In this document: positions 1-64,000 of the stretch, in pieces
Layout: the number at the start of each line of letters is the position of its first letter
Numbering within the stretch: position 1 is the first letter of the stretch
From: a bacterium
GTDB taxonomy: Bacteria > Actinomycetota > Acidimicrobiia > Spongiisociales > Spongiisociaceae
Assembly: GCA_028821265.1 (NCBI GenBank)
Contig: JAPPGU010000008.1
Span: 36,446-100,445 of the forward strand
DNA: 64,000 bases
Direction of reading: 5' to 3'
Notes under the pieces: model-generated
Databases searched by the model: none
What the model saw: only the letters and a program-made list of their open reading frames with translations
What the model was told of the DNA's origin: nothing
Made by a program: the position numbers and the translations under genes

Positions 1-151
1 TGCCCAGACCATCGTCATGGTCACCCACGACGCCAACGCCGCCGGCTACGCCGACCGGGTCGTGTTCCTGGCCGACGGGAGGGTGGTCGACTCGATGGAG
101 GATCCCACCCCGGAGCGGGTTCTCGACCGCCTCAAGAGCCTGGAGTACTGA
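1..151 (+). CDS. ABC transporter ATP-binding protein, C-terminal fragment (MacB/LolD-like); 5' end outside window
   Basis: Frame ending TGA 149-151 translates ...AQTIVMVTHDANAAGYADRVVFLADGRVVDSMEDP..., a typical ABC ATPase C-terminus (H-loop and after). The stop overlaps the ATG of the downstream permease (TGATG). Confidence 0.6.
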   Translation, partial: AQTIVMVTHDANAAGYADRVVFLADGRVVDSMEDPTPERVLDRLKSLEY

Positions 152-2775
152 TGCTGCGGGTCTCCCTCAAGGGTGTCTGGGCCCACAAGGTACGCCTCGT
201 CCTCACCGCTCTGGCCATCATCCTCGGGGTCGGTCTTATCAGCGGGGTGTACGTGTACACCGACACGATCGGGAAGGCCTTCGACGGCATCTTCGCCGAC
301 GCTTATTCGGGAATCGACATCGCGATCGGAACCGAGTCCGAATTCAGCTTTGGCGAGGGAACCTACCTGGATGAGGCCGACTTCGCCCTGATCGACGATG
401 TCCCGGGGGTGGAAGAGGCCTACCCCTACCTCCAGGGCATCGGAGTGACCGTTCTGGACGCGGAGGGTGAAGTCTTGAGCAGCGGTCCGGGGCCGCCCAC
501 CTTCGTGTCCAGCCTGTCCGATCTCGAAGGAAGCGCCTACGACGACACCGGTGGCTTCACGATCGCCGAAGGCGCCTACCCGGTCGGAAGTGGGCAGGTT
601 GCCTTCGACCGCGGTGTCGCCGATCTGGGGGGATTCGAGGTCGGGGACCGGGTGACGGTGATCTCCGATCTGGTAGGTCGTCTTGATCTCGAACTGGCGG
701 GTATCGCCGTGTTCGGCGAGGGCGGCGGCCTGGGGGGCACCAAGTGGGTGTTCTTCGATCTACCGACCGCTCAGTCCGTGCTGCAACGTCCGGGAAAGCT
801 GTCCGGAGGGGCGGTGCAGGTCACTCCGGGGGCCCAGATCGATAACGTCATAGCCGGCATCCAGGCGGTACTGCCGGACCACGCCACCGTCGTGTCGGGC
901 CAGGACGCCGCGGAAGAAGAGGCCGCCGAGATCCAGGCCGCCCTCTCCTTCTTCACGATATTCCTGTCGGTGTTCGGATGGGTGGCCCTTTTCGTGGGCT
1001 CCTTCCTCATCTACAACACCTTCCGGATCGTGGTGAGCCAACGCACCCGGGAACTGGCACTATTGCGGGCCCTGGGCGCCGGTGCGCGCCAGATCCGGGG
1101 AATCGTCCTGCTCGAGGCGGTGACCATCGGCCTGATCGGCGCGGTCCTAGGGGTGGGCTTCGGCATCATGCTCGCCTTCGGCCTCCAGCTGATACTGCCG
1201 GCGGCCGGGATCGAGCTACCGACGGCCACGCTGTCCATCAAACCTCGAACGGTGATCGTCGGCCTCGCGGCGGGCACCCTGATCACGTTCTTCTCCGCAC
1301 TGATCCCGGCCAGGCGGGCCTCCAAGGTCTCAGTGATGGCCGCCCTCCGAGAGGATGCCGCCGGCCCGGCCCGGGGCGGGTTCCTGCGCCGGGCCCTGGT
1401 GGGAGCGGTGATCCTGGTGCTCGGGTTGGCCGGCCTCTTCTTCGGGTTGTTCGGCGATACAGGTTCCGGGCCGAGCCCGATCGTCTACGTGGGAGTAGGG
1501 GTCGGGGTGATCTTCCTGGCGGTCTTCGTGCTCAGCCCGCTGGCGGCGGGTCCCGTCACCAACCTTCTCGGAACCGTCCTGGAACGGTTCACCGGTACGT
1601 CCGGCAGGCTCGCCCGACGGAACGCCATGCGGAGCCCGCGGAGGACCGCAGCCACCGCCGCGGCGGTGACCATCAGCATCACGCTGGTAGCGCTGGCCTC
1701 CACCCTCACCGGCTCCATCCGAGGGACCCTCGACGAAGTGCTGGCCAACAATGTGGACGCGGAGGTGGTCGTCCTGCCGGCCGGCCAGTTTGGCGACCCT
1801 TCCGCCGCCTTCGCCCCCGAGGTAGCGGAGCGCATGGAGGGAATAGATCTCGTGGCGGATCTCACCCGGATCGGGATCAGTTGGGGACTTCTCACCGTCG
1901 AGACGCCAACAGGGACTCTTACCGACGAGATCCTGATCACCGGGGCGGAGCCGAACCTGGCCGACTTCATTCCGCCCGACGAGTTCCAGGGCTCGCTCGA
2001 CCCCGGCCCGGGAGAGGTCGTCATCGAGGCTGCGATCGCCGACGACTATGACGTCGCGTTGGGCGACTCCCTGGTCATCGAGTTCGAGCAGTCCGGCGAG
2101 TTCCCATTCACCTTGGTGGGCATCGCGGAAGGGCCCGCCTGGGCCGGGATAGTCGCCGTCCCCGCAGCTGACCTGATATCGGCCACCGGGCGGGACCAGC
2201 ACTCCCAGGTCTATGCGCAGGCGGTGGAGGACGTTACCCCGGACGAACTGAAGGCTGCCGTCGAGCCGTTGCTGGCCGACTTCCCGAACGTGGCGGTCCA
2301 GACGTTCGAGGATCTGCAGAGCGAGGCCGAAGCCCAACTGAACGGGTTGCTCAACTTCATCCTGGCCCTGCTTGCCCTGGCCGTGGTCATCGGGATGCTG
2401 GGGGTGACCAACACGATGGCCCTGGCGGTGTTCGAGCGGACCCGCGAGATAGGTCTCCTGCGGGCGGTGGGCCTCGACCGGCGGACCACCCGACGGATGG
2501 TCCGGGCCGAAGCGTCGATCGTCTCGGTGTTCGGGGCCCTGATGGGGATCAGCCTGGGCATCTTCTTCGGCTGGGCGCTGATAAAGGCCCTGGAGGACCT
2601 GGGGTTCGCGGTCTTCGTTATCCCGTGGCTACCGTCGTCGGCGACGGTCGCCGGCGTGCTGGGAAGCCTGGTCTTCTGGCTGCTCGCCACCGGAATACTC
2701 GGGATCCTGTTCGCGGTCTATCCGGCGTGGAGGGCAGCCCGGCTCAAGGTCATAGAGGCCATCGCCCACCTCTGA
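151..2775 (+). CDS. ABC transporter permease, FtsX-like, 874 aa with two FtsX/MacB-type permease modules
   Basis: 874-aa ORF with N-terminal TM, large periplasmic loops and FtsX signature TM bundles in both halves (…FLIYNTFRIVVSQRTRELALLRALGAG… and …NTMALAVFERTREIGLLRAVGL…). Translationally coupled to the upstream ATPase. Confidence 0.8.
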   Translation: MLRVSLKGVWAHKVRLVLTALAIILGVGLISGVYVYTDTIGKAFDGIFADAYSGIDIAIGTESEFSFGEGTYLDEADFALIDDVPGVEEAYPYLQGIGVTVLDAEGEVLSSGPGPPTFVSSLSDLEGSAYDDTGGFTIAEGAYPVGSGQVAFDRGVADLGGFEVGDRVTVISDLVGRLDLELAGIAVFGEGGGLGGTKWVFFDLPTAQSVLQRPGKLSGGAVQVTPGAQIDNVIAGIQAVLPDHATVVSGQDAAEEEAAEIQAALSFFTIFLSVFGWVALFVGSFLIYNTFRIVVSQRTRELALLRALGAGARQIRGIVLLEAVTIGLIGAVLGVGFGIMLAFGLQLILPAAGIELPTATLSIKPRTVIVGLAAGTLITFFSALIPARRASKVSVMAALREDAAGPARGGFLRRALVGAVILVLGLAGLFFGLFGDTGSGPSPIVYVGVGVGVIFLAVFVLSPLAAGPVTNLLGTVLERFTGTSGRLARRNAMRSPRRTAATAAAVTISITLVALASTLTGSIRGTLDEVLANNVDAEVVVLPAGQFGDPSAAFAPEVAERMEGIDLVADLTRIGISWGLLTVETPTGTLTDEILITGAEPNLADFIPPDEFQGSLDPGPGEVVIEAAIADDYDVALGDSLVIEFEQSGEFPFTLVGIAEGPAWAGIVAVPAADLISATGRDQHSQVYAQAVEDVTPDELKAAVEPLLADFPNVAVQTFEDLQSEAEAQLNGLLNFILALLALAVVIGMLGVTNTMALAVFERTREIGLLRAVGLDRRTTRRMVRAEASIVSVFGALMGISLGIFFGWALIKALEDLGFAVFVIPWLPSSATVAGVLGSLVFWLLATGILGILFAVYPAWRAARLKVIEAIAHL

Positions 2776-2839
2776 GCGCGACATCGGCGGGACGCTGCTC
2801 TCGCGTCGCTCTGGTTGGGTAGCCGGAGGATGCAGGTGA

Positions 2840-3712
2840 TCAGGCCGGTTCGACCGGTGTGAGCGTGAAGGAGATCCGGTCGTAGTAGAGGCGGGTAAGG
2901 CCCTCGAAGCCCGAGTCTGTGCCCACGATCAGCCAGGCGCGGCCCTCCTCGTCCGCCTCCACCACAACCCGACCGTCCATGCTGTCGAGGGTCTTCACGC
3001 GGAACTCGTCACCCACGATGTCGGGATGCCCCACAACGCCGAGCACTGACATCTGCGTGCCGCCCCGGGACTGGTTGCCCTTGTCGATGTCCATCCGGAG
3101 GTGGCCGGTGCTGTCGGGCGCCGCGTCGGGCTCGGTGGTGGAGGCACCCGCCTTGACGTACACGCTCTGGCCGGGGGAACCGCCTATCCCGATCGAATCC
3201 AGCGGGGCGTCGGTAGCCAGGTCCACGGCCGCGAACACGGTGTAGGAAGCCCCCGAGACAAGGCCTTCCACCCGTCGCTTCAGGTACATGAACAGGTCGT
3301 CGCTGCGATTGTGGCCTTGGAGATAGATGCCCGAGCCGTCGAGGCCGTCGGGAAGGGCACGGTGCCCGCTGTCGAGTTCATAGATCGACTGGTCGTAGTT
3401 CTCCGGCAGGTCGGCGAATCCGACCACCCAGCCGTCGGCGTCGATCGCGAAGGAGAAATCGAACTCCACCACCTCCGGAGCCGGCTTGGGAGCCTCCGGG
3501 TCGGTCGTAGCCGGCTGAGTCGTGGCCGGCTGGGTCGTGGCCGGCTGGGTCGTGATCGTCTCGACCACGGTCACCTCCGGCGTCTCCGGCTCGGTGGTGG
3601 GCGGCTGGGTACTGGTCGGGTCCGGCGCATCCGGAATGGTGGGAGACTCGGTGGGCGCGCAGCCTGCCAGGGCGATCGCCACCAGTGCGATCATCAGCAG
3701 CCGGCTTCGCAT
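2840..3712 (-). CDS. Thr/Pro-rich secreted lipoprotein (hypothetical)
   Basis: Start at MRSRLLMIALVAIALAGC (signal peptide plus lipobox LAGC). Internal PATTQ x3 region encoded by a 15-bp tandem repeat at 3511-3560. The ORF upstream of this Met looks like read-through. Confidence 0.55.
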   Translation of the reverse strand: MRSRLLMIALVAIALAGCAPTESPTIPDAPDPTSTQPPTTEPETPEVTVVETITTQPATTQPATTQPATTDPEAPKPAPEVVEFDFSFAIDADGWVVGFADLPENYDQSIYELDSGHRALPDGLDGSGIYLQGHNRSDDLFMYLKRRVEGLVSGASYTVFAAVDLATDAPLDSIGIGGSPGQSVYVKAGASTTEPDAAPDSTGHLRMDIDKGNQSRGGTQMSVLGVVGHPDIVGDEFRVKTLDSMDGRVVVEADEEGRAWLIVGTDSGFEGLTRLYYDRISFTLTPVEPA

Positions 3713-3955
3713 CCCGGCCCGCGCCGACCGAAGTCCCCACCTCGCCGCTGTCACAGGAACTCGGAGGCGTGTTGTAGGTCGTCCCCCGCGGGATGCCGGC
3801 CCGCCGGGACGCGTCATGCGGGGCCGGTTCCGAGATGCCGACACACTACGCGCAAGAATCCCGCCGCAATCATCCCTTCTTCATGATATGACACGGTTGC
3901 GGCCGGCGCGAGATCATCGGAGCATCGCCGGGCGGAAGCCGGTCCGTGGACGGTA

Positions 3956-4364
3956 CTAAGCCGCGGGGCCCGTCTCGGGTTTGGTGGGTAGCCGGAGGAT
4001 GTAGACGATCAGGCCGACCCCGAACAGCCCCAGAAGCAGCCGCATCATCGGGCTGTCGAGCGCGAACCCCAGCGTGATGGCAAAGGACAGGATGATGGCG
4101 ATCACCGCGACGGCCTTGAGGCGGACGGTGAATCCTTGGCCGGATCTCCAGTCCCTGATGATCGGCCCGAACACCCGATGCTCGACCACCCATCGATCGA
4201 AGCGGGCAGACGACTTCGAGAACAGGAAGGCTGCCAGGAGGACCGGACCGGTGGTGGGGATCAGGGGAACCCAGATGCCCACGATGCCGATCGCGGCGAA
4301 AAGGAGACCCAGCCCCAGGAGGACCGACCTCAGAACCCGGTTCTGCACTAGTCCCGTCGGCATG
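3956..4364 (-). CDS. YbaN/DUF454 family inner-membrane protein
   Basis: MPTGLVQNRVLRSVLLGLGLLFAAIGIVGIWVPLIPTTGPVLLAAFLFSKSSARFDRWVVEHRVFGPIIRDW… matches the DUF454 pattern. Start chosen at the internal Met (4364). Confidence 0.65.
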
Positions 4365-4506
4365 TCCGTGGACGTTAGGCACGGTGGATGACAACAGAAA
4401 GTCGGAAACGTTGCTTGACCCCCGCATCCGCCCGGTCCGGGCGCTGGTCGCTGCGGGTGAGACCGGGCAGCAAGTAGTGACAACGGATTGTCTAGACTCC
4501 CGAGCC

Positions 4507-5886
4507 GTGGATCGGACTCGCAAGAACTGGATCGACTCCGATCGGTTTATTCCCGCCAGGTTCGTCCGCCCGGTCCTCCGGCTTACCCATATCGAGGCTT
4601 CGTCGGGAGTGGTCCTGGTGGTGGCCGCCGTGGCCGCCATGCTCTGGGCGAACCTTCCGGTTTTCGGGGACTCCTACGTCAACTTCTGGCACGAGCACCA
4701 CCTCGAAATAACCCTCGGGCCCATCCACCTCACCGAAGACTTCAAGCACCTCGTCAACGACGGGTTGATGGCGATCTTCTTTCTGGTCGTGGGACTGGAG
4801 ATCAAGCGGGAACTCGTCCTGGGGGAACTCCGCGATCCGCGCAAGGCCGCCCTCCCGGTGGTGGCCGCCCTGGGCGGCATGGTCCTGCCGGCGCTCATCT
4901 ACCTGGCCTTCAACGCCGGCGATCCGGCCGCCCTCCGTGGATGGGGAGTACCGATGGCGACCGACATCGCATTCTCGCTCGGCGTGCTGGCCCTGGTCGG
5001 CTCCCGGGTGCCGGTCGGCGCGCGGCTGTTCTTGCTGGCGGTGGCCATCGCCGATGACATCGGCGCGATAGCCGTAATCGCCATCTTCTATACCGCCGAT
5101 CTCAGCCTCGGGTACCTGGGGTTGGGGATCGCCGTACTGGCCCTCATCGTCATAGCAACCAGGGTCAACATCCGGTCCCATATCCTCTACGCCCCGCTGG
5201 CACTGCTCGCCTGGTTCTGTTTCCTTGAGTCCGGCGTCCACAGCACCATCGCCGGCGTGATCCTCGGCTTCCTCACCCCCTCGCGCCCCCTGTACGACAA
5301 CCGCGAATTCGACCGCGCGGCGCGGGAAATCGTCGACATCTATCCGACGCACTCCACCGAGCCGGGGTTCCACGAGAAGGTCGAGTACGAGGCCCGGCAG
5401 CTCGCGGACGTGGCGAGGGAATCCATCTCCCCGCTGTCCCGCCTCCAGCACCTGCTCCATAACTGGAGCGCCTTCGTGATCGTTCCGATATTCGCGCTTG
5501 CCAATGCGGGCGTGTCCCTGGCCGGGATCGACCTGATCGATTCCGTTACCTCGAGGGTCGCGTTGGGAGTGGCGATCGGCCTGGTGGCCGGGAAGGCGGT
5601 CGGCGTGACGGGTTTCGCCTGGCTGGTGGTCAAGCTGGGTTGGGGCCGCCTGCCCACGGGTATCGGATGGCGGCACATGATCGGCACCGCGACGCTGGCC
5701 GGGATCGGATTCACGGTGGCCCTCTTCATCGGAGAACTGGCCTTCACGGACCATACGATCGTCGATCTCTCCAAGATCGGTATCTTCACGGGCTCGATCC
5801 TCGCCGGGGTGCTCGGCTACCTGATCCTGCGGTCGACACCCGAGCGCAACCAGCCCTCCCAGACAGCGGACGGCACCGTCAGCTGA
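4507..5886 (+). CDS. nhaA: Na+/H+ antiporter NhaA
   Basis: Strong NhaA similarity (…LMAIFFLVVGLEIKRELVLGEL…ATDIAFSLGVLALVGSRVP…AIADDIGAIAVIA…). Start uncertain (GTG 4507 proposed); ORF opens at 4384 and would overlap the divergent YbaN-like gene. Confidence 0.85.
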   Translation: MDRTRKNWIDSDRFIPARFVRPVLRLTHIEASSGVVLVVAAVAAMLWANLPVFGDSYVNFWHEHHLEITLGPIHLTEDFKHLVNDGLMAIFFLVVGLEIKRELVLGELRDPRKAALPVVAALGGMVLPALIYLAFNAGDPAALRGWGVPMATDIAFSLGVLALVGSRVPVGARLFLLAVAIADDIGAIAVIAIFYTADLSLGYLGLGIAVLALIVIATRVNIRSHILYAPLALLAWFCFLESGVHSTIAGVILGFLTPSRPLYDNREFDRAAREIVDIYPTHSTEPGFHEKVEYEARQLADVARESISPLSRLQHLLHNWSAFVIVPIFALANAGVSLAGIDLIDSVTSRVALGVAIGLVAGKAVGVTGFAWLVVKLGWGRLPTGIGWRHMIGTATLAGIGFTVALFIGELAFTDHTIVDLSKIGIFTGSILAGVLGYLILRSTPERNQPSQTADGTVS

Positions 5887-5888
5887 TC

Positions 5889-7295
5889 ATGGCCGCCTAC
5901 GACGCGGTAGTCGTCGGCTCGGGACCCAACGGGCTGGCCGCGGCCGTCCTGCTGGCGGAACGCGAGCACCGGGTGGTGGTGCTGGAGGCCGCTCGGACCA
6001 TCGGCGGGGGCACCCGAACCGAGGAGTTGACGCTTCCGGGCTTCCGGCACGACGTGTGCTCCGGCTTCCATCCGTTGGGCGCGGCCTCGCCGCTCTTCGA
6101 CCGGCTACCCCTGGAACGGCACGGGCTCCGCTGGATCGCGCCGGAGATCCAGCTGGCCCACCCCTTCGACACCGGCGGCGCGGCGGCGCTGTGGCACTCG
6201 CTGGACCGGACCTGCTACAACCTCGGCGCCGACTCGGACAGGTGGCGACAGGCCGTTGGATGGATCGCCGCCGGCTGGGATGACTTCGCGGCACGGACGA
6301 TGAAGCCCCTGGCCAGACGGCCCCTGCCTGCGGCCGGCGCGATCCGGGCGGCCCTTCCGGCGGCCACCTTCGCCCGGCGGTTCCGTACCCCCGCCGGCCG
6401 AGCCCTCTTCGCCGGGTTGGCCGCCCACGCCATGGCTCCGTTGGGGACTCCGGGCACCGCCGGCATCGGCCTGGTGCTGGGCGCCCTGGCCCATGTCGGC
6501 GGATGGCCGATCGCGGAGGGTGGCTCTGAGGCGATCGGTCGCGCCCTCGCCCGCTACCTCGAAGGGTTGGGCGGGTCGATACGGATCGGACACCCGGTCA
6601 GGACGCCCTCGGACATCCCGGATACGAGGGCGGTCCTGTTCGACACCCATCCCCGGGCGCTGGTTGCCGTCTACGGCCGCCGAGCGCTCGGCCGCGCCGC
6701 CCACCGCCGGATCCGCCGCTACCGGAGCGGCGCGGCCTCCTACAAGATCGACTACGCACTGGACGGCCCCATCCCGTGGACCGCACCGGAGTGCCGCCGA
6801 GCCGGAACGGTGCACTTAGGAGGAACCTACGGGGAGATCGCCGGGGCGGAGAGGTCGGTCGCGGAAGGCGCGGTCCCGGATCGTCCCTTCGTGCTGGTCG
6901 GCCAGCAGAGCCTCTTCGATCCGGCCCGGGCCCCGGAGGGCAAACACACCGCCTGGGTCTACACCCATGTGCCCTTGCGCAGCACCGAGCCGGTGAGGGA
7001 ACGGGTCGAGAACCAGATCGAGCGCTTCGCGCCCGGTTTCCGCGACCTGGTCCTGGCGGCGCAGGTCACCACGCCACTCGACTTCGAGTCCTACAACCCC
7101 AACTACCTGGCAGGCGACACCGCCACGGGCGCTTACAACATCAGCCGGATGCTCGGCCGCCCGGGCCCGTTCCGCAACCCATACCGCACCGGCATCCCGG
7201 GCGTGTTCCTGTGCTCGGCGGCTACCCCGCCCGGACCCGGCGTCCACGGGATGTGCGGCGCCAACGCCGCCGTCGCCGCCATGCGGGAGCTCTAG
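5889..7295 (+). CDS. FAD/NAD(P)-binding oxidoreductase, phytoene-desaturase-related (COG1233-like)
   Basis: MAAYDAVVVGSGPNGLAAAVLLAEREHRVVVLEAARTIGGG… Rossmann GxGxxG dinucleotide motif. Start 3 nt after the nhaA stop. Confidence 0.75.
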   Translation: MAAYDAVVVGSGPNGLAAAVLLAEREHRVVVLEAARTIGGGTRTEELTLPGFRHDVCSGFHPLGAASPLFDRLPLERHGLRWIAPEIQLAHPFDTGGAAALWHSLDRTCYNLGADSDRWRQAVGWIAAGWDDFAARTMKPLARRPLPAAGAIRAALPAATFARRFRTPAGRALFAGLAAHAMAPLGTPGTAGIGLVLGALAHVGGWPIAEGGSEAIGRALARYLEGLGGSIRIGHPVRTPSDIPDTRAVLFDTHPRALVAVYGRRALGRAAHRRIRRYRSGAASYKIDYALDGPIPWTAPECRRAGTVHLGGTYGEIAGAERSVAEGAVPDRPFVLVGQQSLFDPARAPEGKHTAWVYTHVPLRSTEPVRERVENQIERFAPGFRDLVLAAQVTTPLDFESYNPNYLAGDTATGAYNISRMLGRPGPFRNPYRTGIPGVFLCSAATPPGPGVHGMCGANAAVAAMREL

Positions 7296-7372
7296 TTGCT
7301 AGTTGCTATTTGTTAGTCGATAGTTATAATTGATATTATTGGTCGTATGGGCACCCTTTGTACCCTTGGAAC
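7296..7372. repeat. AT-rich heptad tandem repeat (TAGTTGC TAGTTGC TATTTGT TAGTCGA TAGTTAT AATTGAT ATTATTG) between convergent genes
   Basis: ~25% GC island in a ~70% GC genome; 7-bp periodic TAGTTGN units seen directly in the sequence. Confidence 0.5.
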
Positions 7373-7391
7373 TACTGGTCTGGAGGCGGGA

Positions 7392-8426
7392 TCAGCCGAT
7401 CGGGGTGTCGAGACGGCCTTTCCTCCAGGCCATGATGTAGTTCATGCACATCTCGTCGCGGCCCAGCAGGGTGTCCTCGGCCAGCCTGTAGGCCGCGGAG
7501 TCGCGATCCACCGAGAAGACCGCGGCCAGCGGGTTCATCACCGGGTCGATGATGCCACTGTCCGCACCCGCCTCGACGGCCAGGTTGATGAAGGCGGCGT
7601 TCATCAGCTTGCGGGCGGGTATGCCGAACGAGACGTTGCTCATGCCGCCGGTGATGTGTATCTCCGGCCCGTAGCGCTCCCGGAGGGTACGAATCGCCTC
7701 GAGGGTGTGAAGACCGAAGCTGCCGTCCACCGAGATGGGGAAGACGAGCGGATCCACGAACAGGTCTCCGATACGAAGGCCCGCGCCGAGCGCCCTCTCC
7801 ACCATCCGGGAGGCGTTGTCGATGCGCTCACTTGCGCTGGACGGCATACCGTCGGCCCCGGCGGCGGTGACGATCGCCCTGGCGCCGTACTCCAACGCGA
7901 GCTCCACCGCCTCGGTCCGCTCCAGGGAGGCCGAGTTGAGGATCGGCGGGGTGTCACCGGCCCGGCGAGCGGCGGCCAGCCCGGCCTCGATGACGGTGAT
8001 GTCGGAGGAGTCCACGGAGATCGGGAGATCGGTCAGCGAGCCCACGTAAACGACCAGCCACTCCATGGCCGCCCGCTGCTCACCGGTCCGGAGCGAGATC
8101 TCGTCCACGTTGACGTCCAGGTAGTGGGCGCCGGTCCGCTCCTGGTCGGCCACCACACGCCGCAGGTACTCCAGGCCCAGGTCCGGGTCGCCCCCTCTCC
8201 CCATGGCGGCATCCACCGCCAGGGCGATGTGCTTGATCCGGCCCTCGTCGTAGGCCTTCGTGGCCCGCATCGCGGCCGAGATCGGGAGGAGCCCCGTCTC
8301 CCCGTCGAGGGTCTCGAAGGTGACGCCCTCCACGCCGTTCTCCACGGCGAAGCGCTTGCCCTTCCTGAGGACGATGCGGCTGGTGTGGACGTTCTCGCCG
8401 ATGACGACGAACCTCGGTTGCTTCAT
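7392..8426 (-). CDS. Pterin-binding methyltransferase (methyl-tetrahydrofolate:corrinoid methyltransferase, MT-II; AcsE/MtrH/DHPS-like)
   Basis: 344-aa TIM-barrel pterin-binding domain protein (…DVNVDEISLRTGEQRAAMEWLV…ITGGMSNVSFGIP…). Start ATG overlaps the stop of the upstream RACE gene (ATGA). Confidence 0.75.
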   Translation of the reverse strand: MKQPRFVVIGENVHTSRIVLRKGKRFAVENGVEGVTFETLDGETGLLPISAAMRATKAYDEGRIKHIALAVDAAMGRGGDPDLGLEYLRRVVADQERTGAHYLDVNVDEISLRTGEQRAAMEWLVVYVGSLTDLPISVDSSDITVIEAGLAAARRAGDTPPILNSASLERTEAVELALEYGARAIVTAAGADGMPSSASERIDNASRMVERALGAGLRIGDLFVDPLVFPISVDGSFGLHTLEAIRTLRERYGPEIHITGGMSNVSFGIPARKLMNAAFINLAVEAGADSGIIDPVMNPLAAVFSVDRDSAAYRLAEDTLLGRDEMCMNYIMAWRKGRLDTPIG

Positions 8427-10114
8427 CGCATCATCAACTCGGGCGCAGCCGGGCTCGCGCTCTCAGGGGCCGGCGGGAGGGTGTCGGGCATGGGCTTCAT
8501 CTGACATCCCTCCACGAAGATCTCGAAGAAGTCGGGCGTGGTCTCCAGCTCGAGATGGGTCACCCGCTTGGCCAGTTCCTCCGCCCGGGGGCGTCTGGTC
8601 CTGTCCAGAAGCAGGGCGCGCGCTCCCTCGATGGACGCGTTCCCCACCTTGACCACCCGCTCCTCGGGCACGGGCGCGATGAGGCCGATCTCGATGGCGT
8701 TACGGACGTCCAGGTAGTTGGCGAACCCTCCCGCCAGGTAGAGGCGGTCGATGCCGGATGGAGTGACCCCGGCGGTACGCATCACGATGAACTGGCCGCA
8801 GTAGTTGGCGGCCTTGGCCTGGGCGAGGTTGCCGATGTCACGCCTCGAGAAGGTGATGCCCCGATCGGGCACCAGGTCGATGGCGCCCAGCTTGCGATCG
8901 CTGGTGAACACGCCCAGCGGCGTCATGAGTTCGAGGCGGCGAAGCTCGGCCAGCAGGTCGGTGAGGCCGGAGCCGCAGATCCCGGACGCCGGAGCGTCGC
9001 CGATGGTCCTGTAGGAGCCGGCCGATCCGTCGCGGTCGAGCCGGATCGACTCGATGGCCCCGTCGTACGCCCTCATGCCGTAGGTGACCAGCCCCCCCTC
9101 GAAGGCCGGCCCCGCCGGGCAGGAGGCCGCGTAGAGACGGCCCTGATGGTGGAGCACCACCTCGGTGTTGGTGCCGATGTCCACCAGCATCTCGGTCTCC
9201 CCGGTCCGGCCCAGCCGGACGGTCTCGAGGCAGGCCACCGCATCGGCGCCCACATGGCTGGCGATCAGTGGCAGGCCGTAGACCCGGGCACGCCGGTTGG
9301 CGCGCAGGCCCAGGTCGCGGCTCAGAGCCAGCAGGGCGGTGTGGGGGCGCCGACCGTCCAGGTACTCGTGCTCGATGAGCGACTTGTAGGGCTTCTGGCC
9401 GATGCTCTGGACATCGATGCCGAACAGGATGTCGCGCATGGTGGAGTTGGCCGCCACCACGATCTCGTAGACATGGGGAGGGCGCTTGCCGAGGTGGCCG
9501 ACCATCTCGCGGACACCCTGGCCGATGGCCGCCACGGCGGCGTTTCGCAGCTCGCCGGCCACGCCCCGCCCGGCCTCGTAGGAGATGCGGTTCATGACGT
9601 CGCTGCCGCCGAACTGCTGCGGATTCTCGAAGCTGGTGACGGCGACGGTCTCGCCCGACTCGAGGTCGACCAGCTCCAGGACCACGGTCGTGGTTCCCAG
9701 GTCGACCGCCACACCGAGGATGGCCCCGCGGTAGGTGTCGATCACCTCGCCCGCATACCTGACCTGGTCGCCGGTCCTGATCACCATCGGGTCGAGCCGT
9801 TCGTCCGGATCCGGGCGCCGGCGGCCGGATTCCAGGATCCTCGGACGGCGGCGGAGCGGCTCGAAGCTGATCGGGCGCGCGTCGCTCACGATCCTGGCCT
9901 GGCAAGCCAGCCTGAAGCTGCCCCGGAGGAAGCTCTCCGGCTCGGTGCGCGGCGCCAGTGACTCCATGCCCCCGGTTATCTCCACCACGCACTCGTGGCA
10001 CCGGCCGGTACGCAGGCAGGAGGTGGGAACTTCGACCGACAACTCATCGGCGTAGTCGAAGATGGTCCGGCCGATCCGCAGCTTCCTGGTCGTGCCCAGG
10101 TGGGAAACGGTCAC
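8423..10114 (-). CDS. Corrinoid reductive activase (RACE/RamA-like ASKHA ATPase with N-terminal plant-type [2Fe-2S] ferredoxin domain)
   Basis: N-terminus VTVSHLGTTRKLRIGRTIFDYADELSVEVPTSCLRTGRCHECVV…LACQA carries a CX5CX2C…C 2Fe-2S motif. Followed by a large ASKHA/DUF4445-type ATPase body. GTG start at 10114; the ORF extension to 10558 looks like non-coding read-through. Confidence 0.75.
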   Translation of the reverse strand: MTVSHLGTTRKLRIGRTIFDYADELSVEVPTSCLRTGRCHECVVEITGGMESLAPRTEPESFLRGSFRLACQARIVSDARPISFEPLRRRPRILESGRRRPDPDERLDPMVIRTGDQVRYAGEVIDTYRGAILGVAVDLGTTTVVLELVDLESGETVAVTSFENPQQFGGSDVMNRISYEAGRGVAGELRNAAVAAIGQGVREMVGHLGKRPPHVYEIVVAANSTMRDILFGIDVQSIGQKPYKSLIEHEYLDGRRPHTALLALSRDLGLRANRRARVYGLPLIASHVGADAVACLETVRLGRTGETEMLVDIGTNTEVVLHHQGRLYAASCPAGPAFEGGLVTYGMRAYDGAIESIRLDRDGSAGSYRTIGDAPASGICGSGLTDLLAELRRLELMTPLGVFTSDRKLGAIDLVPDRGITFSRRDIGNLAQAKAANYCGQFIVMRTAGVTPSGIDRLYLAGGFANYLDVRNAIEIGLIAPVPEERVVKVGNASIEGARALLLDRTRRPRAEELAKRVTHLELETTPDFFEIFVEGCQMKPMPDTLPPAPESASPAAPELMMR

Positions 10115-10449
10115 GCCGTTGGCTCTTCTCCGGCTGCCTCCCGCCGGCGGGAGGAGGCCTCCTCCTTGATGGCGGATATCTTCGCGCTGGCCCTCTGCCG
10201 GGAGCGGGGATGGCTCTCCCATGCGGTGCGGTAGTCGAAGGTCCCGTCGTGGCCGCAGGTCAGCAGATCGGCTTCGGGGTCCGCCGCTATCTGGTTGCGA
10301 CACCTGAACAACGCCGTGCAAAGGTCGTGGCGGTCCCGGTAGGGGCAGCGGGTGCGGGATGACACCTCGGCATGGCCGACGATATCGGTGAAGAGGCGGC
10401 CGATCCGGTCGAGCCGTTCCTGGAAGGCCTGCTGGTCTTGGTCCGCCAT
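10111..10449 (-). CDS. Hypothetical small Cys-rich protein (112 aa) embedded in the corrinoid methyltransferase operon
   Basis: Fits exactly between the corrinoid protein stop (10470) and the RACE start (10114). High GC3. Five Cys (RCPYRDRHDLCTALFRCRNQ…LTCGHDG). No family recognised. Confidence 0.4.
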   Translation of the reverse strand: MADQDQQAFQERLDRIGRLFTDIVGHAEVSSRTRCPYRDRHDLCTALFRCRNQIAADPEADLLTCGHDGTFDYRTAWESHPRSRQRASAKISAIKEEASSRRREAAGEEPTA

Positions 10450-10469
10450 GGCGTGGCTCGGGTGAAGGT

Positions 10470-11222
10470 TCAGCGGCGGACTTCGAGCGCCAACTGCTTG
10501 GCCAGCGCCACGCAGGCCAAGGCGTCCTTGCCGTAGCCGTCCGACCCCACCTCTTCACCGAACTCCGGAGTCACCGGAGCTCCACCCACCATGAACCGCA
10601 CCTGCTCCCGGAGGCCGGCGTCCTTGAAGGCCTCCACCGTCCTGGCCATGTTAGGCATGGTGGTGGTGAGGAGGGCCGACATACCGATCAGGCGGGCCTC
10701 GCTGTCCTTGACAGCGGCGAGGAACTCGTCCGGCGAGGTGTTGACGCCGAGGTCGATCACCGTGAACCCGCCGCCGCGGAGCATCATGATGCAGAGGTTC
10801 TTGCCGATGTCGTGCAAGTCGCCCTGGACGGTCCCCATGATGACGGTACCGATCGGTTCCACTCCTGACGCGGCCAGGATCGGCTCGATATGGGCCATAC
10901 CGGCCTTCATGGCCCGGGCCGACACCAGTACCTCGGGGACGAAGACGTAGCCCTCCCGGAACTTGATGCCCACGATGCCCATGCCGGCGATCAGGCCGTC
11001 GTCCATGATCTCCAAGGCATGCACGCCGTCCGCGAGGGCCGCGACGGTGAGCCGGTCCACGGTCTCGTTGTCCCCCTCGATGAGGGCGGCGGCGATGTCC
11101 TGCATGGCCGGAGAGGCGCGGCTGAACAACTCCACGTTGCGTTCGATCTCTTCGGGCCGTTCGAGGAACTCCTCGATCTCGGCCCGTATCGTCTCGTTCG
11201 CTATACCGGATAGCTGAACCAT
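10470..11222 (-). CDS. Corrinoid (B12-binding) protein, MtmC/MtbC/OdmA-like
   Basis: N-terminal B12-binding-2 helical cap plus Rossmann B12-binding domain with DxHxxG motif (QGDLHDIGKN) and …GMSALLTTTMP…. Confidence 0.85.
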   Translation of the reverse strand: MVQLSGIANETIRAEIEEFLERPEEIERNVELFSRASPAMQDIAAALIEGDNETVDRLTVAALADGVHALEIMDDGLIAGMGIVGIKFREGYVFVPEVLVSARAMKAGMAHIEPILAASGVEPIGTVIMGTVQGDLHDIGKNLCIMMLRGGGFTVIDLGVNTSPDEFLAAVKDSEARLIGMSALLTTTMPNMARTVEAFKDAGLREQVRFMVGGAPVTPEFGEEVGSDGYGKDALACVALAKQLALEVRR

Positions 11223-11351
11223 TGGAATCGGTCAATCCTGCTTAATCGGTTGGAAGCGGTTTCTGGGAGACCCTTACGAACTCGGAAAGGCTACCCCGAT
11301 CAGGTCGGGCAGGCAAAGGTGGCGCGGACCGGCGATCTCCCGTCGGCCGGG

Positions 11352-12449
11352 CTAGCCGTCACCACCGGCCTCCGGCGGATCGTGGACCACGAACCGGCCA
11401 TCCGGGCGGTGCGCGTTGGAATAGTCCCGGGCGGAGTCGGCCAGCGCCGCCAGGACCTCCATCTTCGTCCCGAGCGGTACCGAGCCCTCGGGCGCCACTC
11501 CCTGCACCCCGGCGTTGAGCACGGTCATGCAGGCCTCGTAGCAGTCCTCGTAGTTGCCGCTGAACAGGATGGTCGGGTTGTTGATGTTCCCGAACAGCGA
11601 CATGCGGTCACCGGCGATCTCCTTCGCCTTGACCGGATCGACCTGGGACTCGAAGTGGAAGCAGTCCCAGCCCGCCTCGGCGAAGTAGTCGATGCGATCG
11701 GTGGTCTCGCCACAGCAGTGGAGGATGCTGGGACCGCCCACCTCGGCCTGGATCTGCTGATGCATCTCGAGGAGGAAGTCACGGTACATGTCGGGGCTGA
11801 CCAGTTCCCGGTTGGCGTGATCGCACCACATGATGGCGTCGGCCCCGGCTTCGAGCTGGGCATGGGCGGACATCATCGACGCCGGCAGCAGGACCTCCAG
11901 GTAACGGCGGATCTTGTCGGGGTCGAGGATGGTGTCCATCAGGAAGTTCTCGATACCGACCATATGGAAGCCCACCGACCAGGCTCCGTAGACCTTGCCG
12001 ACGATGCCCACGTCCGGGTAGCGCTTCCTGAGCAGGCGGATGGCGCCGAGGGCCGCCTTGAACGAGCGGCGCTCCAGGTAGTCGGAGGGGACCTTGAAGT
12101 CCTCGGGGTCGGTCAGGACGTGATCGTCGACCGCCGGCCAGTTGTCCTTGGTGCCCCACCAGGTCGAGGCGTCGAGGGCGTCGGCCTCGAGTTGGGAGTG
12201 GAAGACGGGCATCACCGTGTCGAGTCCCAGGTTCTCGTGGGCGGTGGCCGCCAGGCGGGCCATCTTCTCGGCGTCCAGATGGGCCTCCGGAAACTCGGCG
12301 TCGGCGATCTCCATAGCCTCGAGGGTGATCACCGAACTCAGGGTCATGGCCGGGACCTTGTCGACCCGGCCCCCGTACAGGGCCGACAGGAAACGCCGGC
12401 GGGGGGTCATCCATTCGCCGCTGAGTCGGGGGTACTGCTGTTCGGTCAT
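11352..12449 (-). CDS. Uroporphyrinogen-decarboxylase-family methyltransferase (substrate:corrinoid methyltransferase, MT-I; MtaA/CmuA/OdmB-like)
   Basis: 365-aa URO-D fold (…ILHCCGETTDRIDYFAEAGWDCFHFESQVD…) typical of corrinoid-dependent MT-I enzymes. First gene of the minus-strand operon. Confidence 0.75.
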   Translation of the reverse strand: MTEQQYPRLSGEWMTPRRRFLSALYGGRVDKVPAMTLSSVITLEAMEIADAEFPEAHLDAEKMARLAATAHENLGLDTVMPVFHSQLEADALDASTWWGTKDNWPAVDDHVLTDPEDFKVPSDYLERRSFKAALGAIRLLRKRYPDVGIVGKVYGAWSVGFHMVGIENFLMDTILDPDKIRRYLEVLLPASMMSAHAQLEAGADAIMWCDHANRELVSPDMYRDFLLEMHQQIQAEVGGPSILHCCGETTDRIDYFAEAGWDCFHFESQVDPVKAKEIAGDRMSLFGNINNPTILFSGNYEDCYEACMTVLNAGVQGVAPEGSVPLGTKMEVLAALADSARDYSNAHRPDGRFVVHDPPEAGGDG

Positions 12450-12647
12450 GCTTGCCTCTTTGCCTTGCTCTGGTGGAGTCCTGCCCGGTAAGTCGGATGC
12501 GTCGAAGATAGTAGTTGCCTCCTGCGTAGCCAGGCGCCACGAGCGAGGGCTGGGGCGGTGACGGGACCGGACCGTTCTCAGCGGTGGCTTGCCCGTGTCC
12601 GGCTAGGGACAGCGCGGGGATAGACTCGGCGACCAGGGAGGTTTGAC

Positions 12648-13886
12648 GTGAGCAAAGAGAGAGAGCACGCCAAACGCGACGGCTCATGGGAGGAAGGCTC
12701 CACCGGGTTCGCGGAGCTGGGCGACCTGTTGCGGTCCGGCTTCAGTGACGGCCGCGACGGAGGGTCGGCGGCCGGTGCCGAACTCCGCTCGGCCTGGAGC
12801 GGCTTCGTGGATGCCGCCCGCGACCTGGGCCAGGCGCTGGCGGCGACCGCCAACGACCCCGAGGTCCGGGCGGCTATGAAGAGCGCCATGCAGACCGTGG
12901 TCGAGACGGTCGGGACCGCTGCTCGGGACGTCGCCGACACCGCCGCCGAACGCGTGAGGCAAACCGCAGAGAGACGCAAAGGGGAGGCCGGAGACGCGGA
13001 GGGTGGCACCGAGGGTCCGGCCCGGCCCCTTGTCACGTGTAGCTGGCTGGCCGACCATCTGGACGACCCCGGCGTGCGGATCGTGGATACCCGGTGGTTC
13101 CTGGGACAGCCCGGCGCCGGAAAGCTCCGGTACGAGGAGGATCACGTCCCCGGCGCCGTGTTCCTGGACCTCGACGATGACCTGGCGGCCTCCGAGGGTC
13201 CCGGCCGCCACCCTCTCCTATCCCCGGACGACCTGGCCGACCTGCTGGGCCGCCACGGGATCGGCAACGAGCACCACGTGGTGGTCTACGACCAAGGGCC
13301 CGGGGCCATAGCCGCCCGCCTCTGGTGGATGCTCCGCAGCGTCGGTCACGAACGCGTGAGCGTGCTCGACGGCGGGTACGGTCGCTGGTCTAGCCAGGAC
13401 CACCCGCTCACCACGGACCCGCCCGACGTCGTTCCCACTACCTACGAGACCGAGGAAGGCTCCACGCTCACCGTCGATCGCGACCAGCTGCTCGACCGCC
13501 TGGGAACCGCGCAGGTGATAGATGCCCGGGAACCGGAGCGCTACCGGGGCGAGACGGAGCCGATCGACAGCGTGGCCGGTCACATCCCTACCGCCCTATC
13601 GGCTCCCACCGCCGGAAACGTCGGCCCGGACGGCACCTTCAAGCCGGCTCACGTGCTGGCGGCCCGGTTCTTCGAGATGGGCCTGGAGAAGGATGAGCCG
13701 GTGATCAGCTACTGCGGAAGCGGGGTCACCGCCTGCCACAACCTCCTGGCCCTCCACATCGCCGGTTACCCGGAAGGCATCCTGTACCCCGGATCCTGGT
13801 CCGACTGGTCCGCCAGCGGGATGCCGGTAGCAGTGGGCCCCGACCCCGGCCCACCGCCGGAGCACCACCCAGGCGACGTCGCCTGA
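12648..13886 (+). CDS. Rhodanese-domain sulfurtransferase (thiosulfate/3-mercaptopyruvate sulfurtransferase-like) with ~125-aa N-terminal low-complexity extension
   Basis: Tandem rhodanese domains with active-site CGSGVTA. The upstream 125 aa (Ala/Glu/Arg-rich, high GC3) are in frame with no stop. Confidence 0.7.
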   Translation: MSKEREHAKRDGSWEEGSTGFAELGDLLRSGFSDGRDGGSAAGAELRSAWSGFVDAARDLGQALAATANDPEVRAAMKSAMQTVVETVGTAARDVADTAAERVRQTAERRKGEAGDAEGGTEGPARPLVTCSWLADHLDDPGVRIVDTRWFLGQPGAGKLRYEEDHVPGAVFLDLDDDLAASEGPGRHPLLSPDDLADLLGRHGIGNEHHVVVYDQGPGAIAARLWWMLRSVGHERVSVLDGGYGRWSSQDHPLTTDPPDVVPTTYETEEGSTLTVDRDQLLDRLGTAQVIDAREPERYRGETEPIDSVAGHIPTALSAPTAGNVGPDGTFKPAHVLAARFFEMGLEKDEPVISYCGSGVTACHNLLALHIAGYPEGILYPGSWSDWSASGMPVAVGPDPGPPPEHHPGDVA

Positions 13887-13952
13887 CGACTCACTTGCTG
13901 CCGGAGGCGGGGCGCGACCGCAGGTAGCAGCTATCGTGCGACGATCCGACCC

Positions 13953-14891
13953 TTGAACACATTCCGGTCATGGGTGGCCTCCCGCACGAGCCGCCCGAAG
14001 CGGATCAGACGGGTTGTCATACCGGTGGTGATCCTCGCGCTGATCTATGCGGCCGTGTCCTTCTACATCGCTGACAGCGCGCTCGACGCCGAAGCGAACC
14101 CACTCGACGAACACCCTCAGGACTTCGCCCTGCACTACGAGGAGGTCGAGTTCACCCCGCGCGGTTGGCCCACGACCGTCCTTCGAGGGTGGTGGTTACC
14201 GGCCCCTGACGCCCGCGCGACGGTGATCCGCGTGCATGGCATCGACAGCAACCGCAGCTCCATGCTGGCCATGGCCCCTACTCTGATCGAGAGCGGCTAC
14301 TCGGTGCTCGCCTTCGACCTGCGGGGCCACGGCGAGTCCGATCAGGCCCAGATGGGCGCCGGAGTCCACGAGCAAGACGACCTGCTGGGCGCGGTCGACT
14401 ACCTGGTCCGCGAACGCGGGGCGGAGGCCGGAGCGATCTTCCTGCATGGCAATTCCTACGGCGCGGCGATCGCCCTGATGTCAGGATGGCGCGAACCCGC
14501 CGTCGCCGGGGTCTTCGCCGACTCGTCCTTCGCCTCGCTGTCCGATCTGGTAGTCCAGGAGGTAGCGCGGCGCACCTCCGCGCCCTCCTGGCTGGCTTCC
14601 GTCCTGCGGCCGGGTGTGATCCTGATGGCTCGCCTCTCCAAGGGCATCGACATCGAGGGGGTGTACCCGGCGGGCGACGCCGCCAGATACTCCTACGCCA
14701 TCGGTCTTGCCCACTGCGAAATGGATGACCGCATCCCGATCAGCCACCTGGAACGCATCCGGACCGGGCTCCGGCACACGCCACGACTCACCGTCTACGA
14801 AGGCTGCGCCCACGGCGACGCCTGGGACGACTACCCAGGTCGCTACGAGGCAGCCCTTATCGCCTATCTCGACGAGCGGCTGGGACTCTGA
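13953..14891 (+). CDS. Alpha/beta hydrolase with N-terminal membrane anchor
   Basis: N-terminal TM; HGIDSNRS…LRGHGESD…LHGNSYGAAIA (GxSxG nucleophile elbow). Confidence 0.7.
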   Translation: MNTFRSWVASRTSRPKRIRRVVIPVVILALIYAAVSFYIADSALDAEANPLDEHPQDFALHYEEVEFTPRGWPTTVLRGWWLPAPDARATVIRVHGIDSNRSSMLAMAPTLIESGYSVLAFDLRGHGESDQAQMGAGVHEQDDLLGAVDYLVRERGAEAGAIFLHGNSYGAAIALMSGWREPAVAGVFADSSFASLSDLVVQEVARRTSAPSWLASVLRPGVILMARLSKGIDIEGVYPAGDAARYSYAIGLAHCEMDDRIPISHLERIRTGLRHTPRLTVYEGCAHGDAWDDYPGRYEAALIAYLDERLGL

Positions 14892-15020
14892 TCGGGCGAG
14901 CTCCCGAGGTGGATCGCGGTCACCGATTCCAAGGCTCGCTTTGACGGTCGCGTGTGCACGTCGGGCGGTACTGTCGAACCGACGTCTGCGAGCCGGACTC
15001 GGCATGTGAAGGAGCTGACC

Positions 15021-15980
15021 ATGGTGGACTTCGATGATCGTCTCGATGAAGCGCACAAGGCCGTTCTCGAGATGATTCCGGATGCCCTCCTGGATCTCAC
15101 GGACATACCCAAGGCGCGGCAAGCGCTCGACGGCTTCATCGCCGCCAGGGTCGCACAGGCTCCTGTGTTTCCCGGCGTTGAGGTCGGGGACCACTGGGCT
15201 CCTGGGGCGGACGGGGACCCGGATGTGATGGTTCGGGTCTACACACCGTCAGGTCTGGACGCTGGTGCACCGGCTCTCTACTGGATCCATGGCGGCGGAA
15301 TGGTGATGGGAAGTGTCACCAGGAACGACATCGAATGCAAGGGTTGGGCCACCGACATGCGGTGCGTGGTGGCGTCCGTGGAGTACCGCCTCGCCCCCGA
15401 GAATCCGCATCCCGCGCCGATCGAGGACTGCTTCGCCGGGCTGGCGTGGTTGGTGTCCAACGCGGAGAGCCTCGGAGTCGACGCCGATCGGATAGCGGTG
15501 GGTGGCGCCTCCGCAGGGGGTGGACTGGCGGCTGCCCTGGCCCTGGTTGCGAGGGATCGGGGTGTTGACATCATCTTCCAGCAGTTGATCTGCCCCATGC
15601 TGGACGACCGCAACATCACCCGTTCCAGTCATTGGGTCCAGCATCCCAAGGTATGGAACCGGGCGGCGAACATCGCCGGCTGGAGCGCCCTGCTGGGCAA
15701 GCCGGCCGGTTCCGATGACGTCTCTCCCTACGCTTCCCCCGCCCGAGCCGAGGACCTGTCCGGGCTGGCGCCGGCCTTCATCATCATCGGGGACCTGGAC
15801 CTGTTCGTGGACGAGTCCATCGAGTACGCCCAGCGGCTGGCCGCGGCCGGCGTGCCGACCGAGCTGCACGTACTCCCAGGGGCAGTCCACGGCACGCAGT
15901 TCTACCTCCCGACGGCGGAAATAAGCATGCGTTGGAAGGCCCTCGAGGCGGACGCACTGCGTGTGGCCCTCCACGGGTAG
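15021..15980 (+). CDS. Alpha/beta-hydrolase fold-3 esterase/lipase (HSL family)
   Basis: HGGG oxyanion motif (LYWIHGGGMVMGS) and GGASAGG nucleophile. Start ATG 15021 preceded by GAAGGAG RBS. Confidence 0.8.
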   Translation: MVDFDDRLDEAHKAVLEMIPDALLDLTDIPKARQALDGFIAARVAQAPVFPGVEVGDHWAPGADGDPDVMVRVYTPSGLDAGAPALYWIHGGGMVMGSVTRNDIECKGWATDMRCVVASVEYRLAPENPHPAPIEDCFAGLAWLVSNAESLGVDADRIAVGGASAGGGLAAALALVARDRGVDIIFQQLICPMLDDRNITRSSHWVQHPKVWNRAANIAGWSALLGKPAGSDDVSPYASPARAEDLSGLAPAFIIIGDLDLFVDESIEYAQRLAAAGVPTELHVLPGAVHGTQFYLPTAEISMRWKALEADALRVALHG

Positions 15981-16045
15981 GGAGATCCAGGGCCCGTCAT
16001 GGTCGGGCAGCGGCTTGATAGAGGGGCTGGGCCGGCGAGGTATGG

Positions 16046-16672
16046 ATGGCGAGGATGTGGCAAGATCGGGGGGACATGACGGATTCTGGGAGCATCACCG
16101 GGGACCTGCCCGAGGGCGTAGAGGAAGAGTTCACCTCTGTGGCGGGGCAGTTGCTGGTGGCCATGCCGGGGATGGTCGATCCCAACTTCAACCGGACGGT
16201 GGTGCTGATGATCGAGCACACCCCGGAGGGGGCGGTCGGCTTGGTGCTGAACCGGCCCACGGAGGCCGATCTGCTGGATCACCTACCGGGGTGGTGGTCC
16301 GCTGCGGCGAACCCACGTGTCGTGTTCGTGGGCGGCCCGGTCGGCGAAGGCGGCGGTCTGGGTCTGGCCAGGGGCGCCGGGGCGCAGCCGCTGGAGGGCT
16401 GGCCGGAAGTGGTGGGTGTCCAGGTGGTCGATCTGGAAGCCGAGCCTGACGTGGACTCCGGACTGGAGGCCCGGGTCTTCTCCGGTTACAGCGGATGGGG
16501 CCCCGGGCAACTCGAATCGGAACTGGAGGCCAGCGGATGGTTCGTGGTCGACGGCCAGCCCGAGGACGCGTTCACGTCCCAACCGGAGAATCTGTGGGAA
16601 GAGGTACTGAGGCGGGCCGGAGGCCGGTACGCCTTCTTCTCCACCTACCCGGAGAACCCCCGGCTCAACTAG
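16046..16672 (+). CDS. YqgE/AlgH family protein (UPF0301)
   Basis: …LLVAMPGMVDPNFNRTVVLMIEHTPEGAVGLVLNRPT… is a characteristic YqgE/AlgH signature. Confidence 0.75.
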   Translation: MARMWQDRGDMTDSGSITGDLPEGVEEEFTSVAGQLLVAMPGMVDPNFNRTVVLMIEHTPEGAVGLVLNRPTEADLLDHLPGWWSAAANPRVVFVGGPVGEGGGLGLARGAGAQPLEGWPEVVGVQVVDLEAEPDVDSGLEARVFSGYSGWGPGQLESELEASGWFVVDGQPEDAFTSQPENLWEEVLRRAGGRYAFFSTYPENPRLN

Positions 16673-16755
16673 AGGTCTGCCAGCGGCGGCGTTCCTCACC
16701 TGCCCGCAGGTTGCGTGGGGGTATGCCCACCATTGGTAACTAGGGTATCCCGACA

Positions 16756-17817
16756 GTGCGTTCGACCGACCCGGATACCCTCAAGGAATACACCCTCAGG
16801 ATCTGGCATTACAAGCAGGGCGAGGTTGTCAGCCTCATGGTCCACCTCGGGGATCGGCTCGGCCTCTACCGGGCTATGGCCGGAGGCCAGGAGATGACCT
16901 CCGGTGAGTTGGCCGAGCGTACCGACCTGTCGGAGCGCTGGGTCCGCGAGTGGCTCCTCGGCCAGGCCGCGGCCGGGCTGATCGACCGCACCCCGGAGAA
17001 CGGGTTCTCGCTCAGCCCAGAGGGCGAGCAGGTGATGGTCGATGAAGACGCCATGTCCTTCGCGGCCGGTGCCTTCATCGGAGGGTTCCATCCCGAGCGC
17101 ATCGACGAGATGGTCAACGCCTTCCGCACCGGCATCGGCATCACCTACCACCGGATGGGGGAGCCGGTGGCCCGCCAGGTGGACCGCATGAACAGGGTCG
17201 GGGTGGGTCCCTTCCTGCTGGAGCGGGTCCTGCCCTCCGTGGACGGCCTGGTAGGGAAGCTGGAGGCCGGGTGCCGGGTGGCCGAAGTGGGGAGCGGAGG
17301 GGGCATCGCCCTCCGAACCCTGGCCGAACGATTCCCGGCCTGCACCGTGGATGGCTACGAACCCTCCGGTATCGCCTGCTCCCGGGCCAGGCAACGCATC
17401 CGCCACCTGCCCAACGCCACCATCCACGAGACCGGCGGCGAGAACCTGGCGGGTGAGGGCCGCTACGACCTGGCGCTGGCCCTCGACTGCATGCATGACG
17501 CGCCCTTCCCGGATCGCATCGCAGCCGCGGTCCGGCGATCCCTGAAGGACGACGGGGTGTGGCTGATCAAGGACACGTATTGCTACGAGACCTTCGAGGA
17601 CAACCTGAGGAACCCCATGCTGGCCATGCAGTACGGCTACAGCCTGTCGGGGTGCCTGCTCTCGGCCGCCTCCCAGGAGGGCGCCGCCGGGCTCGGCACC
17701 CTAGGATTCCACCCTGCCGAAGCGGAGCGCATCGTGAGGAGTGCCGGCTTCACCTCTTTCCGCATGTTCCGCCTCGAAGACGATCCCATCCACAACTACT
17801 ACGAGGTCCGTCCTTGA
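16756..17817 (+). CDS. Class I SAM-dependent methyltransferase with N-terminal winged-helix domain (Rv2258c-like)
   Basis: Motif I VAEVGSGGGIAL; N-terminal wHTH-like dimerisation region. Confidence 0.6.
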   Translation: MRSTDPDTLKEYTLRIWHYKQGEVVSLMVHLGDRLGLYRAMAGGQEMTSGELAERTDLSERWVREWLLGQAAAGLIDRTPENGFSLSPEGEQVMVDEDAMSFAAGAFIGGFHPERIDEMVNAFRTGIGITYHRMGEPVARQVDRMNRVGVGPFLLERVLPSVDGLVGKLEAGCRVAEVGSGGGIALRTLAERFPACTVDGYEPSGIACSRARQRIRHLPNATIHETGGENLAGEGRYDLALALDCMHDAPFPDRIAAAVRRSLKDDGVWLIKDTYCYETFEDNLRNPMLAMQYGYSLSGCLLSAASQEGAAGLGTLGFHPAEAERIVRSAGFTSFRMFRLEDDPIHNYYEVRP

Positions 17818-17848
17818 CCCCACTCGCCCGCGAGGGGAAGCGCCGCCC

Positions 17849-18427
17849 ATGGCAGTAGACATCGCCGGCTTCATCACCGACATGAAGGCTCATGCGGTAG
17901 ACCACGGGTTCCACGTGCACGCCGAGCGCCACTTCATCGAGTCCTTCTCGCTGGGCCAGGCCTGGGAGGTGGACCTGCATCCTGAGGAGGCCTGCGAGGG
18001 ACCGCTCGAGATGCTGATGGTGCTGGAGGTGGAGCCCCGGGTGATCCTGGCCTTCGAGGACCTGATGGCGCAGCATCTCGAGATGGACGAGGAGCAGGAA
18101 CGCCAGCTGGAGCTGCCCCTGTTCTTCAAGTGGGCCTTGCCGCCGCTGCCCAACCCTCCCGATCTCCTCATCCTCGCCACCGAACTGGCCGGGGTCTCGG
18201 GCACGACCCTGCCGGTGGAGGTGTCCGCCACCGACACCTACATGTCGGTGACCGACCCGGCCCGGCGCAGCCTGTCGCTGGTGGGCCGGCTCGACTTCCG
18301 GCTCCGGGACATGTTCATGCGGGAGGTCAACGTGTGCGACGTCCTCGAGTGCGCCCACGGCCTGAGCATGTGGCTCCTGGAACAGTCGGAGTCCTGGCTG
18401 GAGGGACTGGAACCCCCCGGCCTCTGA
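17849..18427 (+). CDS. Hypothetical acidic protein
   Basis: High-GC3 ORF beginning MAVDIAGF. No recognisable family. Confidence 0.4.
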   Translation: MAVDIAGFITDMKAHAVDHGFHVHAERHFIESFSLGQAWEVDLHPEEACEGPLEMLMVLEVEPRVILAFEDLMAQHLEMDEEQERQLELPLFFKWALPPLPNPPDLLILATELAGVSGTTLPVEVSATDTYMSVTDPARRSLSLVGRLDFRLRDMFMREVNVCDVLECAHGLSMWLLEQSESWLEGLEPPGL

Positions 18428-18451
18428 GACCTGCCGGGACCGGGATGGACG

Positions 18452-19552
18452 TCAGGAGCGGCGTCGGCGCAGAACCAGGTCGAGATCCTCTACGAAGCGT
18501 TGGTTCTCGGACTCGGTGCCTATGGACACCCGCGTCCACTCCTCTGTTCCCTTGCGAATGAGGGTGCCCATCTCCAGGAGTTCCTGGACTATCCCCGGCG
18601 TGCCGGGGCCGAGCCGGAACCAGATGAAGTTGGCCTGGGTGGGAACGTACCGGATGCCCCGGTCGGACAGGGCGCCCTCGAGGCATTCGACTCCCCGGCG
18701 GTTGAGCTCGAACCTTTCCCTCACCCGCTCGGGATAGCGAAGGGCGGTAACGGCGGCCACCTCGGCCAGGGAGTTGACCACGAAGGGACTCTGCGCCTTT
18801 CGGAGCGATCGGAGCGTGGCGGTCTGGCCGACCATGTAACCGACCCGGAGGCCCGCCAGCCCGTAGATCTTGGAGAAGGTGCGGGCTACCACCACGTTGG
18901 GGCGTTCGACGGCGAGGGAGACGAGGCTGGAATCCTCCTCCGCCGCCACGAACTCCCCGTAGGCCTCGTCGACCAGCACGAGGACCGACTCGGGAACCCG
19001 ATCGGCGAACTCGTGGATCTCAGCCCGGGTCACGTAGCTCCCCGTCGGGTTGTTCGGATTGCAGATGGTCACGAGGGTGGTGTCCTCCCGGACCGCGCTG
19101 TACATCGCCCCGAGGTCGGCCCTGAGGGCTCCGTCCAGCGGGACCATGATGCTCTCCGCGTCGGCGTACACCGCGTTGATGGGGTACATGGCGAACGAGG
19201 GCCACGGGTAGACGATGCTGGTCCCCGGGCCTCCCACAGCCCGGGCCGTCGTGGTGAGGTTCTCCGAGCTACCGGCGCCGGGCCACACGCAGTCCGGGGT
19301 GATGCCCAGGGTCTCGGCCAGAGCCTCTCTCAGGCGGACCGTGCCCGCATCCGGGTACCGGTGGATGCCTGCGGCGGCCGCCGAGATGGCGTCCAGAACC
19401 TCGGGAAAGGGAGGAGTCGGGTACTCGTTGCCGGCCAGCATGGCAATCCCTCTGGCGCCGAAACGGTGGGCGAACTCCTCGAAGCCGGGGCCGCCGTCGT
19501 ATGGAACGAGGTCATCGATGGCGGCTCGTATGCGGACCACTGACGGGAGCAT
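18452..19552 (-). CDS. Class II (PLP) aminotransferase, histidinol-phosphate aminotransferase-like
   Basis: …ICNPNNPTG…FSKIYGLAGLRVGY… The Lys in SKIYG is the PLP-Lys context. Confidence 0.75.
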   Translation of the reverse strand: MLPSVVRIRAAIDDLVPYDGGPGFEEFAHRFGARGIAMLAGNEYPTPPFPEVLDAISAAAAGIHRYPDAGTVRLREALAETLGITPDCVWPGAGSSENLTTTARAVGGPGTSIVYPWPSFAMYPINAVYADAESIMVPLDGALRADLGAMYSAVREDTTLVTICNPNNPTGSYVTRAEIHEFADRVPESVLVLVDEAYGEFVAAEEDSSLVSLAVERPNVVVARTFSKIYGLAGLRVGYMVGQTATLRSLRKAQSPFVVNSLAEVAAVTALRYPERVRERFELNRRGVECLEGALSDRGIRYVPTQANFIWFRLGPGTPGIVQELLEMGTLIRKGTEEWTRVSIGTESENQRFVEDLDLVLRRRRS

Positions 19553-19701
19553 AGTGAGACAGACGGTGACCGAGCCAGGGTCTCCGAACCGCGCCCTGCG
19601 GGAAACTTTTCGCTCGCCCCGATGGTCATAAACAAGTCGAGCGCTTTGGAGCCCGGCCGTAGACTCGGCGGATAGCGGGCGGGGGGCCTTGCCTCCCTAA
19701 A

Positions 19702-21801
19702 ATGCCGCCAGCAAGCGGAAGGAACAGTTCGGTGTTGCAGATCCTGGATCCGGCGGGGAAGCTGGTCGGCGAGCCGCCCGATCTGGACGGCAAGGACCTC
19801 TTGGAGATGTACCGGTTCATGGCGCTGGGACGGCGCTTCGACCGGCGGGCCATGAGGTTGCAGCGCCAGGGCCGTCTCGGCACCTTCCCGCCGGGAGAGG
19901 GACAGGAGGCTGCCCAGGTGGGTTCGGCCTACGCGCTCGAACCTGACGACTGGGTCTACCCCAGCTACCGGGAACACGCCACCCAACTGGTCAGAGGGAT
20001 GCCGTGGTCGGTCATGCTGTCGTACTACCGGGGCCTTCCCAACCGTGACTGGGATGTGCACCGGTACCGCATGAACATCCACACGATCCCGATCGCCACC
20101 CAACTGCCCCACGCTGTCGGGCATGCCCACGCCGCCCGCCTGGCCGGGGAGAACCTGATCACGATGGTCTACTTCGGCGACGGGGCCACCTCCGAGAGCG
20201 ACTTCCACTCCGCGATGAACTTCGCAGGGGTCTGGAAGGCGCCGACCGTGTTCCTGTGCTCCAACAACGGCTGGGCGATCTCGATGCCGACCCGGCGCCA
20301 GACCGCCGCTACCGATCTGGCCGACAAGGCGATCGGTTACGGAATGCCCGGCGTCAAGGTCGACGGGATGGACGTGCTGGCCGTCTACTCGGCCACCAAG
20401 GAGGCCGTGGACCGGGCCCGCCGCGGGGAGGGACCCACCCTCATCGAGGCCATCACGTACCGGTTCGGCCCTCATGCCACCGCCGACGACCCGAGCCTGT
20501 ACCGGAGCGAGAGCGAGGTGGAGGCCTGGCGGGTCCGTGACCCGCTCGACCGCATGCGCCGCTACCTCGACAGCCTGGACCTGTGGTCGGACGATATCGA
20601 CGAGCAGGTGACGGACGAGGCGAGCGAGATGGACCTGGCCCTGGCGGAGATAGAAGGGCGGGAGCCGCCACCCCGGGAGGAAGCGGTGCGGCACGTCTAC
20701 GCCAAAGTGCCCGAGGCGCTGTCCCACCAGTACGAGACGGCTCTGAGACGTGAGGACTCCGGCCCTTCCCGGCTGGAACCAGACGAGCGGTGGCGGATAG
20801 GGCACGATCCCGTGCTCGAGGGCGCCACCGCCCACTGGAACATGGCGGAGGCGATCAACGCCGCTATGGCGGAGGTCATGGACCGCCATCCGGAGGCCAT
20901 CATCATGGGCGAGGACGTGGGCCGGACCGGAGGCGTGTTCCGCATCACCGCCGGCCTCCTGGACCGATTCGGCGCCGGCCGGGTCATCGACTCCCCGTTG
21001 TGCGAGACCGGCATCGCCGGGACAGCGGTGGGAATGGCCATCGGCGGGGCGCGTCCTCTGGTCGAGATCCAGTTCGACGGGTTTGTCTACCCGGCCTTCG
21101 ACCAGATCGTCAGCCACATGGCCCGGTTCCGTTTCCGCACCAGGAGCAACGTTTCGCTCCCCATCGTGGTGCGCTGGCCCAACGGCGGCGGTATCGCTCC
21201 CCACGAGTTCCACGGCGACAGCCCGGAGGCCTACTTCGTCCACACTCCGGGCCTGACGGTGGTGGTCCCGTCCACGGCCGTGGACGCCAAGGGCCTGCTG
21301 GCCGCGGCGGCGGAGAGTCCGGATCCGGTGCTCTTCCTTGAGCCCAAGGTGCTGTACCGGGCCGGACGCGAGGACGTCCCCACCGGCTACTACACCCTCC
21401 CGATCGGGCGGGCGCGGATCCGCAGAGCCGGCGACGACGTGACGGTGGTCACCTACGGGGGAATGGTCCGCGTGGCGATGTCCGCCGCCGGCCAGTTGGA
21501 ACGCGAGGGGGTGTCGTGCGAGGTGATCGACCTGCGCACCCTGAAGCCCTGGGACCGCGACACCGTGCTCGACTCGGTGGCCAGGACCGGGCGCCTCGTA
21601 CTGGTTCAGGAGCCTCCCCGAACCGCTGGAATGGCCGCCGAGGTGGCGGCCACGGTGGCGGAGGAGGCTCTGTACGATCTCGAGGCCCCGATAGCGCGGG
21701 TGGCCGGCTTCGATGCCCCCTGGCCCCAGTTCGGGGTGGAGGCGCACGCCATCATCACCCCGCGACGGGTGGTCTCGGCCGTGCGGGAGACCCTCGGCTA
21801 G
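19702..21801 (+). CDS. Fused 2-oxoacid dehydrogenase E1 component, alpha and beta subunits in one 699-aa polypeptide (TPP-dependent)
   Basis: N-half is E1-alpha (TPP motif …VYFGDGATSESDFHSAMNFAGVW…); C-half is E1-beta/transketolase-like (…GEDVGRTGGVFRIT…IDSPLCETGIAG…). No E2/E3 genes adjacent. Confidence 0.8.
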   Translation: MPPASGRNSSVLQILDPAGKLVGEPPDLDGKDLLEMYRFMALGRRFDRRAMRLQRQGRLGTFPPGEGQEAAQVGSAYALEPDDWVYPSYREHATQLVRGMPWSVMLSYYRGLPNRDWDVHRYRMNIHTIPIATQLPHAVGHAHAARLAGENLITMVYFGDGATSESDFHSAMNFAGVWKAPTVFLCSNNGWAISMPTRRQTAATDLADKAIGYGMPGVKVDGMDVLAVYSATKEAVDRARRGEGPTLIEAITYRFGPHATADDPSLYRSESEVEAWRVRDPLDRMRRYLDSLDLWSDDIDEQVTDEASEMDLALAEIEGREPPPREEAVRHVYAKVPEALSHQYETALRREDSGPSRLEPDERWRIGHDPVLEGATAHWNMAEAINAAMAEVMDRHPEAIIMGEDVGRTGGVFRITAGLLDRFGAGRVIDSPLCETGIAGTAVGMAIGGARPLVEIQFDGFVYPAFDQIVSHMARFRFRTRSNVSLPIVVRWPNGGGIAPHEFHGDSPEAYFVHTPGLTVVVPSTAVDAKGLLAAAAESPDPVLFLEPKVLYRAGREDVPTGYYTLPIGRARIRRAGDDVTVVTYGGMVRVAMSAAGQLEREGVSCEVIDLRTLKPWDRDTVLDSVARTGRLVLVQEPPRTAGMAAEVAATVAEEALYDLEAPIARVAGFDAPWPQFGVEAHAIITPRRVVSAVRETLG

Positions 21802-21848
21802 CCGGGTGCGGCTCGGCCTCCGGGTCGGGCGGCGCCCACGTCAGGTGT

Positions 21849-22541
21849 CTATGCCGGGCGCCCCGCCTTGAGGAATCTCGAACCGAGCATGATGAACCAG
21901 ATCACCCACGGGAAGTAGCAGGCGCGTCCGATCGCGATCATGGCCTCGCTCGGGGTGGTGTAACCGATGATCAGCGCTGCAACGGAGATGGCGGACACCA
22001 CGGCGATCACCAGTGCGGCCGTCCTGTGGAGGCCGCTACGTTCCCTGGCCGCCAGGCTCAGGCTGAAGGCCAGCAGGCCCAGCGATACGGCAACACCGGA
22101 TACCAACGTGATGCCCAGCCCGGTCCGGTAGGTCGGTATGGCGGCTGCTAGAGCCTCCGCTGACGACACCCTGGTCTGCGCGAGCAGGTGGTCGAGCCCG
22201 GTGGCGAGTATCCATCCGACACCGCCCACGGTTGCGCTCAGCAGACCGAACCTCGTTCCGGCGGCGGCGTAATCAGGCCCCGTGGTCACCCGGCTCACTC
22301 CGGACAACCCGTAGAGCAGGAGGAGCAGGCCGAGCGGTACGAAGAGCGCGGACAGATGCGCCAGGAAGGGATTCGCGGCCAGCGCGGTAATCCTGCCGAC
22401 GGAGTCCATCGAATCCGCCGGCTCGACGAGCAGCCCGCCCGGCTCGACCAGGAAGAAGACCAGGGCCATGGCCGGCCCCACCATGAGCGCCCAGGCCTCC
22501 AGCCTGTGGATCGCATCGGTTCTCATGGAATCGGTTCTCAT
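21849..22541 (-). CDS. Hypothetical integral membrane protein
   Basis: Six predicted TM segments. N-terminus MRTDSMRTD encoded by a 12-bp tandem duplication. Confidence 0.5.
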   Translation of the reverse strand: MRTDSMRTDAIHRLEAWALMVGPAMALVFFLVEPGGLLVEPADSMDSVGRITALAANPFLAHLSALFVPLGLLLLLYGLSGVSRVTTGPDYAAAGTRFGLLSATVGGVGWILATGLDHLLAQTRVSSAEALAAAIPTYRTGLGITLVSGVAVSLGLLAFSLSLAARERSGLHRTAALVIAVVSAISVAALIIGYTTPSEAMIAIGRACYFPWVIWFIMLGSRFLKAGRPA

Positions 22542-22790
22542 GGTTCACCCCTTTCCCCCGAACGCACTGAAGGAGAACCCCTCTCGTGCGCCGGATGGTA
22601 GCGGCCACCCGTCTCGCCCTCCGGGGTTTCGGGGCCGGCGAGCCGCGGCGGAGGGAGCACACGGGCCGGCTCCTGGCTTTCGGACCAACCTGCAAACCCC
22701 ACATGGTTGGGAACGACGAGTAGGTGCCCGACCGTTGCCCACCGAACGGCCCTTCACCCTTAGCTAGCGGTCAGAGGCGACCCCACCCTC

Positions 22791-23047
22791 CCCAGAACGC
22801 GAAAATCGCGGGCGCCCGCCTCCGGCCCAGGGCCCTCCCCCGCCACCACCTGTCCTGCCTGGAGCGTGGTCGGCCATGCCCGGCCGGCTGCCGGGCGATC
22901 GGCCTTCGCTCCTCGAAGCTCGTCTGACCCCTTGGCCGGCAAACCGATCGGTCGGTAGCTGTTCACCGGCGTAGGTGACTAGCGTCAAGCAAGGTATACC
23001 GGGGTTGTGACAGATCCGGGCCATCCCGGGGAGAACGCGAGAAATCG
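22791..23047 (+). repeat. Copy A of a ~230-bp intergenic repeat family bounded by GAACGCGAAAAT-like direct repeats
   Basis: Shares conserved core with 25500-25707 and 32392-32600: …GGGCCCTCCCCCGCCACCACCTGTCCTG..GGAGCGTGGTCG.C.ATGCCCGGCCGG..GCCGGG…CCGATCGGT…TGTGAC. Begins CAGAACGCGAAAATCG and ends GAGAACGCGAGAAATCG. Confidence 0.6.
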
Positions 23048-23130
23048 GGTCAGGACCGGTGGGCAATGGCGTCCAAGGATCTCCTCGTCACCCGTTACCC
23101 GACTAGCCGGATCCGGCGGCCGCGCCCGGG

Positions 23131-23922
23131 TCAGGCCAACTCTGCGGTCGTGAACACCACGTGGAACGGCACGCAGTAGATCACCAGGGTCACCTGCTCG
23201 GGTATCACGTAGTCAGCCGGCACCTCATAGTTCTGCGAACCGATATTCCCCTTGAGGGGGCCCAGATCCACGTAGCCGGCCTCCCGGAGATGGTCACGAC
23301 CCGCCAATCCATGGACCGGAGTCAGGAGGACGTGGAGTTGGGGACCGTTGGTCACCTCGATGTCCTCGAGACGGATGATCCTCGATCCGTCCTCGAGCTC
23401 GTACAGGACGACCTGGCCGGATCCCTTGTGGAACGAGTCGGCATCCACCAGGTTCCCCGAGAGCAAGGCCACCGGGCCGGTGGGCGCGGGCGGCAGGGTC
23501 GTGGTCGGCTCGGGCGGCAGGGTCGTGGGCGGCTCGTCAGCTGTCGCCGCCGTGGTCGCCGGCGCATCGCCATCCGGAGCCGCGGTCGTAGCCGTCGAGG
23601 TGGTGCTCGCCACCGCTGGCGTCGTTGTCGTGGGCATCTCGGGCATGTCTTCGTCGGCCGGTGTATCTGTCGATGCGGCATCGAGCATGATCGCCTCGAC
23701 CTCCTCGGCGGTCATGTCGTCTGGGACGACCGCCATGGCGGCGAGGGGGAAGGGTTCGTCCACCACCCGGTCGATGAAGAGCGGCGATCCTAGCCACCAG
23801 GCCAGGCCGATTGCCGGTAGGGCGACGATGACCGCCGCCACCTGGATGGAACGTCGCTTGTAGAACGGAGTGCGGTTGCTGCTCAAGCCGGCCTCCCCTG
23901 TTTGCCTCTCCATAGATGACAA
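23131..23922 (-). CDS. DM13-domain secreted/membrane-anchored protein with Thr/Pro-rich linker
   Basis: N-terminal TM; low-complexity TTTPAVASTTST… linker; C-terminal DM13-like domain (…SGQVVLYELEDGSRIIRLEDIEVTNGPQLHVLLT…). Confidence 0.6.
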   Translation of the reverse strand: MSSMERQTGEAGLSSNRTPFYKRRSIQVAAVIVALPAIGLAWWLGSPLFIDRVVDEPFPLAAMAVVPDDMTAEEVEAIMLDAASTDTPADEDMPEMPTTTTPAVASTTSTATTAAPDGDAPATTAATADEPPTTLPPEPTTTLPPAPTGPVALLSGNLVDADSFHKGSGQVVLYELEDGSRIIRLEDIEVTNGPQLHVLLTPVHGLAGRDHLREAGYVDLGPLKGNIGSQNYEVPADYVIPEQVTLVIYCVPFHVVFTTAELA

Positions 23923-23990
23923 CGCCGGGCCCGCTCAGTTTGTTCCCCCAACGAGGATCGCCATCGGAGGTGCTGTACCCTGACCCTCCT

Positions 23991-24542
23991 ATGGGAGACA
24001 GGATTGTCGCAGTCTACGGCTCCTCGCGGGCTCTCCCCGGTGACGGTGTCTACGAGGAGGGAGTCGAGCTGGGCCGCCGGCTGGTAGAGGCCGGGTTCGG
24101 GGTCACCAACGGCGGCTACTCGGGGCTGATGGAGGCTGTGTCGAAGGGCGCGGCGATCGCGGGCGGACGGGTCGTCGGCGTGACCGCCCCGGTGCTCTTC
24201 CCGCACCGGCCGGGCGGGAACGGGTTCCTGACCGAGGAGATCCAGGCCGCCGGGCTGCTCGACCGGATCAGGACCATGTCCGAACTGGCCAGCGCCTTCA
24301 TCGTGATGCCGGGCAGTATCGGGACCCTCACCGAGCTGATGATCGCCTGGAACGACGCCTACCTCGCCGCGGGGCGGGGGGCGGCGCCGATGCCGATCCT
24401 CGCGTTCGGGGACGCCTGGAGCGAGATCGTCGATCGCCTGACCGGGGAGCTCCGGACCACTGCCGGCCTGGTCACCATGGTGGACAGCCCCGCCGAGGCG
24501 GTGGAGGTGTTGCGGCGCCGGCTCGGAGACGGGGCGCGATAG
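23991..24542 (+). CDS. LOG family protein (TIGR00730; cytokinin riboside 5'-monophosphate phosphoribohydrolase-like)
   Basis: GGYSGLMEAV and PGSIGTLTEL motifs. Start at internal Met (MGDRIVAVYGSS). Confidence 0.75.
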   Translation: MGDRIVAVYGSSRALPGDGVYEEGVELGRRLVEAGFGVTNGGYSGLMEAVSKGAAIAGGRVVGVTAPVLFPHRPGGNGFLTEEIQAAGLLDRIRTMSELASAFIVMPGSIGTLTELMIAWNDAYLAAGRGAAPMPILAFGDAWSEIVDRLTGELRTTAGLVTMVDSPAEAVEVLRRRLGDGAR

Positions 24543-24627
24543 CTCACGGACCGGCAGATGCGGCCGGCGGGGCCGATAAGATGCGGCATACCTCGATGAC
24601 CCGACCTGCTCCCCGGTACCTGCCCGT

Positions 24628-25491
24628 ATGAGGGACTCCCCTGTCGAACAGGCTGCCGGTGGCGTGGTGTGGCGGGAGGGACCTCTGGGGATCGAGGTTC
24701 TCCTGGTCCACCGGCCCGGATACGACGACTGGACGTTTCCCAAGGGCAAGCTCGAGTCCGGCGAGTGCCTGGTGGCGTGCGCCAGGCGCGAGGTGCGGGA
24801 AGAGACCGGCGCGCGTCCGCTGATCGGGCGCTACCTGGGTGAGATCTCCTACGCCAAGCGAGAGGGCCTCCGTAAGGTGGTCCACTACTGGGCGATGCGG
24901 GCCGATGAGGTCGATTTCGTGTCCTCCTCCGAAGTGGACCGGATCCGGTGGGTCGACGAAGCATCCCTGGCCGACCATGTCTCCTACCCGACCGAGCGCG
25001 CTCTGAGCGAGCGCCTCACGGACGGTTGGCGGGATCCGGCCGACCGGATCCTGCTGGTCCGGCACGCCGATGCCGGCAAGCGAGACCGGGGGCCGAGGCC
25101 CGACAGCGCCCGGCCGCTGTCGGAGCGGGGCCGAGCCGAGGCGGTTGGTCTGATCGAGGGACTGGAGGGCTTCCCGATCGACGCCGTGATCACCAGCTAT
25201 GCGGCGCGTTGCTGCCAGACCGTCACGCCCCTGGCCACCGCCCGCAAGCGCGTACCGCAGATGGCGATCGAACTCTGGGAGGAGTCCCGGCCCGCCGAGG
25301 TGAGGGCCCTGTTGCGTAATCGGCCTGAGGGGACCAGCCTGCTCTGCTCCCATCGCCCGATCGTGGGAACGATCCTGCGGACGCTCATGGGAGAGAAGCA
25401 GGCTCCAATACTCCAGAAGGGCTCGACCTGGGTGCTGGACTTCGCGGACGGTGAGTTGGTCGCCGCCAACTACCTTCCCCCACGCCGCTAG
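24628..25491 (+). CDS. NUDIX hydrolase fused to histidine-phosphatase (SixA-like) domain, MutT1-like
   Basis: Nudix box GKLESGECLVACARREVREETG in the N-half; histidine-phosphatase RHADAG motif (LLVRHADAGKRD) in the C-half. Confidence 0.75.
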   Translation: MRDSPVEQAAGGVVWREGPLGIEVLLVHRPGYDDWTFPKGKLESGECLVACARREVREETGARPLIGRYLGEISYAKREGLRKVVHYWAMRADEVDFVSSSEVDRIRWVDEASLADHVSYPTERALSERLTDGWRDPADRILLVRHADAGKRDRGPRPDSARPLSERGRAEAVGLIEGLEGFPIDAVITSYAARCCQTVTPLATARKRVPQMAIELWEESRPAEVRALLRNRPEGTSLLCSHRPIVGTILRTLMGEKQAPILQKGSTWVLDFADGELVAANYLPPRR

Positions 25492-25499
25492 GAGCCGAA

Positions 25500-25707
25500 C
25501 TCGCGAAAGACGGGTGCTCCGCACCGGGCCCTCCCCCGCCACCACCTGTCCTGTTCGGAGCGTGGTCGCCCATGCCCGGCCGGTGGCCGGGAGGTGGACC
25601 TTCGCTCCATGAGCTGTCATGTTCCCTCGGGCCGGCCGTTCCGATCGGTCTGTCTCATCGGCCGGTATTGGTGCTTGGCGATAGGCACCATATATCAGGG
25701 CTGTGAC
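25500..25707 (+). repeat. Copy B of the ~230-bp intergenic repeat family
   Basis: ~80% identity to copies A and C over the core; ends CTGTGAC. Causes the spurious N-terminal extension of ORF 25594. Confidence 0.6.
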
Positions 25708-25887
25708 ATTTTCTGCCCGTCAACCCATGGAGGAGGCCCGTTCGGCTCCTGCCGGGAGGATCGCCCGGTTGTCACCGGGCTGGGTCGTTTGGCCGGGCAG
25801 GGGAATATGCTGGGTCCTCGTATGGGTACGGGTCGCTTGGTTAGGAACGCACCGGCATGGTTGCCGGCACTTCGCACGAGCCGCGTC

Positions 25888-27252
25888 ATGTGGCTCGGAG
25901 TCCTGTTGGCGGCGTCGTTGCTGGTGGCGGGGTGTGGGGCCGCCGACGATGGGTCCGAAGTCCCGGCCGAGCCGCCCGCCACCACGGCCGATCCGGCCGC
26001 CGCAACAGAAGGTTCGAGCACCGTCCCCGGGTCCACGCAGGCGGCAACCACGACCGGCGCGGCGGATGCTCCCGCGCCCTCCTCGACCGCCGCGCCGGAT
26101 CCGGAGGGGGCGGCGCCGGCGGTGGCAGAGCCGGCGGTAGCAGACCCGGCACCGGAGGATCCGGAGGGCGGGCCCGACCCTAAGCAGGGCCTGGATCCGG
26201 TGGTGGCCTATGCCACCGAGTCGTGGCCCACCGACTGGGCAAACCGCACCGTCGACCTGTCGGAGCTGCTGCTCGGGATCGGCATGATCGATCCGCGGGA
26301 TGCCATCCCGCCCATCGATGACCCGATCTTCGAGTCCCTCGACCAGGCCGCCGAGTGGCTCGACAGCAGGGCGCCGGGAATGCTGGTCTCCATCGGCGGC
26401 GACTCCCGCTTCTACGCGCTCAGCATCCTCCATCGCCACGAGATCGTGAACGACCGGATCGGGGGCATCCCCGTCGCGGTCACCTACTGCCCGCTGTGCA
26501 ACACGGCGCTGGTCTTCGACAGCCGGGTGGGCGGCGAGGAGCTCCGCTTCGGGGTGTCGGGACTCCTCCGCAACTCCGACCTGGTCATGTGGGACGACGG
26601 GACCGTCTCGCTGTGGCAGCAGGTCACCGGCGAAGCGATCGTGGGCGCCGCGGCGGGAACGGTCCTCACCCACATCCCGAGCGCCATCGTGTCGTTCGGG
26701 GAGTTCGCCGCCGCCTATCCGGACGGACGATCCCTTTCCCGGGACAACGGTGGCGGCATACCGTACGGCTTCAATCCCTACGAGGGGTACTCCAGCCGGG
26801 CGGCGCCCTATCCCTTCTTCACCGGCGAGGTCGATCCCCGCTACGGGGCCCTGGAACGGGTGGTGGGGGTGACCATCGGCGGCGCCGCCACTGCCTACCC
26901 GTTCCCCCTGCTCGCCGAGGTCGGGGCGGTCAACGACTCCGTCGGAGGGGTTCCGATCACGGTGTTCTGGGGCGGGGACACCGCCGACGCCCTCGACAGC
27001 CGGGTGGTGCGCGAGGGGCGGGCGATAGGGACGGGGATCGCCTACCTGCGCCAGGTGGACGGGCGCCCGCTGACGTTCTTCAAGGAAGGCGAGGTGTTCC
27101 GGGACCAGGAGACCTCGTCGACCTGGACCCTGCTGGGCGAGGCGGTCAGCGGCCCGCTGGCCGGGTCCAGGCTGGAGATCGCCATCCATCGCAACGAGTT
27201 CTGGTTCGCGTGGGGCGCCTTCTTCCCGGAGGGGGACGTCTACGAAGGGTGA
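25888..27252 (+). CDS. DUF3179-family lipoprotein
   Basis: Start MWLGVLLAASLLVAGC (lipobox); Ala/Pro/Thr-rich linker; conserved body …VAVTYCPLCNTALVFD…. The ORF-track N-terminus (25594-25887) is translation of repeat copy B. Confidence 0.65.
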   Translation: MWLGVLLAASLLVAGCGAADDGSEVPAEPPATTADPAAATEGSSTVPGSTQAATTTGAADAPAPSSTAAPDPEGAAPAVAEPAVADPAPEDPEGGPDPKQGLDPVVAYATESWPTDWANRTVDLSELLLGIGMIDPRDAIPPIDDPIFESLDQAAEWLDSRAPGMLVSIGGDSRFYALSILHRHEIVNDRIGGIPVAVTYCPLCNTALVFDSRVGGEELRFGVSGLLRNSDLVMWDDGTVSLWQQVTGEAIVGAAAGTVLTHIPSAIVSFGEFAAAYPDGRSLSRDNGGGIPYGFNPYEGYSSRAAPYPFFTGEVDPRYGALERVVGVTIGGAATAYPFPLLAEVGAVNDSVGGVPITVFWGGDTADALDSRVVREGRAIGTGIAYLRQVDGRPLTFFKEGEVFRDQETSSTWTLLGEAVSGPLAGSRLEIAIHRNEFWFAWGAFFPEGDVYEG

Positions 27253-27368
27253 CCGGCCAGGGCCTGAAGGTCACCCGGATGGCATCGGTGTCGCGCCCGC
27301 TCGAAGGGACGATCCCGGCGCACGTGCTCGCTCGACCCCCGACCCGTCCGGCGGCGCGGGAGATCCGG

Positions 27369-28520
27369 CTAGATGAGGTCCTGCTCGCGGATCCCGAACG
27401 AAGGGTGGCGCAGCCGGCAGAGGGCCAGCTTCTCGAGCTGACGGATCCGCTCCCTGGTGAGGTTGAACTCCTCACCGATCTCCTCCAGCGTCCTCGGAAC
27501 GCCGTCCAGGAACCCGTACCGGAGCGAGAGTATCCGGCCTTCCCGGTAGGGAAGCCGGTCGATCGAGCGGCGCAGGCAGTCGGACACGTCCAACTCCACG
27601 GTGACCTGCACCGGGTCATCGGCGTCCTGGTCCTCGATGAAGTCCCCGAGCTGGGCGCCGTCCTCGCCGACCGGCTTCTCGAGCGAGGCGGCGTCCGAGA
27701 CGCTCAGAGCCAGCTCCACCTTGTCGAGGGTGACGCCGGCCTCTTCGGCAATCTCGGCCGGCTTCGGATCGCGGCCCAACTCCGCCTTGAGGCTGGCTTG
27801 CGCGGCCCGGACCGCCGCCAACGTGTCGTGGAGGTGGACGGGGATGCGGACGGTACGGGACTTGTCGGCGATGGCGCGGGTGATGGCCTGGCGGATCCAC
27901 CAGGTGGCGTAGGTGGAGAACTTGAAGCCCTTCCGCCAGTCGAACTTCTCGACTGCCCGGATCAGACCCAGGTTTCCTTCCTGGATCAGATCGAGGAAGT
28001 CGATTCCCGAGGTGTTGGCATACCTCCGGGCGTTGGCGACCACCAGCCGGAGGTTGGCAGTGAGGAACTCGTCCTTGGCCCGGCGGCCCCGGTCCCGCTT
28101 GCGCTTGAGCCTGAGCCGATCCTTCTGGAGCTTCTTCCGGTCGTCCCTGAGCCTGCTCCAGGACTTCTCGAGCTTGTGCCGCTCCTCCTCCGGAAGCTTC
28201 ATCTCCCGGTTACGGAGCCGGCGCTCCCTGGCCCTTAGCCTGTCCTCCCTCTCGTCGAGATCACCGTCCTCCAGCGCTGCGCCGGCCTTCAGCCCCTCCT
28301 CGATGGCCTGGGCCAGCTCGACCTCCTTCTCGGCGTTGAGCAACTCGTACTCGCCTATGGCGGCCAGGTACTGGCTCACGAGGTCGGTTGTGAGCCGACC
28401 CTTCTCGTCGGTCAGCTTGTTGCTGTTTCTGTCCCGCTCCCGCTTGGCTACCGAGCCTGCGGGTGCCACCGGTTTCTGCCGGGTCGGGTTTGCGACAGCC
28501 ATGCGGTTCCCTCCACTCAT
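27369..28520 (-). CDS. RNA polymerase sigma-70 family factor (principal/RpoD-like group 1/2) with Lys/Arg/Glu-rich insertion between regions 1.2 and 2
   Basis: Regions 2-4 are canonical (…[45 protein letters not shown]…[20 protein letters not shown]…). Region 1.2 [17 protein letters not shown]. ~55-aa charged insert [59 protein letters not shown]. Confidence 0.85.
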
Positions 28521-28555
28521 CGCCCGCCGGCCGTTCCGGCGATTAACTCCTTGCG

Positions 28556-28583
28556 GTAAGACCGGCCCCGGGGCCGGTCTTAC
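28556..28583. promoter_or_regulatory. Perfect 28-bp palindrome GTAAGACCGGCCCCGGGGCCGGTCTTAC in the divergent promoter region between sigma factor and thioredoxin-domain gene
   Basis: 14+14 perfect inverted repeat ~36 nt upstream of the sigma factor start codon; candidate operator or 5'-UTR hairpin. Confidence 0.35.
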
Positions 28584-28897
28584 CGAGACTACTCAACTCC
28601 TGCCTGCCGCGTGTCCAGCGCGTGAAGCCGACCCCCGCCGGTCCCTCAACACCGAACACGTTCATGCTACGCGCACCGGCGAGGTAACGAGGACGCTGGT
28701 CGGTCGGGCTCTCGCGGCAAACGATGCCCGTACGCCGACATACTCCACAACGCCTTTCCGGCCGCGTTTCTTCCGCCTTTTCGATTAGCGATGCCTTTTC
28801 AACGCCCGGAGCCGCCCCGGACGGCAAGCACACGCACCTACGTAACATGGTGCTGACGACCCCAGGGGGATTTCATGCGCCGACACCGTGACCTGCC

Positions 28898-30943
28898 ATG
28901 GCGCTGCTGAGAGACCTGCCGCTCGAGGGGTTGTCCCCTTACCTGATCCAGCACCGGGACAACCCGGTCGACTGGCACCCATGGGGAGAGGAGGCCTTCG
29001 AGGCCGCCAAGACCGCGGACCGCCCGATCCTGCTCTCGGTCGGATACTCGACCTGCCATTGGTGCCATGTCATGGAGCGGGAGTCCTTCCACGACCATGC
29101 AACGGCCGATTTCATGAACCGGCATTTCGTATCGGTCAAGGTTGACCGCGAGGAACGACCCGACGTGGACTCTATCTACATGGACGCGGTCCACACCATG
29201 ACCGGCCGGGGCGGCTGGCCCATGACCGTGTTCCTGACGCCCGGCGGCCGCCCGTTCTTCGCCGGGACGTACTTCCCCGATGTGGACCGCCACGGCATGC
29301 CCAGCTTCCGCCGCGTGCTGGAGGCGATCGAGCACGCCTGGCGGAACAGACGGAAAGACGTGCGGGAACAGGCGGACCAGCTGACCGGGGCGATCGGGCT
29401 CACCCTCCCACCCGCCGAGGACCTGCCCGGCCGAGCCCGGGTGAGCGCCGCCTACGAGACCCTCTCCCGGCAGTTCGACTTGCAACACGGCGGCTTCGGC
29501 GGCGCCCCCAAGTTCCCCCAGGCGCCGATCCTGGAGTTCCTGGCCAGGATAAGCGGCCTCGCCACGGCGACCAAGGCCAAGCCGATGCTCACCACCACAC
29601 TGACCCGCATGGCGCGAGGCGGCATCCGCGACCACCTGGGCGGCGGGTTCGCCCGCTACTCCGTGGATCGGATCTGGCTGGTCCCCCACTTCGAGAAGAT
29701 GCTCTACGACAACGCCGATCTGGCCCGCCTGTACGTCCGGGCGTGGCAGATCACCGCCAACCCGTACTACCAGGAGGTGGCGGTCGACACCCTGGGGTAC
29801 ATGTTGCGGGATCTCGCCCATCCCGGGGGCGGCTTCTTCGCGGCGGAGGACGCCGACTCCGAGGGGGTGGAGGGCAAGTTCTACGTGTTCGATCACGAAG
29901 AGTTCCACGAGGTGGTCGGACCGGACGACGGGCCCGTGGCCGCCACCTACTTCGGGGTGTCGAAGGGCGGCAACTTCGAGGGCGACAACATCCTCTACGA
30001 GTCAGCCACCACCTCGGAGGTGGCGGAAAGGTTCGGCACCGGGGTCGAGGAGGTGGAGAGCGCGATCGGGCGGGCCAAGGAGAGGCTCCTGGCCCGCCGG
30101 GGCACCAGGATCCGGCCCGGCCGGGATCACAAGATCATCACCGTGTGGAACGGTTTCGCCCTGCGGGCGCTCGCGGTGGCGGGCGCCGCGCTGGGGACGG
30201 AGGACTACCTGGAGGCGGCCCGGGCGAACGCCCGGTTCGTCCTCGGCGAGATGCGCCGCCGCGACGGGCGCCTGGCGCGGGTCTGGAGCAACGGCCTGGC
30301 GCCGATCCCCGGGTTCCTGGAAGACCACGCGGCGTACTCCCTCGGGCTTCTGGAGCTCTACCAGGCCACCGGCGAGGTCGAGTGGTTCGTGGCCGCCCGG
30401 GAGCTGGTCGACCTGCTGGAGGAGCACTTCGGCGGCCCGACCGGGGTGGTGTTCGCCAGCGCCGCCGACGCCTCCAACCTGGTGGTAAGGCCGTCCGACC
30501 AGCAGGACAACCCGAGCGCCTCCGGCGCATCGCTGGCGGCGGAGTGCTACCTACTGCTCGGTCATCTCACCGGGGACCACAGGTATCACGAGCGCTTCGA
30601 GCAGATCGTCCGGGCGGGGGACCGGCTCCTCGAGGCGGCCCCTTCCGCGGCCGGTCACCTGCTGGCGGCCCTGGCCGCGTCCCAGATGGGCATACGGGAG
30701 GTGGCCGTGACCGGGCCTCGCGCCCTGGAGTGGGCCGGGCGGCTCGCCGGAACCTACCGGCCCGATCTGGTGCTGGCCCCGTCCCCGGGTCCTGCCGATG
30801 AGGTTCCCGTGGTGGCCGGGCGCTACCGGGAGGGCGAGACCCTCGGCTACGTCTGCGAGCGGGGCGCCTGCCGGATGCCGGTCGGATCCTACGCCGAGCT
30901 GGAGGTCCAGGTAGCCGGGAAGGGCTACGATCGACCCTCGTGA
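28898..30943 (+). CDS. Thioredoxin-domain protein, DUF255/YyaL family (N-terminal Trx-like plus six-hairpin glycosidase-like domain)
   Basis: …[23 protein letters not shown]… CxxC Trx-like motif; 681 aa. Confidence 0.8.
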
Positions 30944-31887
30944 TACACGGGAACGCCCTCGACGCCATCGGCTGGACGCCCCTGGTCCGGCTGGCCCGAC
31001 TCCATCCACCCGGGAACCTGGTGGCCAAGCTCGACTACCTGAACCCGGCCGGGTCGGTCAAGGAGCGGATCGCGGTCAACATGATCGACCAGGCCGAGCG
31101 GCAAGGATTGCTGGGTCCGGGAGGGACGATCATCGAGCCCACCTCGGGCAATACGGGGGCCGGCCTGGCCATGGTCGGGGCGGTCCGGGGTTACCGGGTG
31201 ATATGCACGGTCCCCGACAAGGTGGCGACCGAGAAGATCCGCCTGCTCGAGGCCTACGGAGCGGAGGTCATCGTCACCCCCACGAACCTGCTCCCGGAGG
31301 ACGAGGACTCCTACTACGGCGTCGCCCGCCGCCTGACCGAGGAGATCGACGGTGCCTTCAGCCCCGACCAGTACTCCAACCCGTCCAACCCGGAGGCTCA
31401 CTACCTGACGACCGGACCGGAGGTGTGGGAGCAGACCGGAGGGGAGATCGACGTGTTCGTGGCAGGCGTGGGCACCGGCGGGACCATCTCGGGGACGGGA
31501 CGGTACCTGCGGGAGCGCAAGCCGTCGGTGGAGCTGGTGGGGGCCGATCCGGAGGGATCGATATACACCGCGGCCCGCGAGGAGGACATCCACCAGTACC
31601 GGGTGGAGGGCGTCGGGGAGGATTTCTGGCCCGAGACCCTGGACCGGGACATCGTCGACCGCTACATCATGGTGGACGACCAGCAGTCGTTCGACATGGC
31701 CCGGCGGGTGGCCGAGTGCGAGGGATTGTTGATCGGCGGCTCCGGGGGCATGGCGGTGCATGCGGCGCTCAAGGTTGCGGCGGAGGACACCGGCCGCCTG
31801 GTGGTGGTGCTTTTACCCGATTCGGGGCGGGGCTACCTGTCGAAGATCTGGAACGAGGAGTGGCTGGCCAAACACGGCCTCGAATAA
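30940..31887 (+). CDS. PLP-dependent cysteine synthase family protein (CysK/CysM/CBS-like)
   Basis: …[12 protein letters not shown]… (PLP-Lys) …[10 protein letters not shown]…[10 protein letters not shown]… GTG start overlaps the upstream stop (GTGA). Confidence 0.8.
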
Positions 31888-31920
31888 GCCGCTCGGAGCC
31901 GCCTTCCGAGTCAAGAAAAG

Positions 31921-31950
31921 AGTCCGGGGCCCCGTCAATGGGGCCCCGGA
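31921..31950 (+). terminator. GC-rich hairpin (12-bp perfect stem GTCCGGGGCCCC, 6-nt loop) 34 nt downstream of the cysteine-synthase stop; intrinsic terminator candidate
   Basis: Perfect inverted repeat seen in sequence. Trailing sequence UACGUUCGCUUAUCC is only weakly U-rich. Confidence 0.45.
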
Positions 31951-32160
31951 CTACGTTCGCTTATCCAGAAAGCCTACCCGTACTTCATCGTGAAATCCTT
32001 AGCCTCACTCGATGCCGCATGAGGACCGGCATGCGGACGGGAAAGCCCGGTGGTCCGAGTTGGAGTCGCCACCGGACCGGCGGTCACGCCTGAGGGCGAC
32101 CACCGGAAGCGACCCGTGGCCGCTAGCGCTCGGCCACCTCCAGAGTCCTACTAGAACTGG

Positions 32161-32186
32161 GTAACAAGTCGGATCACCTCCTTTCT
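32161..32186 (+). other. 16S rRNA 3'-terminus-like fragment (…GTAACAAG..GGATCACCTCCTTTCT) in an 835-bp intergenic region
   Basis: Exact 16-nt match to the conserved bacterial 16S rRNA 3' end, including the anti-Shine-Dalgarno CCTCC. Preceded by GTAACAAG, as in the 16S helix-44/45 junction. No further rRNA body detected. Confidence 0.4.
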
Positions 32187-32391
32187 CTGGTACGCGCCAA
32201 TATAGCGGCCCGTTGTGCATGAGAGGTGCATGACGTGCCCGGCGATCGCCGGCGGGACCTTCCCGAGGACCCGGCCCGCAGGCGACGACCGGCCACCATC
32301 AGGCTCACAACGTCACACACGGTGCCGTGAACCTGAGGCTCAGAGCGTCATATATGACGCCCTCTGCCTCAAGAACCGCCTAGCGCCGCAA

Positions 32392-32634
32392 GTCGCGAAA
32401 ATCCGTGCCCCGCACCGGGCCCTCCCCCACCACCACCTGTCCTGTTGGAGCGTGGTCGGCGATGCCCGGCCGGCTGCCGGGTGTCGGCTGTTCGCTCCAT
32501 CGAGCTGTCATGTTCCCTCGGACCGGCCGCTCCGATCGGTACTCACATCATCGGCCGGTGTAGGTGCTTGGCGGTAGGCAACGTATATCAGGGGTGTGAC
32601 GCGTTTAACCCCTTTTCTTCAGAACGCGAAAAAT
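32392..32634 (+). repeat. Copy C of the ~230-bp intergenic repeat family (core 32392-32600 plus 3' GAACGCGAAAAAT direct repeat)
   Basis: Aligned with copies A and B; begins GTCGCGAAAATCC, ends GTGTGAC, then CAGAACGCGAAAAAT 20 nt further on. Confidence 0.6.
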
Positions 32635-32722
32635 ATCCGGCAGGACTCGAGGAAGCCGTGCTGCGCCGGCCCCCGGCGCGCCACCCGGGCGGGCAGCCGG
32701 CGTCCGGGTCGGCGATCCGGGG

Positions 32723-33328
32723 TTAGAGGGCGTCCGACAGGGCGCGCCAGAGGTCGGTCACGGCGGACCCCAAGCCTCCCAGCGCCCAGCGCAGGACCAG
32801 GGCCACGACGGCGATCCCGGCCGCGGCGAAGATCATCCGGAGCCGGTAGGTCATCGTCTCCTCGCTGTCCTCCAGGTAGGAGGGATTGGCGACCGGCGCC
32901 CGCGCCATGGCGCGCCGTCGCCCGAGGGATTGCCTGGCTCTCGAGATCAGTTTCGACCCGGGCGCCTCCGAGAACTCAAGAGGGGCGCTCTCCGGGTGTG
33001 GGAGATCCGGCGGCTCCTCCAGCTCGACGAACTCGATGTCGTACAGGGTGTCCTCGTCCAGATCGGTGTCCGGCTCGGGCGGCGGCAGCAGCATCCTGTG
33101 CTCGTCGACCCGCCGCAAGGCTTCCTCCAGGAGAGGCATCGGCAGCCTCAGCGCGGCGGACACGTCCACCAACTCGTCGGCGTCAGGTACGGCGGAGCCC
33201 TGTTCCCAGCCGACCACCACTTCGATCGGCCGCCCGGTTCGGGTGGCGATGTCCACCACGGAGACGTCCATCTCTTCACGGCGCTTCGCGAACAGGCGGG
33301 CGAACGCCAGCCCTTCGTCCGGCGACAT
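32723..33328 (-). CDS. HTH (XRE-like) domain membrane protein, RodZ-like architecture
   Basis: Start MSPDEGLAFARLFAKRREEMDVSVVDIATRTGRPIEVVVGWE (HTH), acidic linker, C-terminal TM helix. ATG overlaps the stop of the upstream gene by 1 nt. Confidence 0.5.
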   Translation of the reverse strand: MSPDEGLAFARLFAKRREEMDVSVVDIATRTGRPIEVVVGWEQGSAVPDADELVDVSAALRLPMPLLEEALRRVDEHRMLLPPPEPDTDLDEDTLYDIEFVELEEPPDLPHPESAPLEFSEAPGSKLISRARQSLGRRRAMARAPVANPSYLEDSEETMTYRLRMIFAAAGIAVVALVLRWALGGLGSAVTDLWRALSDAL

Positions 33329-33732
33329 CAGTGGGTCAGTATCTCGGGGAGGCTGTCGGGTTCCGGCCCGGCGGTGACCCGCAGCAGACCGAGGTCCTTG
33401 ACGTTCCAGCACAGGGTCATGCCACCCGGCACCAGGAGCCGCAGGATCGACTCACCGTCGGCGCGGCCGGCGTGAACCTCACCGAGCGCCAGCACCTCGG
33501 TCAGGGGGATCGAGGCGGAATAGGCGCCGTCGGCGCTGAGGGCCGTGACGTGGGTGGCGCCCGTCCGGGGCCGGGCCGCCTCGATCAGCGGGCGCATGGC
33601 CACCACCACGCCCGCCGCGCCCTCCTCCGGAGTTCCCATGTCGTGGAGGGTGTCCAGGTCGTAGCCCCGGGGACGGTCGACCAAGCCGGTCACCCGCAGC
33701 AGCGGTAGCTCGTTGGATGTTCCACCAGACAC
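33328..33732 (-). CDS. Small sulfite-oxidase-fold (Oxidored_molyb-like) domain protein, no obvious Mo-ligating Cys
   Basis: …LLRVTGLVDRPRGYDLDTL…AYSASIPLTEVL…ILRLLVPGGMTLCWNVKDLGLLRV… resembles the Moco-domain core of the YedY/sulfite-oxidase family, but only 134 aa. Confidence 0.4.
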   Translation of the reverse strand: MSGGTSNELPLLRVTGLVDRPRGYDLDTLHDMGTPEEGAAGVVVAMRPLIEAARPRTGATHVTALSADGAYSASIPLTEVLALGEVHAGRADGESILRLLVPGGMTLCWNVKDLGLLRVTAGPEPDSLPEILTH

Positions 33733-33787
33733 GGTCCAACGGTAGCGTTAACGGGATGCCAAGCCGCGCCTTGGACCCCGCAGGTCA

Positions 33788-33882
33788 TGGCGGAGGCGGA
33801 CGGGAATCGAACCCGCCGGGGCACTCTCGTACCCCCACTGGTTTTGAAGACCAGGGAGCCCACCAGGCGCTCGTTCGCCTCC
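33788..33882 (-). tRNA. selC: tRNA-Sec (selenocysteine tRNA), anticodon UCA
   Basis: Minus-strand sequence GGAGGCGAACGAGCGCCTGGTGGGCTCCCTGGTCTTCAAAACCAGTGGGGGTACGAGAGTGCCCCGGCGGGTTCGATTCCCGTCCGCCTCCGCCA. 95 nt; anticodon loop CU-UCA-AA; long variable arm (GGGGG…CCCC). T-arm GCGGG-TTCGATT-CCCGT, then an 8-nt acceptor 3' strand, G73 and CCA, giving the 8/5 acceptor/T architecture diagnostic of bacterial tRNA-Sec. -10-like TATCCT 7 nt upstream. Confidence 0.8.
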
Positions 33883-33983
33883 ATCCCGGAGGATACTCCG
33901 CGCCGATGTCGTCGGGCCGGCGTGTCCAGGTCTTCTGCGGACGCGGCTACGCTCATGCGACCGGAACACGAGAACACGAGAAC

Positions 33984-34292
33984 ATGGCTGCCGGCAGAAA
34001 CGACAATCACGATTCGAACGGTTACCGGATCATGCCGGGATGGCGGGTCGGTCACCTGATGGAGCAGTCGACCACCCGGTCCGGCCTGCTGGTTCCGCCG
34101 GGGACCGAATCCACCAGCGACGCTCTGGCACTGGTGGACATCCACACGGGCCGCCGGTTCTGGGCGGTGCCGACCGGGGCCTGGCGCTTCCTGTGGCCGG
34201 AGAACAACCGGCTGGCGGTGGCCGTGAGGAACTCCCAGATCATCGCCGAGGAGCAGGACGACCCGCCGACCGGCAAGGACTCCTATCTGTGA
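33984..34292 (+). CDS. Hypothetical small protein (102 aa)
   Basis: High-GC3 ORF MAAGRNDNHDSNGYRIMPGW… No family recognised. Start chosen to avoid overlapping selC. Confidence 0.3.
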   Translation: MAAGRNDNHDSNGYRIMPGWRVGHLMEQSTTRSGLLVPPGTESTSDALALVDIHTGRRFWAVPTGAWRFLWPENNRLAVAVRNSQIIAEEQDDPPTGKDSYL

Positions 34293-34329
34293 CCCTTCCG
34301 GCCTGCCACACTCCGGGAAGGGAGCGGGC

Positions 34330-35637
34330 ATGACATCCGAAGGCCGCCGGGGACGACGCCTCACCGCCACCGTCACCGACCTGGATGTCGCCCGGCAGAA
34401 GGCCTACCTCATCAGCGTCGACTTCGAAGGGGCCGGCATTGGCGACGTCGATCGGTCACTCGAGGAGCTGGTCCTCCTGACGGATACGGCCGGGTCGACC
34501 CCGGTGGCGACCGCACGGGTCCGGCGCCGCTCACCGCATGCCGCCACGCTGATCGGTCCCGGCCAGGCCGAAGACCTGGCCCGGGACGCCCAGGCCCTGG
34601 ACGTGGACGTGGTGGTGTTCGACAACGACCTGGCACCGGGCCAGCAGCGCAACCTCCAGCAGCTGTTCGAGTGCGACGTGGTCGATCGGGTGGCCGTGAT
34701 CCTGGACATCTTCGCCCAGCACGCCACCAGCCGGGAGGGCATGCTCCAGGTGGAATCGGCGCTCCTCCGCTATCACCTGCCCCGGCTGCGCGGGAAGGGC
34801 ACCGAGCTAAGCCGCCTCGGCGGAGGCATCGGCACGAGAGGGCCCGGCGAGACCAAGCTGGAGACCGACCGCCGCCGGATCCGGCAGCGCATCACCCACG
34901 TGGAGAAGCGCCTCAAGGAGGTCCAGAAGGTCCGGGAGGCCCAGCGCAAGACGCGCAGCGGCTCGGCCATCCCCCTGGTGTCGCTGGTCGGATACACCAA
35001 CGCCGGCAAGTCCACGCTGCTCAACGCCCTCACCGGCGCCGGGGTGCTCACCCAGGACCGCCTGTTCTCCACCCTCGACTCGACCACCCGCCGGCTCGAA
35101 CTCTCCAACGGGCGCCAGGTGCTGCTGTCCGACACGGTGGGGTTCGTCCGCAGGCTGCCCCATCAACTGGTCGAGGCCTTCCGCTCCACCCTCGAGGAAA
35201 CGGTCCAGGCCGACCTGCTGCTCCACGTGGTGGACGTCTCCGAACCCGGCGCGCCCGACCAGATCTCGGCGGTGAGGGGGGTCCTCGACTCGATCGGCGC
35301 CGGCCACATCCCCGAACTCCTGGTGCTCAACAAGGCCGACTCCGCCGACCTGACCAGCCTCTCCCCCGTCGAGCAGCTGTATCCGGACGCGGTGCTCGTC
35401 TCGGCTGCGGAGCCCACCGGCCTCGAGGAGCTGGCGGACCGCATCGCCGGCGTGCTGGCCCGAGGCTTCCTGGAGATCGACCTGGTGATCCCCTATACCG
35501 ACGGAGCCGTCCTGGGCGAACTCCGCCGCGAGGCGGAAGTCCTGACCGAGGACCACGGGGCGGAGGGCACCCTGGTCAGCGTCCGGCTGCCTCCCGATCG
35601 GGCCGGACGCTACCGGCGCTTCGCCGCGGTCGGCTGA
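34330..35637 (+). CDS. hflX: GTPase HflX
   Basis: HflX N-terminal domain plus G domain (GYTNAGKSTLLNALTG, DTVGF, NKAD). Confidence 0.85.
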   Translation: MTSEGRRGRRLTATVTDLDVARQKAYLISVDFEGAGIGDVDRSLEELVLLTDTAGSTPVATARVRRRSPHAATLIGPGQAEDLARDAQALDVDVVVFDNDLAPGQQRNLQQLFECDVVDRVAVILDIFAQHATSREGMLQVESALLRYHLPRLRGKGTELSRLGGGIGTRGPGETKLETDRRRIRQRITHVEKRLKEVQKVREAQRKTRSGSAIPLVSLVGYTNAGKSTLLNALTGAGVLTQDRLFSTLDSTTRRLELSNGRQVLLSDTVGFVRRLPHQLVEAFRSTLEETVQADLLLHVVDVSEPGAPDQISAVRGVLDSIGAGHIPELLVLNKADSADLTSLSPVEQLYPDAVLVSAAEPTGLEELADRIAGVLARGFLEIDLVIPYTDGAVLGELRREAEVLTEDHGAEGTLVSVRLPPDRAGRYRRFAAVG

Positions 35638-36383
35638 GCGACCCGCTGCCCGGCGGCCCACAGCGCCGCACCGACCATGCCGGCATCGTTGCGCAGCGCG
35701 GCGGGAACTACCTCGGCCCGGGAGCGCAGGCGGGGGCCGAACTTCTTGAAGCGCTTCGAGACTCCCCCGCCGATCACCACCAGATCGGGAGAGAGCAGCC
35801 GGTCCAGGTGGGCCAGGTACTCGTTGAGCCGCTCCGTCCACTCGCCGAGCGAGAGCCCCTGGGCCTTGCGCGCTCGGTTGGAGGCACGGCTCTCGATCAC
35901 CTGCCCGCCCAGCTCGAGGTGGCCCAGCTCGGTGTTGGGGACCAGCCGGCCGCCGTTCAGCAGGGCCGAGCCGATGCCGGTTCCGAGCGTGAGCACCAGG
36001 ACCACGCCGGACCGCCCGGCCGCCGCACCGAACCGGGCCTCGGCCAGGCCCGCCGCGTCGGCGTCGTTGATCATCACCACCGTCCTCCCGCAGGCCTCCG
36101 AGAAACGCTCTCCGGCATCGACCCCGATCCAGCTGCCGTCGAGGTTGGCAGCCGAGTAGATCCGGTCAGTGATGACGATGCCCGGGAAGGCGCAGCCGAC
36201 CGGACCGCTCACGCCGGGGAAGGAGCCGGCGATCTCGCGGAGGGTCCGGGACACCGGCTCGACCAGGGCGGGCTGCGGGGTGGGGATGCGGCGCCGGTCC
36301 GCGGTGAGGGCGCCGGACAGGACGTCGACCGGGGCGCCCTTGATGCCGCTCCCGCCGATGTCGATGCCGAGGTGAATGCCCAC
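35610..36383 (-). CDS. ROK-family sugar kinase, polyphosphate glucokinase-like
   Basis: [20 protein letters not shown]… ROK ATP-binding motif; ~257 aa. GTG start proposed (36383); 3' end overlaps the hflX 3' end. Confidence 0.7.
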
Positions 36384-36474
36384 TCCCCTAGCGTACGGCA
36401 ACGCCGAGTGTCGGCCGGATCGGGCGAATGCGGAATACCTCGGTAGATTCGGGCCTGAATGACCGAGGGGACAC

Positions 36475-37899
36475 GTGAGAACCGCTGACATCGGATTGAT
36501 CGGGCTGGCCGTCATGGGCCAGAACCTGGTGCTGAACATGGCCGATCACGGGTACACCGTGGCCGTCTACAACCGGACCACTAGTCGAACAACCGAATTC
36601 GTCAACGGCCCGGCCGCCGGCGCCGCCGTGATCGGGGCCGAGACCCTGGAGGAGTTTGTGGGGCGACTCACGAGGCCCCGCCGGGTGATGGTGATGGTCA
36701 AGGCCGGGCGGGCGGTGGACGCCGTCCTCGAGGGATTGGTCCCGCTGCTGGATGAGGGGGACATCGTCATCGACGGCGGCAACTCCCACTTCGAGGACTC
36801 GGCACGGCGGGTGAGCGATCTCCGGGAACGGGGGCTGTCGTTCGTGGGTGCGGGCGTATCCGGGGGCGAGGAGGGCGCCCGCAACGGCCCGTCCATCATG
36901 CCGGGCGGCTACGAGGCGGCCTGGCCGGAGGTGAAGGGCGTGCTCCAGGCCATCGCCGCCAAGGTGGCGGACGGGACACCGTGCTGCGACTGGGTGGGCC
37001 CGGACGGCTCGGGCCACTACACCAAGATGGTCCACAACGGCATCGAGTACGGCGACATGCAGGTGATCGCCGAGGCTTACCACCTCATGCGGATGGTGCT
37101 GGGCATGACCTGCGAGGAGATGGCCGGGGTCTTCCGGACCTGGGGACGGGGCCTGCTCGACTCCTACCTGGTCAACATCACCGCCGACATCCTCGGCCAC
37201 GTGGACGGCAACGGTGAGCCCACCCTCGAGCGGATCCTCGACGCCGCCGGCCAGAAGGGGACGGGTAAGTGGGCGGTCATATCCTCGCTCGACCTCGGCT
37301 ACCCGTTGACCCTGGTGGCCGAGGCAGTCTACGCCCGGGTGGTGTCCTCCCTGCGAGACCAGCGGTTCGAGGCGGCGGAGCTGGTGGGCTCGGGGGTGAA
37401 GCAGGCCGACGGCCTGGGCGCCGAATTCGTGGACGACATCCACGACGCCCTGTACGCCTCCAAGATCGTTTCCTACGCCCAGGGCTTCATGCTGCTCGGC
37501 GCGGCCGCCTCCGAGTACGGCTGGAACCTCGACTACGGGCGGATCGCCCAGCTCTGGCGGGAGGGTTGCATCATCAAAGCGGCCTTCCTGGACGACATCA
37601 CCGCCGCCTTCCGGAGGAGACCCGACCTGCCCAACCTCATCCTGGACCGCTTCTTCGCCGATGCGCTGGGCAATGCCGAGGCGGGCTGGCGGCGGGTGGT
37701 GGCGACCGCCGTCCGGGTCGGGCTGCCGGTTCCGGCGTACGCATCGGCCCTGGCGTTCTACGACTCCTACCGGTCGAAGCGCCTTCCGGCCAACCTCATC
37801 CAGGCCCAGCGCGACTATTTCGGCGCCCACACCTACGAGCGGGTCGACCGCCCCCGCGGAGAGTTCTTCCACACCGACTGGACCCGCCCCGGCGGTTAG
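36475..37899 (+). CDS. gnd: 6-phosphogluconate dehydrogenase, decarboxylating
   Basis: MRTADIGLIGLAVMGQNLVLNMADHGYTVAVYNRT… full-length Gnd signature. Confidence 0.9.
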   Translation: MRTADIGLIGLAVMGQNLVLNMADHGYTVAVYNRTTSRTTEFVNGPAAGAAVIGAETLEEFVGRLTRPRRVMVMVKAGRAVDAVLEGLVPLLDEGDIVIDGGNSHFEDSARRVSDLRERGLSFVGAGVSGGEEGARNGPSIMPGGYEAAWPEVKGVLQAIAAKVADGTPCCDWVGPDGSGHYTKMVHNGIEYGDMQVIAEAYHLMRMVLGMTCEEMAGVFRTWGRGLLDSYLVNITADILGHVDGNGEPTLERILDAAGQKGTGKWAVISSLDLGYPLTLVAEAVYARVVSSLRDQRFEAAELVGSGVKQADGLGAEFVDDIHDALYASKIVSYAQGFMLLGAAASEYGWNLDYGRIAQLWREGCIIKAAFLDDITAAFRRRPDLPNLILDRFFADALGNAEAGWRRVVATAVRVGLPVPAYASALAFYDSYRSKRLPANLIQAQRDYFGAHTYERVDRPRGEFFHTDWTRPGG

Positions 37900-37970
37900 C
37901 ACGCGATGGAGGCATCCAGGTCCGGTGGCCGGCATCTGCCTCCGGCGCCGGACATGAGAAGGGACCCGGG

Positions 37971-38990
37971 CTAGCCGGCCGGTACCAGGCCGATCTCCAG
38001 GAGGGTGGTTCCCTCCTCGGGTCTGACCACCGCTGAAAACGCTCGGGCGGCGGGGATCGCAGTCGTGCCTCCGGCCGGGACGCCGGTTGGCGAAGCGTTC
38101 CCGTTCCCGACGGAGACCGAGCCACCGGCGACCATCAGGATCCGCAGCTCCGCCTCCCGGACGAGCGCCGCACGGTCCCCTGCGGCAAGGCGATGCTCCC
38201 TCATCCAGTAGTGGGGCGTGGATACCAGCAGGCGGCCTCCGTCGCCGTCCGCAGGCGGGATCGAGGGGACCGGCCGATGCTCGGCAGCCAGCGCCCCGAG
38301 CGCGTCCTCGACATGGAGCGGACGTTCGGGACGCCGGTACTCCTCGGTCCAGTCGTAGAGGCGGAAGGTGGTGTCCGACGGGGTCTGGACTTCGGCGACG
38401 GTGACGCCGGCGCCCAGTGCGTGCACCGTCCCGGCCGGGAGATGGTGGAAGTCGCCCCGCTTCACGGGGATTCTCCGCAGGAGCCCGGCCAGACCGGGCG
38501 TTCCGGCGGCGGCACGGACGTCCTCGATGGTGACTCCGGCACGGAGGCCCTTGAAGATGGCGGCGCCGGGTTCGGCGTCCAGCACGTACCAGGATTCGGT
38601 CTTGGCGAACCATCCACGGCGCCGGGCGGCGTACCCCTCGTCCGGATGCACCTGGATCGAGAGGTGTTCGGCGGTGTCGAGCAGCTTGACCAGGAGGGGA
38701 AAGTCGCCGGCCGGGGTGGGCGGCGCGGAGCCCAGCAGCTCGCGTCCCGACTCCGCGATCAGCTGCCGGAGGCTCTTGCCACGATGGGGGCCGCCAGCCA
38801 CCAGCGTCCGGCCCTCGGCGGATGCCGACAGGGCATCGTCGGGAAGGTCGGCCACCTCCCAGGACTCCCCGTAGGTCGTTCCGGCGGGCAAGTGCTCCGG
38901 CAGGGGCTTGCCGAGCCCTTCCAGCCGGTGCCCGCCCCACGGCTTGGGGACGAGGATGGGCTCGAGAGCGAGCGGGCCGCTTCCCTTCAC
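37971..38990 (-). CDS. manA: Mannose-6-phosphate isomerase, class I
   Basis: …PWGGHRLEGLGK…SWEVADLPD…LLVKLLDTAEHLSIQVHPDE… type I PMI cupin motifs. Confidence 0.8.
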   Translation of the reverse strand: MKGSGPLALEPILVPKPWGGHRLEGLGKPLPEHLPAGTTYGESWEVADLPDDALSASAEGRTLVAGGPHRGKSLRQLIAESGRELLGSAPPTPAGDFPLLVKLLDTAEHLSIQVHPDEGYAARRRGWFAKTESWYVLDAEPGAAIFKGLRAGVTIEDVRAAAGTPGLAGLLRRIPVKRGDFHHLPAGTVHALGAGVTVAEVQTPSDTTFRLYDWTEEYRRPERPLHVEDALGALAAEHRPVPSIPPADGDGGRLLVSTPHYWMREHRLAAGDRAALVREAELRILMVAGGSVSVGNGNASPTGVPAGGTTAIPAARAFSAVVRPEEGTTLLEIGLVPAG

Positions 38991-39127
38991 CGGTGATCAC
39001 CGGAGAACCGGACGGCCGGGCAGGTCACGGTGCTGCGTAACATGGCGGCGATGCCGAGCTGGTACATGGATCAGATCGTATCCCGTTCGGGCATCTCCCT
39101 CCCCGATTCCCGAGCCATGGAGTCACG

Positions 39128-41677
39128 ATGACCGAGCCCTCCTACCGGTTGCCCCGCCAGGTAGTCCCCAGCCACTACCGATTGCGGATGGAACCCGATC
39201 TCGATACCGCCACCTTCACCGGGTCCGAGGTGGTGACCTTCGACGTGGTCGAGGCTACCGACCGGGTGGTGCTTAACGCCGCCGAGCTGCAGATCGATGA
39301 GGCTCGATTCGTCCGTGGCGACGCCAGCGCCCAAGCCGAGGTCGAGTATGACGAGGAACTGCAGCGAGCCACCCTCCGGGTCCCTAAGCCCCTGTCGACC
39401 GGCCGATGGGAGCTCCACTGCCGCTTCACCGGGATCCTCAACGATCAGCTCCGGGGCTTCTACCGGTCCACGTTCGACGACGAGGACGGGAACTGCCAGG
39501 TCATAGCCACAACCCAGTTCGAGGCCACCGACGCCCGCCGCGCCTTCCCGTGCTGGGACGAGCCGGACTTCAAGGCCTCCTTCGGGGTCACCCTGGTGGT
39601 GCCGGAGGACCTGATGGCGGTCTCGAACGGCGCCGAGGTCGAGCGGGCGCCCCTCGGCGACGGCCGGGTGGCGATCACCTTCGCCGACACCATCGTGATG
39701 TCTACGTATCTGGTGGCCTTCGTGGTGGGTCCCTTCGAGGCAACCGCGCTGATCGATGTGAACGGGGTGCCGCTCCGTATCGTGGCGCCCAGGGGCAAGA
39801 TGCGCCTGACCGGGTACGCGCTGGAGTGCAGCCGGTTCTGCCTCGACTACCTGGCCACCTACTACGGCATCCCCTACCCGGGCGACAAGGTGGACATGGT
39901 GGCCATCCCCGACTTCGCCTTCGGCGCCATGGAGAACTTGGGATGCATCACCTACCGGGAATCGGTGCTGCTGGTCGACGAGGAGATCGCCACCTCGGCG
40001 GAGAAGATGCGGATCCTGGACGTGATCGGGCACGAGCTGGCCCACATGTGGTTCGGGGACCTGGTCACGATGAAGTGGTGGAACGGCATCTGGCTGAACG
40101 AGGCCTTCGCCACCTTCATGGAGATGAAGGCCGTCGATGCCTTCCGTCCCGAGTGGAAGCGCTGGCTGGAGTTCGCGGCGGCCGAGCGTCCCTGGGCGTT
40201 CAAGACCGACGAGCTGGCCGGAACGAGGCCGGTGGAGTTCGAGGTGCGTTCTCCCGCCCAGGCGGAGGGGATGTTCGACGGCATCACCTACGGCAAGGGC
40301 TCGGCCGTGCTCCGGATGATGGAGCAGTACGTGGGCGAGGAGCCGTTCCGGTCCGGGGTCGAGAGCTACCTGCGGCGGCACGCCTACGGCAACACCGAGA
40401 CGAGGGACTTGTGGGAGAGCCTGGACGAGTCCTCGGGCCGCCCGGTGGGCGAGATCATGGACACCTGGATACTCCAGGGCGGCTACCCGCAACTGAGCGT
40501 CGGTATCGCGGACGGCGGCGTCTCCCTGGAGCAGAGCCGGTTCCTGCTGATCCCCGATCCTGCCGACACCAGTTCCTGGAAGGTCCCCGTCCGGCTACGA
40601 GGCATGGCGGGCGGGGACCCGTTCGAGACAAGCGTGCTGGTGGAGGGGTCGCGGATCACGATCCCGCTGGGCGGACCGGTCGACTGGGTGATCGCCAACG
40701 CGGGCGGGCACGGGTTCTTCCGGTCGCGATACGAGGAGTCCCTGCTGGAGGCTCTCGTGGACCGGCTCCACCTGCTGGACCCGGTGGAGCGGTTCGTGCT
40801 GGTGGACGACGCCTGGACCTTCGTCGAGGCAGGACGATCCGGCGTGTCAGGGTTCGTGGGCCTGGCCTCCGCCTTCAGGGACGAGCAGGAGCAGGCGGTC
40901 TGGGGGGCCTTACTGGGCGCCATCGGCGCCATCGGGCACCATCTGGTCACCGACGGCACCCGGCCCCGCTACGAACGGTGGGTGGCCGGCCTCCTCGCCC
41001 CCCTGGCCGATCGGCTGGGATGGGCGCCCGCCGGTGAGGAATCCGATCTGGTGCGCCGCCTCCGGGGGCGGGTGATCGACTCGCTGGGCCGGCTGGCCAA
41101 CCTCCCCCAGGTCGTCGAGCAGGCCCGGAGCGTCCACGAGCAGCGGGTGGCCGATCCCACGTCGGTGGATCCCGAGGTGGCCGGGGCGGCCATCTCGGTC
41201 TGCGCCGCGCACGGGGACGCCGACACCTACGAGAGGTTCCTCGACCGGTACCGGACCGTCCGCAATCCCCAGGAGTCCCTCAAGTACCTGCGGGCGGTGG
41301 CTTCGTTCGACGCCGAGGATGCCGTGGATCGCACCTTCGAGCTCATCGCCGACCGCAGCGTCCGCAACCAGGACACCAGCTGGGTGCTGGCCCGGATGCT
41401 GGCCAACCGGGTGACCGGTCCCTATGCCTGGTCGAAGTTCAAGGATCGCTGGGACGGCATCCTCGAGATCGCCCCGCCGATGACCCAGGCCCGAATGGCG
41501 GACGGCTTCCCCGCTCTCTCCCATCCCGAGGTGGCGACGGACGTGGCGGCCTTCCTGGCCGACAACCCTCTCCCCCATGCCGCCAAGGCCGTGGAGCAGA
41601 AGCTGGAGCGCCTCTCGGCCCTGGTCAAGATGAGGGAGCGCGAGACGGGAGCGATGGCCGGGGCTCTCCCCGAGTAG
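39128..41677 (+). CDS. pepN: Aminopeptidase N (M1 family zinc metallopeptidase)
   Basis: GAMEN (FGAMENLGC) and HEXXH-(18)-E (IGHELAHMWFGDLVTMKWWNGIWLNEAF) motifs; 849 aa. Confidence 0.9.
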   Translation: MTEPSYRLPRQVVPSHYRLRMEPDLDTATFTGSEVVTFDVVEATDRVVLNAAELQIDEARFVRGDASAQAEVEYDEELQRATLRVPKPLSTGRWELHCRFTGILNDQLRGFYRSTFDDEDGNCQVIATTQFEATDARRAFPCWDEPDFKASFGVTLVVPEDLMAVSNGAEVERAPLGDGRVAITFADTIVMSTYLVAFVVGPFEATALIDVNGVPLRIVAPRGKMRLTGYALECSRFCLDYLATYYGIPYPGDKVDMVAIPDFAFGAMENLGCITYRESVLLVDEEIATSAEKMRILDVIGHELAHMWFGDLVTMKWWNGIWLNEAFATFMEMKAVDAFRPEWKRWLEFAAAERPWAFKTDELAGTRPVEFEVRSPAQAEGMFDGITYGKGSAVLRMMEQYVGEEPFRSGVESYLRRHAYGNTETRDLWESLDESSGRPVGEIMDTWILQGGYPQLSVGIADGGVSLEQSRFLLIPDPADTSSWKVPVRLRGMAGGDPFETSVLVEGSRITIPLGGPVDWVIANAGGHGFFRSRYEESLLEALVDRLHLLDPVERFVLVDDAWTFVEAGRSGVSGFVGLASAFRDEQEQAVWGALLGAIGAIGHHLVTDGTRPRYERWVAGLLAPLADRLGWAPAGEESDLVRRLRGRVIDSLGRLANLPQVVEQARSVHEQRVADPTSVDPEVAGAAISVCAAHGDADTYERFLDRYRTVRNPQESLKYLRAVASFDAEDAVDRTFELIADRSVRNQDTSWVLARMLANRVTGPYAWSKFKDRWDGILEIAPPMTQARMADGFPALSHPEVATDVAAFLADNPLPHAAKAVEQKLERLSALVKMRERETGAMAGALPE

Positions 41678-41876
41678 GTGGTCTGTCTGCGGGTTGGCGG
41701 TGCGGTATGGCGTCGGCAGCGGGGTTCCTCGCAAGGCCCGCTGACGAAGGCGTGGCCGCAGCGGCACGTTGAGGAAGCGGAACGCAGCGACGGGGCGCCG
41801 ATGACCGCCAGAGCACGCCAAGCTTCCCGCCGGCAGACCACTAACGTCAGGATCGACGCAGGAGAGGAAGCAGGCC

Positions 41877-42512
41877 ATGGACATTTCATTCTGGGTGGAC
41901 CCGCTCTGACCGTGGTGCTGGGTGACGGCCCGGTGGGTTGTCGACGAGGTTACGCCGGAGCGGGACGTACGGGTTGAGTGGGAACCCATCAGCCTGATGT
42001 TCAAGAACGATCCGGAACCGGGTTCGGACCGGCACCGGACCACCTCCCGGACCCACGGCATGCTGCGGGTGATGGAGTCGGTGAGGACGGAGTTGGGCAA
42101 CGAGGGCGTGTTCCAGGCCTACTGGGCGTTCGCCACCCGCATCCACCACGACCGGAACCTGTTCGACTTCGATGTCGCCCAGGTGTTGGCGGCCATCGGC
42201 ATCGACTCCGGCCACGCCCGGGCCTTCGGGGACGGCTCGTGGGACGGGGAGATCCGCCGCCGCATGGATACCGGGCTCGCTCTGGTCGGCGATGACGTGG
42301 GCACCCCGATCATCGCCATGGAGGATGCCCGGGGCGACCGGGTGGGGATGTTCGGGCCGGTGATCACCCGGGTACCCGGCCGTGACGACTCCTTGCGGCT
42401 CTGGGACGGTCTGGTGGCGGTCACCACCGTGCCGGGCTTCTGGGAGCTGAAGCGAACCCGCACCGAGGACCCCGAGTTCGGCGAGCGCCCTGCCGGGGCT
42501 ACACCCGTCTAG
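41877..42512 (+). CDS. DsbA/FrnE-like thioredoxin-fold oxidoreductase, candidate selenoprotein (in-frame TGA 41907-41909 replacing the first Cys of the CPWC motif: U-P-W-C)
   Basis: ATG 41877 with GGAGAGGAAG RBS. Reads MDISFWVDPL-[TGA]-PWCWVTARWVVDEV… in frame with downstream ORF 41922-42512. FWxDxxCPWC is the DsbA/FrnE family active-site signature. Confidence 0.7.
41923..41943 (+). promoter_or_regulatory. Candidate bacterial SECIS element: hairpin UGACGGCCC-GGU-GGGUUGUCG
   Basis: Starts 14 nt downstream of the UGA. 8-9 bp stem including G·U pairs; apical loop containing GGU ~23-25 nt from the UGA, matching the spacing and loop-G/U requirement of SelB-binding SECIS elements. Confidence 0.4.
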
Positions 42513-42530
42513 CCGGCCGGGAAGGAGAAC

Positions 42531-43325
42531 ATGAGCTACCCCATCAGGATCGCCGTGCAGATCCGTCCCCAGCACGGCGACTACCGGGACATCAGGGCGG
42601 CCGCCGTCCAGGCCGAGGAGATGGGCGTGGACGCGGTGTTCAACTGGGACCACTTCTACCCGCTCTACGGCGATCCGGACGGCAAGCACTTCGAGTGCTG
42701 GACCATGCTCGCCTCGTTCGCCGAGGTGACCGAGCGGGTGGAGATCGGCGCCCTGGTCACCTGCTACTCGTACCGCAACGCCCACCTGCTGGCCGACATG
42801 GCGCGCACGGTGGACCACATCAGCGACGGTCGCCTCATCCTGGGCCTCGGTGCCGGATGGTTCGAAAAGGACTACAGCGAGTACGAGTACCCGTACGGCA
42901 CCGGCGGCACCCGGCTCCGGGACTTCGAAGCCGGTCTGTACCGCATCACCAAGCGCCTACGGCTGCTCAACCCTCCCCCGGTGCGGGACATCCCCATGCT
43001 GATCGGCGGCATGGGCGAGAAGCAGACCCTACGGCTCGCAGGCCGCTACGCCGACATCTGGCACGGGTTCGGCGGTCCGGAGACGCTCACCCGCAAGAGC
43101 CGGATACTGGACGGTTGGTGCCGCGAGGCGGGACGTGACCCGGCCGAGGTGGAGCGCGCCATCGAGGTCGAGGACCCGACGGACATCGACCGCGCCGACG
43201 GGCTTCTGGCGGCCGGGGCCACCCTGATAACGCTGTCGATCAACGGACCCCGATACGACCTGTCGGCCGTGCCGGACTGGCTCAGCTTGCGGGACGGCCG
43301 GAACGCCGCCCGACAAGGGGGTTGA
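42531..43325 (+). CDS. Luciferase-like monooxygenase family, F420-dependent oxidoreductase class (LLM class F420)
   Basis: …AEEMGVDAVFNWDHFYPLYGD…LILGLGAGWFEKDY… TIM-barrel LLM signature. 19 nt after the selenoprotein gene stop. Confidence 0.7.
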   Translation: MSYPIRIAVQIRPQHGDYRDIRAAAVQAEEMGVDAVFNWDHFYPLYGDPDGKHFECWTMLASFAEVTERVEIGALVTCYSYRNAHLLADMARTVDHISDGRLILGLGAGWFEKDYSEYEYPYGTGGTRLRDFEAGLYRITKRLRLLNPPPVRDIPMLIGGMGEKQTLRLAGRYADIWHGFGGPETLTRKSRILDGWCREAGRDPAEVERAIEVEDPTDIDRADGLLAAGATLITLSINGPRYDLSAVPDWLSLRDGRNAARQGG

Positions 43326-43358
43326 ACCCGCCGCCGTCCCGCCCCATACTGCCCGGCA

Positions 43359-43527
43359 GTCACAAACACCACCGGGCTCTTGCTTTTCGACGTCGGAGGG
43401 ACCGGACCAGGGATCAATCGGGAGCGGACCCGTGCGGGGATGGCGGAACGCGCTCGGACCAAAGGAGGTGGTGGCTGGGGGCCGGGCCCGCCGGGTGGGG
43501 TGTTCTTCGGCGATTTTCGCGTTCTCG
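43359..43527 (-). repeat. Degenerate inverted-orientation copy D of the ~230-bp repeat family
   Basis: Reverse complement reads GAGAACGCGAAAATCGCC…CCGGCGGGCCCGGCCCCCAGCCACCACCTCCTTTGGTCCGAGCG…CCGATTGATC…GGTGTTTGTGAC, alignable to copies A-C. Confidence 0.35.
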
Positions 43528-43686
43528 ACGACCGGGAAGGGCACGGCGTGTCCGATGATCTTCGTGGCCGGTGGCCGGTGGTCAGTGGCCAGTTTGCGAT
43601 CTAGAGGTAATCAAGTCCCTTGCACCCGCAAAGCTTTTGGCGTTGTGTATTTCTCCCGAGTTACAGCATCCACTGACCACTGGTTG

Positions 43687-44895
43687 CTAAACCCGCTCTA
43701 CGACGAGCGAGATCCCCTGGCCGACCCCGATGCACATGGTGGCCAGGCCGAAGCGGCCCCGGCGGCGGGCCAGCTCGTGTACGAGGGTGGTGACGATGCG
43801 CGCCCCCGAGCACCCGAGCGGATGGCCCAGGGCTATCGCCCCGCCGTTGACGTTGAGCCGGTCCGGGTCCAGGTCCAGCTCGTCCCGGCACGCCACGGCC
43901 TGGGCGGCGAAGGCTTCGTTCAGCTCCACCAGGTCCAGGTCGGACACCTCGAGGCCGGCTCGTGCCAGCACCGTGCGGGAGGCCGGCACCGGGCCGATTC
44001 CCATCACGTCCGGATGTACCCCGGCGGCCGCCGATGACACGATGCGGGCCATCGGGGCCAGCCCGGTCCGCTCCAGGCCGGCGGCCGTGGCCAGGATCAG
44101 GCCGGCGGCCCCGTCGTTCATCGGGGAGGAATTGCCGGCGGTGACCGTGCCGCCCTCCACGAAGACGGGCCGGAGCTTGGCCAGTGCCTCCAGGGAGGTG
44201 TCCGGTCGCGGGCCCTCATCGCGGCCGATCAGCGCCATGGTGCGCCTCTTGGGCCCGGCGGGCGCCTCGATGGGAACGATCTCGGCGTCGAAGCGGCCCG
44301 CCTCCTGGGCGGCGACCGCCCTCCGGTGGCTGGCCAGCGAGAACGTGTCCTGGTCGTGGCGGGTGACGCCGTAGGCCGAGGCCACATTCTCGGCCGTCTC
44401 GCCCAGGCTGATCGGCGGGTAGGCGGCCTGCATCCGGCGGTTGACCAGCCGCCATCCCAGCACGGTGTCGACCATCTGCGGCGCTCCCACCCCGTAGGCC
44501 CGCTCCGGCTTGGTCACCACGAAGGGCGCCCGGCTCATCGACTCGGAGCCCCCTGCCACCATCACGTCTCCCCATCCCGCCATGAGCGAGTGGGCGGCGG
44601 TGATCACCGCCTGCATACCCGAACCGCACAGCCGGTTCACGGTCTGGCCGGGCACCTCGATGCCCAAGCCACCCAACAGCGCCGCCATCCGGCCCACGTT
44701 CCGGTTGTCCTCTCCGGCCTGGTTGGCCGCTCCCCAGACAACGTCCCCGACCATCTCGGGTAAGAGGCCCGGGTTGCGTTCGAGGAGGGAGCGGATCACG
44801 TGAGCAGCCAGGTCGTCGGGCCGGACTGCGGCCAACTGACCGCCCAGGAGACCCATCGGGGTCCGGCAGGCGTCGACTATGAAGACATCAGGCAT
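43687..44895 (-). CDS. Acetyl-CoA C-acetyltransferase (thiolase II)
   Basis: [15 protein letters not shown]…; C-terminal active-site region …[20 protein letters not shown]…. Confidence 0.85.
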
Positions 44896-44948
44896 TATCA
44901 GTCCCGTAGGAGGATCCCCCCGCAAGCGGGAGGCGTCGGCCGCTTACG

Positions 44949-45158
44949 CTAGCCCTGATTATTCCTGTTCCCAGCACACCAACACGAATCAGGCCACTTC
45001 AACCACATAATCCGTAAGCGGCCACCCTTCACCCGGCGGTTTTATTCCAAACCCGGCCGGGAGATGGGGCCGTCGAATGGCCATGACTCCAGGCCAGGAT
45101 CATGGAACAACCAATTCCGTCACCCGGACAAACCCCCACCATGAATAATCGGGGCTAG
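44949..45158. mobile_element. MITE-like element copy 1 (~202 bp core flanked by CTAG target duplications; 12-bp terminal inverted repeats CCCTGATTATTC / GAATAATCGGGG, 11/12; IS5-family-like ends)
   Basis: ~85% identical to 54850-55057. Both copies bounded by CTAG on each side, as in the IS5-family YTAR target duplication. No ORF inside. Confidence 0.55.
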
Positions 45159-45228
45159 GTCCCGCCGGAAACGGAGTGGCTGGTTCACAGGCTCGGCGGG
45201 TCCATACCGCCGTGGCAACTAGCTCGGA

Positions 45229-46281
45229 TCAAACGGCGAAGATTCGTTTCGGGTTCTCGATGAGCATGTCGTCGATCTGGTCTCGGGTGACACCGGCATC
45301 GAGGAGCTGGGGAACGATCTCGTTGAGGATGTAGGCGTAGCCCTTGCCGCCGTAGGCGACCAGGTGCGTCTTCAGGCACCGGTCCTGGGCGAGCATGATC
45401 TGCCGGCTGTAGCCGTCAGCGCAGAGGCGGGCCAGCGTTTCGACGCGCTCCCGGTCGGAGATCCAGTGGTCGCCGCCGAAGAGGAGGTGGGTGTCGGTCC
45501 ACGATGTGTCTCCGAAGCAGTCGTAGTCGATGGAGACGCCCCGGTCCATCACCGACTCGTGATACTCGTAGTCGGGGCAGCTCCCGTCCATATGGCTCAT
45601 GTAGACCTTGTCGAGGTCGGCGCCCTCCTCCTCCAAGATGTCGATGTAACGGTGAGCCTCCTTCATGAACACCATCGGATGCACGGTGAGCGGAACCCCG
45701 GTGGCCGCCTGGGCCCTACCCCCGGCCCGGAGGACCTTCTCCTCCTGGGGGTGCAGGGGCTCGCACATGCCCAACTCGCCGATGACGCCCGCCCGAATGT
45801 CGGTCCCCTGGATACCCACCTCGATGTCGCTGATCAACATCTCGGCCAACTCTCCCACCGATGCCGTGGCGTGGCCGGAAGGATGGGACGGAGCGATGTA
45901 CCAACCGGTGGAGGCGACGATGTTGACTCCGGTGGCTTCGCTGGCGACCACGAGGTCATCGGGGTGCCAGCCGGGGATCCGGCCGCTGACATCGACGAAG
46001 CTCTGCCCGCCGGCGTCGGCGTACAGCTGCAGCTCCCGGATGGCGACGTCCAGCTCCGTCATCCGCAGGTTGTCCTTCGATACGTACGGGTGGGCGGCGA
46101 CGTCGCCGGCGTTCTCCGGGGTCACCGGGCCCGCTGCCAGAGCCTGGATCTCGGGCGGATCGCTTGTCGAAGGCTCGTGCCAGAACAGATGCGAGGTGTC
46201 GAGCAGCAGGTGCTCGTGGCTCATAGTGACGCCGAGGTCATCCGGTGAGATCTCGCCGAGGACGGTACGGACGTTGGCCAT
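45229..46281 (-). CDS. Phosphotriesterase-family (PTE/PHP, amidohydrolase superfamily) protein
   Basis: …GVTMSHEHLLLD… (HxH metal site) …TGVPLTVHP… full-length 350 aa. Confidence 0.8.
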   Translation of the reverse strand: MANVRTVLGEISPDDLGVTMSHEHLLLDTSHLFWHEPSTSDPPEIQALAAGPVTPENAGDVAAHPYVSKDNLRMTELDVAIRELQLYADAGGQSFVDVSGRIPGWHPDDLVVASEATGVNIVASTGWYIAPSHPSGHATASVGELAEMLISDIEVGIQGTDIRAGVIGELGMCEPLHPQEEKVLRAGGRAQAATGVPLTVHPMVFMKEAHRYIDILEEEGADLDKVYMSHMDGSCPDYEYHESVMDRGVSIDYDCFGDTSWTDTHLLFGGDHWISDRERVETLARLCADGYSRQIMLAQDRCLKTHLVAYGGKGYAYILNEIVPQLLDAGVTRDQIDDMLIENPKRIFAV

Positions 46282-46298
46282 GAGCTACCGGCTTCCCC

Positions 46299-47201
46299 TC
46301 AGTTCTCCTGATCCTTATCGGAGCCGTCGAGTTGGAGGAGGCGGGCAGCGTTGCCGCCGAGGTAGGCGGCGATGTCGTCGTCGGTCAGGTCGGGGAGGCC
46401 GGGGGCGATGTTGAGCTCCTTGGCGAGGCGGGGGAAGGACTTGATGTAGGGGACGTCCTCGCGGCAGTCGTAGTTGTCGGTGCCCCACAGACACTTGTCG
46501 AGGACCTTGAAGTGCTTGGCGTACTTCAGGAACCGCACGTTGGCCTCCAACGGTTGGAGGAACCCCCACCAGCCGGTCCCGGCGTACATGTTGCGGTTCT
46601 TCAGCATCATCATCACGACCTCTTCGTAGTAGTTGAATCCGGCATGGACCACGATCAGCTTCAAGTCGGGGAACCGAACCGAAACCCTGTCCAGATACAG
46701 GGGATGCTGCTGGCTCAACAAGTCGTATCCCGCCCACCCGGTGTGGACCTGGATGATCATCCCCAACTCCTCGGCCTTCTCGTAGATAGGCATTATCCGC
46801 TCGTCGTCGAGGTTCATGTCGTAGTCGGGCGCCGGGGTGATCTTCATGCCGATGAGACCCATATCCACGATCTCCTCCATCTCCCGCAGCGCGGGGAGGC
46901 CGCCGAGGAGGTCGACGCTGCCCATGCCGATCAGCCGATCGGGGAACTTGGCCACCTCGCCCGCCACGAACTCGGACGGCACGTGGGCGTTCAGATGGGG
47001 CATTTTGATCGCGTGACTGATGGCCATGTCGACGCCTGCTTCGTCCATACGGGCGACCATCTGTTCGCCGCTCATCCCCTGGTTCAGGCCCGTCTTCTCA
47101 CCGATCTCGGTCCAGCCGGCATCGATCATCGCGTCGTCCATCATGGTCAGGTCGCCCCAGCTGTTCGGCTCCGACAGCCAGACGTGGGTGTCGATGATCA
47201 T
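46299..47201 (-). CDS. Amidohydrolase-2 family (TIM-barrel metal-dependent hydrolase, ACMSD-like)
   Basis: MIIDTHVWLSEP… N-terminal metal-binding His/Asp pattern of PF04909-type hydrolases. Confidence 0.65.
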   Translation of the reverse strand: MIIDTHVWLSEPNSWGDLTMMDDAMIDAGWTEIGEKTGLNQGMSGEQMVARMDEAGVDMAISHAIKMPHLNAHVPSEFVAGEVAKFPDRLIGMGSVDLLGGLPALREMEEIVDMGLIGMKITPAPDYDMNLDDERIMPIYEKAEELGMIIQVHTGWAGYDLLSQQHPLYLDRVSVRFPDLKLIVVHAGFNYYEEVVMMMLKNRNMYAGTGWWGFLQPLEANVRFLKYAKHFKVLDKCLWGTDNYDCREDVPYIKSFPRLAKELNIAPGLPDLTDDDIAAYLGGNAARLLQLDGSDKDQEN

Positions 47202-47371
47202 GGATACTCCCGTTCAGGCGTTTGCGCGCGCTCCTTGAGCCACTCCGGCGCCGCGCATGGACTTGAGCCCCACGATACAATCACGACCCCTGCCATCAAC
47301 GATGCACCGAGGGCGTTTCTTGCATGGAAAGGAAGCGATACGGGGCGATTGGCACTGACGAGGGTGGGCGC

Positions 47372-48556
47372 ATGAAGATCACCGGCATCCGTGTGACGCA
47401 TGTGAACGTCCCCTTTGATGCACCTTTCTGGTGGACCGCCGGTCTCTATCCGGGTGCGTCGAAATCGATCGTCGAGGTGGAAACCGACGAGGGCATAGTC
47501 GGCCTTGGGGAGGCGCCGTGGTGGCATTTCGGCGAGGTGATCGAGCGAGAGATCGCGCCCGCTCTGATCGGTGCCGACCCGTTCGATCTCGCCGACTGCG
47601 AGGCGCGGTGCGTGCCTGCCTATCAGATCACCGCGAACACCGGCGAGACTGCCTCGATGGTCGCTTTCGGCGCCGTCGAATTGGCACTCTGGGACATCCA
47701 GGGCAAAGCCCTCGACATGCCCCTCTACAGGCTGCTGGGCGGAGCCGTGCGCAAGGAGATCCCTTTCACCGAATACTTCTCGTTCCGGCCTGAGCACAAG
47801 GGCGCGGGCGGCGAGATGTCGGCCGAGGCCATCGTCGAGTACTGCCTGAGGATGTGCGAGGAACACGGCTCGACCTACTTCGAGGGCAAGCTGATTCTGG
47901 GCGACCCCGAGCTGGAGATACGGACTGTCGCCATGTTGCGCGAGGCCCTCGGCGCGGACGCCATGATCCGCCTCGACTCGAACATGCAATGGTCGCTGAC
48001 CACCGCCCGCTGGGTGTTGCGCGAGGTCGAGGCGTTCAACATCCGCAACTACGAGGACCCGGTCGCAACGTTTGAGGAGATGGCAGAGTTGCGCCGCCAT
48101 ACGATGATCCCCTTCTCCACCCATGTGCCGGACCTGCGCCGCGCCGTCGCGCTGGGGGCGCCCGATGCCTTTGTCTGCAACTTCGCGGCACTCGGCGGCA
48201 TCAGGGCGACGCTCAGATTCGTGGCCGCTTGCGAGGCGATGGGCAAGGACTTCTGGTGCTACTCGAATGACCTCGGCATCATGACCGCGGCCTATCTACA
48301 TCTGACGGCTGCGACGCAGTGGATCACCGAGCCGTCGCAGTCGTTGTTCCGCTGGCAGATCGGGGACGTGGTCGAAGGCGGACCCTTCCGCCAGACCGAC
48401 AACACCATCCGCGTTCCCGAAGGACCCGGCCTCGGCGTCGAGCTCGACCCCGAGTCGATGGCGCGCTGGCACCAGCATTTCGTGGATAACGGGCCGATGA
48501 GCCATTTCCATCATCCGGAGAGCCCGGACCATTACACGCGTTTGCCGCTCAACTGA
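47372..48556 (+). CDS. Mandelate racemase/muconate lactonizing enzyme family (enolase superfamily)
   Basis: MKITGIRVTHVNVPF…IVEVETDEGIVGLGEAP… capping domain plus TIM barrel with metal ligands. Confidence 0.8.
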   Translation: MKITGIRVTHVNVPFDAPFWWTAGLYPGASKSIVEVETDEGIVGLGEAPWWHFGEVIEREIAPALIGADPFDLADCEARCVPAYQITANTGETASMVAFGAVELALWDIQGKALDMPLYRLLGGAVRKEIPFTEYFSFRPEHKGAGGEMSAEAIVEYCLRMCEEHGSTYFEGKLILGDPELEIRTVAMLREALGADAMIRLDSNMQWSLTTARWVLREVEAFNIRNYEDPVATFEEMAELRRHTMIPFSTHVPDLRRAVALGAPDAFVCNFAALGGIRATLRFVAACEAMGKDFWCYSNDLGIMTAAYLHLTAATQWITEPSQSLFRWQIGDVVEGGPFRQTDNTIRVPEGPGLGVELDPESMARWHQHFVDNGPMSHFHHPESPDHYTRLPLN

Positions 48557-48590
48557 TGCGCTCCATCGTGAAGCCGGGACTGGAGGGATC

Positions 48591-51038
48591 GTGAAGTCGC
48601 AGTACCGGGTGGTGGTGATCGGGGGCGGCGTGGTCGGCGCCAGCGTGCTGTATCACTTGACGAAGCTGGGTTGGAGCGACGTGGCGATCGTGGAGCGAGA
48701 GGTGTTGACAGCCGGGTCGAGTTGGCACGCCGCCGGCGCTGTGCATGCTCTCAACGCCGATCCGAATATCGCGGCTCTGCAGGCGTACACGATCGATCTG
48801 CTTTCCGAGATCGGGGAGGAGTCGGGCCTCGACGTGGGGATGCACATGACGGGTGGCATCTCGGTGGCTTCGGCGCCGGAGCGGTGGGAGTGGTTGCAGG
48901 CGGCGTATCGAGTGTTCCAGACGATGGGTATCGAGGACGTGCGGCTGATCGGCCCCGATGAGATCGAGCAGTGGTGCCCGATCATGAACGTCTCTGATGT
49001 GCTCGGGGGTCTGTGGGCGGACCGTGAGGGGTATATCGATCCGTCGGCGGTGGTCCATGCCTACGCCAAGGCTGCCCGGTCGCGGGGTGGCGACGTGATC
49101 GAGCACAACCGGGTGCTCGAACTACGCCCACGCCGGGACGGGTCGTGGGAGGTGGTGACCGAGGGTGGAACCATCGTCGCGGAGCACGTCGTGAACGCCG
49201 CCGGGCTGTGGGCCAAGCAGGTGGGGCGAATGGCGGCGGTGGAGCTTCCGGTCTCGCCGATGCAGCATCACTACCTGGTCACCGAGACGATCCCCGAGAT
49301 CGCGGCGCTCGACTTCGAGGTGCCGATCATGATCGACCTCGAGGGCTACACCTACATGCGTCAGGAGCTCCAGGGGGTGTTGGTCGGGGTCTATGAGCGC
49401 GATTGCCGGCATTGGAACATGGACGGTGCGCCGTGGGATTACGGCGTGGAGCTGATCCCACCGGAGGTGGATCGGATCTCGAGCGAGCTGTCGTTTGCGA
49501 TGTCCCGCTACCCGGTCCTAGAGCACACCGGTATCAGCCGCTGGGTGAACGGGGCGTTCACGTTCTCGCCGGACGGCAACCCCCTGGTGGGTCCGGTGCC
49601 CGGGTTGCGCAACTACTGGTCGGCGTGTGCGGTGATGGCCGGTTTCCTCCAGGGCGGCGGCGTGGGCAAGTCGCTGGCGGAGTGGATGATCGAAGGGGAA
49701 CCGGAGGAGGACATCTTCGCGATGGACGTGGCCCGTTTCGGGTCCTACGCCGAGAACCGTGAGTACATCCGCCAGATGACCGCGCAGTTCTACTCGCGCC
49801 GGTTCGTCATCACCTACCCCAACGAGGAGTTGTGGGCGGGCCGGCCGTTGCGCATGGCCCCGGCGTACGATGCGATGACCGAGGCCGGGGCGCAGTGGGG
49901 GTGCTCGTACGGTCTGGAGATCCCGATCTACTTCGCCCCCAAGGGCTTAGAAGAGGTGCCTACCCTGCGCCGCTCCAACGCGTTCGACATCGTCGGCGAA
50001 GAGTGCCGCCGGGTGCGTTCCACCGTCGGGATCCTCGACATCGCCGGGTTCTCCCGCTACGAGGTCACCGGTCCCGGCGCCGCGGCATGGCTCGATCGGC
50101 TCTTCGCCGGCGCGTTACCCGCACCCGGGCGGATCAAGCTCGCCCCGATGCTGGGCCACGACGGCCGGCTCAAAGGAGACCTGACGTTGTTCAACTGGGG
50201 GGACGGCACGTGGTGGATCGTGGGCTCGTACTACCTGCGGGCCTGGCACATGCGCTGGTTCAACGACCACCTCGGCGACGGGGTGGCGGTGCGTGACATC
50301 TCGGATGCCGTCGTCGGCTTCTCGCTCTCCGGGCCGGGTTCTCGCGACCTGTTGCAACGGGTCGCGTCGGATGACGTCTCGGCGGAAGGCATGCGCTTCA
50401 TGGGGTGTCGTGAGCTAGACGTCGGCATGATCCGGGCCCGGGTGGGCCGGATATCGGTCACCGGAGAGCTCGGGTACGAGATCCACTGCCCGGCCGCCGA
50501 GCACATCGCCCTGCGCCGCCTCCTTCTGGAGGCCGCCGACGGTCTCGATGCGATCGAGTACGGCTACAACGCTCTGATGTCGCTCCGGATCGAGAAGAGC
50601 TTCGGCGTCTGGTCGACCGAGTTCCGCCAGGAGTACACCCCGGCCATGACCGGGTTGGACCGATGGATCGACTGGTCCAAGGACGGCTTCATCGGCGCCG
50701 GGGCGGCCCGCAAGGAGCGGGACGACGACAGCGCCGCCAGGAGGCTGGTCACCCTCGAAGTGGACGCCACCGACGCGGACGCCACCGGGTACGAGCCGGT
50801 GTGGAACGGTGACCGGAGGGTCGGCTACATCACCTCGGGCGACTACGGCCACACCATCGGCAAGAGCCTCGCCATGGCCCTCATCGACCGGGAGCACACC
50901 GCGGAAGGTACCGAACTGGCAACCCATATCGTCGGGGTCGAACGCCCGGCCCGGGTGATCGCCCCCTCACCCTACGACCCGGACGGCCAGGCGATGCGAG
51001 CCGGTTCAGCACCCATGAATCGCACCCCGGATGGGTAA
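48591..51038 (+). CDS. Dimethylglycine/sarcosine dehydrogenase-like flavoprotein (FAD oxidoreductase fused to GcvT-type aminomethyltransferase/folate-binding domain)
   Basis: N-terminal VVVIGGGVVGASVLYHL (FAD); C-terminal GcvT-like domain. 815 aa, as in DMGDH/SarDH. Confidence 0.85.
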   Translation: MKSQYRVVVIGGGVVGASVLYHLTKLGWSDVAIVEREVLTAGSSWHAAGAVHALNADPNIAALQAYTIDLLSEIGEESGLDVGMHMTGGISVASAPERWEWLQAAYRVFQTMGIEDVRLIGPDEIEQWCPIMNVSDVLGGLWADREGYIDPSAVVHAYAKAARSRGGDVIEHNRVLELRPRRDGSWEVVTEGGTIVAEHVVNAAGLWAKQVGRMAAVELPVSPMQHHYLVTETIPEIAALDFEVPIMIDLEGYTYMRQELQGVLVGVYERDCRHWNMDGAPWDYGVELIPPEVDRISSELSFAMSRYPVLEHTGISRWVNGAFTFSPDGNPLVGPVPGLRNYWSACAVMAGFLQGGGVGKSLAEWMIEGEPEEDIFAMDVARFGSYAENREYIRQMTAQFYSRRFVITYPNEELWAGRPLRMAPAYDAMTEAGAQWGCSYGLEIPIYFAPKGLEEVPTLRRSNAFDIVGEECRRVRSTVGILDIAGFSRYEVTGPGAAAWLDRLFAGALPAPGRIKLAPMLGHDGRLKGDLTLFNWGDGTWWIVGSYYLRAWHMRWFNDHLGDGVAVRDISDAVVGFSLSGPGSRDLLQRVASDDVSAEGMRFMGCRELDVGMIRARVGRISVTGELGYEIHCPAAEHIALRRLLLEAADGLDAIEYGYNALMSLRIEKSFGVWSTEFRQEYTPAMTGLDRWIDWSKDGFIGAGAARKERDDDSAARRLVTLEVDATDADATGYEPVWNGDRRVGYITSGDYGHTIGKSLAMALIDREHTAEGTELATHIVGVERPARVIAPSPYDPDGQAMRAGSAPMNRTPDG

Positions 51039-51047
51039 AGTGAGGTC

Positions 51048-51170
51048 ATGAGGGGAGTGGTCGGCAACGCTGCGCCCGTGTTCGACTTCCGCGGTGAGAT
51101 CAGCGGGGCCCTCGCCATGGCCGGCAAGGTCGATCGAATCCCGGTTCATGAGGCTGCGCTCGCTTCTCGT
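51048..51170 (+). pseudogene. IclR-family regulator C-terminal remnant
   Basis: …GVVGNAAPVFDFRGEISGALAMAGKVDRIP… matches the IclR effector-domain C-terminal signature (APVFDxxGxxxGAxS). No HTH N-terminal part upstream (DMGDH ends at 51038). Confidence 0.4.
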
Positions 51171-51253
51171 GATCGCAGCGGCCAACCAGATCTCGTACGA
51201 GTTCGGCCGGCTTGGCCCGGGCCGGCAATGACCAGCAAAGGCGGAGCGGCGAC

Positions 51254-51958
51254 ATGACCTACACGATCCTCGGATGTGACTCTGCGACGGGCCGCGTCGG
51301 CATCGGCATCGCCACCCACTCGATCGCCGCCGGCGGGTACTGCCAGGTGGTCCGGTCCGGCATAGGCGCGATCGCCAGCCAGGCGTACGCCGACCCCAGG
51401 CTGCTCCCCGTGGCAACCGACATGCTGGAGCGCGGCCTCTCCCCTGCGGAAGTCGTCACCGGGTTGGCCGACGTTGATCCCGACTACGCCTTTCGCCAGA
51501 CCGCAGTGCTGACCCCGGACGGGGTCGCCGCTGCGCACACCGGGGACAGGACAGGCCACTGGTCCGGCCACGTCATCGGCGACGGCTACATCGCCACGGG
51601 GAACTCCCTCGAGGGTGAAGGGGTGGTCGAAGCGATGGCCGACGCGTTCGAGTCGGCGGCGGGTAGTCCTGTGGAGGACCGCCTGGTGGCCGGCCTGGAG
51701 GCCGGCCGCGATGCCGGAGGCCAGGTCGGGGACTACTACGAGCGCTCGGCCACGCTTGTGGTGGCCGAGACGGATACGTTTCCCGACATCGATCTGCGCA
51801 TCGACTTCCACGCGTCCGACGCCGTCGGCGAGCTTCGCTCCCTGCTCCATGTCTACCGGCCATACCTGCACATCTACAACCACGTCCGCACCAAGGAGCC
51901 TCGACAAGCCGTCGGGATGACCTACGAAGAGTGGAATCCGCTTCCCCCGGAAGGTTGA
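51254..51958 (+). CDS. DUF1028-family (Ntn-hydrolase-like) protein
   Basis: MTYTILGCDSATGRVGIGIATHS… N-terminal Thr/Cys nucleophile context typical of DUF1028. Confidence 0.55.
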   Translation: MTYTILGCDSATGRVGIGIATHSIAAGGYCQVVRSGIGAIASQAYADPRLLPVATDMLERGLSPAEVVTGLADVDPDYAFRQTAVLTPDGVAAAHTGDRTGHWSGHVIGDGYIATGNSLEGEGVVEAMADAFESAAGSPVEDRLVAGLEAGRDAGGQVGDYYERSATLVVAETDTFPDIDLRIDFHASDAVGELRSLLHVYRPYLHIYNHVRTKEPRQAVGMTYEEWNPLPPEG

Positions 51959-51959
51959 G

Positions 51960-52943
51960 ATGCGCTACCGAAAGCTCGGGCGTACCGGGCTGGAGGTGTC
52001 GGAAGTCGGCATCGGGACGTGGGGCATCGGAGGGCTGGACTGGGGCTCGCGGGACGACCGTCGCTCCCGTCGGGCCCTACACATGGCCGTCGACTCCGGC
52101 GTCAACTTCGTCGACACGGCCTACGGCTACGGGAAGGGCCGCTCCGAGGCGCTGATCGGGCAGGTACTGCGTGACCTCGGCGCCGGCCCGAAGCCGATCG
52201 TGGCGACCAAAGTGCCGCTCAAAACCGGTGTGTGGCCCGCGACGGACGACATGGCGATCGAGGACTGCTACCCGGGAAGCTGGATCCGGGGCTGCACCGA
52301 GAAGAGCTTGCGCCGCCTCGGCGTCGACCGCATCGACCTGCAGCAGTTCCACTTCTGGGCCGACGCGTGGACCGAGCACGGTGGCTGGCGCGAAACGGTG
52401 GCGGATCTGAAGCGGGAGGGAAAGGTGCGCTTCTTCGGGGTGTCGACCAACGATCACGATCCGGATTCGGTCCTGCGCGTGCTGGACACGGGCGCGCTGG
52501 ACACCGTGCAGGTGATCTACAACGTCTTCGACCAGTCGGCCTCGGAGCGGCTGCTGCCGAAGTGCGCGGCGCTCGACATCGGCGTGATCGCACGCTCGCC
52601 CTTCGACGAGGGGAGCCTCACGGGGACGCTGCGCGACGACACCGTGTTCGCCGAGGACGATTGGCGCCGCGGCTACTTCCGGGGTGATCGGCTCGCTACT
52701 GCGGCAGCGAGGGCGCGCGGCGTCGCGTCGGTGATCGGCGCAGAGGCTTCGAGCCTCGCCGACGGCGCCCTGCGCTTTTGTCTCAGCGAGCCTGCCGTGT
52801 CCACCGTCATCCCGGGGATGCGCTCACCCGGCCACGTAGGCGAGAATTGCGCGGTGTCGGACGGACGATTGCTCTCGGCCGGTGTCCTCGAGCGGCTGCG
52901 TGACCACGCATGGGCTCGCAACTGGTACGCCGATGCGTGGTGA
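51960..52943 (+). CDS. Aldo/keto reductase
   Basis: MRYRKLGRTGLEVSEVGIGTWGIGG…VNFVDTAYGYGKGRSE… AKR signature. Confidence 0.85.
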   Translation: MRYRKLGRTGLEVSEVGIGTWGIGGLDWGSRDDRRSRRALHMAVDSGVNFVDTAYGYGKGRSEALIGQVLRDLGAGPKPIVATKVPLKTGVWPATDDMAIEDCYPGSWIRGCTEKSLRRLGVDRIDLQQFHFWADAWTEHGGWRETVADLKREGKVRFFGVSTNDHDPDSVLRVLDTGALDTVQVIYNVFDQSASERLLPKCAALDIGVIARSPFDEGSLTGTLRDDTVFAEDDWRRGYFRGDRLATAAARARGVASVIGAEASSLADGALRFCLSEPAVSTVIPGMRSPGHVGENCAVSDGRLLSAGVLERLRDHAWARNWYADAW

Positions 52944-53113
52944 CGGCAGAGCACGGGGCCTGGGAGGGCTGATGTTTGTCGTGGTCGTCTTGCCGATACT
53001 GCTTTATCTGCTCCCAGTTGAACTCGCGGACCATCCCCGACCTCCCTGATGCTCGGCTCCGGCCTTAGTAGTGAGTCAAATCCGTTGGCATGCCTGGAAA
53101 TGGGCCTGGTCGC

Positions 53114-54355
53114 TCACCGAGCGACACCGGGCAGTATGGCCCTGGCGTTGTCTCCGAGCACCATCCGGCCGGCTTGTTCCGCCTCCGCCTCGGTCCACTC
53201 CAGGTCGGCAGAGAGATCGCTCAGCACGTGTGTCAGATGTTTCCGCATCCGGTGTGCGCTGTAGCCGAGCCATTCGGCCGATGCGTAGGAATCGCTGCCG
53301 TAGAGCACCTTGTGCGCAGGAGCTATGGACAGAATGGTGCGCAGAATCGAATTGAGGCGCCCCGGTATCCGCATCGTGTGGGACAGGTCGACGTACACGT
53401 TGGGAAACTGCCAGGCCAGGTAGGCGGCGTTCTCGTGGTACGGCGCCCCGGCATGGAGCATGACGAACGTCGTTGCGTTCGAAGCCGGGTCCGAGAAAAG
53501 AGAGAACAAGCGTGCCGGATCCGCGGCGGGCAGGTTCTGGTTGGGCGAGTACTGGGCCCCGGTGTGAATCAGCTGCAGCAGGCCGAGATCGCCGGCGCGG
53601 GCGACGATGTGGCGGATCACGAAGTCCTCGTATGCCCGCGCCGCGCGCCCTGTCGCCTCGTCGTAGATCCCGATGCGCCCGAACAGGAACGACTCTTTCA
53701 CGTCGGCCGGGGGCGTCGCCGCTACACGGCGCAGCCCGGAAGCGGCTTCATCGGCGGTGGGCCTCGAGACGTCGAGCGCGCGGTAGTAGCCCATCAGGTT
53801 CTTGAACCCGACGCACCCTTGCGACACGGCAATGTCGATCGACTCGTCGACCCACCTGATGGCGTCGTCGAGCGAAGTGATGCCTCTATCGATCACGGCT
53901 AGTGGAGAGAGCAACGGGGTGATTCCGTAGATCCACACATAACGGTCGTCCGGGAATCCGGCGGCCCCGTCACGCAACTCGCCGAGCAGGTCGAGCACAA
54001 CGAGGTCGATACGCTCCCGGTCGAGCACCGATTCCAGATACATGCTGAAGCCCTGCTCCATCGCGGCAGAGAGCGTTTCGTCGATCTCCATGACATCGGG
54101 CTCGCATCCCAGGGCCCCGGCCACGTACCTGATCAGCATGCGGTACTGCGAGTTGAGCGGGTGGGCCCATTGCGCCATGCCGCGCTCGTAGTCGGGGACC
54201 GGTTGAAGATCGTCCCAGCGATATGACCTGCCCGGCGTGCCGTGGAAGAGGTTCAGTTGGGCGGTCACGTCGCGCCGGATCAGCTCGCCCACACCGATCT
54301 GGAGCGACATGTGGGCATGGAAATCGACTACGCCGGCGTCGGTGAGGTCGATCAT
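53114..54355 (-). CDS. Amidohydrolase-family protein (TIM-barrel metal-dependent hydrolase)
   Basis: MIDLTDAGVVDFHAHMSLQ… (HxH); 413 aa. Confidence 0.6.
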   Translation of the reverse strand: MIDLTDAGVVDFHAHMSLQIGVGELIRRDVTAQLNLFHGTPGRSYRWDDLQPVPDYERGMAQWAHPLNSQYRMLIRYVAGALGCEPDVMEIDETLSAAMEQGFSMYLESVLDRERIDLVVLDLLGELRDGAAGFPDDRYVWIYGITPLLSPLAVIDRGITSLDDAIRWVDESIDIAVSQGCVGFKNLMGYYRALDVSRPTADEAASGLRRVAATPPADVKESFLFGRIGIYDEATGRAARAYEDFVIRHIVARAGDLGLLQLIHTGAQYSPNQNLPAADPARLFSLFSDPASNATTFVMLHAGAPYHENAAYLAWQFPNVYVDLSHTMRIPGRLNSILRTILSIAPAHKVLYGSDSYASAEWLGYSAHRMRKHLTHVLSDLSADLEWTEAEAEQAGRMVLGDNARAILPGVAR

Positions 54356-54468
54356 GCTGCGAACTGGTAGACCTGTAGCCGGTCGCCTTCGGGGTGATAG
54401 AGCTCGAGTGACGTGTCGAAATCGCCGACGTAGAACATGACCGCGCCGATCTTCATCATCTCACCCCC

Positions 54469-54740
54469 TCAGACGGCGAAGATCCGCTTCGGGTTCTCCA
54501 CCAGGAGATCGTTCAACTGATCTTCGGTGACCCCGGCCTCGCGCAGCATCGGAACCACCTCGGTCAGAGCGTACACCCATCCCTTGCCGCCGTGCTCGGC
54601 GAAGTGCGCCTCGAGACAGTGGTCGTGCGCAATCATGACCTGCTTGCTGTAGCCGTCTGCGCCCAACCGGGCGAGCGTTTCTACCCGCTCCTGGTCCGAG
54701 ACCCGGTGGTCTCGTCCGAAGATGAGGTGCGACTCGTTCC
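54469..54740 (-). pseudogene. Truncated phosphotriesterase-family gene (C-terminal ~90 aa only)
   Basis: …FGRDHRVSDQERVETLARLGADGYSKQVMIAHDHCLEAHFAEHGGKGWVYALTEVVPMLREAGVTEDQLNDLLVENPKRIFAV is ~60% identical to the C-terminus of the intact PTE-like gene at 45229-46281. No N-terminal 260 aa. Second MITE copy lies 110 bp upstream. Confidence 0.6.
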
Positions 54741-54849
54741 ACCTCGGCGACTACCTGGATCTTCTCGACCAGCTCCGCCCCGTAGTGAACGTCGCCACCC
54801 CGGTGCCCAACGGCAACCTCCGGATCGCTTCAGTCGTTGATGGCCCTGT

Positions 54850-55057
54850 CTAGCCCTGATTATTCCTGTTCCCAGCACACCAACGCGGATCAGGCCACTT
54901 CAACCACACAATTCGCAAGCGACCACACTGCTCCCTGCGGTTGATTCCGCACCGAATGGAAGACGGGTCTATCAGATGGTTGTAACCCCAGGCCACGAGT
55001 ACGAAGCATCCATTCTCGTCACCCGGACAGACCCCCACCATGAATAATCGGGGCTAG
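54850..55057. mobile_element. MITE-like element copy 2 (CTAG-flanked, same 12-bp terminal inverted repeats)
   Basis: CTAGCCCTGATTATTCCTGTTCCCAGCACACCAAC…GAATAATCGGGGCTAG, ~85% identical to copy 1. Confidence 0.55.
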
Positions 55058-55157
55058 CAGCGTATCGATCCCAACTACCCGGACATCGCCGCAACCGCAC
55101 CCACCGCCACTGCGCCACGACAACATCGGGGATTGGGTCGGTCGGTAGGCTACGCCG

Positions 55158-56132
55158 GTGCTCTGGCTGGGTCTAGCTCTTATCGCCGCCGGCATCGTCC
55201 TGCTCTGGGTATCAGCGGATCCCTTCGTGGTGGCGGCGGCCCGCCTGGCCCACATCTGGGGGGTCTCCCCGGTGCTGGTGGGAGCGCTCGTGATCGGGTT
55301 CGGTACCTCCGCGCCCGAGATGGTGGTTAGCGCGGTGGCGGCGGTCCGGGGGGAGCTGGCCGAGTCGGTGGGCAACGTGGTGGGTTCCAACGCCGCCAAC
55401 CTGTCGCTGGTGCTAGGAGTCAGCGCGGTCATCTCGCCGGTGGTCGGGCAGTTGCGGACCATCCGCCGCGAGGGGATTATCACGCTGGTCGCCATGGCGG
55501 CGATGATGGCCGCTGCCTGGGATGACACGCTGGCCCGGTGGGAAGGCGTCCTGCTGGTGTCGGGCATGGCCATCGCCACGGTGTGCCTGCTCGCCTGGTC
55601 CAGGCACGACGTCAAGGCCCGGGTAGCCGTCACGTCCCCCGGCTCTGTATTCGACGAGATGATCGAAGGGACCGGCGACAAGGCGGCGCCGGAGATCGGA
55701 CGCGCCTCCATGTCGATAGTGGGGATCGTGGCGGGGGCCTGGCTCCTTGTCGAGGGAGGCAGCCAGGTGGCCGATGTCTACGGGCTGGCCGGGGGGTTCG
55801 TGGGCGCCACCATCTTCGCCCTGGGAACCAGCCTGCCCGAGCTGGTGACCGCGGTGGCCGCCGCCCGGCGGAAGGCCAACGAACTGGTGATCGGCAACCT
55901 CCTGGGGTCCAACCTCTTCAACTCCTTCCTGGTGGTCGGGGTGGCCGGGATGGTGGGCGCCGGCCCGATCGGGGAGCGACGAGTCTGGGAGCACGTCATG
56001 ATGATGGTGATCGGAGTTGCGGTGGGGATCATGGCCGCTACCCGATCCCGTCTGGGACGCTCCCACGGCGTAGTCCTGCTGGGGTTGTTCGGGCTGTTCA
56101 TCGCGGTGGTCGGCACCAACGCCACGGTGTGA
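55158..56132 (+). CDS. CaCA-family cation/Ca2+ exchanger (YrbG-like Na+/Ca2+ antiporter)
   Basis: Two alpha-repeat regions (…GFGTSAPEMVVS… and …ALGTSLPELVTA…). GTG start. Confidence 0.8.
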   Translation: MLWLGLALIAAGIVLLWVSADPFVVAAARLAHIWGVSPVLVGALVIGFGTSAPEMVVSAVAAVRGELAESVGNVVGSNAANLSLVLGVSAVISPVVGQLRTIRREGIITLVAMAAMMAAAWDDTLARWEGVLLVSGMAIATVCLLAWSRHDVKARVAVTSPGSVFDEMIEGTGDKAAPEIGRASMSIVGIVAGAWLLVEGGSQVADVYGLAGGFVGATIFALGTSLPELVTAVAAARRKANELVIGNLLGSNLFNSFLVVGVAGMVGAGPIGERRVWEHVMMMVIGVAVGIMAATRSRLGRSHGVVLLGLFGLFIAVVGTNATV

Positions 56133-56227
56133 TCCGGCTGCCTCGCGGCGCGCCCCGGCAGTGGTGCGGGTAGGGTTCTGCCCAGTGGCATACCAACGGC
56201 CAACAGCCTCCGGAGTGACGGTCTAGC

Positions 56228-56820
56228 GTGCAAGCGATCGGTGCCTTTCTGGACGCGATCGCCCGGACTGTGGTAGTGGTGGCCGACACCCTCACCGAGA
56301 GTTGCGGATGGATCGCCCGGGTGCTGGTGGCGATCCTCATCCCGGTAGGTTTCCTCAATGTCTTCCTGCGCTACGTCGGGCGCTATACCGAGACCCAGTT
56401 GGTGAACAACACGTGGATCGAGGCGCAGTGGTACATATACGGAGTCCTCTTCCTCCTCATGTTCCCCTACCTGCTGCGTCACGACGGGAACGTGCGGGTC
56501 GACTTCTGGTATGCCGAACGTTCCGAGAGGGTGAAGACCAGGATCGACCTGGTCGGCCACCTGGTCGCCCTGGCGCCTTTCGTCACCCTGGCCGTATGGG
56601 TGTCGTACAAGCCGGTACTGGACTCGTGGCGCATCTGGGAGGTCTCGCCCGATCCGGGCGGCCTGCCCCGGGCGCCGCTCAAGGCGATGATCCTGGCGGC
56701 CTTCCTCTTGCTGGGCCTCCAGACGATCGCCACCCTGATCCGGCTCGGGGCTCGCCTGACCGGCCGGGAAATCGGCATCCGGGAAAGGCGCTCCGACGCG
56801 CCACTGAGGATCGAGTAATG
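56228..56820 (+). CDS. TRAP transporter small permease (DctQ family)
   Basis: Four TM helices, DctQ-like. Stop TAA overlaps the DctM ATG (TAATG). Confidence 0.8.
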
Positions 56821-58182
56821 GGCGCGGAATGGCTCGCCATGATCATGTTCGCCATCTTCCTGGTGCTCCTGCTGGTGGGCTACCCGGTGGCCTTCTCGTT
56901 CGCCGGCACGGCCGTCATCTTCGGGGCCATCGGTCTCCTCCTGGGAGAGTTCGACCTGAACCGCCTGATCATCCTGTTCAGCCGCTGGTTCAAGGCGGTG
57001 GACAACTTCACGCTGCTGGCGGTGCCCTTCTTCGTGTTCATGGGGGCGATCCTCGAGAAATCGGGGCTGGCGGAGCGCATGCTCACCACCATCGGGATGG
57101 CGCTGGGCCGGCTCAAGGGAGGTCTGGGGCTGACCGTGGTGATAGTCGGAGCCATGCTGGCGGCGGCCACCGGCGTGGTGGCGGCCACCGTGATCGTCAT
57201 GGGCCTCCTGTCCCTTCCCACCATGGTGCGCTACGGGTACGACCACCGGCTCGCCACCGGCCTCATCACCGCCTCGGGCACCCTGGCCCAGTTGCTCCCG
57301 CCCTCGCTGGTCCTGATCCTGCTGGCCCAGGTGGTAGGTGTATCGGTGGGCGACCTGTTCCTGGGGGCGATGGTCCCCGGGTTGATGCTGGCCACCATCT
57401 ACGGCCTCTGGGTGATCTTCAAGGCCTACACCAAGGAGGGGGTGGCGCCGGCCCTTCCCGAGGAGGCGCGCACTATCCGCGGCCTGGCCCTGGTGGGCGA
57501 GTTGCTGATCGCGGTGGTGCCCATCCTCCTCCTGATCCTGGCCGTGCTCGGGTCGATCTTCACGGGAATCGCCACGCCGACCGAGGCCGGCGCGGTGGGG
57601 GCCACCGCCGCGGTTGTCCTGGCCGCCCTGAACCGGAACATGAAGATGCCGGTTCTGGCAGGCGCCACCCGTTCGACCGCCCACATCACCGGTCTGGTGC
57701 TGATGATCCTGTTCTGCTCGACCTTCTTCCAGCTGGTCTTCGACCAGCTCGGAGGCCAGCGGCTGGCCCAGGAGATACTCACCGGCCTGCCGGGCGGTTT
57801 CTGGGGATTCATCATCATCGCCAACATCGCGGTGTTCCTGCTCGGCATCAACCTGGAGTTCATCGAGATCACCTTCATCGTCATGCCGATCTTCGTCCCG
57901 GCGATCCGGGTGCTTCACGAGCTGGGGGAAACGCCCTTCGAGACCCTTCCTTCCCTGATGATCTGGTTCACGGTGATGATCGCCATCAACCTCAACATGG
58001 CCTTCATCTCACCGCCGGTCGGGTTCTCCCTGTTCTACCTCCAGAGCGTGGCTCCACCCGAGGTCAAGACGCTCGACATCCACCGGGGCGCCCTTCCCTT
58101 CATGGCCCTCCAGGGCGTGGCGCTCATCCTGGTTATGGTGTTCCCCGCCACCGTCCTCTGGCTGCCATCGGTGGTCGGCTGA
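56820..58182 (+). CDS. TRAP transporter large permease (DctM family)
   Basis: [30 protein letters not shown]… ~450 aa, 12 TM, DctM signature. Confidence 0.85.
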
Positions 58183-58377
58183 CCGGCGGCTACCGCCCGG
58201 ATCTCGGTTGAGTCAACACGCCTGAGCCACACAATTGTTCGGTACGGGTTTCTTCCGATAAAGCGAACAAATACGATCCGTGCCCGATCCCCTGCCATCA
58301 TCCAGGCTGAACCCTGAACGCTCGCCCGTGTGATCCACCCTCCCGTGGGCCGGGTACGAGCAAAGCCCGAGGCCGGC

Positions 58378-58767
58378 TCAGATCGACGCAACTAGTCGCC
58401 GAAGGCCCGCTGCTAACCGATCGACATCGTCCGAGCCTGAGGCCGTGGCCACCAAGAATTCGTAGACATCGTCGTTCGGGATCGCTGTCACGGCGACACC
58501 GTTTATCTCCAGGAACGTGGCGGTGGCCAGCCAACCGAGGCGTTTGTTCCCATCCACCAGCGGATGTCCCTTCACGATCGACTGCAGAAGGGCCCCGGCC
58601 TTTGTCCAGAGGTCCGGATACGCTTCATCGCCGAATACGGTCGTTTGGGGCCGCGCTACCGCGGCGCCGAGCAGGCCCACCTCACGAACGGGCGGTGGGT
58701 TCCCCAGCAGCATCCCGGCCAGGTACAAGAGGTCCTCGAGGTCGAGATAGACGACCGGACGGTTCAT
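58378..58767 (-). CDS. Type II toxin-antitoxin system toxin, death-on-curing (Doc/Fic fold)
   Basis: Fic/Doc motif HPLVDGNKRLGW. ATG overlaps the stop of the upstream antitoxin (ATGA). Confidence 0.8.
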   Translation of the reverse strand: MNRPVVYLDLEDLLYLAGMLLGNPPPVREVGLLGAAVARPQTTVFGDEAYPDLWTKAGALLQSIVKGHPLVDGNKRLGWLATATFLEINGVAVTAIPNDDVYEFLVATASGSDDVDRLAAGLRRLVASI

Positions 58768-58967
58768 TCACCCAGGCGTCTGAGCGCGTCGGCGTGGGCC
58801 TCCATCACGCGCCGGGCAGCGGCGGACACCCGTTCTCGATGCTGTCCCCTCAGGACGTAGTCCCTGACAGCCCGCCGCGCAGCCTCCTGCATGGAGATCC
58901 CCTCAGTCGCGGCGCGTTCCTGCAGCGCCCTGTGCTCGTCTTCGGTCAGGCGAAGGGTCATGGCCAT
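58764..58967 (-). CDS. Ribbon-helix-helix (CopG-like) antitoxin partner of Doc
   Basis: 67-aa MAMTLRLTEDEHRALQERAATEGISMQEAARRAVRDYV… RHH beta-strand/helix pattern. The rest of ORF 58764-59900 is antisense shadow of the + strand gene. Confidence 0.55.
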   Translation of the reverse strand: MAMTLRLTEDEHRALQERAATEGISMQEAARRAVRDYVLRGQHRERVSAAARRVMEAHADALRRLGE

Positions 58968-59051
58968 CGCATGATGATACCAGATTGATACCACATTGGC
59001 CTCCTCGCTCTGCCGACGGGCCAGGCCGCCATCGGTACACTCCATCGGCTG

Positions 59052-60599
59052 ATGAACTATGACATCGTCTTTCTCGACCGGGTGGAGTTGACACCGGTCT
59101 CGCGCCGGGCGCTGGAGGGAGTCGGGACCGTGAGGACGGTTACGGTGACCGTACAGGAGGACCTCTTGGCGGCGGTGCGAGATGCCGACGCCGTCGTCTA
59201 CCACCTGTTCCCCAACCAGCTCACACGGGACGTTCTGGAACGTTGCAGGCGGCTCAAGGTCATCGGCCGGATCGGCATAGGCATGGACCAGGTGGACTTG
59301 GCGGCGGCCGGAGCCTGCGGTGTCACGGTCGTCAACGCGGCCGGCACGCAGGCCGCGGCAGTGGCCGACCATGCCATGGCCCTCATGCTCTGCCTGGCCC
59401 GCAACGTGGTGGCGTCCCACAATTCCCTCCTGGCCGGGGACCGGCGCCCTCCCCGGGACTTCATGGGGTTCGAACTGGAGGGCAAGACTCTGGGAATCAT
59501 CGGCTTCGGCGCCATCGGGCGGCGTCTCGCCCAGCGCGCCTTCGGGTTCGGGATGGCGGTCCAGGCTTACGATCCCTACGTACCGCCTGACGCCATCGAG
59601 GAAGCCGGAGCGACACCCGTGGGTCTGACCGAGTTGCTTGGCGGAAGCGACTTCGTCTCCATCCATGTCCCCCTCACGGATGAGACCTGGCATCTCATCG
59701 GGGCGAACGAACTCGCCATCATGCGGCCCGGCGCCTACCTGGTCAACACCGCGCGCGGTCCCATCATCGACGAGGCGTCCCTGGTAGCCGCCCTGCGCGG
59801 CGGCGTGATCGCCGGCGCCGGACTCGACGTATACGAGGAGGAGCCGCTGGCCCCCGGTAGCCCGCTGCTGGCACTCGGTCAGGTAGTACTCACCCCACAT
59901 ATCGCCGGGTGGGCCATCGAGACGCAGCTCCGCTCCCAGGAGAGCGTCGTGAAGGACGTGGCCCGTGTGCTACGGGGCGAGACCCCGGTCAGCCCCGTCT
60001 CGAGTGGCAGTGGTACGGCAGCACCGTCCCATTCTCCCCTGACCGGCACCTGGCGACGGCCCGGTGGGTCGCGCTCGGCCACGCAGGCCATGCTTCCCTA
60101 CACCGAATGGGAGGAGACCGGGTTACCTCACCCCAGCGCCACCCATCCGTTCGGGGCCGTCCCGGGGCTACGGCGGATCATCGAGACGGAAGGGCCGGTC
60201 ACGACCGACCGGGCCTACAAGGTCTACATACGGGGATCGGGCTCCACCCGGGTCACCAAGCTTGCTCGGTCCAAGCTGGATCAGGCCGTCAACCGTTTGC
60301 TCGCTCAGAAGCAGGCGCAGATCGACGAGCTGGGCAGTCCCGGAGACAGCGAGTACCAACGCGTCCTCCGCGTCCCCGGGAGTGCACCGGTAGTCGTTCG
60401 CGAGATCGGAAGCCGCGATCTCTACGAGGTGCCGATGAACGAGGTGGTTGCCCTGATGCGGCAACGACTCGAAGGGTTTCCGCGTGCGTCACACGAGGAA
60501 CTGATGCGCTTCGTCCTCGATACCTACGGATGGAAACGCCTCACCGACAAGGCCCGTACCTACCTGACCGATGCGATCCGCTTGATGTACGAGGGGTAA
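59052..60599 (+). CDS. D-isomer-specific 2-hydroxyacid dehydrogenase (PGDH-like) fused to a ~200-aa C-terminal domain of unknown function
   Basis: Residues 1-~315 form a complete D-2-HDH (GIIGFGAIGRRLAQRA NAD motif; catalytic R…E…H: NTARG…VLTPHIAG). Residues ~320-515 (…RVLRVPGSAPVVVREIGSRDLYEVPMNEVVALMRQRLEGFPRASHEELMRFVLDTYGWKRLTDKARTYLTDAIRLM) are unrelated to dehydrogenases. Confidence 0.7.
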   Translation: MNYDIVFLDRVELTPVSRRALEGVGTVRTVTVTVQEDLLAAVRDADAVVYHLFPNQLTRDVLERCRRLKVIGRIGIGMDQVDLAAAGACGVTVVNAAGTQAAAVADHAMALMLCLARNVVASHNSLLAGDRRPPRDFMGFELEGKTLGIIGFGAIGRRLAQRAFGFGMAVQAYDPYVPPDAIEEAGATPVGLTELLGGSDFVSIHVPLTDETWHLIGANELAIMRPGAYLVNTARGPIIDEASLVAALRGGVIAGAGLDVYEEEPLAPGSPLLALGQVVLTPHIAGWAIETQLRSQESVVKDVARVLRGETPVSPVSSGSGTAAPSHSPLTGTWRRPGGSRSATQAMLPYTEWEETGLPHPSATHPFGAVPGLRRIIETEGPVTTDRAYKVYIRGSGSTRVTKLARSKLDQAVNRLLAQKQAQIDELGSPGDSEYQRVLRVPGSAPVVVREIGSRDLYEVPMNEVVALMRQRLEGFPRASHEELMRFVLDTYGWKRLTDKARTYLTDAIRLMYEG

Positions 60600-60657
60600 T
60601 CGCTAGCCGGTACCCACCGGCTGCCGGTGACCGGCGGCCAGTGGGCACTGTTTCGAC

Positions 60658-61761
60658 CTACTCGAGGACGAGGGTGTGGGCGAGCTCCCAGGAGGCGGAG
60701 ACCCGGTCGCCGGTCCGGTAGGCGGACTCGTCCTCGTGGGACATGCGCTGGCTGACGAGCTGGCCCAGGCCCGGTATGTCGACGTGGAAGAGGCTCATCG
60801 CCCCGAGGTAGATGACCTCCTCCACCGTTCCTACGACCACGGACCCGTCGGGATGGACAGGAGCGCCGGCCGGACCCAGGGCGATGCGCTCTGGTCGGAC
60901 CGCCGCCCGCAGCGTGGTCCCGACCGCCACATCCGCATCCACACGGGCGATCACCCAGCCTTCACCGACCGTCATACCGCCGGTATCGTCCTGTCGCTGC
61001 TGGATCTTCAAGTCCATGGCGTTGAGGGATCCGATGAACCCGGCCACGAAGGAAGACTCGGGGTGCTCGTAGATCTCCCGTGGAGTACCGACCTGCTCCA
61101 CCCGGCCCAGGTTCATGACCGCGATGCGGTCGGACATGGTGAGGGCTTCCTCCTGGTCGTGGGTGACGTACACGAAGGTGGTCCCCAGATCGTGCTGGAT
61201 GGCCTTCAACTCCAGCTGCATCTCGCGGCGCAGCTTCACGTCGAGGGCGCCGAGCGGCTCGTCGAGCAACAGGGCCGACGGCCGGTTGACCAGAGCCCGG
61301 GCCAGGGCCACCCGCTGCTGCTGTCCCCCGGACAGCTGGAAGGGCTTGCGCTTCTGGAACCCGGGCAGCCGGACGATCTCGAGTATCTCCGCCACCCGCT
61401 GCACCCGCTCCTTCTTCCTCACGCCGGAGACTCGCAGCCCGAACATCACGTTGTCCTCCACGTTCATGTGGGGGAACAGGGCGTAGTGCTGGAAGACCAT
61501 GTTGACGTTGCGCTTGCTGGGCAGGTCCCCGCTCACGTCCTTGTCGCGCAGGAGAATCCGGCCGGTGTCCGGTACCTCGAAGCCGGCGATCATCCGCAGG
61601 CTGGTGGTCTTGCCACACCCGCTCGGCCCCAGCAACGAGTAGAACTCCCCCTCACGGATGACGATGTCGACGTCGTCGACCGCTACCACCTCGCCGAAGG
61701 TCTTGGTTATGCCCTTGAGGTGGATCCCGACCTCGGATGTCACAGAAGAGCTAGCCGTCAT
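60658..61761 (-). CDS. ABC transporter ATP-binding protein (PotA/MalK-like importer ATPase with C-terminal TOBE domain)
   Basis: Walker A GPSGCGKTT, signature LSGGQQQRVALARAL, Walker B LLLDEPL. Start MTASSSV overlaps the upstream stop (ATGA). Confidence 0.85.
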   Translation of the reverse strand: MTASSSVTSEVGIHLKGITKTFGEVVAVDDVDIVIREGEFYSLLGPSGCGKTTSLRMIAGFEVPDTGRILLRDKDVSGDLPSKRNVNMVFQHYALFPHMNVEDNVMFGLRVSGVRKKERVQRVAEILEIVRLPGFQKRKPFQLSGGQQQRVALARALVNRPSALLLDEPLGALDVKLRREMQLELKAIQHDLGTTFVYVTHDQEEALTMSDRIAVMNLGRVEQVGTPREIYEHPESSFVAGFIGSLNAMDLKIQQRQDDTGGMTVGEGWVIARVDADVAVGTTLRAAVRPERIALGPAGAPVHPDGSVVVGTVEEVIYLGAMSLFHVDIPGLGQLVSQRMSHEDESAYRTGDRVSASWELAHTLVLE

Positions 61762-63512
61762 GATCCATCTCCTTGGTGCAGGGTGAAGGTTACCGATGAC
61801 TCGCGGCCCGGTTCGTGGCAAATGCCGTGCATGGCCGCTATCCCGTCCCAAGTAGGGGTCGCCGCGGGCAAAGCACCGGTCTGCGGGTTGATGTCGAAGG
61901 CCGGGAAGGCCCCGCTGGTCACGTGGAGGCGCAGCTGATCACCGGGGCGGATCAGGGCGGCGGTGGACTGCATCCGGATCTCGACCTCCGCCACACCGTC
62001 CTCGTCCCGAGCCTCGGCGAGATCCTCGGCCGTCATCCGCCTGATCCCGTCGCTGATGTTGAGCGACGTGCCGTTGTGGACCAGGCACAGCCGGGTGACG
62101 TAGTCGGCGGAGACCGCCTCGGTGGCGGTCCACAGACGGGCGGTGACCGGTCCGGCGAGGGTGACCTCCTCCGTGAAGGGCTCCGTCGAGTAGACGAGGA
62201 TCTCGGGCAACCTCTCCAGGAAGTGCTGGCTGCGCGGTCCGGCGGGCATGGCGTTCTCGTCGCAGCAGGTGTGCCCGCCGGCCGCGGCCACCGGGATGCG
62301 GGGAACGAAGTGGTACAGGTCGGCCGGTTCCGGCTCCCCTGGAGGCGCCTCGTCGAGACGGCCGTCTCCACCCACCGTGTTGGCCGTTCCATCCGAGCGA
62401 AGGTAGAGGGTGGTCTCGGTTCCGGGCGGCGGCCAGGACGGGACATCGTGCCAGCTGTTCTCGTACAGCACGTAGTAGCGGACCCGGTTCTGGCCGGTCT
62501 CCGGGGCCTCCCCGTCGAGATGGCGGTGGAAGAAGTCGACCTGGACCTGGTCGAGATTGACCGTCCCCCTGGCCTGCGGCCCCAGGATCAGGTCTCCGAT
62601 GCACTCCCCGCCTGGGAGGTGTCCCCACGGACCGAGGATCAGCCATTGCTCGGGACCGTCCGGCCGGGCCGCCAGTTCCCGGTAGGCGACCAGGGCGCCT
62701 TCGAGGAACGTGTCGAACCAGGCGCCTATGTGCAGGACGGCGCAGTTCACGGAGTCCATGCGGTGAAGGGCGCTCCGTTCCTTCCAGAAGGAGTCGTTGG
62801 TGGGGTGTTCCAGCCACTCCTTGTAGAACTCGGCGTTCTCCAGCGGCTCGAGGTCGGCCGGCGCCGCCGAGCCCAGCCAGGCGGCGGCCTGCGATGGTAC
62901 GGCCCGGATGGCCCTGCCGCGGGCCGTCAACCCGGGGTCGCCCCGTCTCCTACCGGCTTCCATCATCAGGGCGGCCGTCCAGTGGGGAACGAACAGGCGT
63001 AGGGCTCCCCCCTCGTACGTCCAGTGGCTGTAGAGGTCGGCGGCGGCAACCGTGGGGGAGATCGCGCCCAGGCTGGGGGGAGCCTCGGCGGCCGCAAGGT
63101 ATTGAACCATTCCGGGATAGCTGGCCCCGTACATGCCGACCCGCCCGTTGGAGCCCTCGAGGCCGGCCGCCCACTCCACCGTGTCGTAGCCGTCCTCCAA
63201 CTCGTTCAGGTAGGGCACGAACTCGCCGTCCGACCCGAATCTGCCCCTCACGTCCTGCACCACCACCACGAAGCCATGCCGCACGTACCAACCCGGGTGC
63301 AGGTAGTGGCCGTCGTGCACGAAATCCTTGCCGTAAGGGGTGCGGTGCAACAGGACCGGCGAGGGTCCGTCGCCGAGCGGTCGGTAGATATCGCTCCGCA
63401 GGGTGACCCCGTCCCTGGTCTGCATCTCGACGTTGCGTTCGAGATCCACGCCTGCCCAGGTGTGGGTCCGCCGCGAGTAGGGCTGCCGCAACGACGCCTG
63501 GTCCGGCATCAC
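61758..63512 (-). CDS. CocE/NonD family hydrolase (S15 X-Pro dipeptidyl-peptidase-like alpha/beta hydrolase)
   Basis: …LLHRTPYGKD…GMYGASYPG… (nucleophile elbow GxSYxG); 584 aa with C-terminal beta-sandwich. Confidence 0.8.
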   Translation of the reverse strand: MMPDQASLRQPYSRRTHTWAGVDLERNVEMQTRDGVTLRSDIYRPLGDGPSPVLLHRTPYGKDFVHDGHYLHPGWYVRHGFVVVVQDVRGRFGSDGEFVPYLNELEDGYDTVEWAAGLEGSNGRVGMYGASYPGMVQYLAAAEAPPSLGAISPTVAAADLYSHWTYEGGALRLFVPHWTAALMMEAGRRRGDPGLTARGRAIRAVPSQAAAWLGSAAPADLEPLENAEFYKEWLEHPTNDSFWKERSALHRMDSVNCAVLHIGAWFDTFLEGALVAYRELAARPDGPEQWLILGPWGHLPGGECIGDLILGPQARGTVNLDQVQVDFFHRHLDGEAPETGQNRVRYYVLYENSWHDVPSWPPPGTETTLYLRSDGTANTVGGDGRLDEAPPGEPEPADLYHFVPRIPVAAAGGHTCCDENAMPAGPRSQHFLERLPEILVYSTEPFTEEVTLAGPVTARLWTATEAVSADYVTRLCLVHNGTSLNISDGIRRMTAEDLAEARDEDGVAEVEIRMQSTAALIRPGDQLRLHVTSGAFPAFDINPQTGALPAATPTWDGIAAMHGICHEPGRESSVTFTLHQGDGS

Positions 63513-63539
63513 ACCTCCGGTCCTCTCCTGCCTCTCATA

Positions 63540-64000
63540 TCACTCCGTATCGGCGTCGGCCACGCCGAGCAGGCCGGCGGTCTGGCTGAGCACCTGGTAG
63601 CGCCGCTCGAAGACCCGGCGCATGATTTCGGCGCCCACCACCACCAGCAGCGAGAGCGTCACGACGACCACCGAGATGGCGATGATCTGCGGTACTCGCA
63701 CGGGGACCTGCAGCTCGGCCAGGACGAAGATCGGGAACGTGGTGACCGGACCGCTCACGAACACCGCCACCGCGTACTCGTTGAAGGAAATGATGAAAGA
63801 GATCACGTAGGCAGCCGCCAGGGCCGGCGCTATGAGGGGCAGGATGATGGTCCGGAAGGTCCGCCACCCGCTGGCGCCCAGGTCCTGGGCGGCCTCCTCG
63901 AGATGGGCGTCGATACGCTGCAGTCGGGGTATCAGGATCAGGACGATCAGCGGCATCAGGACGACAACGTGGCCGATAGCCACTGCCGGCAACGACAGGG
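63540..64000 (-). CDS. ABC transporter permease (PotC/PotB-like), C-terminal part; N-terminus beyond window end
   Basis: …EEAAQDLGASGWRTFRTIILPLIAPAL… EAA-loop-like motif of ABC importer permeases. Confidence 0.7.
   Translation of the reverse strand, partial: LSLPAVAIGHVVVLMPLIVLILIPRLQRIDAHLEEAAQDLGASGWRTFRTIILPLIAPALAAAYVISFIISFNEYAVAVFVSGPVTTFPIFVLAELQVPVRVPQIIAISVVVVTLSLLVVVGAEIMRRVFERRYQVLSQTAGLLGVADADTE

Follow-up and report, generated by a model that had tools for sequence, protein, structure and literature searches.

A putative corrinoid-dependent methyl-transfer operon with an apparently swapped methyltransferase module in a sponge-associated Acidimicrobiia bacterium

The window, a 64,000-nucleotide stretch of contig JAPPGU010000008.1, comes from a sponge-associated Acidimicrobiia bacterium (Ca. 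Spongiisociaceae). Positions 7392-12449 carry, all on the minus strand and in this order, genes for a methyltransferase (MT-I), a corrinoid protein (CP), a 112-aa protein with four invariant cysteines (Cys4 protein), a reductive activator (RACE), and a second methyltransferase (MT-II). An earlier note had proposed a five-gene operon here, and all of its open reading frames were recovered with the domain content claimed. A separate gene caller applied to the source contig (ENA ERZ23495471, scaffold_136, 180 kb) returned the identical five products of 365, 250, 112, 563, and 344 aa. Of the junctions described previously, the 20-nt gap between CP and the 112-aa ORF and the ATGA overlap of RACE and MT-II were confirmed, whereas the gap between MT-I and CP was 129 nt rather than 130 bp, and the 4-nt overlap of the 112-aa ORF with RACE reads GTGA rather than ATGA because the RACE start codon is GTG. 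The same five-gene order was common to at least 36 species-level Acidimicrobiia genomes (about 40 species-level genomes in all) and to 80 metagenome loci, and dN/dS values of 0.02 to 0.21 across all five genes indicated purifying selection. Thus, the arrangement is far beyond chance.

A Shine-Dalgarno-like AAGAGG lies upstream of the MT-I ATG. The divergent intergenic region between MT-I and a rhodanese gene (12450-12647, no strand assigned) is presumed from its position only to hold the operon promoter; it matched no Rfam family, even at E <= 1, and the relevant strand showed neither a sigma-70-like site nor a terminator. The neighbors reported earlier were found as NhaA, the rhodanese, and two alpha/beta-hydrolases, and the DMGDH-like protein at 48591-51038 has the expected DAO, FAO_M, GCV_T, and GCV_T_C domains. 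The window's "F420 enzyme" gave only a luciferase-like monooxygenase family match (PF00296). An aerobic context for the operon is plausible.

MT-I (11352-12449, 365 aa) was identified as a URO-D-fold corrinoid methyltransferase of the MtaA/CmuA type (Pfam URO-D, 5e-57). Profile search rejected the suggestion that it might be a genuine hemE product, with 40 bits against a cutoff of 303, while MtaA/CmuA-type models gave 226 to 236 bits (PRK06252, 236; MtaA_Meth, 227; TIGR01463, 226 against a cutoff of 235). The sole strong relative of solved structure was MtaA (4ay7; 33% identity, E = 1e-47), and searches with MT-I matched no O-demethylase-type model or structure. On sequence, MT-I is assigned to the MtaA/CmuA (SCMT-like) branch and not clearly to the OdmB/VdmB O-demethylases, to which SCMT-like proteins are about 17% identical (PMC10418091). 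Its zinc motif is altered, reading HCCG...PEG in place of the usual H-x-C...PEC. The predicted site comprises H244-C245-C246 and E267, with G322 replacing the second Cys ligand of MtaA; H244, C246, and E267 were strictly conserved in the motif analysis. The new adjacent cysteine, together with three HCCG+PEC intermediates, suggests that the His-Cys-Cys site has moved and was not lost.

CP (10470-11222, 250 aa) combines a cap domain with a Rossmann-type B12 domain (B12-binding, PF02310, 1.7e-26; B12-binding_2, PF02607, 7.9e-20) and contains the DxHxxG motif as GDLHDIGKN. Its top NCBIfam match was an MtgC-like model. RACE (8423-10114, 563 aa) is predicted to be a RACE/RACo-type ATP-dependent reductive activator with an N-terminal plant-type [2Fe-2S] ferredoxin domain (Fer2, PF00111, 6e-7), a RACo middle domain (Raco_middle, PF17651, 5.9e-39), and an ASKHA ATPase (RACo_C_ter, PF14574, 2.1e-68); it scored 291 bits with an AcsV-like NCBIfam model, under the cutoff of 800. 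MT-II (7392-8426, 344 aa) is a predicted pterin-binding methyl-corrinoid:tetrahydrofolate (THF) methyltransferase (Pterin_bind, PF00809, 6.7e-21) that is extended at its N terminus by about 85 aa. It matched corrinoid:THF methyltransferase models (PRK07535, 194 bits, 2.7e-57) and neither of the alternatives raised earlier was supported: no dihydropteroate synthase (folP) model was matched, and the MetH equivalog, with a cutoff of 1011 bits, gave 109. The ACS-MeTr model score was far under its cutoff. The top PDB matches were 4o0q (5.9e-32), which we take to be the D. hafniense O-demethylase MT-II, and then MeTr/AcsE structures. MT-I, CP, MT-II, and RACE are all present, in agreement with the earlier claim of a self-contained corrinoid methyl-transfer operon with its own ATP-dependent activase.

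The Cys4 protein (10111-10449, 112 aa) had no match in Pfam or NCBIfam and was present in all related loci. Its motif, RCPYRxRxDxCTAxFRCRNQ...C.HDGxFDYRxAWE, includes the invariant residues C35, C44, C50, and C65, and the family numbered 188 representative clusters among 1.84e9 proteins, with a dN/dS of about 0.2. In metagenome loci, the gene directly upstream was CP in 52 of 53 cases and the gene directly downstream was RACE in 48 of 51; in several lineages an in-frame fusion joins the protein to the N-terminal end of RACE (P0233 and others). A fold search with an AF2 model (pLDDT 80.8) found no matching fold. Identity with DUF1638, which occupies the position after CP in the Chloroflexia locus L038, was rejected (hhalign probability, 0.3%). 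The ORF is a real protein of a previously unannotated family and a conserved core component rather than an incidental reading frame. The near-obligate adjacency and the several independent in-frame fusions tie it to RACE, and we propose that it assists or partners the reductive activase.

The window's operon is one branch of a large, uncharacterized operon family of marine and soil bacteria, with a core of URO-D, CP, Cys4, and RACE genes that was widespread among marine and soil MAGs. The terminal methyltransferase module in this family binds either a pterin (THF) or homocysteine. The gene after RACE was Pterin_bind (PTER) in 39 loci and a homocysteine S-methyltransferase (HCY, PF02574) alone in four (L049, L055, L129, and L132); both modules occurred in L059 and L119, the latter in the order RACE-MTHFR-PTER-HCY. 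Regardless of the acceptor partner, the URO-D proteins were 73 to 85% identical. Since URO-D was constant while the THF and homocysteine acceptors were exchanged, URO-D would most simply be the donor-side MT-I. The presence of MTHFR beside the operon in L038, L064, L070, L115, and L119 suggests a link to the folate pool. Of 28 long loci, 6 had a GntR/FCD regulator as a neighbor, and Met, SAM, and B12 riboswitches were not detected, giving the family a catabolic flavor.

Within this family, the window's MT-I stood apart. It was only 39 to 44% identical to the canonical MT-I clade, while identities in the same comparison were 69 to 73% for CP (with the distant operons L051 and L054), 56 to 66% for RACE, and 53% for MT-II. 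It formed a separate neighbor-joining clade with 100% bootstrap support, whose sister clade was of acetogen-type Firmicutes origin. The low identity of MT-I against the 53 to 73% of its partners indicates that the usual MT-I was replaced in the sponge-symbiont branch by the HCCG/PEG clade, as a swapped substrate module, which would imply a different methyl donor. MT-I was also the most constrained operon gene within the sponge lineage (dN/dS, 0.02 to 0.14). Divergence from the canonical clade combined with this constraint fits its presumed role as the substrate-specific module.

Collectively, these data suggest that the operon, as one family branch with a swapped MT-I, probably specifies a complete and soluble relay for corrinoid (B12)-dependent methyl transfer from a donor to THF. 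MT-I would bind a small methylated compound, probably with the help of its zinc site, and the supernucleophilic Co(I) of CP would pick up the methyl group to give CH3-Co(III). MT-II would then hand the methyl from the corrinoid to N5 of THF, from which it could enter the C1 pool and be oxidized or used in biosynthesis, possibly including that of methionine. Accidentally formed Co(II) would be re-reduced by RACE with ATP and its [2Fe-2S] domain, and the Cys4 protein may take part in this step, either as a partner that binds metal or as an additional redox domain. We infer the direction, donor to THF, from module swapping only. On thermodynamic grounds, the donor should be activated; examples are aryl and alkyl methyl ethers, methyl halides, sulfonium compounds like DMSP, and quaternary amines, and a simple thioether is unlikely. 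As the earlier note had maintained, the substrate cannot be predicted from sequence. No conserved flanking gene or consistent substrate clue was found among the related loci compared, which we count against the relay. Also counting against it, the nearest characterized relatives of MT-I, MtaA and MtbA, usually work in the opposite direction, from CH3-Co to a thiol, and in soil Chloroflexota many MT-I proteins of the window's clade lack a neighboring corrinoid protein. Further points against it are that HCY-only operons could draw a pterin module from elsewhere and that the PF02574 protein could be corrinoid independent and MmuM-like. In support of the relay, the MtgBCDE system with RamA and DUF1638 provides a precedent in aerobic marine bacteria (PMC12478193, PMC5764234).

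The relay might instead run in reverse, as a split, MetH-like methyl-THF:thiol methyltransferase, a possible but unlikely reading. MT-II would load CH3 from CH3-THF onto CP, MT-I would methylate a zinc-activated thiol or chalcogenide, and RACE and the Cys4 protein would stand in for the SAM-dependent reactivation domain of MetH; acceptors could be homocysteine (a new kind of methionine synthase), sulfide/methanethiol, selenide, or a CoM-like thiol. MtaA is itself a methyl-Co:thiol methyltransferase, MT-I keeps the H-x-C and Glu zinc ligands, and the PTER-type operon holds all of the parts needed. Energetics also favor this direction, as transfer from CH3-THF to a thiol is strongly exergonic and transfer from a thioether to THF costs about +30 kJ/mol (cf. 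Mtr). Across phyla, members of the canonical URO-D clade keep about 80% identity, as a housekeeping gene might, MTHFR adjoins several loci (as MTHFR-PTER-HCY in L119), and a rhodanese gene adjoins the operon in the window's closest relatives. Further support comes from aerobic Phaeobacter and Ruegeria, in which a split MetH accompanied by a RamA-like protein is proven (PMC5764234, PMC12478193), and from the methylation of selenide by ClMlp2 from methylcobalamin (PMC10418091). However, the four URO-D operons with PF02574 and no pterin module would have no methyl donor under this scheme; if URO-D bound homocysteine, they would also carry two homocysteine methylases, and the two operon types share closely similar URO-Ds. 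The window's MT-I has, moreover, lost the second Cys ligand typical of S-methyltransferases, and the GntR/FCD regulators and absence of riboswitches fit catabolism better.

Two narrower readings specify the donor. Improbably, the operon could be a true methoxy-aromatic (aryl methyl ether) O-demethylase acting on, for example, brominated O-methyl-tyrosine alkaloids of sponges or lignin-derived methoxyaromatics. The architecture matches the Odm/Vdm/Mtv/Mto systems, MT-II has 4o0q as its best solved relative, and acetogen-type Firmicutes supply the sister clade. UroD-superfamily O-methyltransferases swap Cys ligands for carboxylates or nonligands (PMC10418091), a rule that loss of one Cys ligand in MT-I fits, although the HCCG cysteine and the intermediates suggest a moved site. 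The genes beside related loci include a glyoxalase-fold dioxygenase, an FAA hydrolase, esterases, and a GntR/FCD regulator, but these neighbors follow no consistent pattern and the esterases are not orthologs; the MtaA/CmuA placement of MT-I and its lack of O-demethylase-type matches also argue against this substrate class. Still less probable is Cmu-like methyl halide use, in which MT-I would dehalogenate CH3Cl, CH3Br, or CH3I onto CP and MT-II would make CH3-THF. The MtaA/CmuA family model scored MT-I just short of its trusted cutoff, NCBI names its close homologues as that family, and methyl halides abound in the marine and soil settings where this clade occurs. No conserved transporter or downstream catabolic gene was found, which would suit a substrate that diffuses and releases an inorganic leaving group, and zinc is dispensable in the haloalkane MT-I CdmB (PMC13222342). 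Against this, strict conservation of H244, C246, and E267 argues for a functional metal site, CmuA is a methyltransferase-CP fusion, and no cmuB- or cmuC-type gene was seen.

Among known systems, anaerobic O-demethylases resemble the relay favored here in their parts. A. dehalogenans OdmABCD/Vdm, D. hafniense Dhaf_4610-4612, Moorella MtvABC, and Methermicoccus MtoABCD share with it a UroD-superfamily MT-I, CP, MT-II, and a RACE-type activator, and in both the methyl would end on a folate-type carrier. The earlier label "O-demethylase-like" holds for architecture but not for MT-I lineage, since MT-I belongs with MtaA/CmuA rather than OdmB/VdmB/MtvB/MtoB (PMC10418091, PMC13222342). The window's operon also has the extra conserved Cys4 protein, and operons of its type are found in sponge, marine, or soil bacteria, not in strict anaerobes. 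MT-I resembles methanogen MtaA/MtbA/MtsA in its fold and in its His-x-Cys and Glu zinc ligands but has Gly322 for the second Cys and an extra Cys245 beside His244; its partner is a THF methyltransferase in place of a CoM-linked pathway, without MtaB-, MttB-, or MtsB-type partners.

Type 1 mlp clusters (Kountz and Balskus, PMC10418091) likewise group an SCMT-like URO-D, CP, and bacterial RACE, are widespread and uncharacterized, and sometimes adjoin a sulfurtransferase. Each of these clusters holds two or three Mlps and no H4folate methyltransferase, and all are confined to obligate anaerobes (PMC10418091), whereas the window encodes a single URO-D protein, accompanied by a pterin MT-II and the Cys4 protein. 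Like the operon family here, the Roseobacter split MetH/glycine-betaine system is a modular B12 system of aerobic marine bacteria; it combines a CP, a pterin-binding methyltransferase, a RamA/RACE activase, an optional homocysteine module, and a small activase-tracking accessory protein (DUF1638, as against Cys4); its donor methyltransferase is of the MttB family rather than URO-D, its genes are dispersed rather than in one tight operon, and the window's CP falls under the MtgC cutoff (205 versus 370 bits). The CmuA/CmuB chloromethane system shares an MtaA/CmuA-family methyltransferase domain, corrinoid carrier, THF acceptor, and aerobic hosts. CmuA is a fused methyltransferase-corrinoid protein, while the window encodes separate MT-I and CP together with RACE and the Cys4 protein.

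The minus-strand operon was found exactly where the earlier note had placed it (7392-12449), as five open reading frames encoding, in order, the URO-D-fold methyltransferase MT-I (11352-12449; 365 aa), the corrinoid protein CP (10470-11222; 250 aa, a B12-binding cap and domain with GDLHDIG as its DxHxxG motif), a protein of 112 aa that matches no known family (ORF112, 10111-10449; hereafter the Cys4 protein), the reductive activase RACE (8423-10114; 563 aa, Fer2, Raco_middle and RACo_C_ter) and the pterin-binding methyltransferase MT-II (7392-8426; 344 aa, Pterin_bind). The same five products were predicted by an independent gene caller (source contig ENA ERZ23495471, scaffold_136, 180 kb). 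The 20-nt spacer and the last ATGA overlap were as originally described, but the first spacer measures 129 rather than 130 nt, and the first overlap is GTGA rather than ATGA because the start codon of RACE is GTG. A longer RACE reading frame (8423-10558, minus strand), which adds 148 codons 5' of this GTG and overlaps ORF112 in another frame, received no support from homologues or from the independent gene call. The rest of the 64 kb is ordinary chromosome, encoding a housekeeping sigma-70 factor, 6-phosphogluconate dehydrogenase, aminopeptidase N, thiolase and transporters, with a uniform GC content of 65-70% across the window. Riboswitch searches (cobalamin, SAM or other) of the entire window, of the region upstream of the operon with a threshold of E <= 1, and of 11 related loci were all negative, and a promoter and terminator scan was uninformative.

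At 83-99% identity, homologues of the window MT-I were present in 36 species-level genomes; these are exclusively MAGs labelled Acidimicrobiia or Candidatus Spongiisocius/Spongiisociaceae, and projects on sponges and corals contributed many of them. The same search recovered a small number of homologues from soil Chloroflexia at 59-64% identity. Gene order was identical in every Acidimicrobiia locus whose sequence extended far enough. Since flanking genes were common to the closest relatives only, the conserved unit is the five genes themselves. Comparison with three relatives yielded dN/dS values of 0.02-0.14 for MT-I, 0.07-0.12 for CP, 0.17-0.21 for ORF112, 0.12-0.15 for RACE and 0.09-0.12 for MT-II. 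This range, 0.02-0.21, indicates that all five genes, the small ORF included, are functional. The reading of the locus as a self-contained corrinoid methyl-transfer operon stands, with the refinements described here, and the operon very probably encodes a functional relay with its own activase.

Domain and motif matches placed three of the products in their expected classes. CP matched PF02607 and PF02310 and carries GDLHDIG in its translation, as found in methyltransferase-cognate corrinoid proteins; DxHxxG marks His-on, base-off B12 binding. The score of CP against TIGR02370 was 175 bits (cutoff, 215) and the MtgC models also fell below their cutoffs, so that CP is a family member of no named subtype. 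RACE contains the N-terminal [2Fe-2S] ferredoxin, RACo middle and C-terminal ASKHA ATPase domains of the RACE/RACo class, all above Pfam gathering cutoffs, and the pattern C-x5-C-x2-C...C is readable in its translation; scores against the specific AcsV and RamA models were below cutoff. MT-II matched PF00809 and, at 2.7e-57, the corrinoid:THF methyltransferase model PRK07535. Two other identities raised for MT-II, dihydropteroate synthase (DHPS) and MetH, were excluded by model scores and PDB matches: none of the folP models matched, and the MetH score was 109 bits against a cutoff of 1011. The best PDB match was 4o0q, followed by AcsE/MeTr structures. Although 4o0q is labelled 'DHPS' in the PDB, we take it to be the O-demethylase MT-II of D. 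hafniense.

The possibility that MT-I is a genuine uroporphyrinogen decarboxylase was likewise eliminated. The HemE model TIGR01464 scored 40 bits against a cutoff of 303 and covered residues 113-299 only, and UroD structures matched at E = 1e-6 or worse, compared with 1e-47 for MtaA. Full-length matches just under cutoff were obtained with TIGR01463 (MtaA/CmuA family; 225.9 bits, cutoff 235.4) and PRK06252 (methylcobamide:CoM methyltransferase type; 235.8 bits, cutoff 244), and homologues 62-66% identical to MT-I carry the NCBI and JGI name 'MtaA/CmuA family methyltransferase'. In a structure search to E <= 10, the sole strong solved relative was MtaA of Methanosarcina mazei (33% identity, E = 1e-47). 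The soluble CoM methyltransferases (SCMTs; MtaA, MtbA and MtsA) are themselves only ~30% identical to one another, and members of the SCMT-like branch share ~17% identity with OdmB and VdmB, which are O-demethylases (Kountz & Balskus, PMC10418091); OdmB, VdmB, MtvB, MtoB and CdmB occupy a separate part of the UroD superfamily (CdmB paper, PMC13222342). From these model scores, the structure match and the published identities, the label 'O-demethylase-like' given in the earlier note holds for the architecture of the operon, but the lineage of its MT-I appears to be MtaA/CmuA-like.

The predicted metal site of MT-I departs from that of MtaA (4AY7), whose zinc ligands we take to be His240, Cys242 and Cys319, with an exchangeable Glu263. 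His244, Cys246 and Glu267 of MT-I align with these ligands, Gly322 occupies the position of Cys319, and a further cysteine, Cys245, lies beside His244 (HCCG ... APEGS). MT-I therefore lacks the His-Cys-Cys zinc triad of the S-type SCMTs. Among the 120 best homologues, HCCG with PEG was present in 81 clusters from Acidimicrobiia, soil Chloroflexota and Limnocylindrales, which form the window clade, the canonical HICG with PEC in 23 clusters from Moorella, Thermoanaerobacterium, Negativicutes and other Chloroflexi, and an HCCG/PEC intermediate in 3 clusters. Judged from the alignment, a cysteine ligand may have been relocated, with Cys245 taking over from the lost one. It is also possible, by analogy with UroD-superfamily O-methyltransferases, which depart from the soft His-Cys-Cys site (PMC10418091), that the change is a move away from this site.

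Comparison of the window with canonical operons (L051 and L054) revealed 69-73% identity for CP, 56-66% for RACE, 53% for MT-II and 46-60% for the Cys4 protein, and 39-44% for MT-I. In a neighbor-joining tree, the window MT-I clade (100% bootstrap) was sister (82%) to a Firmicutes clade of Moorella, Thermoanaerobacterium and Negativicutes, and canonical URO-Ds formed a separate clade (100%). Within the sponge lineage, MT-I was the most constrained gene of the operon by dN/dS. Collectively, these comparisons suggest that the MT-I of the window has been swapped in; a gene that is exchanged between lineages yet held tight within one would show the pattern expected of a substrate-specifying module. 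The HCCG/PEG operon type was also present in non-sponge marine metagenomes (L060, L061, L078 and L089).

Several relatives of this MT-I occur in other settings. The HCCG/PEG MT-I genes of soil Chloroflexota (L043, L044, L045-L048 and L038) are often solitary, without an adjacent corrinoid protein, and repeatedly adjoin genes for CoA-transferase III, enolase-superfamily and E1 2-oxoacid dehydrogenase proteins. At L038, MT-I, CP and DUF1638 genes are accompanied on the opposite strand by MT-II, MTHFR (with PF12225) and RACE. In Moorella (Neomoorella) thermoacetica (L042, 10001-13550), the gene for a homologue with 55% identity belongs to a set in which an MFS transporter gene separates two URO-D genes, and no corrinoid protein is encoded beside it.

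The Cys4 protein was present in all related loci. Four of its cysteines (Cys35, Cys44, Cys50 and Cys65) are invariant, within the motif RCPYRxRxDxCTAxFRCRNQ...C.HDGxFDYRxAWE, and searches of Pfam and NCBIfam with ORF112 returned zero matches. A profile of the protein matched 188 clusters among 1.84 billion representative proteins, among them several long proteins whose Cys4 domain is joined in frame to the N terminus of a RACE protein. The representative P0233 is a complete fusion (Cys4, Fer2, Raco_middle and ASKHA) with a corrinoid protein gene directly 5' of it on its contig, and the same junction was found in P0216, P0211, P0226, P0302 and P0294. In the 80 metagenome loci obtained with the profile, a CP gene lay immediately upstream of Cys4 in 52 of 53 informative cases and RACE immediately downstream in 48 of 51. 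On the basis of this conservation, the RACE fusions and the adjacency to CP and RACE, we propose that the activase has in the Cys4 protein either a partner that binds metal or an additional redox domain.

One further protein, P0231 (242 aa), matches the Cys4 profile over its first 70 residues and is a B12-binding corrinoid protein over the remainder; it could be a Cys4-CP fusion or an artefact of assembly or frameshift. Relationships of ORF112 to DUF1638 and to MetV/MTHFR_C (PF12225, the Cys-rich C-terminal domain of MTHFR) were each rejected at an hhalign probability of 0.3%. In aerobic Roseobacters, whose methionine synthase is split, DUF1638 is the accessory protein that accompanies the RamA-like activase (PMC5764234, PMC12478193), and the gene after CP in the Chloroflexia locus L038, where other loci have Cys4, encodes DUF1638.

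The 80 metagenome loci came from the marine water column, deep sea, soils, a lake and sponges, and share the core URO-D–CP–Cys4–RACE, which was also seen in MAGs of Acidimicrobiia, Gemmatimonadota, Acidobacteriota, Latescibacterota and Chloroflexota. Most of these operons (37 loci) have canonical URO-Ds with the HICG/PEC motif; the clade of these URO-Ds comprises at least 2965 clusters, and they are ~80% identical across MAGs labelled Gemmatimonadota, Acidobacteria/Bryobacteraceae, Latescibacterota and Handelsmanbacteria. The gene after RACE encodes a pterin-binding methyltransferase in 39 loci, and a homocysteine S-methyltransferase (PF02574) alone in L129 (7980-8954), L132 (4230-5222), L049 (10217-11230) and L055 (4645-5268). 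Both are present in L059 and L119. The order in L119 (167-6313) is CP–Cys4–RACE–MTHFR–pterin-binding methyltransferase–PF02574, a gene content reminiscent of a split methionine synthase that has an MTHFR to itself; an MTHFR gene also adjoins the operon in L038, L064, L070 and L115. No gene for PF02574, the homocysteine-binding module of a split cobalamin-dependent methionine synthase, was found in the window operon or the sponge loci. In 17 of 30 informative loci, a conserved ORF of ~170-217 aa without a Pfam match but with a duplicated FACG..H motif lies directly 5' of the canonical URO-D (L049, 5553-6185; L051, 5441-6094; L055, 242-745; L054, 13088-13738, minus strand); this ORF is absent from the window and the sponge loci.

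These variants bear on the direction of methyl flow. Canonical URO-Ds are 73-85% identical whether their partner is the pterin-binding or the homocysteine enzyme. Since THF and homocysteine modules exchange around a constant URO-D, the simplest explanation is that URO-D acts on the donor side and the product of the last gene on the acceptor side, an arrangement of donor side and exchangeable acceptor in which Roseobacter MtgB/C/D/E operates (PMC12478193). In addition, GntR/FCD regulators adjoin 6 of 28 long loci, and these neighbours, together with the lack of Met, SAM or B12 riboswitches, suggest an inducible catabolic or assimilatory function. We therefore favour, with reasonable rather than strong confidence, flow from a methyl donor through MT-I, CP and MT-II to THF. 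The main alternative is the opposite flow, which, in the form of a MetH-like system that would pass the methyl group of CH3-THF through CP to a thiol by the MtaA-like enzyme, fits the usual chemistry of MtaA, the thermodynamics and the strong conservation across phyla; however, it leaves the operons with only a homocysteine enzyme unexplained, and we consider it unlikely. Thermodynamics also constrains the favoured donor-to-THF direction. Moving a methyl group from a thioether onto folate or pterin costs ~30 kJ/mol (the Mtr reaction), and simple S-methyl thioethers would thus be poor donors for an operon ending in THF, despite the MtsA-like ancestry of its MT-I. For this reason, demethylation of MeSH, DMS or MMPA to THF was demoted as the main model. 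Plausible donors are aryl or alkyl methyl ethers, methyl halides, sulfonium compounds (DMSP, S-methylmethionine) and quaternary amines.

The view that the substrate is not predictable from sequence was upheld. An assignment from conserved neighbours was attempted and rejected: recurrent neighbours (an M24/creatinase-fold gene, amidohydrolases, PTE, SDR, GntR, fused E1, esterases and FAA hydrolase) differ from lineage to lineage and do not agree with one another. A rhodanese gene adjoins the operon in the group of the window, and dioxygenase-fold, FAA-hydrolase and esterase genes do so elsewhere; two operon-side esterases of different lineages are not orthologous. An M24/creatinase-prolidase-fold gene divergently adjoins MT-I in 16 sponge-Acidimicrobiia loci (e.g., L016, 8601-9767, minus strand) and is absent from the window. 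The M24 fold includes creatinase, ectoine hydrolase and the DMSP lyase DddP. The window also encodes, at ~8 kb or less from the operon, a fused E1 alpha-beta 2-oxoacid dehydrogenase (19702-21801, plus strand), and similar genes occur near related operons (L079, 64-1707; L038, 19425-20462; L043/L044). Because these E1 genes are only 32% identical, their recurrence is possibly a coincidence.

Two other features of the window were noted. A tRNA-Sec gene (selC, 33792-33882, minus strand; 77 bits, gathering cutoff 47) lies ~21 kb from the operon, next to an HflX-type GTPase gene (34330-35637) and a weak, possibly split pair of molybdopterin-oxidoreductase ORFs (33328-33732 and 32723-33412). Selenium use has been tied to SCMT-like clusters (PMC10418091); no direct link between selC and the operon was evident in the window. 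At 45229-51038, genes for phosphotriesterase-family, Amidohydro_2, enolase-superfamily (MR_MLE) and 815-aa DMGDH/sarcosine-dehydrogenase-type proteins are clustered, the last with DAO, FAO_M, GCV_T and GCV_T_C domains. From its domain content, this cluster looks like one for THF-dependent catabolism of N-methyl amino acids or betaine, separate from the B12 operon.

B12 methyl-transfer relays have been regarded as a hallmark of anaerobes such as acetogens, methanogens and dehalogenators, and their part in driving major osmolyte turnover in aerobic marine bacteria was shown only recently. An aerobic lifestyle is plausible for the host, as for sponge Acidimicrobiia in general. A broader reading, which we advance tentatively and regard as doubtful as a whole, is that the URO-D–CP–Cys4–RACE core would be a very widespread, undescribed B12 methyltransferase system of oxygen-exposed bacteria, in which Cys4, as a new obligatory metal or redox partner of the activase and sometimes a domain of it, would allow Co(II) to be returned to Co(I) in settings that are not strictly anoxic. 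Symbionts of sponges and corals would have plugged in another MT-I with a relocated zinc ligand to harvest host-derived methyl groups, which could be those of DMSP-type sulfonium compounds or methoxylated bromotyrosine alkaloids, and sister operons would pass the same methyl group directly to homocysteine to form methionine.

The operon family appears large, and it is tightly conserved and wholly uncharacterised. Its methyl donor, once identified, would define an added route by which C1 compounds, sulfur or halogens are cycled in the sea and in soils, and one of nutrient exchange between sponges and symbionts. For a missing factor of corrinoid reactivation, the Cys4 protein offers a concrete and testable candidate, and the exchange of MT-I with the HCCG/PEG zinc-site change may serve as a natural experiment on the evolution of substrate specificity in the UroD superfamily. 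In the literature library searched, no publication dealt with the operon, with the Cys4 protein or with B12 methyltransferases of sponge Acidimicrobiia, and none mentioned Spongiisocius. The set of MT-I, CP, MT-II and RACE is an already known kind of system. New here are the fifth component, which has no annotation and in some lineages is fused to RACE, the apparently changed metal site of the MT-I clade, and the place of the operon in a very large, uncharacterised family whose hosts are not strict anaerobes. The type 1 mlp cluster requires at least Mlp2 and Mlp3 (two or more URO-D paralogues), CP and RACE, with no H4folate methyltransferase; because the window operon has only one URO-D gene and does encode a pterin methyltransferase, it falls outside this definition.

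Follow-up and report, generated by a model that had tools for sequence, protein, structure and literature searches.

The four repeats found in the window, by which we mean the whole 64-kb stretch of DNA analysed, are best read (with a probability of about 0.75) as copies of an undescribed stand-alone small RNA gene of ~190 nt, lying on the strand opposite to the one first read and each carrying its own promoter and terminator. The first-pass annotation had proposed a MITE or a structured sRNA family. Compensatory changes, an excess of G-U over A-C, the orthologous positions of copies, and the lack of a conserved ORF, of terminal inverted repeats and of any Rfam match together support its sRNA alternative and not the MITE; promoter and terminator favour the sRNA as well, and the strand it had chosen did not hold. 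The family shows gene-like anatomy, structural covariation, strand asymmetry, purifying selection, independence of neighbouring genes and expansion within a single lineage.

A covariance model built from 40 homologues was searched against the window and gave exactly four significant matches, confirming the four repeats, A to D, and their approximate positions. RNA body plus terminator span 22794-22988 in copy A (144 bits, a full-length match, 1-192), 25498-25684 in copy B (186 bits) and 32390-32577 in copy C (181 bits), all on the minus strand, and 43357-43525 on the plus strand in copy D (34 bits, E 6e-8). Copy B runs antisense to the intergenic spacer between the NUDIX and DUF3179 genes. Compared in pairs, A, B and C are 70-83% identical, slightly less than the 75-85% first reported, and the conserved blocks then listed are nearly invariant across 45-61 homologues. 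Copy D, 60-68% identical to the other window copies, had been called a degenerate inverted copy; divergent it is, but not merely degenerate, having derived characters in common with a shorter Acidimicrobiia subtype (a GACGUC-type palindrome, GGGAUCA and AACGCGCU, found also in L015, L024, L040 and L033). No shared genomic context was found for this subtype (D and the same four loci); the sole context match is a luciferase-like gene, 27% identical, adjoining L015.

Directly upstream of 56 of the 58 full copies is the consensus GGGTtGAAc-N2-TGTCACA-N9-TAcGtT, a candidate promoter for each copy with a TTGAAC-like -35, a 17-nt spacer and a TAnnnT -10. In the promoter alignment the T, A and T of the -10 are near-invariant and the spacer is variable; two copies, L008 and L023, have lost the promoter. 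In register with this consensus, the putative promoter of copy A occupies 22989-23019 (minus strand), with -10 TACCTT (reverse complement of 22991-22996), the invariant TGTCACA (of 23006-23012) and a weak -35, CGGATC (of 23014-23019). The -35 of copy B is likewise poor (CAGAAA; promoter 25685-25715, minus strand, with -10 TATGGT from 25687-25692 and TGTCACA from 25702-25708). That of copy C is TTAAAC (32603-32608), separated by 17 nt from -10 TACGTT (32580-32585), with CGTCACA at 32595-32601, all reverse complements within the minus-strand promoter at 32578-32608. The promoter of copy D, read from the sequence at 43322-43350 on the plus strand, keeps TTGAAC (43322-43327) and CATACT (43345-43350) 17 nt apart with a different spacer, from which TGTCACA is absent; it aligns with GGGGTTGAAC of L015 and of the core type. 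The TGTGAC taken earlier for the 3' end of the element is this same invariant TGTCACA of the promoter spacer, seen from the other strand. Its GTCACA core resembles an MtrA box, as judged by sequence. We propose that transcription from this sigma-70-type promoter would start a few bases before CGCCAAGCACC, with a predicted 5' end near CGCCAAGC, and the copies are probably transcribed; sibling genes may be co-regulated through the common promoter element.

At the 3' end of each copy is a GC hairpin followed by UUUUCGCG. The hairpin sequence varies between subtypes with pairing kept (both-sided changes in 5 of 7 pairs), and UUUUCGCG is near-invariant, with a short run of 4-5 U; this arrangement has the features of a Rho-independent terminator, and would end transcription in the U-tract to give a product of ~185-205 nt. 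The minus-strand copies have hairpins at ~22807-22833 (A, read from the sequence), 25511-25528 (B) and 32403-32418 (C), and U-tract boxes ATTTTCGCGTTCT (A), CUUUCGCGAGUU (B) and AUUUUCGCGACUU (C), which are the reverse complements of 22794-22806, 25498-25509 and 32390-32402, respectively. Copy D ends on the plus strand in a CGCCG...CGGCG hairpin, then AUUUUCGCGUUCU (43513-43525). The motif GAACGCGAAAAT, proposed at first as an element boundary, is thus the reverse complement of the terminator U-tract. A generic promoter and terminator consensus scan called neither at any copy; its cut-offs demand more than a run of 4-5 U or a TAnnnT promoter can offer, so that the result is uninformative, not negative.

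In ~40% of copies a terminator-type box also lies upstream of the -35, at a fixed distance. The second GAACGCGA(A/G)AAAT motif noted past the element was indeed found in copies A and C, where it is this upstream box: ATTTCTCGCGTTCTC at 23031-23045 (the second GAACGCGAGAAAT motif of the first reading) and ATTTTTCGCGTTCTG at 32620-32634, both on the minus strand. The box is almost confined to the family (69 of its 80 occurrences in 425 kb). Its sharing between the terminator and ~40% of promoters gives the loci a repeat-like look and counts against the sRNA-gene reading. We considered whether the upstream box terminates a co-oriented upstream gene; the trend is weak (14/18 box-bearing vs 23/39 boxless copies) and the hairpins preceding the box are mostly weak.

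The RNA body is predicted to fold into a junction closed by P1, in which the 5' end (CGCCA..CACCU) pairs with AGGUG.UGGCG near the 3' end. Within it the model places P2 (CCGGCCG/CGGCCGG), whose internal loop varies and whose tip is palindromic, and P3 (GGAGCG/CGCUCC), ending in a CCCGGC/GCCGGG hairpin. No variation is seen in three purine-rich stretches: GAGGGAACA, CCAGGAC and GGGGGAGGGCCC, the last just before the terminator. Variation in the alignment of homologues is concentrated in loops. The single-sequence minimum free energy fold of copy B recovers P1, P2, P3 and the terminator; folding energies are unremarkable for the GC content (z of -1.6 for B and +2.2 for D), and since the fold of copy D is no better than shuffles, it is uncertain that this copy is functional.

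Compensatory changes in the helices, for which the first-pass annotation had suggested looking, were found. In a MAFFT alignment pairing holds in 92% of cells, with 26 double-change cells against 9.9 in shuffles (none of 500 shuffles reaches 26). On the alignment of 61 copies fitted to the model, pairing rises to 94%, covariation is seen in 18 of 40 pairs, and there are 76 double-change cells, where shuffles give 16 and slid controls no more than 34. These statistics are supportive rather than decisive, because the sequences are related, the structure itself guided the larger alignment, and most helix positions are the same in every copy. Strand asymmetry bears on the same point: on the strand opposite to that first read, G-U outnumbers A-C by 73 to 23 (MAFFT) and 118 to 24 (model-fitted), so covariation and G-U excess together indicate a conserved secondary structure on one strand, among related sequences with many invariant pairs. 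The strand first read was itself tried as the RNA strand: it has neither promoter nor U-tract, the model finds only hairpin fragments there, and the G-U excess lies on the other strand. The functional strand of A, B and C is thus the opposite of the plus strand on which they had been read. Rfam 15, including 6S, Y RNA, raiA, ribozymes and group II intron domains, gave no match at gathering score, and relaxed searches (E<=1 on 22.5 kb; E<=10 on copy C alone, a 291-nt query) returned chance-level fragments only.

Genome loci yielded 61 copies, nearly all of them in sponge-associated Acidimicrobiia (Ca. Spongiisocius and relatives), at 5-11 or more per genome. A scan of metagenome contigs brought in 17 further copies from a few projects, all of the same core type and without new diversity. 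Copies occupy at least 25 genomic contexts, in every orientation relative to neighbouring genes. The nearest relatives of every window copy are its positional orthologues in other genomes: L047, L007, L045, L021 and L028 for copy A, copies in five other genome loci for B, and L013 (94% identity) for C. In each of the five other genome loci that span the site, A and B have a syntenic counterpart. Orthologues are 85-98% identical, against 60-83% for paralogues. Between species the RNA is 82-88% identical, much like the flanking coding sequences (79-89%), and the adjacent spacer 73-80%, alignable in part only. Clustering of neighbouring proteins by blastp revealed no recurrent neighbour gene or protein partner; the clusters reflect orthologous contexts alone.

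The most serious competitor, in our judgement quite unlikely, would make the family a DNA repeat, either REP-like or mobile but non-autonomous (a MITE or site-specific insertion unit), spread via the TTTTCGCGTTCT box, with promoter and terminator features as incidental cargo. The repeats are multi-copy, four within 21 kb of the window; an identical 12-14-nt box, the family-restricted one described above, flanks ~40% of them at a fixed distance; many have further box units in tandem, and REP-like arrays of palindromes, beside them; one terminator module stands alone without an RNA body; and there are the two copies whose promoter is gone. Against this, a search of copies A and C turned up internal hairpins but no terminal inverted repeats, and the 11-nt inverted repeat flanking copy B is not kept in more distant orthologues. 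The flanking repeat, wherever present, is the one box TTTTCGCGTTCT, which is also the terminator U-tract, instead of a variable target duplication, and no transposase or recombinase gene lies nearby in the window. Copies are syntenic in other species, with orthologues closer than paralogues, and the compensatory changes and G-U excess point to selection on RNA. The MITE with site-specific duplication envisaged at first is therefore not sustained. REP-like arrays often adjoin the RNA copies, as an accessory repeat after many of them; palindromic units of this kind (GAGGCAGAGGGCGTCATATATGACGC...CCTCAGG) occupy 32300-32372, directly downstream of the copy C terminator, in a region where Tandem Repeats Finder called nothing.

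Promoter, structured domain and intrinsic terminator also follow the classic riboswitch order, and 13 of 43 copies have a co-oriented downstream gene, in some cases only 6-51 nt away. A cis-regulatory leader (a riboswitch-like aptamer plus terminator) controlling the downstream gene on the RNA strand is nonetheless very improbable: the orientation counts contradict it, the downstream gene being on the opposite strand for 30 of the 43 copies, B, C and D among them; the genes alongside are unrelated from one context to the next; and no Rfam riboswitch matches. Scarcely credible is an mRNA for a small protein, such as a type I toxin, with translation locked by long-distance 5'/3' pairing: P1 supplies such a pairing, SD-like purine stretches (GAGGGA, GGAGG) and in some copies AUG or GUG codons occur, and type I toxin loci are likewise numerous per genome, but the start is not conserved (AUG, GUG, GAG, CAG and UAG share one column) and indels of 2, 3, 4 and 5 nt between invariant blocks leave no common reading frame and no conserved ORF, in agreement with the first-pass view that the repeat is not a protein.

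Returning to the stand-alone sRNA gene, its closest parallels are the sibling sRNA families Qrr1-5, LhrC1-5 and the cyanobacterial Yfr2-5, whose members are 60-110 nt long. Shared features are several paralogous genes per genome, each (here, to judge by sequence) independently transcribed, with similar promoters, Rho-independent terminators, intergenic scatter, conserved core segments and variable loops. The Acidimicrobiia RNA differs in being much longer (~190 nt), more structured (~40 bp in a predicted multi-branch junction closed by 5'/3' pairing) and higher in copy number (at least 5-11). Nearly its whole body is conserved, not a short seed alone, and its conserved unpaired stretches are purine-rich instead of C/U-rich anti-SD seeds. 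In size range and in having its own promoter and terminator it recalls CsrB/RsmX-Z and 6S RNA; a 5'/3' closing stem is shared with 6S, and several GGA-containing purine motifs, as well as genes that are multi-copy in some species (RsmX), with the Csr/Rsm RNAs. However, neither group was matched in Rfam even at E 10 with the 291-nt query, the modelled fold is a junction rather than a rod with a central bubble, and it does not present the GGA motifs in a series of hairpin loops. MITEs and REP/BIME elements are similarly short, non-coding, multi-copy, intergenic, hairpin-rich and often beside other palindromic units, whereas the Acidimicrobiia repeats lack terminal inverted repeats and variable target duplications, hold stable positions across species, and combine promoter and terminator with RNA-level covariation and gene-like conservation.

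The siblings may act in trans as protein-binding or base-pairing regulatory RNAs, and their number may reflect dosage or paralogue-specific loops; loops of this kind, namely J2/3, the loops of P3 and the 10-12-nt internal loop of P2, show conservation from one orthologue to the next. More speculatively, and we think it rather unlikely in this full form, sponge-symbiont Acidimicrobiia could have a ribonucleoprotein whose RNA subunit comes from this family, a set of large structured RNAs specific to their lineage and expanded in it; P1-P3 and the purine-rich strands would form an invariant scaffold, paralogue loops would give target or partner specificity, and the set would be co-regulated via the GTCACA element.

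For annotation, these RNA loci give rise to spurious ORF extensions and may be mistaken for transposable repeats; the misleading extension suspected at the DUF3179 gene is one case, its ORF from 25594 entering copy B and the likely start being ATG 25807. The host bacteria are uncultivated sponge symbionts whose regulation is essentially uncharted, and within the collection of papers searched none mentions Spongiisocius, or Acidimicrobiia with sponge and small RNA. With 5-11 or more gene copies, protein-like conservation across several species and no counterpart in Rfam, this 190-nt structured RNA is a concrete candidate for a major RNA of the clade, whether regulatory or protein-binding.

The four repeats in the window are all intergenic and form a genuine family, as the first-pass annotation had it: sequence reading, MAFFT and a mechanical repeat search (families D2, D5 and D17) agree on three clearly related same-strand copies (A, 22794-22988; B, 25498-25684; C, 32390-32577; minus strand) and a weaker inverted fourth (D, 43357-43525; plus strand). 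We consider it about 75% probable that they are genes for structured small RNAs, each transcribed independently, which make up an undescribed family and lie on the other strand from the one first assigned. Their setting is ordinary chromosomal DNA by third-position GC and Pfam (G+C 67.6%), with Pfam-named genes for an E1 dehydrogenase, DM13, LOG, NUDIX, DUF3179, a sigma-70 factor, HflX, Gnd, PepN and thiolase. Rfam had no match on the repeats, finding in the window only a selenocysteine tRNA gene (tRNA-Sec, 77 bits) at 33792-33882 (-), which adjoins a fragmentary molybdopterin-oxidoreductase-like ORF (33328-33747). In the long spacer that lies downstream of copy C, the actinobacterial sRNA Ms_IGR-5 gives a sub-threshold match (32009-32191 (-); 20 bits where the gathering score is 45; E 0.66); at 31921-31952 (-) there is a GC hairpin of 13 bp with a T-run.

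When each species, represented by one genome, was searched with a 20-mer taken from the best-conserved block, 54 loci matched, 50 of them from Acidimicrobiia-type MAGs (mostly Ca. Spongiisocius or Spongiisociaceae, several loci to a genome). The other four, from Chloroflexia, Dehalococcoidia, Pleurocapsa and WOR-3 MAGs, failed to align with the family and were discounted as chance matches. A metagenome scan with a second invariant block gave 19 more loci, and 16 of these contribute another 17 copies. By these counts the family is real and multi-copy, and it seems confined to a single clade. Our literature search found no mention of the genus Spongiisocius, nor of Acidimicrobiia, sponges and small RNA together.

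Each of 45 aligned full copies ends, on the strand opposite to that first annotated, in a GC-rich hairpin whose sequence varies by subtype with complementarity kept; UUUUCGCG lies 3' of it. The terminator U-tract is made up of a short box, ATTTTTCGCGTTCTC in RNA sense, and the motif GAACGCGAAAAT, initially taken as the element's border, is instead the reverse complement of this box. The motif GGGTtGAAc-N2-TGTCACA-N9-TAcGtT stands upstream of the RNA body in 56 of 58 copies. Within its -10 hexamer the T, A and last T hardly ever change, whereas the preceding 9 nt vary freely. A TAnnnT promoter whose spacer measures 17 nt should show this conservation pattern; the "TGTGAC" once read as the repeat's terminus is the invariant TGTCACA of that spacer. 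In copy D, TTGAAC and CATACT are also 17 nt apart, across a spacer unrelated to those of other copies, and its keeping of both hexamers supports their assignment. The predicted transcript begins a few bases before CGCCAAGCACC and measures ~185-205 nt. As a lead to a putative MtrA-like site, the invariant spacer GTCACA is similar to the recognition motif that PMC2945938 quotes for MtrA and to predicted Streptomyces MtrA sites (PMC12323332).

RNAalifold and a single-sequence fold of copy B agree on three helices and a terminator. In the predicted fold, P1 pairs the 5' end, CGCCA..CACCU, with AGGUG.UGGCG; P2 (CCGGCCG/CGGCCGG) contains an internal loop of 10-12 nt that is hypervariable, and its tip is a palindrome (CCGAUCGG, replaced by UCGAUCGA in one subgroup and by a GACGUC-type sequence in a short subtype); and P3 (GGAGCG/CGCUCC, with an inner GCC/GGC and CCCGGC/GCCGGG hairpin) is followed by the terminator. 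Covariation had been suggested as a check, and compensatory changes do exceed those in shuffles. Across 40 copies aligned with MAFFT, 92% of cells are paired and 26 show double-sided changes, versus 9.9 ± 2.6 in shuffles (0 of 500 as high); in an alignment of 61 copies, itself fitted to the structure, 94% are paired, 18 of 40 pairs show compensatory change and compensatory cells number 76 (shuffles, 16; slid controls, no more than 34), all these counts coming from related sequences in which many pairs never vary. G-U pairs outnumber A-C pairs (73 versus 23 unfitted, 118 versus 24 fitted), an excess which argues that selection acts on the proposed RNA strand, and a covariance model on the first-assigned strand found hairpin fragments only. 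Thermodynamic z-scores are weak (B, -1.6; its complement, -0.7; D, +2.2). Promoter, terminator with its U-tract, covariation, covariance model and G-U excess favor the structured-sRNA alternative of the first-pass annotation, with the functional strand reversed.

Its other proposal, a MITE, is not supported: an inverted-repeat search found no terminal inverted repeats in A or C, no transposase gene lies near the repeat copies, and A and B occupy the same syntenic sites in other species. A general 5'-leader role is excluded by at least 25 unrelated neighboring-gene contexts and by a downstream gene on the opposite strand in 30 of 43 copies. Protein coding, already dismissed at first, is rejected on length differences of 2, 3, 4 or 5 nt between invariant blocks and on unconserved candidate starts. 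The suspected misleading ORF extension at 25594 is real: the long DUF3179 ORF (25594-27252) begins inside copy B on the opposite strand, its Pfam domain begins far downstream, and the start is more likely the in-frame ATG at 25807, preceded by GGGGA.

By sequence, a genuine MITE-like element of ~210 bp does occur elsewhere in the window, in two copies (44949-45158 and 54850-55057; 86% identical) with 16-nt terminal inverted repeats (CTAGCCCTGATTATTC ... GAATAATCGGGGCTAG) and unrelated flanks. The first adjoins a phosphotriesterase gene (45229-46284 (-)), the second a 93-aa C-terminal phosphotriesterase fragment (54469-54750 (-)).

Window copies are 85-98% identical to positional orthologs versus 60-83% to window paralogs. 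Between species the RNA is 82-88% identical, flanking coding sequences 79-89%, and adjacent spacer 73-80% and alignable only in part; variation among copies is concentrated in loops. Together with synteny, this indicates that the duplications are old and the copies maintained. Compared with loci holding family copies in published MAGs (L029, L047 and L007), window 21849-27252 looks mosaic (NUDIX-DUF3179 99% to WTGI01; 21849-22544 98% to WTGW01; DM13 90-91% to both), which suggests lineage recombination or mixed-strain assembly. A perfect 11-nt inverted repeat (AGGAGCCGAAC / GTTCGGCTCCT, 25490-25500 and 25740-25750) brackets copy B in the NUDIX-DUF3179 spacer; it is identical in L029 and not retained in more distant orthologs. 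Its two arms could base-pair in the operon mRNA of the plus strand, or the repeat could be chance.

Copy D, a putative RNA with a weak fold, scores 34 bits (E 6e-8) with the covariance model. It has GGGAUCA, AACGCGCU, the GACGUC-type palindrome and a shortened P3 in common with loci L015, L024, L040 and L033, all four from other Acidimicrobiia, in whose genomes the 20-mer matched just a single locus each; D may therefore be an older, shorter form, from which the longer type of the Spongiisocius group expanded.

The box is nearly exclusive to the RNA family and also occurs, at a fixed distance of ~13 nt, upstream of the -35 in ~40% of copies. There it might be left over from tandem duplication of the unit, might bind a regulator or act like a UP element, or might terminate transcription of an upstream co-oriented gene and so insulate the copy; only a weak trend points to the last of these. 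After the terminator the box sometimes recurs 1-3 times, with REP-like palindromic arrays beyond; such extra tandem units, TTTTCGCG(A/G)GTTyGsCC, occupy the first 20-60 nt past the terminator at L005, L014, L027, L031, L042, L052 and L053. REP-like units (…GAGGCAGAGGGCGTCATATATGACGCCCTGAnCCTCAGG…), often tandem, are a second repeat family of these genomes, found at 32300-32372 downstream of the copy C terminator and likewise at L004, L013, L016, L019, L025, L030, L032, L046 and others. A solo module at L042:2846-2915 has the terminator hairpin, TTTTCGCGACTT and REP units without an RNA body.

The RNAs would act in trans, by protein binding or base pairing, and the many sibling copies may be co-regulated. 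The family would belong with the known sibling sRNA families, among which it is unusual in length, degree of structure and copy number.

Follow-up and report, generated by a model that had tools for sequence, protein, structure and literature searches.

A selC gene for tRNA-Sec, most likely with a 7/6 acceptor/T layout, in a sponge-associated member of the Acidimicrobiia

We find that a 95-nt element on the minus strand of a bacterial contig is a genuine selC gene, encoding a tRNA-Sec with anticodon UCA, and that it is an ordinary gene of an already-known kind. It lies at positions 33788-33882 of the window (the whole 64,000-nt stretch of DNA that was analyzed) and reads GGAGGCGAACGAGCGCCUGGUGGGCUCCCUGGUCUUCAAAACCAGUGGGGGUACGAGAGUGCCCCGGCGGGUUCGAUUCCCGUCCGCCUCCGCCA. 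The host is a sponge symbiont of the Acidimicrobiia and is Spongiisociaceae-like; our search of the literature on Ca. Spongiisocius and Spongiisociaceae returned no paper on the organism, just a mention in nomenclature. We hold with high confidence that the feature and its context represent a functional selC in an uncultured member of the Acidimicrobiia (Spongiisociaceae or a close relative), most likely with a 7/6 layout and with at least one client gene 8 kb away. An uncultured, sponge-associated lineage of Acidimicrobiia thus very probably uses selenocysteine (Sec).

Identity of the tRNA

Searches of the whole window with two tools point to the same element. ARAGORN reported a single tRNA, tRNA-SeC(tca), at 33792-33880 (minus strand), and Rfam reported a single family over threshold, RF01852 (tRNA-Sec), at 33792-33882 (minus strand). 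At 77 bits (E = 4.5e-14), the Rfam match exceeds the family's gathering score of 47 and covers positions 1-91 of the 91 in the model. The minimum free energy (MFE) cloverleaf, at -52.1 kcal/mol, is far more stable than shuffled sequences (-39.6 ± 3.6 kcal/mol; z = -3.4), with none of 200 shuffles as stable. The parts are as follows.

33788..33882, minus strand: selC, tRNA-Sec including the encoded CCA, 95 nt (ARAGORN, RF01852, fold and covariation)
33876..33882, minus strand: acceptor 5' strand, nt 1-7 GGAGGCG, pairing with nt 85-91 (MFE fold, seven Watson-Crick pairs)
33875, minus strand: A8, at the nominal eighth acceptor position, facing C84 (33799) in an A·C mismatch (non-canonical mark in the Rfam alignment)
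33856..33872, minus strand: D arm, a 6-bp stem from G11-C27 to C17-G22 with bulged G15 and the 4-nt loop UGGU (Rfam, MFE)
33838..33854, minus strand: anticodon arm, a 5-bp stem with the 7-nt loop CUUCAAA (loop at 33843-33849; sequence, Rfam, MFE)
33845..33847, minus strand: anticodon UCA, reading UGA, with U before and A after (sequence, ARAGORN)
33818..33835, minus strand: long variable arm, 7 bp with the 4-nt loop GAGA (MFE)
33799..33817, minus strand: T arm, with G66-C84, G67·U83, C68-G82 and GGG/CCC, loop UUCGAUU (MFE)
33788..33798, minus strand: acceptor 3' strand, nt 85-91 CGCCUCC, then discriminator G (33791) and CCA (33788-33790) (sequence)

The features that distinguish tRNA-Sec are all present: the UCA loop, 13 layers in the acceptor/T domain, a D stem of 6 bp that closes a 4-nt loop, G73 as the discriminator and a long variable arm. 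The 3' strand CCGCCUCC is followed by the discriminator G and then by the encoded CCA. The original prediction had listed the CUUCAAA loop, the UCA anticodon, the long variable arm, the T arm, the G discriminator and the CCA, and each can be read in the sequence. Its naming of the gene as selC, tRNA-Sec(UCA), is likewise borne out by ARAGORN, by the 77-bit match to RF01852 and by covariation in relatives.

The pattern used to find relatives holds the T-arm core and anticodon arm constant; for this reason, and because the matches are those listed, the sample of 117 is biased. Among the matches listed, all 117 relatives retain the seven acceptor pairs (1-7) and have G as the discriminator, and 67 of the 117 encode CCA. 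The listed relatives comprise 47 distinct sequences, in which 95.6% of cloverleaf cells are paired. Across these same 47 listed sequences the covariation score is 0.395, compared with 0.110 after shuffling (none of 500 shuffles scores as high), and compensatory changes occur at four of the six D-stem pairs and all seven variable-arm pairs. Furthermore, the gene is identical in at least 15 related public loci (L005, L021, L032, L069, L085, L090 and L115, with 92 nt compared, and L128-L135), while the flanking DNA there is only ~74-99.6% identical.

A different long-arm tRNA, whether a tRNA-Ser derivative, a 12-bp allo-tRNA, a tRNA-Sec-like tRNA-Cys or a SelB-independent UGA suppressor, would share some of these traits, since tRNA-Ser also combines a long variable arm with G73 and the eighth acceptor pair here is mismatched. 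We consider this extremely improbable. The original prediction had named, as grounds for giving up its reading, a covariance model that preferred tRNA-Ser or another type II tRNA; instead, tRNA-Sec is the best-scoring member in Rfam clan competition at the site, and ARAGORN also calls SeC. The acceptor/T domain has 13 layers rather than 12, the 6-bp D stem with its 4-nt loop is a covarying tRNA-Sec signature, and the anticodon is UCA. A tRNA of Cys identity is expected to carry discriminator U, and the discriminator here is G.

The acceptor/T junction

The acceptor/T helix of this tRNA-Sec has 13 layers in either of two registers: as 7 + 6 standard pairs, which is the MFE fold, or as 8 + 5, one layer then being A·C. 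The T arm, GCGGG-UUCGAUU-CCCGU, has 6 bp when G66-C84 is formed and 5 bp when it is not. The original prediction had assigned an 8/5 architecture with a 13-bp helix; the 13-bp acceptor/T domain stands, and the 8/5 split is not supported as it was drawn, given the A8·C84 mismatch, the 7/6 MFE fold and non-standard pairing in 113 of the 117 listed relatives. It had itself flagged that an A·C mismatch at position 8 might fail to support an 8-bp acceptor, and this came true: A8·C84 forms no base pair, so that the eighth standard acceptor pair of a canonical 8/5 tRNA-Sec is missing.

We conclude that, as modeled, the acceptor stem most likely contributes 7 bp and the T stem 6 bp to the 13 layers, the additional pair being G66-C84. 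The predicted folding energies are -52.1 kcal/mol for 7/6, -49.7 kcal/mol for 7/5 with the position left open, and -45.5 kcal/mol for 9/4. G66-C84 is present in both the MFE and the centroid folds and gains 2.4 kcal/mol over the open position. Among the matches listed, positions 8 and 84 are U·C in 68 relatives, A·C in 43, C-G in three and A-U in one; a standard 8:84 pair is lacking in 113 of 117 listed relatives and in 43 of the 47 distinct listed sequences, and G66 faces C84 in 110 of 117. Note that the sixth T-stem pair shows no covariation because G66 and C84 are nearly invariant. A 7/6 layout has also been proposed by its authors for all mycobacterial tRNA-Sec (PMC13449736, RNA Biology, July 2026). 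A 9/4 arrangement, with A9-U83, was rejected; it is 6.6 kcal/mol worse and is possible only in sequences with A9.

The same functional tRNA-Sec could instead adopt the canonical 8/5 register, with A8·C84 as a tolerated non-Watson-Crick layer and G66 as an unpaired linker. Among the matches listed, relatives with G or U at position 84 have C (three) or A (one) at position 8, giving a standard 8:84 pair, and this pairing is the sole covariation seen at the junction; four listed relatives have G at 84, and the C at position 8 in three of them favors the 8:84 pair there. The Rfam model also pairs A8 with C84; its alignment then has one non-canonical mark, and the score is nonetheless 77 bits. E. 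coli tRNA-Sec folds 8/5, and at the equivalent of 66/84 it has two opposed G residues. The energy gain of G66-C84, the rarity of a standard 8:84 pair among the listed relatives and the 7/6 drawing of the mycobacterial molecule argue against this register, which we regard as a serious possibility but not the probable one.

Returning to the 7/6 layout, we suggest tentatively, and with not quite even prospects, that it is the normal form of tRNA-Sec across Actinomycetota and in some sponge-associated Gammaproteobacteria (Ca. Rariloculus), rather than a mycobacterial peculiarity. The groups that this suggestion draws on are Acidimicrobiia, Streptosporangiales, Brevibacterium, Brachybacterium and Trebonia. 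If it were true, RNase P, SelA and SelB in these organisms would read an acceptor/T junction placed differently than in E. coli, and the tRNA described here would be one example from the Acidimicrobiia. Acidimicrobiia and several other actinobacterial groups join those lineages in which tRNA-Sec has no standard eighth acceptor pair and a 7/6 fold can form.

The UGA-containing reductase gene and the genes around selC

This tRNA plausibly serves a reductase gene located 8 kb away, which bears a conserved in-frame UGA. The original prediction had linked selC to a UGA-containing DsbA-like gene at 41.9 kb, and this link is supported by conservation of the TGA and by co-occurrence of the two genes. 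Three features are relevant.

41877..42512, plus strand: putative selenoprotein gene for an Rv2466c-like/DsbA-like thiol reductase, beginning MDISFWVDPL-U-PWCW (PF22234, PDB matches)
41907..41909, plus strand: in-frame TGA (putative Sec codon) at the first Cys position of CPWC (conserved in orthologues)
41924..41942, plus strand: candidate SECIS hairpin GACGGCCC-GGU-GGGUUGUC, with the apical loop from 22 nt after the UGA (fold)

The product matches PF22234 (Rv2466c-like) at 131.9 bits (E = 3.9e-38), whereas the generic DSBA family, PF01323, reaches only 32 bits. The Rv2466c structures 4ZIL, 4NXI and 5XUR in the PDB match with E = 1e-35 to 1e-37, and their CPWC aligns with UPWC. By this alignment, the nucleophilic active-site Cys of an Rv2466c-like reductase is predicted to be replaced by Sec. 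Cys-containing homologues (57-64% identity) are full length, carry FWVDPxCPWCW, and have TGC or TGT at the TGA site. The nearest homologues (~63-93% identity) are 171-202-aa calls truncated at the N terminus, and the nine that we read begin with 'MTARWVV'. Public annotation needs correcting: every data set examined has the reductase as a 171-199-aa call without its active site. The full-length protein should be 211 aa, with Sec in its UPWC motif.

The TGA is retained in 10 of the 10 orthologous loci read (L120, L121, L123, L124 and L128-L133). All 10 orthologous DNAs also keep the ten codons before it, those for FW[VI]DPx included, with many synonymous changes; a purine-rich ribosome-binding stretch and the start codon are conserved as well. 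Wherever both could be checked, selC and the TGA gene are found together: in L128-L133, in OZ243930 (L036, L120) and in OZ241390 (L054, L121).

The tRNA could also be an evolutionary relic, intact in a lineage that makes no selenoproteins, with the TGA a true stop and the protein starting from GTG 41922 without an active site. Public gene callers do begin the protein after the TGA, the window holds no sel genes, and the SECIS hairpin lacks statistical support. However, identity of the tRNA is 100% between genomes that diverge by up to ~25% in the flanking DNA, and the ten codons before the TGA, the start codon and the ribosome-binding stretch are under purifying selection in 10 of 10 orthologous DNAs. 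Moreover, the stop is always TGA and never TAA or TAG, and in a protein begun after it, the motif corresponding to CPWC of Rv2466c would be without its first catalytic residue. We therefore think a relic very unlikely and take the gene pair as a working tRNA and its probable client.

The hairpin after the UGA is a plausible SECIS candidate, not a diagnostic one. It has 8 bp and the loop GGU (-12.3 kcal/mol), and it is kept in every Sec form, with a GGU or AGGUG loop. Across four windows around the UGA, comparison with shuffled sequences gave z from -1.3 to +0.4, and from -1.1 to +0.4 for the candidate hairpin; the test has no power at 68% G+C. The Cys homologues L125-L127 also fold a hairpin, over the WVTARWVV codons; because theirs is similar and at the same place, the hairpin alone cannot be counted as evidence, and the only trait specific to the Sec forms is the GGU or AGGUG loop. 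No further selenoprotein gene (in-frame TGA with coding-type GC3 on both sides) was found in the window; two in-frame-TGA matches from the scan were rejected as artefacts, one a gene junction and the other an antisense frame.

The following genes lie next to selC.

33328..33732, minus strand: 134-aa ORF that directly follows the tRNA, in the same orientation (weak partial PF00174 match)
32723..33328, minus strand: 201-aa ORF, its ATG sharing 1 nt with the stop of the 134-aa gene (weak HTH signal)
33984..34292, plus strand: conserved ORF of 102 aa, oriented divergently to the tRNA, with hflX next downstream (conservation)
34330..35637, plus strand: hflX, GTPase HflX (TIGR03156 at 448 bits against a cutoff of 217; Pfam GTP-bdg_N/M and MMR_HSR1)

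The 134-aa product matches the molybdopterin-binding oxidoreductase domain PF00174 at 23.2 bits (E = 5.7e-5), short of the 24-bit cutoff, and its gene adjoins tRNA-Sec in 14 loci. The 201-aa product has a weak RstR-type HTH match (E = 0.007) and a hydrophobic helix at its C terminus; the pair of genes is also called in L132. Of the neighbors named previously, hflX and the weak molybdopterin-domain and HTH signals were recovered, and the conserved 102-aa gene at 33984-34292 (plus strand) had been omitted. In some strains, the 3' flank of the tRNA carries an indel of ~840 nt with one ORF. A role for selC as an integration site or part of a genomic island was rejected: there is no second copy of the tRNA 3' end elsewhere in 25-42 kb and no integrase near selC, and the flanking genes are syntenic in relatives. 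A promoter and terminator scan of 33600-34100 found nothing.

The earlier remark that no sel biosynthetic genes adjoin selC holds across the full 64 kb, in which selA, selB and selD are all absent. We infer that these three genes lie elsewhere in the genome and that the Sec machinery is complete. By analogy with the established bacterial Sec pathway, from which the following steps are taken, seryl-tRNA synthetase would load serine through discriminator G73 and the long variable arm. SelD would make selenophosphate, and SelA, presumably recognizing the D arm by its 6-bp stem and 4-nt loop, would convert Ser into Sec on the tRNA. SelB, rather than EF-Tu, would then bring the charged tRNA to UGA codons that precede a SECIS hairpin, probably recognizing it by the 13-layer acceptor/T helix.

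Comparison with known systems

Our findings do not change what is known of how Sec decoding works. The gene described here resembles selC of E. coli (8/5) in its UCA anticodon and CUUCAAA loop, G73, encoded CCA, length of ~95 nt, long variable arm, 6-bp D stem with 4-nt loop and 13-layer helix. Both begin the T stem with G·U and then C-G, pairs that Rudinger et al. (1996) reportedly described as part of the antideterminant against EF-Tu. The two differ at the eighth acceptor pair, which is C-G in E. coli and A·C here, and in the possible G66-C84 pair (7/6) and the bulged G in the D stem, both found here. Furthermore, the gene here lies beside hflX, not selA/selB.

The mycobacterial 7/6 tRNA-Sec (PMC13449736) is alike in its predicted 7 + 6 = 13 bp, its ~95 nt, its encoded CCA, its 6-bp D stem (with some variation) and its origin in Actinomycetota. 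It comes from a different class than the Acidimicrobiia, and the folds are predicted in both cases. The clients also differ, because formate dehydrogenase is predicted to be the sole mycobacterial selenoprotein (PMC13449736) and the client here is an Rv2466c-like reductase. The allo-tRNAs, of 8/4 or 9/3 form, came up in searches for tRNA-Sec and share a long arm and a non-canonical acceptor/T split with this selC; however, they total 12 bp and have varied anticodons, whereas here the layers number 13, the anticodon is UCA and the tRNA-Sec score is strong (PMC5389517).

DsbA-like selenoproteins with a UxxC motif were first reported from the Sargasso Sea (PMC1088965) and are listed elsewhere as 'DsbA-like protein form 1' (PMC13188914). 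The protein predicted here shares with them a thioredoxin fold, Sec at the first position of UxxC, widespread Cys homologues and, as a candidate, a hairpin that follows the UGA and whose small apical loop contains G; it fits PF22234 far better than DSBA PF01323 (132 against 32 bits). The Pfam name for Rv2466c is mycothiol-dependent nitroreductase. Rv2466c of Mycobacterium tuberculosis (4NXI, 4ZIL, 5XUR) aligns over nearly its full length (E ~1e-36), including FWxDPLCPWCW and the C-terminal ELKRTRTE, and differs in having Cys at the first active-site position, where the protein from this window is predicted to carry Sec.

The selC gene and its relatives

By all the sequence-level criteria that we tested, save the eighth standard acceptor pair, the minus strand of window positions 33788-33882 (GGAGGCGAACGAGCGCCUGGUGGGCUCCCUGGUCUUCAAAACCAGUGGGGGUACGAGAGUGCCCCGGCGGGUUCGAUUCCCGUCCGCCUCCGCCA) is a genuine, ordinary selC gene encoding tRNA-Sec (RF01852). 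Two independent detectors concur on this identity, as originally predicted. ARAGORN called tRNA-SeC(tca) at 33792-33880(-), the sole tRNA in 64 kb. The Rfam covariance model RF01852 matched over its whole length at 33792-33882(-) (77 bits versus a threshold of 47, E = 4.5e-14), and was the only family above the curated Rfam threshold in the 64-kb window. Rescanning 31.8-34.4 kb permissively with Rfam yielded tRNA-Sec again. The parts named in the original prediction could all be read directly: the anticodon loop, the long variable arm, the T arm (GCGGG-UUCGAUU-CCCGU), and a 3' end in which an eight-nucleotide strand (CCGCCUCC) is followed by discriminator G and an encoded CCA. The D arm is of the tRNA-Sec type, with six pairs and a 4-nt loop (UGGU), and carries one bulged G (G15) in the Acidimicrobiia group. 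The strand folds at -52.1 kcal/mol, compared with -39.6 +/- 3.6 for dinucleotide shuffles, none of which (0/200) was as stable.

Features at and around the tRNA-Sec gene
33845-33847 (-): anticodon UCA, within the 7-nt loop CUUCAAA
33328-33732 (-), downstream of the tRNA: 134-aa ORF, partial and sub-threshold match to a molybdopterin-binding oxidoreductase domain (23.2 bits versus a cutoff of 24)
32723-33328 (-), downstream: 201-aa ORF, weak HTH signal and C-terminal hydrophobic helix
33984-34292 (+), upstream of the tRNA, divergent: 102-aa gene
34330-35637 (+), after the 102-aa gene: hflX (TIGR03156, 448 bits)

The neighbours had been listed as a small Moco-fold protein, an HTH membrane protein and hflX. 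We recovered hflX, while the first two correspond to a sub-threshold and a weak match, respectively, and the 102-aa gene had been missed. The stop and start of the 134-aa and 201-aa ORFs overlap by one base. Substitutions in the 102-aa gene are three-periodic, and it adjoins hflX in 24 loci. Its protein is 100% identical in two related loci (L021 and L115) and exactly matches database entry P0121; it matched no Pfam or NCBIfam family. That no sel genes are adjacent held true: neither Pfam scans nor direct reading, which between them covered every substantial ORF, turned up SelA, SelB or SelD in the 64-kb window. Promoter and terminator scans around the tRNA were empty.

Relatives were sought with a pattern of anticodon arm plus T-arm core, run against a single genome per species. 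From the at least 119 loci listed we extracted 117 tRNA-Sec genes, a biased sample. Among these matches, the 7-bp acceptor stem is perfect and the discriminator is G in 117/117, and CCA is encoded in 67/117. Over the 47 distinct sequences among them, the cloverleaf is 95.6% paired. Their covariation score of 0.395 (versus 0.110 shuffled) was reached by 0/500 shuffles, and sliding the partners by 1-3 columns gave 0.05-0.10. Compensatory changes occur at four of the six D-stem pairs and all seven variable-arm pairs. Note that the search pattern dictated the anticodon and T stems, which are thus uninformative either way on covariation.

Several actinomycetes among the matches listed have two separate tRNA-Sec loci per genome or MAG (L011 and L065, L103 and L118, L040 and L057, L068 and L084, L063 and L099); these include Microtetraspora sp. 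NBRC 13810, Nonomuraea sp. NPDC005650 and three MAGs. Five further loci (L017, L024, L035, L075 and L117) are from sponge-associated Gammaproteobacteria (Ca. Rariloculus and relatives), whose tRNA-Sec shares its anticodon arm, T arm and A8·C84 mismatch with that of the Acidimicrobiia sponge symbionts.

Position of the locus and other features of the window

Sequence comparison indicates that the selC site is a stable chromosomal position, not an island. Over 20.3 kb, the window flanks share 99.64% identity with an ENA metagenome scaffold (ERZ23495471 ROBB21-1_SAMN13943213 scaffold_136), and they are 87-98% identical to further scaffolds and MAGs labelled Acidimicrobiia, Candidatus Spongiisocius or Candidatus Spongiisociaceae. 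The 95-nt tRNA (92 nt compared in some loci) is identical in 15 loci despite flanks down to ~74% identity. Family-wide, the gene order is thioredoxin-domain protein, cysteine synthase, two small genes, tRNA-Sec, small gene, hflX, ROK kinase and 6-phosphogluconate dehydrogenase (6PGD). A search for att sites and an integrase, as would mark a genomic-island site, was negative. Our literature search found no paper on the source organism.

A strain polymorphism lies exactly at the tRNA-Sec 3' flank (window 33778-33786), where six close relatives have ~840 extra nt between the tRNA and the next gene, carrying one 197-aa ORF without an assigned family. The window, L131, L132 and L133 are without it. 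No integrase or tRNA-end repeat was found at this polymorphism.

Coordinates given for this polymorphism in related loci
L021: 3296-4132
L128, L129, L130, L134: 9091-9684
L135: 6690-7283

Two other strain-specific insertions are small and lie in an otherwise syntenic region. One (L129, 13926-15661) separates the 6PGD gene from the mannose-isomerase gene and carries a SmaI-like restriction enzyme and an N4/N6 methyltransferase; the other (L131 and L133, ~12500-13770) separates the ROK gene from the 6PGD gene and carries a low-molecular-weight phosphatase and a MIP channel.

Elsewhere, a ~200-nt intergenic repeat has three plus-strand copies (22806-23023, 25505-25719 and 32392-32612) and a weak fourth (43353-43480(-)). 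Copies are 77-89% identical to each other and occupy the same intergenic positions in L021, L032, L115 and L128-L135. Conserved motifs are CCCTCCCCC(G/A)CCACCACC, a long GGAGCG...CGCTCC hairpin and TGTGAC. The repeat matched no Rfam family in the whole-window scan or in a permissive rescan of copy 32392-32612, and RNAalifold found almost no covariation. Downstream of cysteine synthase, a stretch conserved at 72-82% even in distant relatives has a sub-threshold Rfam match (32009-32191(-)) to the actinobacterial sRNA Ms_IGR-5 (RF02471; 20 bits versus 45, E = 0.08, full model length). A corrinoid-dependent methyltransferase cluster (7392-12602(-)) comprises a pterin-binding methyltransferase, a RACo-type reductive activase with a 2Fe-2S domain, a B12-binding corrinoid protein and a URO-D-like methyltransferase. 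A 94-aa fragment (54469-54750(-)) matches the C terminus encoded by the phosphotriesterase-family gene 45229-46281(-) and is probably what is left of a pseudogenized paralogue. A Fic/Doc-family toxin gene (58378-58990(-), 129 aa) has a short ORF ahead of it at the antitoxin position.

The UGA gene and a candidate SECIS

The gene at 41877-42512(+) reads MDISFWVDPL-TGA-PWCWVTARWVV... With Cys substituted for the stop, its product matches Pfam PF22234 (Rv2466c-like, E = 3.9e-38) and, weakly, generic DSBA. Against crystal structures of Mycobacterium tuberculosis Rv2466c (E ~1e-36), the TGA aligns with the first Cys of CPWC. The nearest homologues (~63-93% identity) are predictions of 171-202 aa covering 76-93% of the query, and all nine that we read start 'MTARWVV', just past the TGA position. 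Full-length FWVDPxCPWCW homologues are 57-64% identical.

We read the orthologous DNA in ten loci (L120, L121, L123, L124 and L128-L133). The TGA is at the same codon in 10/10, as are a start codon and FW[VI]DP[LVI] ahead of it, and many changes in the upstream codons are synonymous. Such conservation agrees with a translated UGA and disagrees with a true stop codon or a pseudogene. tRNA-Sec and the TGA gene co-occur in every case that could be checked, consistent with the predicted link between them. We found no second in-frame-TGA candidate in the window. By analogy with the established bacterial pathway, SerRS would serylate tRNA-Sec and SelA would convert Ser to Sec on the tRNA using selenophosphate from SelD. 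SelB·GTP would then bind Sec-tRNA-Sec and the hairpin after the UGA and deliver the tRNA to the ribosome, and Sec would become the attacking residue of the UPWC redox centre.

Candidate SECIS
41924-41942 (+): 8-bp hairpin GACGGCCC-GGU-GGGUUGUC, -12.3 kcal/mol

The apical loop starts 22 nt past the UGA; it is small and contains G, as described for bacterial SECIS elements. It is kept in all Sec forms (homologues with TGA) with few stem differences: G-C to G·U, or a CGG-to-AGG change that unpairs the closing C-G and so enlarges the loop to AGGUG, its GG retained. It folds no better than shuffles, a test without power in this G+C-rich DNA. Three Cys-containing homologues (L125, L126 and L127) have a hairpin over the same codons, WVT(A/H)RW just past the CPxC motif, with loops CGC, GCCC and GCUG. 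Given these two results, we rate a SECIS role as plausible, not demonstrated. We speculate that a pre-existing hairpin could have eased a Cys-to-Sec switch in the Rv2466c-like family.

The gene belongs to a known class, the DsbA-like UxxC selenoproteins, recognized since the Sargasso Sea survey (PMC1088965) and listed in a 2026 review (PMC13188914). Modestly new is that public data consistently annotate the Rv2466c-like reductase of these sponge symbionts, wrongly, as a truncated protein.

The acceptor/T junction

The tRNA had been assigned an 8/5 architecture (acceptor/T-stem pairs). Its eighth acceptor 'pair', A8·C84, is not standard and is flagged as non-canonical in the Rfam alignment. In the minimum-energy and centroid folds, C84 pairs instead with G66, the nucleotide before the T stem, giving a 7-bp acceptor and a 6-bp T stem.

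Evaluated energies of the layouts
7/6: -52.1 kcal/mol
7/5, position 84 left open: -49.7 kcal/mol
9/4, via A9-U83: -45.5 kcal/mol

In the 117 relatives listed, the 8/84 combination is U·C 68 times, A·C 43 times, C-G three times and A-U once. G66 together with C84 is present in 110/117, and nearly all of these sequences can adopt the 7/6 fold and favour it thermodynamically. Because G66 and C84 hardly vary, this pair shows no covariation. The few listed lineages with G or U at 84 regain a standard 8:84 pair. This evidence pulls in both directions; we hold 7/6 to be somewhat more likely than not, and an 8/5 layout that tolerates the A8·C84 mismatch to be less probable. The coaxial acceptor/T helix has 13 layers under 7/6 or 8/5, and it is this length that counts for tRNA-Sec. 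The predicted 13-layer helix stands, with a non-standard eighth acceptor position.

At the start of the T stem, the pairs G·U and C-G match those of Escherichia coli selC, where they belong to the EF-Tu antideterminant, and they may act likewise in the window tRNA. Modestly new is the occurrence of the mismatch-or-7/6 feature, in a biased sample, across many Actinomycetota and the Ca. Rariloculus Gammaproteobacteria. A July 2026 paper proposed a 7-bp/6-bp layout for all mycobacterial tRNA-Sec (PMC13449736), and so for another actinobacterial lineage the 7/6 variant has already been published. This mycobacterial layout would fit the window tRNA, which lacks the eighth standard pair of the textbook 8/5 form.
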